Origin: an uncultured archaeon
Lineage (GTDB): Archaea; Asgardarchaeota; Jordiarchaeia; Jordiarchaeales; Jordiarchaeaceae
DNA: 32,000 nucleotides
Assembly: GCA_964510585.1 (NCBI GenBank)
Contig: CAZECW010000062.1
Location: 47,525-79,524, forward strand
Direction of reading: 5' to 3'
This document shows, in pieces, positions 1-32,000 of the stretch; the stretch's first letter is position 1; each line of letters begins with the position of its first letter. A model generated the notes under the pieces. That model did not search any database. It was not told where the DNA came from and worked only from the letters and a program-made list of their open reading frames with translations. A program made the position numbers and the translations under genes.

Positions 1-291
1 GGCTGTTTTGTAATCGTATCTTACATATCCGCCCCTATCAAGAATATAAACCAGTCCGTGCCAACCTGTTTTTAGAATTTTTCCAGCTGACAGAAGACCG
101 GCCCTCTCAAATTCGTAGTAGGTGTTTTTGGCTATGGTTTCCGAAATCCTAGCTCCAAAGAGCAGGGAGGCCACAAACCATTTGAATACCTCATCTGAAC
201 CCCTTTTTTGCAGATTTATTCCCAGCTCAGTCGAAAACAATCCACCCATCTTAACAGTGATTTCCTCTACAAGTTCTCTCACATAGTCCAT
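1..291 (-). CDS. Partial CDS running off the window edge; conserved helix-hairpin-helix (endonuclease III-like) family hypothetical protein, often loosely annotated as DNA methylase
   Basis: Not in the ORF track. Manual translation from the ATG at 291: MDYVRELVEEITVKMGGLFSTELGINLQKRGSDEVFKWFVASLLFGARISETIAKNTYYEFERAGLLSAGKILKTGWHGLVYILDRGGYVRYDYKTA, open to base 1. FKWFxASxLFGARISETIA and LDxGGYVRYD match this family as I recall it. Confidence 0.7.
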   Translation of the reverse strand, partial: MDYVRELVEEITVKMGGLFSTELGINLQKRGSDEVFKWFVASLLFGARISETIAKNTYYEFERAGLLSAGKILKTGWHGLVYILDRGGYVRYDYKTA

Positions 292-560
292 ACTCTAAAC
301 TTTAATTTCGCCCCTTTAAAATCCTTGTTTAATGGACGGGACGCACAACTTATGGATTTTAGTAAGCCACTTTATTGAAAAGTTTCCAAAAAGTATCCAT
401 TAATCATCGGGAACTAGTAATTATACTTATGGAATTATAAAATGAAAAGAGGGATTTAGAGCCATATACCTTTTTTAAAGAATAATAAGAATTGGGAAAG
501 GAAAAATTTATTATTTTAAATATTGGAGTAAATTAAACACTAAAAGGAGATGATTGACAA

Positions 561-1427
561 TTGTCGGGAGCATTTAGGTATGGAATGGTGTCTGGAATCG
601 TAGCAGGTATGGTTGCGGCTATAATGGGACTACTTCTCTTCGTCACATTTCACAGCTTCAACTCTACCATTTTTGCCACAATACTGAGTGCGATAGGAAC
701 ACTGATTGTAACCCTGTTTATGGGAATGATAGCTGTAGCTATATTTATAGTGCTAATGGCGATTTTCGGTGTCAACCTGGTGGAGGCGATAAGAAAGTTC
801 TTCGAAGAGTTATTGGCCCCAATATCTATGGTGATTATGTTAGGTTATTTCCAAGGACTTGTTTATAGTTTGCGTGTGTCTCTGTTTAACTCTATTTTCA
901 CAATTTTCATGGCTGTTTCTGGTATTTTGATATCTGCGGGGTTTTTCCTGAAGTTCCGACAGGAGGGAGCATATACTTACATTGCGAGAGGCTTTTTTGC
1001 TATTGTGGGAATAATTGTTGCGGGTATACTTATATATCTGGGTTTAAGCCCAGTGGCGAACTACACTCTGGGGGTGTTCTCACTCGCCCTATTGTTTGCC
1101 GCCTATCCTAATTACCTTTATCTAAACACTGCCGCAGTTCTACTCCTTTCAGCATTTATGGCATTAGGCATCATGCAATTGAGGGAGAGACAAGAATCAG
1201 CAAAACCCACACTCTGCTCAGGAATTGGAATTATGGAAATCTTATCGGGAATCCTCTTTCTCGGAGGAGTAGTTAGTTATATAATGTTCATACTTGGTTT
1301 CGCCTCAATGCTCATAACATTCATTATTTGGTTACCATACGCTTGGTCAGAATACGGAGCAGCACCCAGCCTTCCCAAAAAAGCATCAAGAAAAGGCCCC
1401 CAGGAAGGAGTGCAAAAATGGGAGTAG
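561..1427 (+). CDS. Multi-pass integral membrane protein, function unknown
   Basis: 288-aa ORF, TTG start downstream of AGGAG, roughly 8 hydrophobic segments by eye, charged C-terminal tail; no family motif recognised. Confidence 0.75.
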   Translation: MSGAFRYGMVSGIVAGMVAAIMGLLLFVTFHSFNSTIFATILSAIGTLIVTLFMGMIAVAIFIVLMAIFGVNLVEAIRKFFEELLAPISMVIMLGYFQGLVYSLRVSLFNSIFTIFMAVSGILISAGFFLKFRQEGAYTYIARGFFAIVGIIVAGILIYLGLSPVANYTLGVFSLALLFAAYPNYLYLNTAAVLLLSAFMALGIMQLRERQESAKPTLCSGIGIMEILSGILFLGGVVSYIMFILGFASMLITFIIWLPYAWSEYGAAPSLPKKASRKGPQEGVQKWE

Positions 1428-1584
1428 AAACAAAACCGAATCACACCCACTATTTTTTCATTGCGGTAGCCATAAATTAGGAGAGTGGGAAACTTTTAAT
1501 ACAATTCTTCTCTTATAGCCCACAGCATAAATGAAGAGTATTCAGGCGTATAAATTGAAAGGTATATTCAATAATGGTGGTTGG

Positions 1585-2471
1585 ATGAATATGGGTGAGT
1601 CTTGGGAGCATAAATTTGTTGAAACCAATGGGGTTCGTCTACACTACGTTGTTCAGGGTCAGGGTAAACTGATGATTCTCTTACATGGTTTTCCCGAGTT
1701 CTGGTATTCTTGGAGGCACCAGATACCCGTTATGGCAAAGTACTTCAAAGTTGTAGCTCCAGACATGAGAGGCTATAACGAGAGTGATAAACCCCTGGGA
1801 GTTAAAAATTATAGACTTAACATACTGGTTGAAGATGTTATGGGTGTCATTAAAGCCTTGGGAGAGGAAAAGCGATAATAGTGGGTCACGATTGGGGAGG
1901 CATAGTAGCTTGGTACTTCGCAATGACCCATCCCGAAGCCACAGAGAAACTAATAATCATGAATGTTCCCCACCCCCAGGTTTGGCAGGAGAAAGCAAAA
2001 TATAGTGCTAGGCAGCTTCAGAAGAGCTGGTACGTGTTCTTCTTTCAGACTGAGAAGGTTCCAGAGAGCTATTTTGGAAGGAACAATTTTCTAGCCATGA
2101 AGCTAATGCTTAGCAATTCAACCTTTAAGAAAGGGGTTTTCAGTGAAGAGGACTTGAAAAAATTCGTGGAGGCTTGGTCGAAACCCGGAGCGCTAACCGC
2201 AGCCATAAACTATTACCGAGCAAACATAAGACCCGAAATCTTCATGGAAGACATAGATTTAAAACTTCCAAAAATAACCAGCCCCACACTGGTAATTTGG
2301 GGAGAGGAAGACCTAGCCCTCACCCTCGAGGTAAGCAAAGGGGCGGAAAAATACATTAATGCCCCCTATACAATAAAATACATACCCAAATGTGGACACT
2401 GGGTGCAACAGGAAGAACCAGAACTTGTAAACAAATATATGCTAGAATTTCTGAGCGAATACACCAAATAA
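1585..2471 (+). pseudogene. Alpha/beta hydrolase (epoxide hydrolase-like) split by a single-base frameshift at 1868-1871
   Basis: The 5' part has the HGFPE oxyanion motif and APDMRGY. The 3' part has the GHDWGG nucleophile elbow, INYYRA, the WGEED acid and the GHWVQQE catalytic His. The junction GAG GAA AAG CGA TAA becomes [11 protein letters not shown] if one A is added. Likely start is the ATG at 1585 or 1591. Confidence 0.8.
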
Positions 2472-2778
2472 ATTCTAATATGTGAAGCTCAGGGCAGCAG
2501 AATAATAAATAAACACTAATCTATTTTTTTCCCTATATGTTGGAAAATTCACATTCCAATCAACAAAATTTAAATAAACATATATTCTACTATATATACA
2601 ATATTTTATCGAAAATTTTGCATTTGGGAAAGCGATTCAAAAACTGAGACGAAGTAGCCTCATTTGATTCTCACCTTTACGGCTCCACAATGGTCATAGA
2701 AATGCTATACATGAGGCGAAATTAATCATCATCAAAGTGGGAAAATGAAATTTCTAAATTGAATGGAGCTGAAGAAGA

Positions 2779-3963
2779 ATGGTTTGGAGTGAGATGGCTA
2801 AAATAGCCGCTTCTTACGGATTGAATTTGGAGAACGCTTTCGTTGACGGATGGTTTCTGGCGGGTATGCAGATAGCCACTTTCGGCGGAGAATTTGTAAA
2901 AAGCTTTGGAGAAGGAGCAAGGGGAATACTCCTCCGTGGGGCAGTAGCCACTGGAAAATATGTGGGAAATAAAATAACCAATGACTTTGGATTAGGCAAA
3001 GAACTAATTGACGTGGGAAGAATACAGAACCTGGTTATGTATTCAGTTCTCATGCCTCACACAATGGAGCAGTTAGAAAATGGGGACGTTAAATTGTCAG
3101 TTTTTGACTGTCCCTTTGCACCTTTTGCGGTTTTACTATCGGATCCTATGGCTTGTGAGATGTGCGTGGGATACGTTAGAGGCGCGGCAAAATATGTGAC
3201 AGAGGGTAGAGCAGGGGTTTCAAGAGTAACACACATTCCTGCAGGAGACCAGAGATGTGACTTTTTTGTTAGGGATGGTGTGCCCCATGGACTAACCCGC
3301 TACCAGATAAAAGCAAATATTCCACCTCAAGAGTACCTCTCAACACTTATCCAAAAAGATTTGAAATTCGTCAAAGAAAACTACTTTCCCAAGGCTTTCT
3401 CAAATCCCAAAATAGTAAGCCAGAACGCAAGTGAAGAGGAGAAAAAGGAACAGGCATTGGCCTACCTAATTGAGATAATGTCTTTGGTTTTACGGGGATT
3501 AGTGATGACCGAGTCTTACAGTGCCTATAGCATCCTCGGAAAAGGCATCTCTTATAGAACTGCGGAAAGAGCTGGAAAAGCTGCCGCCGACCTTATGCTT
3601 GCTGGCTTTCCACCAGCAGTCAGCGGTTGGAACGAGAGGTTCGGTCTATCTAATACGGAGAAAAGAGCTGAGAAGGCCGCGGTATTATATTCAACAGTGA
3701 TGAAGCTTGATGGTAAGGTTGGAGACGGGTGGTTTGAAGTTAGCAATTGCCTCTGGAAAAACATGGTTGAGGAAATGTTGAAGGATCCAGCCGGTTATGA
3801 TATGGCCAGCCTTAGTGAGTCAGATGAAGCGGAGGCAATGAAGTGTGGATGCGTCTCCTGTGATAGCTGCCTTAAAGGGCTTGTGGGTTCAAATGGCGTC
3901 CATGTAGAACAAGCCAGTTGCCAAGCTGACGGGGAAGACGGATGCCGCTGGGTTTTTAAATGA
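2779..3963 (+). CDS. Protein with two tandem V4R/ATC-hydrolase-like domains and no output domain
   Basis: Domain 1: VFDCPF...ACEMC...HIPAGDQRCDFFV. Domain 2: VSNCLW...CGCVSC...SCQADGEDGCRWVF. Both end in the GD/GExxC-x-F/W strand typical of V4R folds. Confidence 0.7.
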   Translation: MVWSEMAKIAASYGLNLENAFVDGWFLAGMQIATFGGEFVKSFGEGARGILLRGAVATGKYVGNKITNDFGLGKELIDVGRIQNLVMYSVLMPHTMEQLENGDVKLSVFDCPFAPFAVLLSDPMACEMCVGYVRGAAKYVTEGRAGVSRVTHIPAGDQRCDFFVRDGVPHGLTRYQIKANIPPQEYLSTLIQKDLKFVKENYFPKAFSNPKIVSQNASEEEKKEQALAYLIEIMSLVLRGLVMTESYSAYSILGKGISYRTAERAGKAAADLMLAGFPPAVSGWNERFGLSNTEKRAEKAAVLYSTVMKLDGKVGDGWFEVSNCLWKNMVEEMLKDPAGYDMASLSESDEAEAMKCGCVSCDSCLKGLVGSNGVHVEQASCQADGEDGCRWVFK

Positions 3964-4053
3964 GCTTATCGGCCTATTTTTCATCCTTCAACTTTTCCTT
4001 ATTAATCTCACCATTCAATGGTAATGTGGATTGGCTGATTCTACCCTACCCAA

Positions 4054-4319
4054 TCATTTTTTTAACGTGTAACCGAAGACATCAAGTAGCGTAGGTATCA
4101 CCGTCTTGTCTCCGAGTTCCTCTTGCTCGCTGACAAATTTTTGGCAGTCCCCTTGCCAGATACATCTTCCTTTTCATCCCCAACTATCTTGTGACTCTAG
4201 AGAAATATGCCTCCTGTAAGTACCACTGGATTCTCCCCTCTATTTTCTCCGATCCTCACACCTGGAATTTCAAGTACTTTATGTTCCGTTTTGAATTCAA
4301 ATGTACTAACCACTTTCAT
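4054..4319 (-). pseudogene. mtrH: Decayed N-terminal remnant of an MtrH-like methyltransferase (methyl-corrinoid:pterin type)
   Basis: Manual translation from the ATG at 4319: MKVVSTFEFKTEHKVLEIPGVRIGENRGENPVVLTGGIFL*SHKIVGDEKEDVSGKGTAK, then a frameshift in an A run, then FVSEQEELGDKTVIPTLLDVFGYTLKK*. This follows the MtrH N-terminal pattern F.F..E.KV.EI.GV.IGG..GE.P.VL.G.IFY..HKIV.D.K......A..LI..QEELSD.TG.P..LDV.G. In-frame TAG at 4197-4199, one frameshift, truncated after about 88 codons. Confidence 0.7.
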
Positions 4320-4376
4320 TCAAATGAACCAGTTAATCGGAACGAATTGTTTGGAAAGGAGAATGATTAGCCTTTT

Positions 4377-5639
4377 TCAGTATTTTCCGTACTTCTTTAC
4401 CGCATCTGTCAATGCTTTAATGTTTTCTGGTTTCACGTCTAGTGATGATGCCTCAGCTGGAGCTAGTGCAAAGCCGCCGCCAGGTTTTAGGTCTTCAAGC
4501 AGACTCTTAACATGCTCTCTAACCTTTTCAGGTGTCCCTCCAGCCAGTAAAGAGCCCGGTATGCCGCCCATTATGCATGTGTGGCCTCCCAGCACTTCTT
4601 TAGCTTTTCTTAAGTCAGCTCTCTCAAAGTATGCCACTGTCTTTCCCTTTGGTAGTTCGAGTATTGTTTCCAGATGAGGTGTGTGGTCTCCCTCATAGAA
4701 TACGAAGGGCGTTAGTCCAGCTTTGATTAGTTCTCCAATAACTTTCTTGAGGGCTGGCCAGTAATATTCATTGTATAGTTTTGGCGATAACATCGAGTTT
4801 AGGTGTAATGGTATGAAGGCAAGCACAATGTCCGTTCCAAAAAACTTCTTAACCTCTGGCGGTACTTGACCCGAAACAACTCCGACTTTAGCTGCAAGGG
4901 GTGTTAATACTTCGGTGGCCTGCTCTACCTTGTCGGGAATTCGGTGAAGGTCAACAACGACATCTGTTACGTGGCGCATAAAGTCGCCGATAAGATCCAG
5001 TGGCGAGTAAGACCAGGCAAATGGAAATGAGGGGTATCCAAGATTTTTAAGCTCCGCAGTTAATTCTTGCATCATAGCGCCATACTTTGCAACATCCATT
5101 CCCAGTTTGATCATTGCGCCATATGCTTTAGCTGAGTTCGGTTTTTCCAAGCTCCTGCACACTCTTGGCAACAGAACCTCGTTGATAAAGCCAAGGGGAT
5201 CCTCTATTAGTTTACCGTATTCTTCTGGTTCCATAAATTTTCCGCCGAGGAATTGTGGATACGTGTTCTCCGAAGTTTCCCTTCCTGGCCACTTAGTGTA
5301 CTTATCCTGCAAAATATCATGCATGGGTCCTGTCAAAAAGCGAACAAATGGGGCTATGTCGGGGTGACTATCAATGAGGGCCAAACTAAATATGAAACCT
5401 TCTAATCCCGAAAAACAACCAAACATGTCGAACCCGAAGTCTGATGCAACCTTTATAACTCCCTTTTTACATTCTTGGTAGTCGAAGGCTATTTTCTCAT
5501 AAGTCGTTCCTAAGTAACTTACTGGGAGAAAGCAAGCAGCCATCATTATCGGCACTCTGTCCGGTTCCTTTACACGTATTACTTTCTCCAGCCTTTCAAG
5601 TCTCTCCTTTAAGAGGACTTCACGTTTAGGTTTGGACAT
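4377..5639 (-). CDS. Uroporphyrinogen decarboxylase (UroD) superfamily corrinoid-dependent methyltransferase, long type
   Basis: EPDRVP N-terminal motif; LSPKLYNEYYWP, FYEGD, CIMGGIP and PGGGF motifs of the UroD TIM barrel. The start ATG directly abuts the stop of the corrinoid gene (TAAATG). Confidence 0.85.
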   Translation of the reverse strand: MSKPKREVLLKERLERLEKVIRVKEPDRVPIMMAACFLPVSYLGTTYEKIAFDYQECKKGVIKVASDFGFDMFGCFSGLEGFIFSLALIDSHPDIAPFVRFLTGPMHDILQDKYTKWPGRETSENTYPQFLGGKFMEPEEYGKLIEDPLGFINEVLLPRVCRSLEKPNSAKAYGAMIKLGMDVAKYGAMMQELTAELKNLGYPSFPFAWSYSPLDLIGDFMRHVTDVVVDLHRIPDKVEQATEVLTPLAAKVGVVSGQVPPEVKKFFGTDIVLAFIPLHLNSMLSPKLYNEYYWPALKKVIGELIKAGLTPFVFYEGDHTPHLETILELPKGKTVAYFERADLRKAKEVLGGHTCIMGGIPGSLLAGGTPEKVREHVKSLLEDLKPGGGFALAPAEASSLDVKPENIKALTDAVKKYGKY

Positions 5640-6272
5640 TTACTTCATCCCCACAAATTCTTTAATGAGTTTTATACCTGTTGCAGCATCTCTCGTCCAT
5701 GCGTCCGCCCCCACGTACTTCTTAGCATCCTCGTCCACCCTTCCGCCGCCAATTATTACCTTAACTTTATCCCTAAGGCCGGCATCCTTGATTGCATCAA
5801 TGGTTTTCTTCATTGACTCTATGGCTTCTGTTAGCAAGCCGCTTAACCCAAGTGTTTCTGGCTTATTCTTCTTGATTGCCTCTACAAATTTCTTTGGTGG
5901 AACGTCTACTCCAAGATCTATTACCTCAAATCCACTTGCTTCAAGGAGAGCTGTGACAATGTTCTTACCTATATCGTGAATATCCCCTTCAACAGTACCA
6001 ATGGCGATCTTGCCAACTTTCTTGACTTCCTTTGTGCCAATTACAGGTTTCAGTATTTCGAGTGCTCCCTTTAGCATTTCGCCAGCCATTATGAGGTCAG
6101 ATATGAAGTATTGTTTCTCCTCAAACATTTTGCCAATTTTGTCTGTAGCCCTTCTTATGTCCTCAAGAATAGAATGCACATCTTCTCCAGACTCAACCAT
6201 TTTCTTCAAAATTTGGAGACTCCTCTCATCGAGATCTGCTAAGGTTTTTACAAATTCCTCATGAAGACTCAA
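5640..6272 (-). CDS. Corrinoid (B12-binding) methyl-carrier protein, MtbC/MttC/MtoC-like
   Basis: Helical cap domain (YFISDLIMAGEML) plus Rossmann domain with EGDIHDIGKNIV (DxHxxG), DLGVDVP, LSGLLT and IIGGG; TTG start after GGTGGAT. Confidence 0.93.
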   Translation of the reverse strand: MSLHEEFVKTLADLDERSLQILKKMVESGEDVHSILEDIRRATDKIGKMFEEKQYFISDLIMAGEMLKGALEILKPVIGTKEVKKVGKIAIGTVEGDIHDIGKNIVTALLEASGFEVIDLGVDVPPKKFVEAIKKNKPETLGLSGLLTEAIESMKKTIDAIKDAGLRDKVKVIIGGGRVDEDAKKYVGADAWTRDAATGIKLIKEFVGMK

Positions 6273-7168
6273 AATCCACCCACCTATTCCTAATTCAAGG
6301 GCGTAAAAAAGTTATTAGTATATTTCTAATTTCTGGGGCGTTGTTTAGAAACTACGTCCCCTTGAGAAGGGAGGACTGGGCTTCTGGAAAGAAGCTCTAT
6401 TGAAAAATTCCTTTTAACAGAAAGGTGGAACAAAGGGAGAGTATTAGGACCATGTACAGAAGACAGCCCGAGCCCCATCCCAAGATATACTCTAGGGATT
6501 CTGCACGAAATACCTTTTTTACACCCTACATAAATGGAATATATAAACTATATAAGTATATCGGCAAGACGAAATCCTTACACTTCCCCGCCCACATAGT
6601 AACTATTCGCTCCCAATATCTCAAGTAGCGTGTACTCAAGTTTGTTGGCTACCCACATAGTAGGATAAGCTCACCGCCTCCCAAGTGCACCGAATAAAGA
6701 AAAGAGGATTAAGAGCCGGTTATTCTGAAGGATATACAATTAGGGTACGGGTGCTCCAAGGAAGGTTTGTACCGTTTCAGCAAACATGGGCTACTGGGGG
6801 ACTTGCCCTCTATGTAAGGTTCATAACAGACATGCTTGTCATGGCGAGGAAGGATGCGGAGAATGTGATAAGCTCCCTCAAAAAAGTATAATTCAGAGAT
6901 GCACACTAAAGAAGTCATCCCAACCCCACCGATGAAAAGGTCCTGAGAGGCTCCACTAATTTTGTCCGAGTCTTAAATTGGGGAGGCATTATAATCATTC
7001 AGTCCAGCGGCTAAAACAAAATTACATGTTTCTTTTAACGCGATTTTTTGGACAAATGTGCAAACGGGTACCTTTTCAATCGCGATTTTCATGTTTCAAA
7101 TTTTTAGAAGGGTATTCCTTTATATAATAGTTTTACCATTTTTCTTTCCAAAAAATGGAGGAGAGAAG

Positions 7169-8839
7169 ATGGAGAAACCGTGGTACAATTCTTGGCCGAA
7201 GGGCCTTCCCAAAACATTAGATTATCCGAATATTCCCCTTCACCAGACTTTGGATGATACTGCAAAGAGACTCCCCAACAAAACATCTTTGATATACTAT
7301 GGCACCGAAATACCCTTCAAAGAGGTTAAGGAAAACGCGGATAAGTTCGCGACGGTATTGGCAGAGATGGGCGTGAAAAAGGGTGACCGGGTCTGCCTGT
7401 ATCTGGAAAACTCGCCTCAGTTTGTAATGGCCTACTATGGAGCCCTAAAGGCAGGAGCTATCGTGGTTCCAGCTAACCCCATGTTTAAAGAAATGGAGCT
7501 GGAATACCAACTCAGTGATTCTGGTTCAGAAACAATAGTTGCACTAGACCACCTATATCCTTATGTCGAAAAGGTGAGAGACAAGGTCGGCCTCAAAAAT
7601 GTGTTCATAACCAACATAGGAGAATATTTCCCAGAAGAGCCAACACTACCCATAATGGATGCTCTAAAAGTGGAAAAAAAGACCTATCCCAAAACAATCG
7701 ACTTCCTGGAGAAACTCGAAGAAACCAAACCAAACCCACCGAAACTAGAATTCAATCCCAAGGAAGACTTGGCACTACTACAATACACCGCTGGAACCAC
7801 AGGCATGCCCAAGGGGGCGATGATCACACACAGTAACATTATGACGAATGTTTACGGAGGCTCCAAGTGGGTGGGAACCACTGATAAAGATATCAGCGTG
7901 GGGGTGCTTCCCTTCTTCCACGCAACGGGCATGGTACATAGTATGTGTAACCCCATACTGGTGGGCGCAACCAGCGTAGTGTTGGCACGGTTCGACCTTG
8001 CGGCGTTTCTTGAAGCCATAAGCAAGTACAGGTGTACACTCTGGGTGGGCATAACCACCATTGCCGTCGCCATTGCCATGTTTGCCGACCCAAAAAAGTA
8101 TGACATGACATCCCTACGATGCAGCTTCGCGGGCGGTGCTCCTCTAGGCCAGGAGGTCATAAAGAAATACAAGGAGATAACTGGTAGTGACATGATTGAG
8201 GGCTATGGCTTGTCCGAATCTATTTCACAGCTCACCATTAATCCTGTTGATAAGCCCAAGTATGGTTCGGTTGGCATCCCAGTATTCGATGTTGACGCCA
8301 AAGTCGTTGACAGTGAAACGGGCACCAAGGAGTTAGGATTTGACCAAGAGGGAGAACTCATATTTAAGGGACCGCAGATTATGAAGGGCTACTGGAAAAA
8401 TCCGGAGAAAACAAAGGAAACACTTAGAGATGGGTGGCTCTACACTGGTGACATTGGAAAAATGGATAAGGACGGGTACATCTGGATAGTGGGACGCAAG
8501 AAGGAGATGATAAATGTTTCAGGATACAAGGTGTGGCCCTTTGAGGTTGAAGATTTCCTATACAAACATGAGGCGGTACAAGAGGTAGGAGTTGTAGGAG
8601 TACCTGATGAGTACAGGGGTGAAACAGTTAAGGCGGTTATTGTACTTAAACCAGAATATAGGGGCAAAGTGACTGAGGAGGACATAATTAAGTGGGCTAA
8701 GGAGAAGATGGCGGCCTACAAGTATCCGAGAATCGTTGAATTCAAAGACTCGCTGCCAAAGAGCGGCGCGGGCAAGATTCTACGAAGGGTTCTATTGGAG
8801 GAACACTTGGAGAAAATGAAAAAATCAAAAGGTAATTAA
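7169..8839 (+). CDS. Long-chain-fatty-acid--CoA ligase family (ANL superfamily), paralog 1
   Basis: YTAGTTGMPKG P-loop, EGYGLSE, YTGDIG, GRKKEMI, PKSGAGKILRR. Start refined to the ATG at 7169 (MEKPWY) after GGAGGAG. Confidence 0.93.
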   Translation: MEKPWYNSWPKGLPKTLDYPNIPLHQTLDDTAKRLPNKTSLIYYGTEIPFKEVKENADKFATVLAEMGVKKGDRVCLYLENSPQFVMAYYGALKAGAIVVPANPMFKEMELEYQLSDSGSETIVALDHLYPYVEKVRDKVGLKNVFITNIGEYFPEEPTLPIMDALKVEKKTYPKTIDFLEKLEETKPNPPKLEFNPKEDLALLQYTAGTTGMPKGAMITHSNIMTNVYGGSKWVGTTDKDISVGVLPFFHATGMVHSMCNPILVGATSVVLARFDLAAFLEAISKYRCTLWVGITTIAVAIAMFADPKKYDMTSLRCSFAGGAPLGQEVIKKYKEITGSDMIEGYGLSESISQLTINPVDKPKYGSVGIPVFDVDAKVVDSETGTKELGFDQEGELIFKGPQIMKGYWKNPEKTKETLRDGWLYTGDIGKMDKDGYIWIVGRKKEMINVSGYKVWPFEVEDFLYKHEAVQEVGVVGVPDEYRGETVKAVIVLKPEYRGKVTEEDIIKWAKEKMAAYKYPRIVEFKDSLPKSGAGKILRRVLLEEHLEKMKKSKGN

Positions 8840-8866
8840 GGTTTTTGGATACGTTTCAATTCAAGT

Positions 8867-8972
8867 AGCCGTTTCACGATATAGTTTCGCCTAATCGACA
8901 GAACTCCAATAAGTTTATAGGCGCAGCTCCCTCTGGAAGTGTCATATCGCTTGAAACGGCTTTCCTTTTTTT
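8867..8972 (+). other. Nested inverted-repeat (multi-stem) structure followed by a T-tract, between the two CoA ligase genes
   Basis: AGCCGTTTCA (8867-8876) pairs with TGAAACGGCT (8952-8961); CGATAT (8877-8882) with ATATCG (8944-8949); inner CGCCTA (8888-8893) with TAGGCG (8918-8923); then TTCCTTTTTTT. Confidence 0.45.
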
Positions 8973-9248
8973 CTATAATATATAAATGGTCAAGTTAATT
9001 GATAAAGCGGCATATAAATTACAAAATGCCATTTTAACTTGAGTACTCGCATAAAAATCAATTACTTAGAAGATAGTTTGAAGACAACCAATTAATTTGG
9101 GAATAGTTTCTATTGCGTGATGACCGTGTTTTTCAGTTTGAGGAGAAGACCTGTTTCCTTTGGTTAGCTACTAGTATGAAAAAACGTTAAATATGTAATA
9201 CAATTTAATTTGAGTTTAGAAAAATTTTTTGTTGAGAAGATGTTTGTG

Positions 9249-10889
9249 ATGGAGAGACCGTGGTTTAAATCTTGGCCTAAGGATTTGCCGAAGTCACTTG
9301 ACTATCCTGAAGTTCCCATATTCACTTTTCTTGAGAACACAGCCAGAAGGGTACCAAAAAAGAAGGCAATAATTTTCTACGGATACGAAGTCACCTACGG
9401 AGAATTGAATGAGTGGAGTGACCGTTTCGCCAACGCGCTTGCCAGTATGGGTGTCAAAAAGGGGGATAGAGTAGGACTTTTCCTGGAGAATTGTCCACAG
9501 TTTATTGTTGCCTACTATGGTGCATTAAAGGCGGGCGCGATTCTGGTTCCCATAAACCCTATGTTTAAAGAGATGGAGGTGGAGAGTCAACTCAACGATT
9601 CGGGAACGGAAACACTGGTCACGCTAGATTTTCTCTATCCTACAATTAGAAATGTGAGGAAAAACACGAAACTGAGAAACATTATTGTAACAAGTTACAG
9701 AGACTTTTTGCCAGAAAAACCCACACTCCCCACGCACATATCCATGGAATATGAGAAGGAAAAATTTCCGGAAACCGTCGAGTTTACTGAACTCCTTAAA
9801 AAGTATGAGGCGAAGCCACCCAAGGTTAGTATCGAGCCTAAAGAGGATTTAGCCCTTCTCCAATACTCTTCAGGAACCACAGGTGAACCCAAGGCAGCAA
9901 TGATAACCCACTACAACGCTGTGGTAAACATTGTGGGCGGTGTGAAGTGGGCAAAAGTCGTAGAAGACGACATAGTGCTTTCTGTTTTGCCACTGTTCCA
10001 TGTTTTGGGAATGCAGCAAACCATGAACTGCTCAATATATATGGGAAACACTATAGTTCTTCTTTCACGTTTCGACTTGGAAGCAATACTGAAAGGCGTG
10101 GAGATGTACAAGTGCACCATTATGGTTAGTATAGCGCCCATAGATCAAGCCATCGCCACGTATCCCTACTCTAAAAATTATGACTTGAGCTCCCTTCGAC
10201 TCTGCGTGTCTGGAGGGGCACCGGTTCCACTGAGTGTTTTTGAAAAATTCAAAGAAGTAACAGGCTGCGAGTTACTTGAAGGGTACGGTCTCAGCGAAAC
10301 AATCTCCCAAGTCACCATTAACCCCCTTGATAGACCCAAACGTGGCTCAGTGGGAATCCCAGTATTCGACGTAGACGCTAAAATAGTGGACATAGAGACT
10401 GGCACCAGGGAGTTGGCACTGGGCGAGGAGGGAGAAATCATTTTTAAGGGGCCCCAAGTAATGAAGGGCTACTGGAACCAGCCTGAGTTAACCAAGGCCA
10501 CAATTCGGGACGGTTGGATTTATACTGGAGACATTGCCAAGATGGATGAGGACGGTTACATATACATTGTGGGACGAAAAAAGGAAATGCTCATAGTTTC
10601 CGGCTACAAGGTTTGGGCCGCTGAAGTCGAACAACTATTAAAGAAGCATCCAGCAGTATACCAGGCAGCCATAGTGGGAGTACCAGATCCCCAGCTAGGG
10701 GAGAGAGTCAAAGCATACGTGGTACTCAGACCAGACTACAAGGATAGAATAACTGAAGAAAAGCTCAAAGAGTGGGCTAAAAGAAAAATGGCAGACTACA
10801 AGTGTCCCAAAGAAATAGAGTTCGTAAACCAGCTGCCAAGAAGCGGGTCCGGAAAAATACTGAAAAGAATGCTAACCCACAAACCATAA
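9249..10889 (+). CDS. Long-chain-fatty-acid--CoA ligase family (ANL superfamily), paralog 2
   Basis: YSSGTTGEPKA, EGYGLSE, YTGDIA, GRKKEML, PRSGSGKILKR. Start refined to the ATG at 9249 (MERPWF) by parallel with paralog 1; the ATG at 9240 is also possible. Confidence 0.93.
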   Translation: MERPWFKSWPKDLPKSLDYPEVPIFTFLENTARRVPKKKAIIFYGYEVTYGELNEWSDRFANALASMGVKKGDRVGLFLENCPQFIVAYYGALKAGAILVPINPMFKEMEVESQLNDSGTETLVTLDFLYPTIRNVRKNTKLRNIIVTSYRDFLPEKPTLPTHISMEYEKEKFPETVEFTELLKKYEAKPPKVSIEPKEDLALLQYSSGTTGEPKAAMITHYNAVVNIVGGVKWAKVVEDDIVLSVLPLFHVLGMQQTMNCSIYMGNTIVLLSRFDLEAILKGVEMYKCTIMVSIAPIDQAIATYPYSKNYDLSSLRLCVSGGAPVPLSVFEKFKEVTGCELLEGYGLSETISQVTINPLDRPKRGSVGIPVFDVDAKIVDIETGTRELALGEEGEIIFKGPQVMKGYWNQPELTKATIRDGWIYTGDIAKMDEDGYIYIVGRKKEMLIVSGYKVWAAEVEQLLKKHPAVYQAAIVGVPDPQLGERVKAYVVLRPDYKDRITEEKLKEWAKRKMADYKCPKEIEFVNQLPRSGSGKILKRMLTHKP

Positions 10890-11061
10890 AACAATACAAT
10901 CGTTCCCACCAAACCGACTTAAGCGTCTCCAAAGATTTTTTATAAAAGATTCATCAAATTCCAAATTTTTTAGTCGCCATTAAAGTTCCTTGCAGAAGTT
11001 TTTAAGTAAGTTTGAGGTTAAAATCTTAAAGCAAAAACTGCTTGAGAAGGAGGACTGTATT

Positions 11062-12243
11062 TTGAGTCAAAGAAAGTATGGTTTCTCAACCCGTTGTGTA
11101 AGAGGCGGTGAAACTCCAGACCCTGTTACTGGCTCTGTTGTTACCCCCATACATCAAACCTCAACTTTTCATTTTGAAAACATGGATGAGGTTCGCTCAG
11201 TAGAAGAGGGATTAAAGGAAGGTTACACTTACACAAGATGGGGCAATCCGACTCAGACCGTAGCTGAAAGAAAATTGGCGGCTATTGAGGGAGGCGAGGA
11301 TGCTCTTTTGGTATCCTCAGGCATGGCTGCTGTGAGCACCACCATTCTGAGCCTAGTTCAAGCCGGTGAAGAAGTCATAGCCACCCGCACACTTTATGGC
11401 GGCACACTCCACCTTTTCCAAAGTCTTCTGCCAAGAATGGGAATAAAGGTACACTTTGTAGACAGTGAGAATGTGAGTCAAGCTGAAAAACTGGTTAATG
11501 AAAAAACAAAAGTAATCTACTTTGAAACCCCAACTAATCCAACCCTCAGCCTTGTAGATATAGCTGAAGCGGTAAGAATCGCAAAAGAAAACAATTTAAC
11601 CTCAGTGATTGACAACACGTTCGCCACCCCCTACAATCAACACCCACTAGAAATGGGAGTGGATGTAGTGATACACAGCGCAACAAAATATTTGGCTGGT
11701 CACGACGACGTAACCGCGGGAGTAATAATTGGGAAAAGATTATTCTGCGCCCTAGCTAGGGCGGTGATGGTGCACATGGGAAGCTGCATCGACCCCTTCG
11801 CCGCCTACCTTCTAATAAGAGGCCTAAAAACACTAGATGTAAGAATGGAAAGACATAACAAAAATGCGCTGGAAGTGGCAAGATTCCTTGAAAACCACAA
11901 AAAGATTAACAGGGTATACTATCCGGGGCTGGAAAGCCACCCCCAACACCAGCTGGCGAAGCGGCAGATGAGCGGGTTCGGCGGAATGGTAACATTCGAC
12001 GTAAAAGGCGGAATGGAGGCAGCAATAAACGTTATAGACAGATTCCAGCTCATCCTAAGAGCAGTAAGCCTAGGGGGAGTACAGTCACTAGCCTGCATGC
12101 CCGTGTTAACCTCACACATAGGACACCCCCCAGAAGAACTGGCAAAAGCAGGAATAACCATGGGAATGATAAGACTATCGGTAGGAATAGAGAACGCAGA
12201 AGACATAATCCAAGACCTAGACCAAGCATTATCAGCCATATAG
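11062..12243 (+). CDS. Cys/Met metabolism PLP-dependent enzyme (methionine gamma-lyase / cystathionine gamma-synthase family)
   Basis: YTRWGNPT, SSGMAA, FETPTNP, DNTFATP, HSATKYLAGH (PLP lysine), AVSLGGVQSL, IRLSVGIE. Start refined to the TTG at 11062 after AGGAGG. Confidence 0.92.
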   Translation: MSQRKYGFSTRCVRGGETPDPVTGSVVTPIHQTSTFHFENMDEVRSVEEGLKEGYTYTRWGNPTQTVAERKLAAIEGGEDALLVSSGMAAVSTTILSLVQAGEEVIATRTLYGGTLHLFQSLLPRMGIKVHFVDSENVSQAEKLVNEKTKVIYFETPTNPTLSLVDIAEAVRIAKENNLTSVIDNTFATPYNQHPLEMGVDVVIHSATKYLAGHDDVTAGVIIGKRLFCALARAVMVHMGSCIDPFAAYLLIRGLKTLDVRMERHNKNALEVARFLENHKKINRVYYPGLESHPQHQLAKRQMSGFGGMVTFDVKGGMEAAINVIDRFQLILRAVSLGGVQSLACMPVLTSHIGHPPEELAKAGITMGMIRLSVGIENAEDIIQDLDQALSAI

Positions 12244-12878
12244 CAACAAAAAACTCTAGGTTACATAAAGACATTTCAATTTGCATGGTACACATAGTTA
12301 CAAAGAGGAATAATAAAGGCCAAAATTACCATTTCTTCAAGAATTTCTCAAGAAGGTGAAATGCGTCCCTAAAAATTGATGTATGTGAGGAGTTTTGGAA
12401 GTCAGAATCCCTGGATAACTTTTTGGTAATAGAAAAGGAGAAAAGGATACTTGAACTGTTAAGTGAGGGAAAATGTTTTTGTTAAAGGCGTATAGAAATT
12501 AGGAGTATTTCCGTATGATATTTTGCGCATTTAGCAAGGGAAGAAGACATTGTATGGGTAAGATCCGAAAAATGATTAGAGAAGAATGACGTTTGTGTTA
12601 AAAAAAAGGTAAAGTAACCCTCCCCTCTAGGTCTAGAGTACTATTTCCAGTTTTGTATTCGTCGGGTTCATATTTATATTTTGCTTGGGTTCTAGGAGAA
12701 ACCTTGTATTGATTATGTGGCTGGGTGCTTGTGTGGTTGTTCGGCGTTCTCAAAAAAAGGGGACATCATAATGTTTCTTTTCCAAAATTTAGAGCCTAAA
12801 AGGACAAGGATGCAGGTACCCTAAACCGCCTGAAAAAAGGCAAACCACATAAAAGCAAGGTCTCGTTCCAGGAAATAT

Positions 12879-13574
12879 TTAGACGCTGAATATTCTTCCT
12901 CTACATTCGAGTTCGTCGTATTTCTCTAGTTTGTAGTCGAATTTTTTCTTTGTGATGATTTCTGAAACAGCGACATGAGTTATCAGAGATACGCATTCTT
13001 CGCCTCCGATCATACGTGATATTCTTTCCCTCGTAAAGGCTTTGCAGGCATCTCTGAAGGGGCATCTTTCATCCAGTATCATGACTATTTGATTATTTTC
13101 CTCCTTGAGGAAGCGTTCCGGATAAGCTGTTTTGATTGCCTTCGATATGTTCTCAAACTTATCTATAGCTTCGAATGCGTCTTCGGTGGATCCAATTAAA
13201 CCATTTAGTAAGCCACTACTGTGGAGTATGGATTTTATGGCATGAAAGGCGGCTCTTCTTGCTCCTGCTCCTGTAGATCCCTGAAGTTTACTTTCCGCCT
13301 TGGCTATGCCGTAAATTAAGGCGCAGTATCCTTGGGGATACCTATCCAGATTTTGTAGAATATAGTTTGTAACATCTTCCAATCCTTGAATGTTCTCGGG
13401 TGGCTCTTCCTTCAACTTCTCTGCCTCAAACTCCAGCGCGTATTTTGACGCCATCCTTTTGAAAATGGGGCCGTATATTTTCGCTGTCTCTTCTATCGCA
13501 CCTTTTATGAAAAGTACATAACTTTTTCTATCCGGCTCGCTTTCCACAATAATCTCATTTTTGCCTCCAAGCAC
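12879..13574 (-). CDS. Hypothetical protein with a C-terminal V4R/methanogen-output-like Cys-containing domain
   Basis: 231 aa, GTG start after GGGTGGT; the C-terminal half has RCPFRDAC...EECVSL...ECRGRI on a V4R-like strand pattern. Confidence 0.6.
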   Translation of the reverse strand: MLGGKNEIIVESEPDRKSYVLFIKGAIEETAKIYGPIFKRMASKYALEFEAEKLKEEPPENIQGLEDVTNYILQNLDRYPQGYCALIYGIAKAESKLQGSTGAGARRAAFHAIKSILHSSGLLNGLIGSTEDAFEAIDKFENISKAIKTAYPERFLKEENNQIVMILDERCPFRDACKAFTRERISRMIGGEECVSLITHVAVSEIITKKKFDYKLEKYDELECRGRIFSV

Positions 13575-13994
13575 TAAAATACCACCCTTCTCACATTAAA
13601 TGAATTAAATAATCCTTTGCTTTATTCTGTTGTTGAAGTAATACTTAAGTTTTACTATTAATAGAAGTATATAAATAACTGCTATAAAATTAGGTATTAA
13701 ATTAATATTGAAAGAAATGGAAAAGTAAAATAATTTTGATTTAAAAATAAAACTACTAGCGGAATCTTAAATTATTCACATAACACCACTTATTTAAATG
13801 ACTCCATTAGGAAACACCAAGGCCCAAAAAATAGTTTTAAGCTTCAACTGAGCCCCATGAAAACTCATTGGAAAAAAGGAGAAATATGGGATTGATTAAA
13901 GACCACACATAGAAGCCATAAGTGAAATCAAAAGGAGGTCTCACAAAGCGATCTGCACAAAAAGTTTCGACGCCTAAAAGTATATTTGAACTAA

Positions 13995-14537
13995 TTATGG
14001 ATTATAATTTAATCTCTCCTTTTTGAGGGAGAAATTTATTTCGCACACATCATCGCCCTTTACTAGGCTCTTTCGAATATGGACATCTGCTTTCAAACCA
14101 CATGCTTCCGCCCATCCTCGGCTCTATTGTAACAGGCGTACTGGTATAAATTGAGGATTCCCGCCTTCTTGGTGCCCTCATAACTGGGAAATTTTAATTC
14201 TGTAGATCCAAGTGGTGTCGTTCTCTCTAGTTAGTCCTTTTATTTCAAACACGTCTTTTGTGTAAAGGTCTGACACTGCTTCAATTATTTCAAAAAAATG
14301 TTCTGAAACCCATTTTTGGTCAATGTGGAGTGCACCCAGTAAACGCTTCATTTCCGATTTCTCTATAGATTTGTTGACCGGCAGGTTCAGCTTATTGGCT
14401 ACGTCAAAACCCACTTCCTTTGCGGTGTAAAAGAACCATCCACCATCATGAGACCACCAGTTTATCCGGAGAATTTTCTCCCTTTCCTCCGCAGAAATTC
14501 GATCTATTAAAGGCGAGTTTTCCCTCCTTAAATACAT
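13995..14537 (-). pseudogene. DUF6125-like (V4R/ATC-hydrolase-type fold) pseudogene with two frameshifts
   Basis: WWSHDGGWFF motif in the track ORF. The reading continues after a frameshift near 14190 (FPSYEGTKKAGILNLYQYACYNRAE) and a second near 14115 (WAEACGLKADVHIRKSLVKGDDVCEINFSLKKERLNYNP*), stopping at 13995-13997. Confidence 0.7.
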
Positions 14538-14601
14538 TTATTTCCAAATCGTGTGGCCGCGTTCCATAGTGTGGTGAATGTATTTTTAATTTACACTCAT
14601 T

Positions 14602-15111
14602 CTATTTTCTAAGGATTGAGGGTATTTCTTTTCTGCATTTTCCGCATATTCTCGCTCCTCTGAATGCTAAGGTGCCACATTCTCGACATGACCAATTGTG
14701 CTCTTCCCATTCAACCCATTCTTTATCGGTCCGCTCCCTTCTGGCGGGAATGGATTTAAGCATGTATTCTCCGGCGAGCGGGAATGGAAAATTGGTGACC
14801 TTTTCGCAGGGCCACTCGGTACACTGGTGGCACCCTGAAAGTCCTTTTGATAGAACACATTCTCTGATTAGGCAGGAATCGCAGTAAACAAATTTGTTGT
14901 CCGATGAACATCCGTCACACTTGATTTGTTCGGGTTCAGTCAAATAACTCTGGGCTAACTTCTGCTTTAATTTCTCAATATTATTCTTATCGGCATAGTA
15001 AATGCCACACACGCCGCAGCACAAACCACAGGGAGCCAATAATTTAATATTTACACTCGCTTTACTCACTCCGTGATAATTTAAAGAACCAATTTTTTCT
15101 TTTTGCACCAA
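14602..15111 (-). CDS. DUF3795-family Cys-rich protein with a C-terminal zinc-ribbon-like motif
   Basis: APCGLCCGVC...CDGCSS...CDSCLIREC...CHQCTEWPC, plus CRECG...CGKC at the C-terminus. The true start may be a downstream GTG. Confidence 0.8.
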   Translation of the reverse strand: MVQKEKIGSLNYHGVSKASVNIKLLAPCGLCCGVCGIYYADKNNIEKLKQKLAQSYLTEPEQIKCDGCSSDNKFVYCDSCLIRECVLSKGLSGCHQCTEWPCEKVTNFPFPLAGEYMLKSIPARRERTDKEWVEWEEHNWSCRECGTLAFRGARICGKCRKEIPSILRK

Positions 15112-15149
15112 TTGTTGAGTTTAATGTAATAGTTATTCTTCAAGCCTCG

Positions 15150-15899
15150 TTAAAGTCCGGGAAAGGCTGGGGGCATTCTCAGGGGTATTGGAATCGGATA
15201 TTTTACCACTCTTTGACTTTTCATGCCGGATATTATTTCTTGGGCCTTCGCTGCGGGGATTGCGAATAGAATTTCATCGTCACTTGTGAGGGCGAAGGCT
15301 CGGTCTCCGGTTCCTGGTATCACCACTTGGTACTCGCCCGTTTTGAATGCTCGTAGGAATCCTCCATTACAGGAGCCTGCGAGTCCTGCGAACATGCTTT
15401 TCAGTGCTTTACCTTCCTTATAGACTGTTCCTTGGATGAGACGCATAATCTGTGCAGAGTTCCCATAAACCAGAATCACATCGGGAATAATTCTTGTGCG
15501 TGTTAATGGGGATATAACTACTCCGCAGTACTTGCCGGGTTCTAAGCTTTCTAGGTTATTGTCGAGTGTTTTTGCTGCGGCTTCGCTGGATACGTATCCT
15601 GCTCCTATGTAGAACTGTAACATTTGGGATTGGTCAGCGATTTTTTGCCAACCGAATTTTATGCTCGCTCCTGGGCATCCGCTATCTTCGCCTGTTACTC
15701 CCATAGTCCATCCATATCTGCGGCTAATCGTGAATGCTTGGCATACTGCAATTTTTTGCTCGGGTCTTCTTGTTCCCTCTGGAAATTCGGAAGCGTCCTT
15801 CACCAATTTTACTGCTAGGGGATAGGTGTGAGGCCTCAGTAACTCCTCTAGGGTTCTTCCAACATTTCTCCAATTTTCCAAGTTGGTATCAACACTCAT
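15150..15899 (-). CDS. DUF169-family protein
   Basis: YPLAVKL, VCQAFTISRRYG, GCPGA..FG, PDVILVYGNSAQIMRL, GSC.G, PGTGDRAFA, DDEILFAIP. Confidence 0.85.
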   Translation of the reverse strand: MSVDTNLENWRNVGRTLEELLRPHTYPLAVKLVKDASEFPEGTRRPEQKIAVCQAFTISRRYGWTMGVTGEDSGCPGASIKFGWQKIADQSQMLQFYIGAGYVSSEAAAKTLDNNLESLEPGKYCGVVISPLTRTRIIPDVILVYGNSAQIMRLIQGTVYKEGKALKSMFAGLAGSCNGGFLRAFKTGEYQVVIPGTGDRAFALTSDDEILFAIPAAKAQEIISGMKSQRVVKYPIPIPLRMPPAFPGL

Positions 15900-16016
15900 A
15901 GCATCACGCCCTATTCAGATTGGTGAATTACCTTGCACCCATGAAATATATAAATTTATTGAATTTACTATATATTTATATAGTACTATAGCCAAATATA
16001 GCGTCGGAGAATAAAG

Positions 16017-16799
16017 ATGAGCAAAACTGAGAAAAGAATCGCGGAAATCGCGGAAAAATTGGTAGAAATTAACAGAAACATCACAAATTTACAAGACCTC
16101 ATTCTCAGCATGAAAACCACACTTGAAACAGTGACCAGAAGAGAAATTGAAAGTGAGTGTCTAGCCAAATTAACCCTCGAAACAAACGAAAACATAGAAA
16201 AGTTCCTAAGGGAGAGGAACCCAAAATGCAGCGTTAGGGATTGGTGCGCTAGGAGAGTTGAAAAAGCAGCCTCCATGGTACTCCTTGCTTTTATGGAGCA
16301 GGGAATCAAATCCGCAATTGAGCAGGTAAAATACCATGTTAACGCCGCCACCAGGCATTATAGTGAGATAAAATGCCCCGATGAAGCGTGTTTCAAAAAC
16401 GCCATTAACACATTTAAAAGCCTAGGAGAAATATTGGAAGCCTCCAGCGAAGAGTCTACAAAGCTTACCAAGAATGTCTATTCACCTAAGAGTAAAGCTA
16501 GTTTCGTGGAGATTGGAGAGGAGGAAATATGCGAACTGTTGGCACCCCTATCCAATGTAACGCGTCTAAAGATTCTCAAAAACTTGGAAAAAGGTGGAAA
16601 GAATTTTGCCCAGTTAGAACGCCAAATCGGCATAAGGGGAGGTCACCTGCAGTTCCACCTAAATAGCCTCATTCAAGCAGGATACGTTAACCAAGAGAAA
16701 CCCCAAGGCAAATACTTGATCACCATAAGGGGACTAAAAGCTCTAAGATTCTCATACGCACTAAGAGAGGCGATCGAAGGAGGCCAGACTTCCACTTAA
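16017..16799 (+). CDS. ArsR/winged-helix transcriptional regulator with an N-terminal helical, Cys-containing domain
   Basis: C-terminal LAPLSNVTRLKILKNL...FAQLERQIGIRGGHLQFHLNSLIQAGYV...YLITIRG wHTH; N-terminal EC...KCSVRDWC...KCPDEAC; divergent from DUF169. Confidence 0.85.
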   Translation: MSKTEKRIAEIAEKLVEINRNITNLQDLILSMKTTLETVTRREIESECLAKLTLETNENIEKFLRERNPKCSVRDWCARRVEKAASMVLLAFMEQGIKSAIEQVKYHVNAATRHYSEIKCPDEACFKNAINTFKSLGEILEASSEESTKLTKNVYSPKSKASFVEIGEEEICELLAPLSNVTRLKILKNLEKGGKNFAQLERQIGIRGGHLQFHLNSLIQAGYVNQEKPQGKYLITIRGLKALRFSYALREAIEGGQTST

Positions 16800-17012
16800 A
16801 CAGAAATTGTGAAACTTGCATTTTTGGCAGTTTAAGCCTCGCCGAAAAATTTGGACATAATAAGTTCCTTTTTGGCATATGGAACCTTTGTCTTTGTTTG
16901 TAGGCAGCGTGCAAATAAGCCTTCTTTTCAGTATTCTCCAGCCTATTATTAGAGTTGGAAAAAAATTACCTGTAACCAAACACTAAAGGGAAGAGTTATT
17001 ATATGGCGCCCG

Positions 17013-17039
17013 AACATTTTTTTTGAAAATGTTTATATA
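17013..17039 (+). promoter_or_regulatory. Putative TATA box (TTTATATA, 17032-17039) of ssb with an overlapping 8-bp inverted repeat
   Basis: AACATTTT-N5-AAAATGTT at 17013-17033 overlaps the BRE position and the start of TTTATATA, about 100 bp upstream of the ssb start. Confidence 0.4.
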
Positions 17040-17140
17040 TGAGGGCTACGGGGCTATTAGCAATAGAAAAATTACTGAAGCCATTTTTTGGCTTTCGGCT
17101 TTTTTTCTATTTTAAAGTTTGTTTAGAAAGATGAGTAGAA

Positions 17141-17617
17141 ATGGAATCACAAGATTTAGTTGTTGAGAATTTAAGACCAGGTCTTAAGAGTGTAAATTTA
17201 AAATTCAAATGCGCGTCTTTAAATGAAGAGAGACAAGTTGTATCAAGACAGAGCGGTGAGACTAACAGGGTCACTGAAGCCTTGGTGGGCGATAGTTCAG
17301 GAAGCATTCTTTTAACCCTCTGGAATGACGACATTGACAAAGTGGAAGAGGGCCACGTTTATAAGCTGAGTAACGGTTACACCAGCGTTTTTAAAGGCTC
17401 TTTGAGATTGAATGTTGGTAGGTACGGTAGCCTCGAGGAAGTCGAGGGCGGCGAAGATATAGAGATAAACAATGAAAATAATCTCTCAGACAAGGTTTAC
17501 GAGCAAGAACAGAGATACAAGCCAAGGTATGGCGACACAGGCTCCAGATATGGATCCAGACCATACCGTAGAGATAGGTCTCATAGTAGAGATAGGGGTA
17601 GTAGAAGAGGATACTAA
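17141..17617 (+). CDS. ssb: Single-stranded DNA-binding protein, single OB fold (crenarchaeal SSB/RPA-like) with a basic low-complexity tail
   Basis: V.NL.PG..SVNL...EA.VGD.SG.I.LTLW....V.EG....L.NGYT..FKG...LN.G pattern matches Sulfolobus-type SSB. Confidence 0.88.
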   Translation: MESQDLVVENLRPGLKSVNLKFKCASLNEERQVVSRQSGETNRVTEALVGDSSGSILLTLWNDDIDKVEEGHVYKLSNGYTSVFKGSLRLNVGRYGSLEEVEGGEDIEINNENNLSDKVYEQEQRYKPRYGDTGSRYGSRPYRRDRSHSRDRGSRRGY

Positions 17618-17896
17618 TTATTAATAATCCACTGTTCCACCCTAGATACGATAATACGTGCTTGAGGTAGGGGAATGGGATATTAATTAAATCTCTTCCT
17701 CCCCTTTTTTGGTTCTGAGTAAAAATTTTTTCATTCCAATTTTTTATTTTTGGGTTAAACTTTACTTTCATAGCCCATTATAAGCGTTCTATCGCTAGAA
17801 GTGTTTCTAATAGAAATTTATTTTTTTAAGAGTGTTTTATTGAGATACTAGAAAGATGACATGATCTTTGGGAAACTATAAGGGTGGAAGGAATCA

Positions 17897-19108
17897 ATGT
17901 TTATCAGATATGTTAGGGATAAAGGGAGATGTGTGGATTGCGGTTTTTGTGAAACAGTAATTCATTGCCCCAGTCCCCAGTATTGCATAGGCTGTGAAGC
18001 GTGTTTTCTCGGTTGCCCTTATAATGCCCGAAAACCAGTATCAGACACTAAACCCAGGGGTAAATGTAGAATTATCATTGATGGTTCGGAGTTTGAAGTT
18101 CCAGAGAGAATTACTGTTAAGAGAGCACTTGAACTAGCGGGATATAGGTTCACCAGATTTCCAGAGAAAAACGCTTTTTTCGCTCCCTGTAATACGGGGG
18201 GATGCTACAGCTGCTCCGTTATCATAAACGGTGAATTGAAACCCTCTTGCCACGTTGGGGTGGAAAACGGTATGATCATTGAAACAGTTACGGAGGGAAA
18301 AACTCCTTACAGGATAGTTGAGGGTTTCTCTCCCCACAGTGTTGGAGGCGTTGGAACGCCCTACTGGCTTAAAACGGGCATGGGTTACATTGAGGTGGCG
18401 GCTTTTGTTGCTGGATGCAATCTGCGCTGCGGAACCTGCCAAAATTATCATGTCACCTATAATAGTTCGGGTTTGCCTCTCACACCTAGGGAGGCCGCCG
18501 CAAATCTCACTTACATGCGTAAACGTTTCCGCGTTGACAGAATGGCTATAAGTGGGGGAGAAGCAACACTAAACCACAGGTGGCTCTTAGAATATTTTAA
18601 GGAGCTTAAAAGGTTAAACCCTGATTCTAAAGCTCGACTCCACCTTGACACGAATGCCACAATACTGACGAAGGAGCGCATAGACGACCTTATAGAGGTG
18701 GGGGTTACAGATATTGGCCCTGACCTTAAGGCTCTAAGAGTGGAAACCTTCCAGAAACTGACTAACATTGATGATCGTGCACTGGCTGAAATTTACCTGA
18801 GAACCTCTTGGGAGGCAGTGAAATACATAGCGGATAACTATTATCCAGAAAGAGTTTTCATGGGGGTGGGGATTCCATACAACAAATTCATTCACCCTGA
18901 CTTGGATGAGATTTATGAAATGGGACTGAAAATTGCGAGTATTAATCCAGAGATACAGGTGTGTGGATTAGACTATAGACCAGAATTCAGGAAAAGAGAT
19001 ATTATCCAACCAACACCTGAAGAAATGAAGAGGGTCAAAAAGACACTGGAGGAAGCTGGACTTAAAAAAGTAATTGTTCAAACAAGCCGTGGACACATAG
19101 GTCCTTAA
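17897..19108 (+). CDS. Radical SAM protein (activase-like, COG1180-type) fused to N-terminal 4Fe-4S ferredoxin-like and 2Fe-2S domains
   Basis: CVDCGFC...CP / CIGCEAC...CP; then CNTGGCYSC...SC (2Fe-2S type); then GCNLRCGTCQN (CxxxCxxC), ISGGEAT, LDTNA. Confidence 0.88.
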   Translation: MFIRYVRDKGRCVDCGFCETVIHCPSPQYCIGCEACFLGCPYNARKPVSDTKPRGKCRIIIDGSEFEVPERITVKRALELAGYRFTRFPEKNAFFAPCNTGGCYSCSVIINGELKPSCHVGVENGMIIETVTEGKTPYRIVEGFSPHSVGGVGTPYWLKTGMGYIEVAAFVAGCNLRCGTCQNYHVTYNSSGLPLTPREAAANLTYMRKRFRVDRMAISGGEATLNHRWLLEYFKELKRLNPDSKARLHLDTNATILTKERIDDLIEVGVTDIGPDLKALRVETFQKLTNIDDRALAEIYLRTSWEAVKYIADNYYPERVFMGVGIPYNKFIHPDLDEIYEMGLKIASINPEIQVCGLDYRPEFRKRDIIQPTPEEMKRVKKTLEEAGLKKVIVQTSRGHIGP

Positions 19109-19124
19109 TTAACTCTTAACTATA

Positions 19125-19132
19125 TTTATATA
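19125..19132 (+). promoter_or_regulatory. Putative TATA box of the OYE gene (possibly a leaderless transcript)
   Basis: TTTATATA 33 bp upstream of the ATG at 19158; no ribosome-binding site precedes the ATG. Confidence 0.4.
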
Positions 19133-19157
19133 AATCCCTTATCCATTCTCAATTACT

Positions 19158-21095
19158 ATGAAGAGTGGTGATAATTTGTCCAAGTTGTTTGAACCGTGTA
19201 ATATTGGAAGTATGGAACTCAGGAACAGGTTAGTTATGCCACCGATGGGTACGAACTTCTCATCTGAGGATGGTTCGGTGACTCAGCGTGCCATAGAGTA
19301 CTATAGGGAGCGTGCGCGTGGCGGAGTGGGTCTAGTTATCGTTGAAGGAGCTTATGTTCATCCTTTGGGCAAGGGTTCAAACCTGCAGATGAGCCTTACC
19401 GGTGATGACAAGATTCCGGGTCTCTCCAAACTCGCTAAAGCCATACAGGCTGAAGGGGCTAAAGCTGCGATTCAACTATTTCATGCGGGGAGGCAGGTTT
19501 CCTCTATGATTATTGGAGCCCAGCCTGTTTCTGCTTCTGATGTTCCCTGTATGCTGGTTAGGGAGACTCCACGTCCTATGACCCTTGAGGAAATAGAAGA
19601 AACTATTGAGGCTTTTGGGGAGGCTGCAAGAAGGGTAAAGGTTGCTGGATTCGATGCGGTGGAGATACACGCTGCTCATGGTTATTTGATTAATCAGTTT
19701 TTATCCCCTTTAACCAATCTGCGGAGGGACAAGTATGGTGGAAGCTTTGAGGGGAGAACAAGATTCCTAGTTGAGATAATTGAGAGAATAAGGAGAAAGG
19801 TTGGAAAAAATTTTCCAGTTATTTGCAGGATGAATGGTAGTGACTTCTTTGAGGGTGGTATCACTCTGGAGGAGGCCAAGAGAATTGCGCAGACTGCTGA
19901 GGCGGCGGGGGTTGACGCCATTCATGTTTCGGGTGGAATCTATGACTCGGAGAATGGTGAGGCAACCGCACCTATGTGGCTTCCCAGAGGATTTATGGTG
20001 CCCTTAGCCCAAGGGATTAAAAAGGTTGTAAATGTTCCGGTGATAGCTGTAGGTCGAATAAACGATGTGAAACTGGCCGAGAAAATTTTGGAGGAGGGGC
20101 AGGCAGACCTGGTCTCTATGGGGAGAGCTTTGATAGCTGATCCAGAGCTTCCAAGAAAGGCTATGGAGGGAAGATTGGGGGAGATTAGGCCATGTATAGC
20201 TTGTAATGAAGGGTGCATAAATATGCTGCTTTTTCTCAAATCTGTAACTTGTGTTCTAAATGCCGCTGTGGGGAGAGAGGAAGAGTTCCGAATTCAGCCG
20301 GAGAAGAAACCCAAAAAAGTTTTGGTTGTGGGCGGTGGAGTGGGAGGAATGGAATTTGCAAGAGTCGCCGCTCTGAGGGGACACCGGGTTTCACTCTATG
20401 AGAAGACAATGGAGCTCGGAGGACAAGTGCTTCTGGCTTCGGTACCCTCATATAAGTATGAGTTAAGAAGCATAGTCCCCTACTTTAAACACGAGCTTGA
20501 GAGGCTGGGAGTCAGCATTCATCTGGGAGAGGAAATTTCAGAGTCCAAAATTTATGAGCTGGAACCAGAAGTGGTTTGTATTGCTACTGGATCTAGTTTG
20601 GTTCTTCCCAGCATTCCGGGAATCGATGGCGGTAATGTTGTCCTAGCCACAGATGTTCTGGCTGGGAAAGCGCAGGTGGGAGAAAAGGTGGTTATTCTTG
20701 GCGGCGGTGAGATCGGCCTTGAAACTGGCTATCACCTAGCCGAACAGGGCAAAAAGGTCACCATAATTGAGCAGATGAAGAGGGTAGCTACAGAAATGAT
20801 TCCCGCATTCAACTACTATGTTAGACACAAATTTGCGGGCTTCGGCGGAAAACTCATAACTCAGGCAAAGGTAGTCGAGGTAACATCAGAGGGAGCAATT
20901 TATGAGAAGGAGGGACAGAGAAACTTGGAAAAAGCAGACACGGTAGTTGTGGCACTAGGAACAGTGCAAAATAGAAGCCTTTACGAGAATTTGAAGGATA
21001 AATTTCCAGAAGTATATCTGGTTGGAGATGCAGCGGAGCGGGGAAAAATAATGAATGCAATACATAGCGCCGCAGAGACGGCAAGGAAAATATAG
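19158..21095 (+). CDS. NADH:flavin oxidoreductase (old yellow enzyme barrel + 4Fe-4S + FAD/NAD domains; 2,4-dienoyl-CoA reductase / 2-enoate reductase / BaiCD-like)
   Basis: LRNRLVMPPM, EIHAAHGYLINQFLSP, NLRRDKYGGS, CIACNEGC...C (Fe-S), VVGGGVGG and ILGGGEIG dinucleotide-binding motifs. Confidence 0.92.
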   Translation: MKSGDNLSKLFEPCNIGSMELRNRLVMPPMGTNFSSEDGSVTQRAIEYYRERARGGVGLVIVEGAYVHPLGKGSNLQMSLTGDDKIPGLSKLAKAIQAEGAKAAIQLFHAGRQVSSMIIGAQPVSASDVPCMLVRETPRPMTLEEIEETIEAFGEAARRVKVAGFDAVEIHAAHGYLINQFLSPLTNLRRDKYGGSFEGRTRFLVEIIERIRRKVGKNFPVICRMNGSDFFEGGITLEEAKRIAQTAEAAGVDAIHVSGGIYDSENGEATAPMWLPRGFMVPLAQGIKKVVNVPVIAVGRINDVKLAEKILEEGQADLVSMGRALIADPELPRKAMEGRLGEIRPCIACNEGCINMLLFLKSVTCVLNAAVGREEEFRIQPEKKPKKVLVVGGGVGGMEFARVAALRGHRVSLYEKTMELGGQVLLASVPSYKYELRSIVPYFKHELERLGVSIHLGEEISESKIYELEPEVVCIATGSSLVLPSIPGIDGGNVVLATDVLAGKAQVGEKVVILGGGEIGLETGYHLAEQGKKVTIIEQMKRVATEMIPAFNYYVRHKFAGFGGKLITQAKVVEVTSEGAIYEKEGQRNLEKADTVVVALGTVQNRSLYENLKDKFPEVYLVGDAAERGKIMNAIHSAAETARKI

Positions 21096-21231
21096 GAAGC
21101 ATTAGTAATTCTCTGTCGCTTCATCGTCTAGTTTGGTTGTTTCATTTTATAGGGATGTGCTTTCTGTAGGATTCCTGCCTTTTTTAAGATATTTTTATGT
21201 TGGATTTTAAATTCTTTTGAACTATTCTACG

Positions 21232-21249
21232 AAAAGGTTATAACATTTT
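21232..21249 (+). promoter_or_regulatory. BRE/TATA promoter of the GRE operon, embedded in a near-perfect 18-bp palindrome
   Basis: AAAAGGTTATAACATTTT (one mismatched pair); TTATAA lies about 50 bp upstream of the GTG start; GGAGGG ribosome-binding site at 21279-21284. Confidence 0.5.
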
Positions 21250-21289
21250 TTTCGTTGATGAAATATTAAGCTAATTATGGAGGGTTTAC

Positions 21290-23674
21290 GTGTTAAAGGA
21301 AACTGAAATTTGGGGACCTTCCGAGAACTTGTCCCCGAGGGTTAAGCGTCTCAGAGAGGAATACTGGAATTTTGATAAACGCGAATACTTTAGAAATGAA
21401 GCCATTTCCTACACTACGGGTACTCCTTGGGACACTACTTGGATTCAGCACAATTTTGCCAGTGCTCCGGAGCTTCTGGTTTACGGTAATGCGGTGGAGG
21501 ATTCCTTTAACGCCATGGCTGTAAAGGTGGATTTGCCTGAAGGGTTTTGGGATGAGCCTCAGATTGTGCGCCAAGCAATATTCTTTCGAAACGTCTTAAG
21601 GATTCACCCAGTATACATTCTTGAGGGAGACCTCATCGCTGGAGCCCATTACGCGGTGGCAATGTCTCTTTGCCTAAACCAAGCTGAAGCTGCTGATTGG
21701 AAGGCAAGAGACACCGAATACATGAAGAGACTAAGGCATTATCTTGATTTGGGTCTGGGAACCACTGGGCCGATTCCGGGCCACATAATTCCAGACTATC
21801 CTAAGCCTCTCAGAGTGGGCTTTAAAGGCATTAAGGAAGAAGCGGAGGAAGAGCTGAAAAAAGCAACTGAACAAGAGAAAAAAGATTTTCTGAGGGCAGT
21901 CATAATTTGCTGTGAAGCAGTAAGGGAGTTTGCCCACCGACACGCAGAGGAAGCAAGGAGACAGGCGGCGGCTGAGAAGGACCCTAAAAGGAAGGAAGAG
22001 CTCCTAGAGATAGCGAGGATTTGTGACAAGGTTCCATGGAATCCTGCAGAGAGCTTCTGGGAAGCGGTTCAGGGCGTCTGGTTCACCCACATGCTGAGCA
22101 ACATGTCGGAGTCCTATATCGGTGCGGGCCTTTCCCATGGTAGATTTGACCAGTACATGTATCCCTATTATGAGAAGGATATAAGAGAGGGAAAGCTTAC
22201 TCGGGAACAAGCCAAGGAGATTCTGCAATGCTTCTGGATAAAACACAACTATGCCTATGACTACTTTGGTTTGCGGCTGGGAAGGCAAGGTATAACTTCT
22301 GGTTACGGCCAGCTTATGACCATAGGCGGCCTTGGCCGAGACGGAAGGGATGCGACCAATGATTTGTCTTGGCTTTTGATAGATGTTATTGAGGAGATGA
22401 ATCTTTTAGAACCGAAAACCAACATTAGAATCCATAAGGATACACCTGAAGCCTTCCTTATGAGGCTTGTTGAAGCCATACAAAGGTGTAAAGGTGGATC
22501 ACCCTTCCTACTCAACTTTGACAGCATCTGTGTAAAGGCTTTGGAGTGGGAGGGTTTATCCCATGAGGAGGCTTTGGATTACGGGGTGGTAGGCTGCCTT
22601 GAAAACACTTCCCAAGGAAATGATCGGTCAGGAACTGTCGATGTTAACGTTAACCTAGCTAAAGCCGTTGAGCTTGTTTTGAATAATGGAAAGGATATGC
22701 TGACGGGAGAGCAAATTGGTCCAGAAACCGGTGACCCGACCAGCTTTAAAACTTTTGAGGAATTTATAGACGCTTATAAGATTCAACTTAAAAACCTTCT
22801 TAGACTTCTCATAGAGTTGAACATGGACTTCGACACTCTGAGAGCCACCTATGAGAGGGTGCCCTTCCTTTCAGCCATAGTGGGTGACTGTATAAAGAAG
22901 GGTAAAGATGTAAATGCCGGGGGGCCGAAATACAACTTTACCACAGTTGAGGGAGTGGGAATAGCAACGGTTGCCGATTCCCTAGCAGCGGTTAAAAAGC
23001 TGGTATTCGAAGAAAAGAAAATCACCATGCAGGAGCTTATCCAAGCAATAAAAGCCGACTTTATAGGATACGAGAAACTGCGCCAAATGCTGATTAACGA
23101 TGCACCCAAATTTGGAAACGACGATGACTACGTAGACCTGATAGCAAGGGATATCTCCCGCTTCTGGTCGGAGGAAGTTTTCAAGTATCAAGCTCCAGTT
23201 AGTGGCAGACGCTACCGCGCAGGATACCTCTCTTGGAACTACTTCATAGACTGGGCTCCCAAAACGGCTTCCACACCGGATGGAAGAACCCGTGGAACCT
23301 ACCTTTCCAACGGTGTACAGCCAGTTCAGGGTAGAGACAAATCCGGCCCTACAGCCTGCCTGAAGTCCGTAGCTAAATTGGGATTTGACGTAACCCCTAA
23401 CGGCGCTTCCTGCGTCATACAGTTCAGCCCCTCATCACTAAGGGACAGGGAACACCTTAAAAAACTTGCCTCCCTGCTCAGAGCCTTCGACATTCTAGGC
23501 GGAACCGCCCTAATGACCAATGTAATCGATGCCGCCACACTCAGAGAAGCCCAAAAACATCCCGAAAAGTACCTAAACCTACTGGTAAGAGTAACAGGAT
23601 ACAGCGCGTACTTTGTAACTCTGGGAAAAGCAATACAGGAAGAAATAATCGCACGAACAGAACACGCCATATAG
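21290..23674 (+). CDS. Glycyl radical enzyme, non-PFL (PFL2/eliminase-like), substrate unassigned
   Basis: LLVRVTGYSAYF glycyl loop (Gly770), VVGCLENT Cys loop (Cys436, Glu438), GHIIPDY, GRFDQYMYPYY, PKFGNDDDYVD, TPDGR. Confidence 0.95.
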   Translation: MLKETEIWGPSENLSPRVKRLREEYWNFDKREYFRNEAISYTTGTPWDTTWIQHNFASAPELLVYGNAVEDSFNAMAVKVDLPEGFWDEPQIVRQAIFFRNVLRIHPVYILEGDLIAGAHYAVAMSLCLNQAEAADWKARDTEYMKRLRHYLDLGLGTTGPIPGHIIPDYPKPLRVGFKGIKEEAEEELKKATEQEKKDFLRAVIICCEAVREFAHRHAEEARRQAAAEKDPKRKEELLEIARICDKVPWNPAESFWEAVQGVWFTHMLSNMSESYIGAGLSHGRFDQYMYPYYEKDIREGKLTREQAKEILQCFWIKHNYAYDYFGLRLGRQGITSGYGQLMTIGGLGRDGRDATNDLSWLLIDVIEEMNLLEPKTNIRIHKDTPEAFLMRLVEAIQRCKGGSPFLLNFDSICVKALEWEGLSHEEALDYGVVGCLENTSQGNDRSGTVDVNVNLAKAVELVLNNGKDMLTGEQIGPETGDPTSFKTFEEFIDAYKIQLKNLLRLLIELNMDFDTLRATYERVPFLSAIVGDCIKKGKDVNAGGPKYNFTTVEGVGIATVADSLAAVKKLVFEEKKITMQELIQAIKADFIGYEKLRQMLINDAPKFGNDDDYVDLIARDISRFWSEEVFKYQAPVSGRRYRAGYLSWNYFIDWAPKTASTPDGRTRGTYLSNGVQPVQGRDKSGPTACLKSVAKLGFDVTPNGASCVIQFSPSSLRDREHLKKLASLLRAFDILGGTALMTNVIDAATLREAQKHPEKYLNLLVRVTGYSAYFVTLGKAIQEEIIARTEHAI

Positions 23675-23720
23675 TAAAAAAAAGGGAGGTAAAACTAGAT
23701 ACTGCACGAAGGGCACCGAG

Positions 23721-24644
23721 ATGAAAGAGGCGGTAATATTTAACATAGAGAGATTCTCTACAGAGGACGGACCGGGAATAAGGACAGTAGTCTTCATGAA
23801 GGGGTGCCCCCTAAAGTGCGTTTGGTGCCACAATCCAGAGGGGCAATCCTTCCAGCAGGAGATATTCGTTTTCGACAAAAGATGCATTGGTTGTGGAGAC
23901 TGCGTCCAAATCTGTCCAGAAAAGGCAATAATAGTTGAGGATAAAACCCCCAAAATAGATAGGGAAAAGTGCAACAGTTGCGGCAAATGCGCCGAAGTCT
24001 GTATTCCCAAAGCAATAGAGGTTGTGGGGAAAAAAATGACTCCCGACGAAGTGCTCAAAGAAGTGGAAAAAGACAGAGTTTTCTATGAAACCTCAAATGG
24101 AGGGGTTACTCTCACGGGAGGGGAACCCATCTCACAAATAGAATTCCTAGAGGAGTTCCTTAAAAAATGCAAAGAGGCAGGGATTCACACCGCCATAGAG
24201 ACCAGCGGCTGCACCAAGTGGGAAACCTATGAGAGAATATTGCCCTACACCGATTTGGTTATGTACGACTTGAAAGAAATGGATGCGGAGAAATCCGTGG
24301 AATACGTGGGCATCAAGCCAGACCTAATTCTGGAGAACGCCGAAAAAATGAGCAGAGTAAAACCCATGTGGATCCGTGTACCCGTCATTCCCGGCTACAC
24401 CGCCAACGAGGACAACGTAAGGAAAATAGCGGAGTTCATAGCGAAAAAGCTTCCCAGCGTTGAGAGAATTGATCTCCTACCCCACCACCGCCTCGGAGAG
24501 CCCAAATACAAAAGTTTGGGCAGAAAATACGCCCTTGACGGTGTAAAGCCCCCAGAAAAAGAGGAGATGCTCAAATACAAGAAAATCATGGAATCCATCG
24601 GTCTAAAAAACGTAATCGTAGTGGGACATGAAGATAAAAGTTGA
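23721..24644 (+). CDS. Glycyl-radical enzyme activating enzyme (long type, with 2x[4Fe-4S] ferredoxin insert)
   Basis: EDGPGIRTVVFMKGCPLKCVWCHNPE, CIGCGDCVQICP and CNSCGKCAEVC inserts, GGVTLTGGEP, HTAIETSG, IRVPVIPG; 46 bp after the GRE gene. Confidence 0.95.
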   Translation: MKEAVIFNIERFSTEDGPGIRTVVFMKGCPLKCVWCHNPEGQSFQQEIFVFDKRCIGCGDCVQICPEKAIIVEDKTPKIDREKCNSCGKCAEVCIPKAIEVVGKKMTPDEVLKEVEKDRVFYETSNGGVTLTGGEPISQIEFLEEFLKKCKEAGIHTAIETSGCTKWETYERILPYTDLVMYDLKEMDAEKSVEYVGIKPDLILENAEKMSRVKPMWIRVPVIPGYTANEDNVRKIAEFIAKKLPSVERIDLLPHHRLGEPKYKSLGRKYALDGVKPPEKEEMLKYKKIMESIGLKNVIVVGHEDKS

Positions 24645-24679
24645 TATTATAAATTATTAAAAAATGTGGAGGAGAACGT

Positions 24680-25090
24680 ATGGTTAAAATGCCGCCCAAA
24701 GTTCTGGAAAAATTCATGGACCTCAACACCATCAAATTTTTGGCCACAGTGGACGATGAGGGAAAACCCAACGTGGTCTACATACTCTCCATGATAGCAA
24801 TAGATGATGAAACACTAGCCTTCGCAGACCTAGCACTGAACAAAACCAAGAAAAACCTACTCTCAAACGGCAGATGCGCAGTCAGCGTACTCGCCAACAA
24901 AGAAATACAATACCAAGTAAAAGGAAAATTCATAGGCTTTCAAGACTCAGGACCACTATACGACATGTTCAACGAAGTACCACAACTAAAATACAACGCC
25001 TACTTCAGACCCCCAGCAATAGGACTAATAAAAGTAGAAGAAGTATACCTCGGATCCATCGTACCATCACCAGGAAAAAGAATCGCCTAA
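24680..25090 (+). CDS. Pyridoxamine 5'-phosphate oxidase-family FMN-binding split-barrel protein
   Basis: FLATVDDEGKPNVV, TKKNLLSNGR.AV, YQVKG; 35 bp after the activase gene. Confidence 0.85.
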   Translation: MVKMPPKVLEKFMDLNTIKFLATVDDEGKPNVVYILSMIAIDDETLAFADLALNKTKKNLLSNGRCAVSVLANKEIQYQVKGKFIGFQDSGPLYDMFNEVPQLKYNAYFRPPAIGLIKVEEVYLGSIVPSPGKRIA

Positions 25091-25644
25091 AAACCAAAAC
25101 AGCTCCCACCAAAAAAACCCACCCCACTTTATTCCACAAAACCCAATTCAATTACAGCCATTCAAACAAAGTCACCGATTCCCTCCAAATTACTTTTCAA
25201 ACACAAACGGGTAAAAATAAAGGTGTCAAAAAGAAAATCACGACTCCAATTTAAAGATACGAATCATAATCCTCAGAACCAGCCACATTACCTACTTAAT
25301 TAATATAAAAAGAAACCCCCTTCACACACCAAAATTAACAATTTAAATTTACAAGCAGACATGCCAACTTTTCCTTAAAAGGAAAAAAGAATCCAACGCC
25401 ACAATTTGATAAAAACCAGCAACTCCACGAGACAGACCTGAAGCAAAGCACGCCAGTTTTAGCCGCAAATAAGCACAAAAAATCACAAAAAACACCCTTC
25501 CGAACCAAAAAATAGAAAAATTATGAAAAACATACACAAAAACACAACACAAACAATTTTCAACCCGTAAACCAAAAACTATATATTCCAATAAAAAATG
25601 TTTATCTAGCAATCCCTAACAAAAAAATTAGCGAGGAACCAAAG

Positions 25645-25857
25645 ATGGTAGTAAAAGAATTCAAATCCGGAGACATAGTAATCAAAATAGACTACGACAA
25701 GTGCAACGGCGACGGAGAATGCGTAGACGTCTGCCCGGTGGACGTATACGAACTAGTGGAAGGCAAATCCACCGCCCCACGAGTCGAAGACTGCACCGAA
25801 TGCTGTGCGTGTGTCGAATCATGCCCCGAGGGGGCCATTCAGCACAGTTCTTGCTAG
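25645..25857 (+). CDS. Small dicluster ferredoxin
   Basis: 70 aa; CNGDGECVDVCP and CTECCACVESCP motifs. Confidence 0.92.
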   Translation: MVVKEFKSGDIVIKIDYDKCNGDGECVDVCPVDVYELVEGKSTAPRVEDCTECCACVESCPEGAIQHSSC

Positions 25858-25876
25858 GGCCTTTTTGGTAGTGCTA

Positions 25877-25910
25877 TTTCCTTTTTTATTTTTATTTTTT
25901 TGACTTTTTT
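25877..25910. terminator. T-rich tract between the convergent ferredoxin and membrane-protein genes; candidate U-tract terminator for the ferredoxin
   Basis: Long T-rich run starting 20 bp after the ferredoxin stop. Confidence 0.4.
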
Positions 25911-25977
25911 CTTGGATAACATTGTGGTGGGAGTTATCAGATGATGTTGGGGGCTAAAAAAGGTGGGGGTTTTGGGG

Positions 25978-26640
25978 CTATTCTTTGGGAATTCTCGCGT
26001 TGGCTACTATGGCTACTGGTAGGTAGAGTGTTAATGCTAGGGGTAGGAAGATGACGATTAGGAGTTCAATCCATGCCCAGAGGAAGAATGTTAGTCCGAG
26101 GAATATTTGAGCCCAGGGATTAGTGGCTAGAAGTACAATTATTGCGATGAACTGTAAGAAGCCCAAGACTCCGCCAACCCATTTTACGGGTAAGAGGTGA
26201 GACCAAGCTGGTTCGTTTTCCCGGAATCTTAGTGATAAGACTATGAGGGAGAGGACTGTGTAGGGGAGTGATGTGAATATGACGAAGTAGAAGAAGGGTA
26301 TGACTGAAAAGGTGAAAATGCCGTAAAAGACCCATATGTAGTATGCTAAGATGTGTCCCATGAAGCTTGGTGCTGTTAGGTATAGTGCGGTGAATAGGGT
26401 GGTGTTTAGAATGCCCAGGCGCAAAACTATTCCCATTGTCCAGGCTAACCACCAATAGACATGTAGGTATAAAAATCTGAGCCCCAGCCAGGCCACAATT
26501 AGCGAAACAACCAGAATTGCTGCGGCTGCTCCCCATCTTCTCTGTTCCATAACTCTTATGAACCTACTTGAAACACCTTTTGACACCAGCCAATGCCCTG
26601 CGAAGGCAAAGGCGGCTAAAAGAAGAACTATTTCTAACAT
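25978..26640 (-). CDS. Multi-pass membrane protein, function unknown
   Basis: 220 aa, about 6 hydrophobic aromatic-rich segments; no family motif recognised. Confidence 0.7.
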   Translation of the reverse strand: MLEIVLLLAAFAFAGHWLVSKGVSSRFIRVMEQRRWGAAAAILVVSLIVAWLGLRFLYLHVYWWLAWTMGIVLRLGILNTTLFTALYLTAPSFMGHILAYYIWVFYGIFTFSVIPFFYFVIFTSLPYTVLSLIVLSLRFRENEPAWSHLLPVKWVGGVLGFLQFIAIIVLLATNPWAQIFLGLTFFLWAWIELLIVIFLPLALTLYLPVAIVANARIPKE

Positions 26641-26959
26641 AGTTTAAGAGAACCTCTATCCCTATATAAGACTATTTGTACTGCCAACAAAAAATTTTTA
26701 GAGGATTTAGAAAATTTCAAGAAAACAGTTATGTAAATGTGTTATTGTAACACCTATTTTTATTGCTCTGCTGTTTCATTGTGTTTTTTAGTATTCATTG
26801 TTAGCATATTGAAAGTTAAGGTAGCAACATAAAAAGGTCAATAAAATATGAAAGAAAAATGAGGGAAGGTTTGTGGAGCCAGGCGAATTTTTTGTGTTAT
26901 TTGTGAAAAATTGGTTCTGAAAACATAAAAAATGTGTGGGATGGGTGATTGGAAGATGG

Positions 26960-27856
26960 TTATTGTTCTCTTGGAACGTTGAAGTATTCGTAGAAGCCTC
27001 CTCTGCTTCCCGGTTTCTGTCGGGGGTCTCCTATGTATCCGGCTATCACCATTTTCCTTAGCAGCATGGGTGGCTTATATGCAGGATTGCCTGTTTCATT
27101 GTAACAGTATTCTAATACGTGATATATGGTGTCTAGACCCACAAAGTCTGCTAGTACGAAGGGACCCATGGGCCAACCGAATCCTAATCTCACCATTGTG
27201 TCTATTTCCTTCACTCCCGCTATTCCTAGTTCCAGTAGTCTTATGATTTCGGCAACTGTGTAGCAGATGAATCTGGTTGTGAAGAATCCTGGTCCGTCCT
27301 TTGCCTCCACTGGAACTTTGCCCATTTTTACCGCTAGATCATGGATTACTTTGTAGGTTTCGTCTGAGGTCACGGCGCCTCTTATGATTTCCACAAGTTT
27401 CATGACGTGTGCGGGGTTGAAGAAGTGCATTCCTATGAATTTTTCTGGGCGTTTGGTGGCTGAGGCTTGATCCGTTATCATTAGGGAGGATGTGTTTGAA
27501 GCAAATATGGTGTGTTTGGGACATATTTCATCGAGCTGTTTCCATGTTTTCTTTTTTAGTTCAAGGTTTTCGGGAATTGCTTCTATCACAATGTCTGCGT
27601 TTGCCGCTGCCTCCTTTAGGTTTGTTGTACCCTTTATTTTCGCCATTGTTGCTTCAAGTTGTTCTTTAGTCATTTTTCCCTTTTCCACAGCCCTACTTAA
27701 ACTACCCCTTATTCTCTCCATGGATCTTTTAACTATCTCATCTGATATCTCGTAAAAAGTGGTGTTGTAGCCTAGTCCGGCGCAAAGCTGTACAATTCCT
27801 GAGCCCATTATGCCGCATCCTAAAACGCATATATTTTTTACATCTTCAATTTTCAT
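26960..27856 (-). CDS. 3-hydroxyacyl-CoA dehydrogenase (3-hydroxybutyryl-CoA dehydrogenase family)
   Basis: VLGCGIMGSGI, VIEAIPENLELK, FASNTSSL, IGMHFFNPA (catalytic His), GWPMGPFVLADFVGLDT. Start refined to the ATG at 27856; the GTG at 27865 is possible. Confidence 0.93.
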   Translation of the reverse strand: MKIEDVKNICVLGCGIMGSGIVQLCAGLGYNTTFYEISDEIVKRSMERIRGSLSRAVEKGKMTKEQLEATMAKIKGTTNLKEAAANADIVIEAIPENLELKKKTWKQLDEICPKHTIFASNTSSLMITDQASATKRPEKFIGMHFFNPAHVMKLVEIIRGAVTSDETYKVIHDLAVKMGKVPVEAKDGPGFFTTRFICYTVAEIIRLLELGIAGVKEIDTMVRLGFGWPMGPFVLADFVGLDTIYHVLEYCYNETGNPAYKPPMLLRKMVIAGYIGDPRQKPGSRGGFYEYFNVPREQ

Positions 27857-28058
27857 TTTTTCCACTCCTCTTCTACCAATTTTTGAAAACCTTAATGGTG
27901 AGTATTATACTTAAAACTTTTCTTAAACTTACCGAAAACAAATCCTCGAAATCCCCGAGAAATTTTATTATGGGGATGGGCAATATTTTAAAAAGATGCG
28001 TTAGAGGCAAATAAAAAGCGTTTGCCAGAAAAATTTGATGGAAAATGATTTAAGGTGA

Positions 28059-28853
28059 TTGGTTTTGGAGTTTGAAGACATAATTTATGAGAAGAAGAAT
28101 GGAGTGGCCAGAATCACCATAAATAGGCCTCAAGCCCTCAACGCCTTCAGATCGAAAACTCTGGACGAGATGACCGCAGCCTTTGAAGACGCCGAGGAAG
28201 ACGAGGATATCAGAGTAGTTGTTTTAACAGGTGCTGGAGATAGAGCCTTCTGCTCTGGAGGCGACGTGTCCGAAATGGGAAAACTGACCCCCGCCGTCGG
28301 AAGAAAGTTCCTAGGCAAGTGTTTGAAGCTCTCCACAACTATGAGAAACCTTTCAAAGCCCATAATTGCTAGAATCAACGGCTACTGTCTAGGGGGAGGA
28401 AACGAACTCAACATGTTCTGCGATCTCTCCATAGCTTCAGAGAAAGCAATACTAGGCCAGGTGGGTCCCCGTGTGGGCAGTGTCCCTATTTGGGGCGGCA
28501 CCCAAATGTTGCCGAGGGTGGTGGGTGAGAAGAAGGCGAGAGAGATGATATTTCTCTGTAGGAGATACACTGCGAAGGAAGCCGAGGCAATGGGCCTGGT
28601 GAATAAGGTTGTGCCGCATGAACAGTTGGACGCTGAGGTGGATAAGTGGTGCGAGGAAATTAAGGCTCTTAGTCCCCAAAGTTTAAAGCTTTCAAAAATA
28701 TCCCTGAATTTTGGCTCAGATCTTCTATATCCATCCTTCGTTCACGGCAGGGATATGCTGGCTTTAATATATGGTTCCTACGAGCTGACCGAGGGAATGG
28801 AAGCTTTCATGCAGAAAAGAAAGCCGGTTTGGAAACCGGAGAAAAGGGACTAG
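28059..28853 (+). CDS. Crotonase-superfamily enzyme, BadI/MenB-like subgroup (candidate beta-ketoacyl-CoA hydrolase or enoyl-CoA hydratase)
   Basis: ITINRPQALNA, GDRAFCSGGD, GYCLGGGNEL, GQVGPRVGS, RVVGEKKAREM.FLCRRY. The stop overlaps the convergent gene at CTAG (28850-28853). Confidence 0.88.
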   Translation: MVLEFEDIIYEKKNGVARITINRPQALNAFRSKTLDEMTAAFEDAEEDEDIRVVVLTGAGDRAFCSGGDVSEMGKLTPAVGRKFLGKCLKLSTTMRNLSKPIIARINGYCLGGGNELNMFCDLSIASEKAILGQVGPRVGSVPIWGGTQMLPRVVGEKKAREMIFLCRRYTAKEAEAMGLVNKVVPHEQLDAEVDKWCEEIKALSPQSLKLSKISLNFGSDLLYPSFVHGRDMLALIYGSYELTEGMEAFMQKRKPVWKPEKRD

Positions 28854-30109
28854 GCTGAGGCTTTAATTTCCCTCCTTTTTTTGTTTGCGTCGCTTATTAT
28901 TTCTCGGCCTATGAGGTAGGTTAGTATCTCTGTCGTTCCCCCTGCAATCTTCATCATTCGAGCGTCTCTATAATACTGTTCCACCGGGAATTTTGTGGTG
29001 TAGCCGATGCCCCCCAATATTTGTAGAGCATCATTACACACTTCTACGCTCATGTTGGTTGCGAAAAGTTTTGCTTGAGCTGACTCCTTGCTGGCAGTTT
29101 TGCCTGCATCAATTAGTCTTGCGGCTCTCAAGGCTAGGAGGCGGGCGGCCTCTATTTTAGTGTTCATATCTGCCAGTTTGAAGCTTACCGCCTCAAAGTT
29201 GGATATGGGTTGGTGGAACTGCACCCTAAGAAGCGAATATTCCAATGCAATTTCATAGGCGCGACGCGCGTGTCCGATGGCTTCGCCTGCAATAACCGTT
29301 CTCTCAATGTCTAATTCGTCGAGAAGAATCCGGAAACCTTCATTTTCCCTCCCCACAAGGTTTTCTTTGGGAACCTTTATGTTGTTGAAGCGCATAAGGC
29401 CATTCCTTGCACCCTTCATACCCAAGAGCTCATAGTGTTCCACAACCTCGAATCCCTCCATTTCTCTCTCAACCACGAAGCAACTCATGCCTTTATGGGG
29501 ATGCACGCTCCTATCAGTTATGGCAAATGTAGTGTTGACCTCCGCCTCTCCACAATTGGTTATGAATCTTTTTTCACCATTCAACAGGTAATAGTCGCCA
29601 CTTCGGACCGCCGTTGTCTGCATGCGGGCAGTGTCGCTGCCCACTTGGGGCTCTGTAATCACTATGGCCCCTATTTTTTCACCTGAAAGTATGGGTCTCA
29701 AGTATTTCTCCTTAAGATAGTCAGTGCCAAATCTGCAGATGGGGATGCCGCAGAGCATATTTGCAACTCTGGCGGTGCTGGTCACCGGGCTCACCGCGGC
29801 CAGTTCTTCGGAAACTATGAGGTCTTTGGTGACTCCGTTTCCCTCATTTAGGCCTCCCCACTCTTTGGGGAAGGGGTAGCTGACATATCCTCTCTTAGCT
29901 ATTAGCTGTAAAGCTTTTCGGGGATAAACATTGTTTTTTTCAAACTGGTGAGTCATGGGTGCGATTTCCCTGTCCAAAAAGGCTCTTACTTCTCTTCTGA
30001 ACGAGTTCTCCTCATCTGTAAATAGCCATAGACTCTCATCCGAAACACTATATCCCTGAGGTAATATCAGGTCCTGATACTCAATAGGGGTGAGTCTCTC
30101 CACTTTCAT
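28850..30109 (-). CDS. Acyl-CoA dehydrogenase
   Basis: ITEPQVGSD, LLNGEKRFITN, RVQFHQPI..FEAV.FKLADM, ILGGIGY...PVEQYYRDAR..KIAGGT.EI. The MCAD-type Glu is absent (IAGGT); the Glu in DIERT fits the LCAD/IVD position. Start refined to 30109, downstream of GGAGG. Confidence 0.93.
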   Translation of the reverse strand: MKVERLTPIEYQDLILPQGYSVSDESLWLFTDEENSFRREVRAFLDREIAPMTHQFEKNNVYPRKALQLIAKRGYVSYPFPKEWGGLNEGNGVTKDLIVSEELAAVSPVTSTARVANMLCGIPICRFGTDYLKEKYLRPILSGEKIGAIVITEPQVGSDTARMQTTAVRSGDYYLLNGEKRFITNCGEAEVNTTFAITDRSVHPHKGMSCFVVEREMEGFEVVEHYELLGMKGARNGLMRFNNIKVPKENLVGRENEGFRILLDELDIERTVIAGEAIGHARRAYEIALEYSLLRVQFHQPISNFEAVSFKLADMNTKIEAARLLALRAARLIDAGKTASKESAQAKLFATNMSVEVCNDALQILGGIGYTTKFPVEQYYRDARMMKIAGGTTEILTYLIGREIISDANKKRREIKASA

Positions 30110-30354
30110 TAATGCTTCCTCCATAATCAGATTACTCTCACTCAGGAGGCGAATTTTTAAATAAGTCTAGATGTAACTAACTAATAAACCTCTGTACTGA
30201 TTTCTAATAATTTTCTGAATATCACCCTTCCTGCCAAAACCAGCCACAATATAACTGAGGGATTCATATTTAGAGTTAGAGGATTTCGAGTTATAGATTT
30301 AAATTGAAGTTACTAATTAATAGTAGGTAATGATGATTATTGGAGATTGATTTT

Positions 30355-31392
30355 ATGCTTCCGAGACATCAGACCATTACCAAGAAAATAATTGAGAAGT
30401 ATGAGAGTGGAAAGAAGGCGGAAGCCATAAACGAGTTAGTTTACAATTTGAGGGACAAAGATTTTAAAGTGCGAGCCGCCTGTGCAGAAGTCCTAGGAAA
30501 CATAGGAGACCTGAGAACAATAGACCCATTAAGCGAACTATTAAATGACGAGCACAGCGAGGTCAAAATTGCGGCGGTTCAAGCTCTGGGAAAAATTGGC
30601 GACGCCAAAATAGTAGAACCCCTCGAAGGACTACTCAACGATGGGGACAGTGAAGTTAGATTAGCAGTAGTAAAGACGCTAAGCAAAATAGGGGGAGAAA
30701 AAACCATCCAGCCACTAATTAAGGCTCTGGACGACTCAGATACCAGAGTTCAAACAGCCGCCATTGAAAGCCTGGGAAGAATGGGGCCAAAGGCTTTAAA
30801 CCCTCTCCTCAAAAGCCTAGAATCTGAAGATGAATACATTCGCGCATCCGTAGCCAAGGCGCTTGGAGAAATCGGAGACCCTAAAGCCACAGATGCATTA
30901 ATAAAACTAGCAAACAACCCCAGCAGCATTGTTAGAGCAAACACCATAGAAGCATTGGGAAAAATAGACGACCCCAGAATCGTTAGCACCCTCATCAATG
31001 CCCTAAAAGACAAAGACGTAGAGGTAAGAATAAACGCGGTTAAAGCCCTTAAACTAGCAAAATCTGAGGAAGCAACAAAACACCTCATCGAAGCCCTAAA
31101 AGATCCAGACAGCCGAGTACGCATGTGGAGCGCCGACGCCCTAGGATTTAAAGGGGACAGCTTAGCAACGAAACCCCTACTCAACCTGCTCAAGGACAAC
31201 GACCCCCGCGTAAAGGAAAACGCAATAAAAGCCTTGGGAAAATGCGGAAACTATGAAGCGGTACCACAACTAATGGAACTGCTAAGGGATAAAGATGAGC
31301 GAATCAAAGACCTCGCAGACAAATCACTAGCCATGATAGCCAAAAAATACGGAATCACCAAAGACGAACTAATAAGAAGACAAAAAGGCTAA
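30355..31392 (+). CDS. HEAT/PBS-lyase repeat protein (about 10 repeats of about 31 aa)
   Basis: Recurring L...L.D.D..VR..A..ALG.IG.....PL unit throughout; start refined to the ATG at 30355. Confidence 0.9.
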   Translation: MLPRHQTITKKIIEKYESGKKAEAINELVYNLRDKDFKVRAACAEVLGNIGDLRTIDPLSELLNDEHSEVKIAAVQALGKIGDAKIVEPLEGLLNDGDSEVRLAVVKTLSKIGGEKTIQPLIKALDDSDTRVQTAAIESLGRMGPKALNPLLKSLESEDEYIRASVAKALGEIGDPKATDALIKLANNPSSIVRANTIEALGKIDDPRIVSTLINALKDKDVEVRINAVKALKLAKSEEATKHLIEALKDPDSRVRMWSADALGFKGDSLATKPLLNLLKDNDPRVKENAIKALGKCGNYEAVPQLMELLRDKDERIKDLADKSLAMIAKKYGITKDELIRRQKG

Positions 31393-32000
31393 AAAAAGAA
31401 CAAAGAAAAGAAAAACAGATTCAAAGAAAAAAGCTCAACATGCCAGAGGTAACCCCAAAAAAATAATACGGAAACCACTAATTTTTAGCGAAATTTTTTC
31501 TCCATAAAAGGAGCTTCAAAAACACTACATACATCTAATTTGCGCCCCGTTGCACGATTTGTGAACACATTATATCTCGACAATGTTAAATTAGGATGGT
31601 TTCCTTCCCAAAATTACCAAAAACAGCAGAAAAGCCACTTCTCCTCAGGATAAAAAGGGAAAGAAACTAGGGGAAAATTGCTAAGAAAACAAATTTAACA
31701 TTGTCAAGATATTTTTGGATCAATAAATCCATTCTGACTTTTCCTTCCCAATTTGGGGAAGCGCAAAACAACTGCTATTTTCTCTGCCAATAAGTTAAAA
31801 ATAGAGATAAACCTCCCCTTGAGGCTTACCCATGTCACCCCAATTGATATAAATTATTTGGGCATAAAAAGTTTTTAGTGCACTTTGGGGATTGGATTGT
31901 CCAACAACCTTGGTACGTCACGCCTTAAAGACCTTCTTGAGGCGTATTTTCTCCCACGCAGTCCTCTTAAACCCTCCTCCGAGGAGCCTGAGGCTTAATT

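Follow-up and report, generated by a model that had tools for sequence, protein, structure and literature searches.

A predicted CxE-type glycyl radical enzyme from an Asgard archaeon and its genetically linked PNPOx-like partner

The CxE motif defines the eliminases and isomerases among glycyl radical enzymes (GREs) (PMC13450708). In glycerol dehydratase (GD), the Cys of this motif forms the thiyl radical, the Glu deprotonates the hydroxyl and a His protonates the leaving group (PMC13450708). All function-assigned PFL-like GREs are bacterial according to a 2026 review, and whole clades, archaeal ones above all, stand without assignment (PMC13450708). Metabolic reconstructions have read such enzymes as pyruvate formate-lyase (PMC11291895) or as hydrocarbon-activating enzymes (10.1101/400804). 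Both readings enter models of subsurface carbon flow and Asgard physiology, and both clash with the active site of the GRE described here. The literature on GREs with a PNPOx partner yielded only the unexplained PNPOx-like LssP of a limonenylsuccinate synthase operon (PMC12583861) and an unrelated cluster (PMC6849830). The locus was analyzed in a stretch of 32,000 nucleotides from an uncultured archaeon, referred to as the window.

Sequence, fold and distribution of the glycyl radical enzyme

The GRE gene and its parts are situated as follows.

21279 to 21284, forward strand: ribosome-binding-like GGAGGG, 5 nt ahead of the GTG start, read from the sequence
21290 to 23674, forward strand: glycyl radical enzyme, 794 aa, from translation, Pfam, NCBIfam, alignments, tree and structure model
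21290 to 21769, forward strand: N-terminal approximately 160 residues of the GRE, with clade-specific sequence and an ordinary GRE fold

The open reading frame starts with GTG; the ATG at 21277 lies in another frame. Pfam identified a PFL-like domain (PF02901, E 3.6e-168) and a Gly_radical domain (PF01228, E 1.8e-27). The GCLE motif occupies residues 435-438 (nt 22592-22603) and contains the single catalytic cysteine, Cys436 (nt 22595-22597), along with Glu438 (nt 22601-22603). His165 is encoded at nt 21782-21784, and Gly770 (nt 23597-23599) lies inside RVTGY (residues 767-771). Translation also confirmed the positions of the other motifs named in the preliminary description, which are ITSGYGQL (residues 335-342), DRSGTVDVN (residues 445-453), YLSWNY (residues 646-651) and the N-terminal segment AISYTTGTPWDTTWIQHNFASAPE (residues 38-61). 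All of them vary little or not at all among 36 clade members sharing 55-89% identity, suggesting that they are selected features and not chance. His165, Cys436 and Glu438 are invariant in the same 36 members, along with E274-S275-Y276, Q341, N439-T440, D445/S447/T449/D451/N453 and L647/W649/Y651. The use of GCLE against GCVE as a class marker, proposed earlier, could not be upheld, as the class motif is CxE and GCIE is found both in E. coli YbiW and in one member of the present clade.

The enzyme had been described as fitting none of the characterized GRE classes, and the comparisons with family models, reference enzymes and pocket residues bear this out. Among the NCBIfam equivalogs, the best score was obtained with the HypD model NF043068 (542 bits, cut-off 1100), and the HpsG model NF048011 (527/1000), the CutC model TIGR04394 (451/1050) and NF048009 (444/1000) scored lower. 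The best scores go to dehydratase and lyase models; every equivalog is near half its cut-off or below, and no curated family model is passed. The closest alignable reference GRE shares 38% identity and the best solved structure 36%. In a tree with GD, PD, PflD, YbiW, HypD and CutC, the clade formed a separate branch (SH-aLRT 100) with a long stem (0.64). The structures nearest to the model are eliminases and isomerases (Z 35.6-37.1), and Foldseek concurs. The AF2 model, in which the Gly loop (block-mean pLDDT 39-64 from residue 761) and loop 326-338 are poorly predicted, matched a GRE-type fold over residues 9-782.

Alignment with solved enzymes was used to assign the residues of the substrate pocket. 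His165, Cys436 and Glu438 align with GD His164, Cys433 and Glu435. This general-acid His, which follows barrel strand 1, recurs in PD, HypD, YbiW and PflD and is missing from PflB, CutC and the two Glu-less paralogs. His281, Ser282, Asp447 and Tyr640 of GD, which we take to be the diol-binding residues in the numbering of its structure paper, are replaced by Ala279, Gly280, Val450 and Leu647, suggesting that the diol-binding mode is not conserved. At the position of the CutC Asp which contacts the trimethylammonium group, the present enzyme has His165. The sulfonate-anchoring Arg/Gln/Arg triad of the C-S lyases and sulfopropanediol dehydratases (IslA, IseG, HpsG, HpfG) is absent; HpsG Arg672 aligns with Gly645, while Gln187 and Arg183 would fall opposite His165 and Pro161, two positions extrapolated by 2-6 residues from the point where the HMMER alignment starts. 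On these assignments, the predicted pocket is unlike that of every characterized member, and the substrate-binding residues of the known enzymes are not conserved.

The Pfam match begins only at residue 163. The preceding region of about 160 residues shows 17-20% identity to reference GREs, while the remainder shows 35-43%, and its sequence is kept within the clade in the 36-member alignment. Across 151 Asgard genomes, profile matches from positions 3-13 were confined to two PNPOx-linked clades, and other Asgard GREs matched the clade profile from about 140-190 onward. Model residues 13-780 superpose on residues 8-782 of GD with a Z of 37.1 (VIA alignment). This segment was called atypical in the preliminary description, which is right for its divergent sequence but not for its fold, that of a normal GRE N-terminus.

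Of about 186,000 species genomes, 407 carry the signature motifs of the clade; its hosts include Asgard archaea as well as Chloroflexota, Actinomycetota and Thermodesulfobacteriota living in sediments, aquifers and hot springs. In the sample of 151 Asgard genomes, 54 possess one of the two clades, 30 this clade (3 fragments counted) and 24 the sister. The clade is not specifically archaeal; it belongs to the clades without assignment and is not rare. The stretch itself was matched only in hot-spring DNA metagenomes. An earlier claim of a new GRE chemistry in an archaeon goes too far, since both the Cys/Glu/His triad and the closest structures speak for known chemistry of the eliminase or isomerase type on a new substrate, and the clade has members in many phyla of bacteria and archaea.

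The activating enzyme, the PNPOx-like partner and other neighbours

The genes around the GRE gene are the following.

17897 to 19108, forward strand: radical SAM protein, 403 aa, with N-terminal 4Fe-4S and 2Fe-2S modules, from domain searches
19158 to 21095, forward strand: OYE-type FMN/FAD oxidoreductase, 645 aa, of the 2,4-dienoyl-CoA reductase/BaiCD/enoate-reductase type, from PF00724 and PF07992
23721 to 24644, forward strand: GRE activating enzyme, radical SAM, 307 aa, from TIGR02494, Pfam and motifs
24680 to 25090, forward strand: PNPOx-like split-barrel protein, 136 aa, short single-domain form (PF01243, E 1e-10)
25645 to 25857, forward strand: 2x[4Fe-4S]-type ferredoxin, 70 aa, 555 nt downstream, an ORF with two CxxCxxCxxxCP motifs

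The activating enzyme already recognized in the preliminary description is real. It scores 369.6 bits with TIGR02494 (cut-off 174) and carries CPLKCVWC plus two ferredoxin-type 4Cys clusters. By sequence, it is of the type predicted to install the radical on Gly770. In 54 of 58 assessable loci, the activase gene follows the GRE gene within 4 kb.

The same loci contain a PNPOx-like gene downstream of the GRE gene in 56 cases out of 58. The preliminary description had stated that no small Fe-S subunit is encoded here, but it had overlooked a conserved small partner, the PNPOx-like protein at 24680-25090, which is not an Fe-S subunit. Among 30 of the 151 Asgard genomes which give a strong PNPOx match, 29 possess the GRE. 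In complete Atabeyarchaeia chromosomes, both genes co-occur though they are 19-24 kb apart. The sister clade, which shares 43% identity and the same active-site motifs, has a tandem PNPOx-like gene adjoining the GRE gene in 15 of 16 loci. The partner follows the GRE gene immediately, with no activase, in three loci (L005, L031 and L039), and in some loci of the sister clade it lies between the GRE and activase genes. The PNPOx-like partners of other loci are mostly of the tandem form, of about 270 aa. None of the other four GRE paralogs of the same genome has a PNPOx-like neighbour. The PNPOx-like protein is a dedicated third component of the GRE-activase module.

No fusion of the partner with GRE or activase was present among approximately 96 loci, and a weak, word-limited search for the partner as part of longer proteins returned one tandem form only. 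Apparent fusions of 320-564 aa in GC-rich loci were artefacts of ORF calling, with activase and partner in different frames.

The model of the partner has a pLDDT of 85.7, and its nearest structures are HupZ, FMN-binding proteins and an F420 reductase. It carries a K55...N59 motif and is folded as a split barrel like proteins that bind FMN or F420. The protein probably binds flavin; this binding is putative because HupZ, the closest solved relative, binds heme. CofD and CofG are encoded in the same genome, which makes F420 a possible cofactor of the partner and fits all the readings discussed below alike. Prediction of a complex between GRE and partner gave a score of 0.14 (mark 0.32), which is no verdict either way. 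The partner would most likely handle electrons, either by reducing a carbonyl or imine product or by feeding the activase.

Clustering of the neighbours in 80 related loci revealed no conserved gene besides activase and partner that could hint at the substrate, and no transporter or aldehyde-handling gene was a conserved neighbour in these loci. The lineage-limited neighbours in the 80 loci are acyl-CoA dehydrogenase, FGGY kinase, GNAT, B12-radical SAM, amine-oxidase-like, OYE reductase and ferredoxin genes, and an SCP2 gene is found only in sister-clade loci. Acyl-CoA dehydrogenase genes lie within 8 kb of the GRE gene in 17/80 loci, all from Actinomycetota, Chloroflexota and Acidobacteriota. 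A ferredoxin homologue is near the GRE gene in 2/80 loci, and a small Fer4 gene is present also in locus L001; the ferredoxin is a possible electron carrier of the module, conserved only in close relatives. The OYE-type protein scores 576/825 with the BaiCD model. Its gene is separated from the GRE gene by an A/T-rich intergenic region of 195 nt (21096-21289) and is upstream of the GRE gene only in Freyarchaeota/Jordarchaeia relatives (4/80 loci, also L001). The radical SAM gene lies 49 nt upstream of the OYE gene and recurs in 1/80 related loci. The window also encodes beta-oxidation genes and two acyl-CoA synthetases.

Proposed reaction and alternative readings

Retention of the Cys, Glu and His of the C-O-cleaving dehydratases, along with the closeness to eliminase and isomerase structures, suggests that the chemistry is most likely of a known kind, radical 1,2-elimination. 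We consider it probable that the protein is a functional CxE-type GRE of a large uncharacterized clade, which would perform such an elimination or a related isomerisation beside a hydroxyl of a small substrate and would work with the PNPOx-like partner. In the proposed reaction, Glu438 would take the proton from the adjacent OH, leading to a ketyl-type radical. The neighbouring C-O bond (C-N less likely) would then be cleaved with His165 as the acid, and the product radical would regain hydrogen from Cys436.

The partner may have a larger share in catalysis. The GRE could represent a new reaction type, for example redox-coupled cleavage or reductive dehydroxylation, carried out with the flavoprotein-like protein as an integral subunit or as a redox partner. 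Such a two-component system would couple radical C-O/C-N cleavage obligatorily to a flavin or F420 redox step, act on a common metabolite of subsurface anaerobes and use the N-terminal region as docking surface. The linkage of the PNPOx-like gene, which is tighter than that of the activase (56/58 against 54/58), hints in this direction, as do the loci where the partner directly follows the GRE gene without an activase or lies between the two, the restriction of the N-terminal signature to two PNPOx-linked clades, and a GRE-PNPOx pairing older than the split of two 43%-identical clades. However, the lack of gene fusions, the 19-24 kb between the genes in Atabeyarchaeia and catalytic residues identical to those of ordinary eliminases make this an unlikely explanation. 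If true, an archaeal PFL-like GRE would receive a functional assignment for the first time.

The CxE motif alone is no proof of elimination because GRE decarboxylases also have Glu at Cys+2, as in HPAD (Cys503/Glu505), and some decarboxylases of this type (IAD, PAD, AAD) function without a small subunit. The GRE matches the indoleacetate and hydroxyphenylacetate decarboxylase models with E 1e-106 and 4e-91, but the scores of these models (NF033718, 358/1100; NF033715, 306/1150) are far under those of the eliminase models (542 and 527). Decarboxylase structures gave Z of 32.4-32.9 against 35.6-37.1 for eliminases and isomerases, the dehydratase His is retained, and no aromatic-acid pathway genes are conserved nearby. 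Decarboxylation of an arylacetate or a related acid is therefore regarded as very unlikely.

Even less credence is given to a hydrocarbon-activating enzyme resembling alkylsuccinate synthase. Such a role was proposed for 'PflD-like' GREs of Chloroflexi, Actinobacteria, Bathyarchaeota, Thorarchaeota and Lokiarchaeota (10.1101/400804), whose taxonomic range resembles that of the present clade, and both the acyl-CoA dehydrogenase neighbours and the beta-oxidation and acyl-CoA synthetase genes of the window would suit it. The polar CxE and His catalytic set argues against it, solved X-succinate synthases are structurally farther (Z 29.9-31.6) than the eliminase and isomerase structures, the GRE gene has no conserved neighbours for small beta/gamma subunits, and the acyl-CoA dehydrogenase link is confined to the three bacterial phyla. 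The name pyruvate formate-lyase, carried by source annotations ('pflD', 'formate C-acetyltransferase') and by the Freyarchaeia genome paper, which places pflD on the route from pyruvate to acetyl-CoA (PMC11291895), has a negligible chance of being right and the public annotation is almost certainly wrong, given GCL with a single Cys in place of the adjacent Cys-Cys pair of the formate lyases (PFL, TdcE; ACC in PflB), a TIGR01255 score of 129.5 against a cut-off of 994, 24% identity to PflB, and a Z of about 27, the most distant among PFL-like structures.

The GRE, its activase and the PNPOx-like gene make a defined three-gene unit to express, and the partner may reveal a new way to support or complete GRE catalysis.

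Comparison with known systems

Over its whole length, the GRE has the same fold as GD (C. butyricum DhaB1; PDB 1R8W/1R9D), with Z 37.1 and rmsd 2.8 Å over 705 residues, and the best sequence match in PDB is to GD and the GRE 1,2-propanediol dehydratases (5I2A, 9RCO; 467 bits, 38% identity). Both systems share the His/Cys/Glu equivalents, the RVxG glycine loop and an adjoining activase with two extra Fe-S clusters. The GRE differs from GD by a 2-residue insertion bearing the invariant E274-S275-Y276, by the replacement of the diol residues (His281/Ser282 by Ala-Gly, Asp447 by Val450 and Tyr640 by Leu647), by N-terminal 160 residues only about 19% identical and by its separate long-stemmed branch. 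In addition, its locus possesses a PNPOx-like partner instead of alcohol dehydrogenase or microcompartment genes.

HypD (trans-4-hydroxy-L-proline dehydratase, 6VXC) is almost as near in structure (Z 36.9), shares the CxE motif and the His and gave the best equivalog score. Its operon, where the GRE is followed by P5C reductase acting on the product, may offer a parallel to the PNPOx-like partner. However, identity is 33.5%, the score is half the cut-off, neither the Asp of WD(A/F) nor the Tyr that follows the Cys loop is conserved, and the partner is a split-barrel protein and not ProC. PFL2 of Archaeoglobus fulgidus (PDB 2F3O), the sole archaeal PFL-like GRE with a structural study, has an eliminase-like fold (Z 36.3) and a debated function, but with 417 bits it is no better a match than bacterial eliminases and is not a close relative. 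The small subunits of other GREs (HPAD gamma; BSS/MASS beta, gamma, delta) likewise represent small proteins genetically tied to one GRE clade; those are Fe-S or small structural proteins, whereas the genetically linked partner in the present system is a PNPOx-like split barrel.

Gene, motifs and surroundings of the glycyl radical enzyme

The glycyl radical enzyme (GRE) belongs to a widespread, uncharacterised eliminase-like clade that is set apart by its distinctive pocket, by the divergence of its N-terminal sequence and by the PNPOx-like protein that is its obligate partner. Its gene has a GTG start with a GGAGGG site five bases upstream and encodes 794 aa. Of these, residues 163-649 matched the Pfam family PFL-like (E 3.6e-168); the match to Gly_radical had E 1.8e-27. 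The motifs named in the preliminary description were all found at the positions given there, namely ITSGYGQL (335-342), GCLE (435-438, with Cys436 and Glu438), DRSGTVDVN (445-453) and YLSWNY (646-651). RVTGY occupies residues 767-771 and includes Gly770. The window DNA occurs in hot-spring metagenomes, and the source genome belongs to Candidatus Freyarchaeota/Jordarchaeia (Asgard), as relatives carrying 97% identical GREs are named.

Features around the GRE (window coordinates)
7058-12243: two acyl-CoA synthetases and a Cys/Met-metabolism PLP enzyme, upstream of the GRE module
17897-21095: upstream of the GRE, radical-SAM protein with N-terminal 4Fe-4S and 2Fe-2S modules, then OYE-type FMN/FAD reductase (BaiCD/enoate-reductase-like), 49 nt between
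21290-23674 (+): GRE
23721-24644: radical-SAM activating enzyme (activase) of typical non-PFL type, 46 bases downstream of the GRE; TIGR02494 369.6 bits, CPLKCVWC and two ferredoxin-type clusters
24680-25090: PNPOx_N-family protein (partner), 136 aa, 35 bases past the activase
after a 555-nt gap: ferredoxin, 70 aa
26960-30124: 3-hydroxyacyl-CoA dehydrogenase, enoyl-CoA hydratase and acyl-CoA dehydrogenase, downstream of the GRE module

The radical-SAM/2Fe-2S and OYE genes upstream of the GRE are kept in close relatives only, the OYE gene recurring only among the Freyarchaeota/Jordarchaeia relatives. The genes at 7058-12243 and 26960-30124 give the module beta-oxidation-like surroundings. An acyl-CoA dehydrogenase lies within 8 kb of the GRE in 17 of 80 loci, all from three bacterial phyla, and this recurrence is at most a weak hint of a tie to acyl-CoA metabolism. 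The intergenic stretch between partner and ferredoxin (25091-25644, 550 nt) is nearly all A and C and yields a spurious low-complexity ORF (24874-25254); the AT skew is 0.28-0.29 across 23-26 kb. At the start of the window, adjacent ORFs in different frames (1531-1878 and 1881-2471) share one alpha/beta-hydrolase domain (profile positions 2-69, N-terminal, and 74-245, C-terminal), which suggests that one gene was frameshifted or that the sequence contains an error.

Distance from characterised GREs

The GRE reached none of the NCBIfam equivalog cut-offs (score/cut-off), those for hydroxyproline dehydratase (HypD, 542/1100), sulfopropanediol dehydratase (HpsG, 527/1000), choline TMA-lyase (CutC, 451/1050), PflD-type (426/1109), the indoleacetate and hydroxyphenylacetate decarboxylases (358/1100 and 306/1150) and PFL (129/994), and it likewise missed the PFL2 subfamily model (591/678). 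The closest solved relative by sequence is the C. butyricum glycerol dehydratase (467 bits, residues 164-793 only). Named genes in annotated records of plasmids and megaplasmids served as references, and identity was 38% to B12-independent glycerol dehydratase (GD), 37% to microcompartment propanediol dehydratase (PD), 35% to CutC, 34% to HypD and PflD, 32% to YbiW and 24% to PflB. A maximum-likelihood tree placed 24 members of the clade on one branch (SH-aLRT 100, stem 0.64) separate from every reference; the nearest neighbour of that branch, a further uncharacterised paralog in the source genome, has weak support (83). The earlier placement outside the characterised classes is thus borne out, and high identity to a characterised GRE together with retention of all its substrate residues was not found among these comparisons.

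The N-terminal region, of which residues 38-61 had been quoted as atypical, is divergent in sequence but ordinary in fold. Residues 1-160 fall outside the Pfam match and show 17-20% identity to the reference GREs versus 35-43% elsewhere, and the predicted model aligns residues 13-780 to GD 8-782, as expected for a normal GRE N-terminal fold. W8, L14, L21, R22, R31, N36, E37, G44 and D48, among others, are kept within the clade. Among 151 Asgard genomes, a match to the clade profile that begins at positions 3-13 was confined to two groups of GREs, exactly those with a PNPOx-like neighbour; the remaining GREs score at most 660 bits, with matches beginning at about position 140-190.

The source genome (G000) possesses five PFL2-type GREs, none at any NCBIfam equivalog cut-off. 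Three of the four others (loci L009-L013; C117:7276-9795(-), C125:11061-14048(-), C172:3970-6420(+) and C158:4344-6716(-), C denoting contigs) adjoin their own activase. The Cys loop reads GCVEPT in two of the four (839 aa, and 995 aa with a long N-terminal extension). The other two, 49% identical to each other, have no Glu in the Cys loop (GCVYIE, NCMVPT) and may be regarded as candidates for non-eliminase chemistry.

Spread of the clade and its PNPOx-like partner

Full-length homologues at 56-62% identity number thousands in metagenomes, and GYLSWNY with DRSGTVDVN is present in 407 species genomes. These include archaea (the Asgard Freya-, Jord-, Atabey-, Hel- and Thorarchaeota, Thermoplasmatota, Nezhaarchaeota) and bacteria (Chloroflexota, Actinomycetota, Thermodesulfobacteriota, Acidobacteriota), among other groups. 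Of the loci whose sequence extends at least 2.5 kb past the GRE, 58 in all, 56 have a PNPOx-like gene and 54 an activase within 4 kb; in some loci (L005, L031, L039) the partner comes immediately after the GRE and an activase is absent from the vicinity. Usually the partner is about 270 aa long and made of two split-barrel domains in tandem; the form seen here, a single domain of 136 aa, is in the minority. In the Asgard sample, a partner match of at least 130 bits was counted as strong; 29 of the 30 genomes with one have the GRE, either complete or as a fragment at a contig end, and two complete Atabeyarchaeia chromosomes keep both genes, though 19-24 kb apart. PNPOx_N genes number only two in the source genome, and one adjoins the studied GRE. 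A sister clade, 43% identical, keeps GHII, ESYPGPG, GINSGFGQL, GCLENT-QGNDRSGTV, LSWNY and RVTGYNAYF; a tandem PNPOx-like gene adjoins its GRE in 15 of 16 loci, 14 of which also have the activase. Taken together, linkage, unlinked co-occurrence and sister-clade pairing show that the association is specific, old and maintained by selection.

On one complete Atabeyarchaeia chromosome (locus L102, G012:C1:2522000-2531000), the unlinked PNPOx-like gene (L102:4470-4877) lies 113 nt past an amine-oxidase-family flavoprotein gene and adjoins a TnpB/Cas12f-like gene, which suggests that a transposon-associated rearrangement parted it from the GRE. Two Asgard sister-clade loci (L101:2978-8159 in genome G146, L103:2750-8664 in G040) show the order GRE, tandem PNPOx-like, SCP2 lipid-carrier-like, activase, with the PNPOx-like start overlapping the GRE stop and a GH38 alpha-mannosidase-like gene upstream of the cluster; the SCP2 gene occurs in just three of the 16 sister-clade loci.

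The partner was modelled as a split barrel (pLDDT 85.7) with HupZ, small FMN-binding proteins (Swol_0183, D. vulgaris FMN-bp), F420 reductase and the prenyl-FMN maturase PhdC as nearest structures. K19-F20, G28, N31 and a K55...N59 motif are kept in its alignment, the last resembling the flavin-phosphate site of the family. F420 biosynthesis genes are found in the source genome. The partner could reduce what the GRE produces, in the way that P5C reductase serves HypD, could donate electrons to the activase, as flavodoxin does for PFL-AE, or could be a bound subunit.

Catalytic residues, pocket and predicted chemistry

The Glu of the CxE motif, by which GRE eliminases and isomerases are defined, hydrogen-bonds the substrate hydroxyl, and His164 of GD protonates the leaving hydroxyl (PMC13450708). 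Cys436, Glu438 and His165 are invariant across 36 clade members (55-89% identity) and align with the matching residues of GD, PD, HypD, YbiW and PflD, whereas the His165 position is Arg in PflB and Asp in CutC; the two Glu-less paralogs of the source genome are without the His too. The middle CxE residue is undiagnostic, being Ile in YbiW and in one clade member (GCIE), and therefore the contrast earlier drawn between GCLE and GCVE carries no weight. The closest alignments of the AlphaFold model (pLDDT 86.3, pTM 0.89) were to eliminases and isomerases (Z 35.6-37.1), followed by decarboxylases (32.4-32.9), the fumarate-adding X-succinate synthases (29.9-31.6) and PFL (about 27). Such GREs have been labelled as PFL (PMC11291895) or as hydrocarbon-activating (10.1101/400804); both readings are at odds with the active site of the GRE.

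Judged from aligned residues, the substrate pocket appears unlike that of every characterised member. His281/Ser282 of GD are Ala/Gly in the GRE, beside a two-residue insertion with invariant E274-S275-Y276; Asp447 is replaced by Val450, with Asp451 adjacent, and Tyr640 by Leu647. Gly645 stands where HpsG has Arg672, and the Arg/Gln pair that binds the sulfonate falls, by extrapolation of the alignment, at Pro161/His165. The view that the GRE fits no characterised class therefore stands, but not its extension to a new chemistry: catalytic set and nearest structures are eliminase-like while the pocket differs, so the mechanism is probably of a known, eliminase-like kind, acting on a new substrate.
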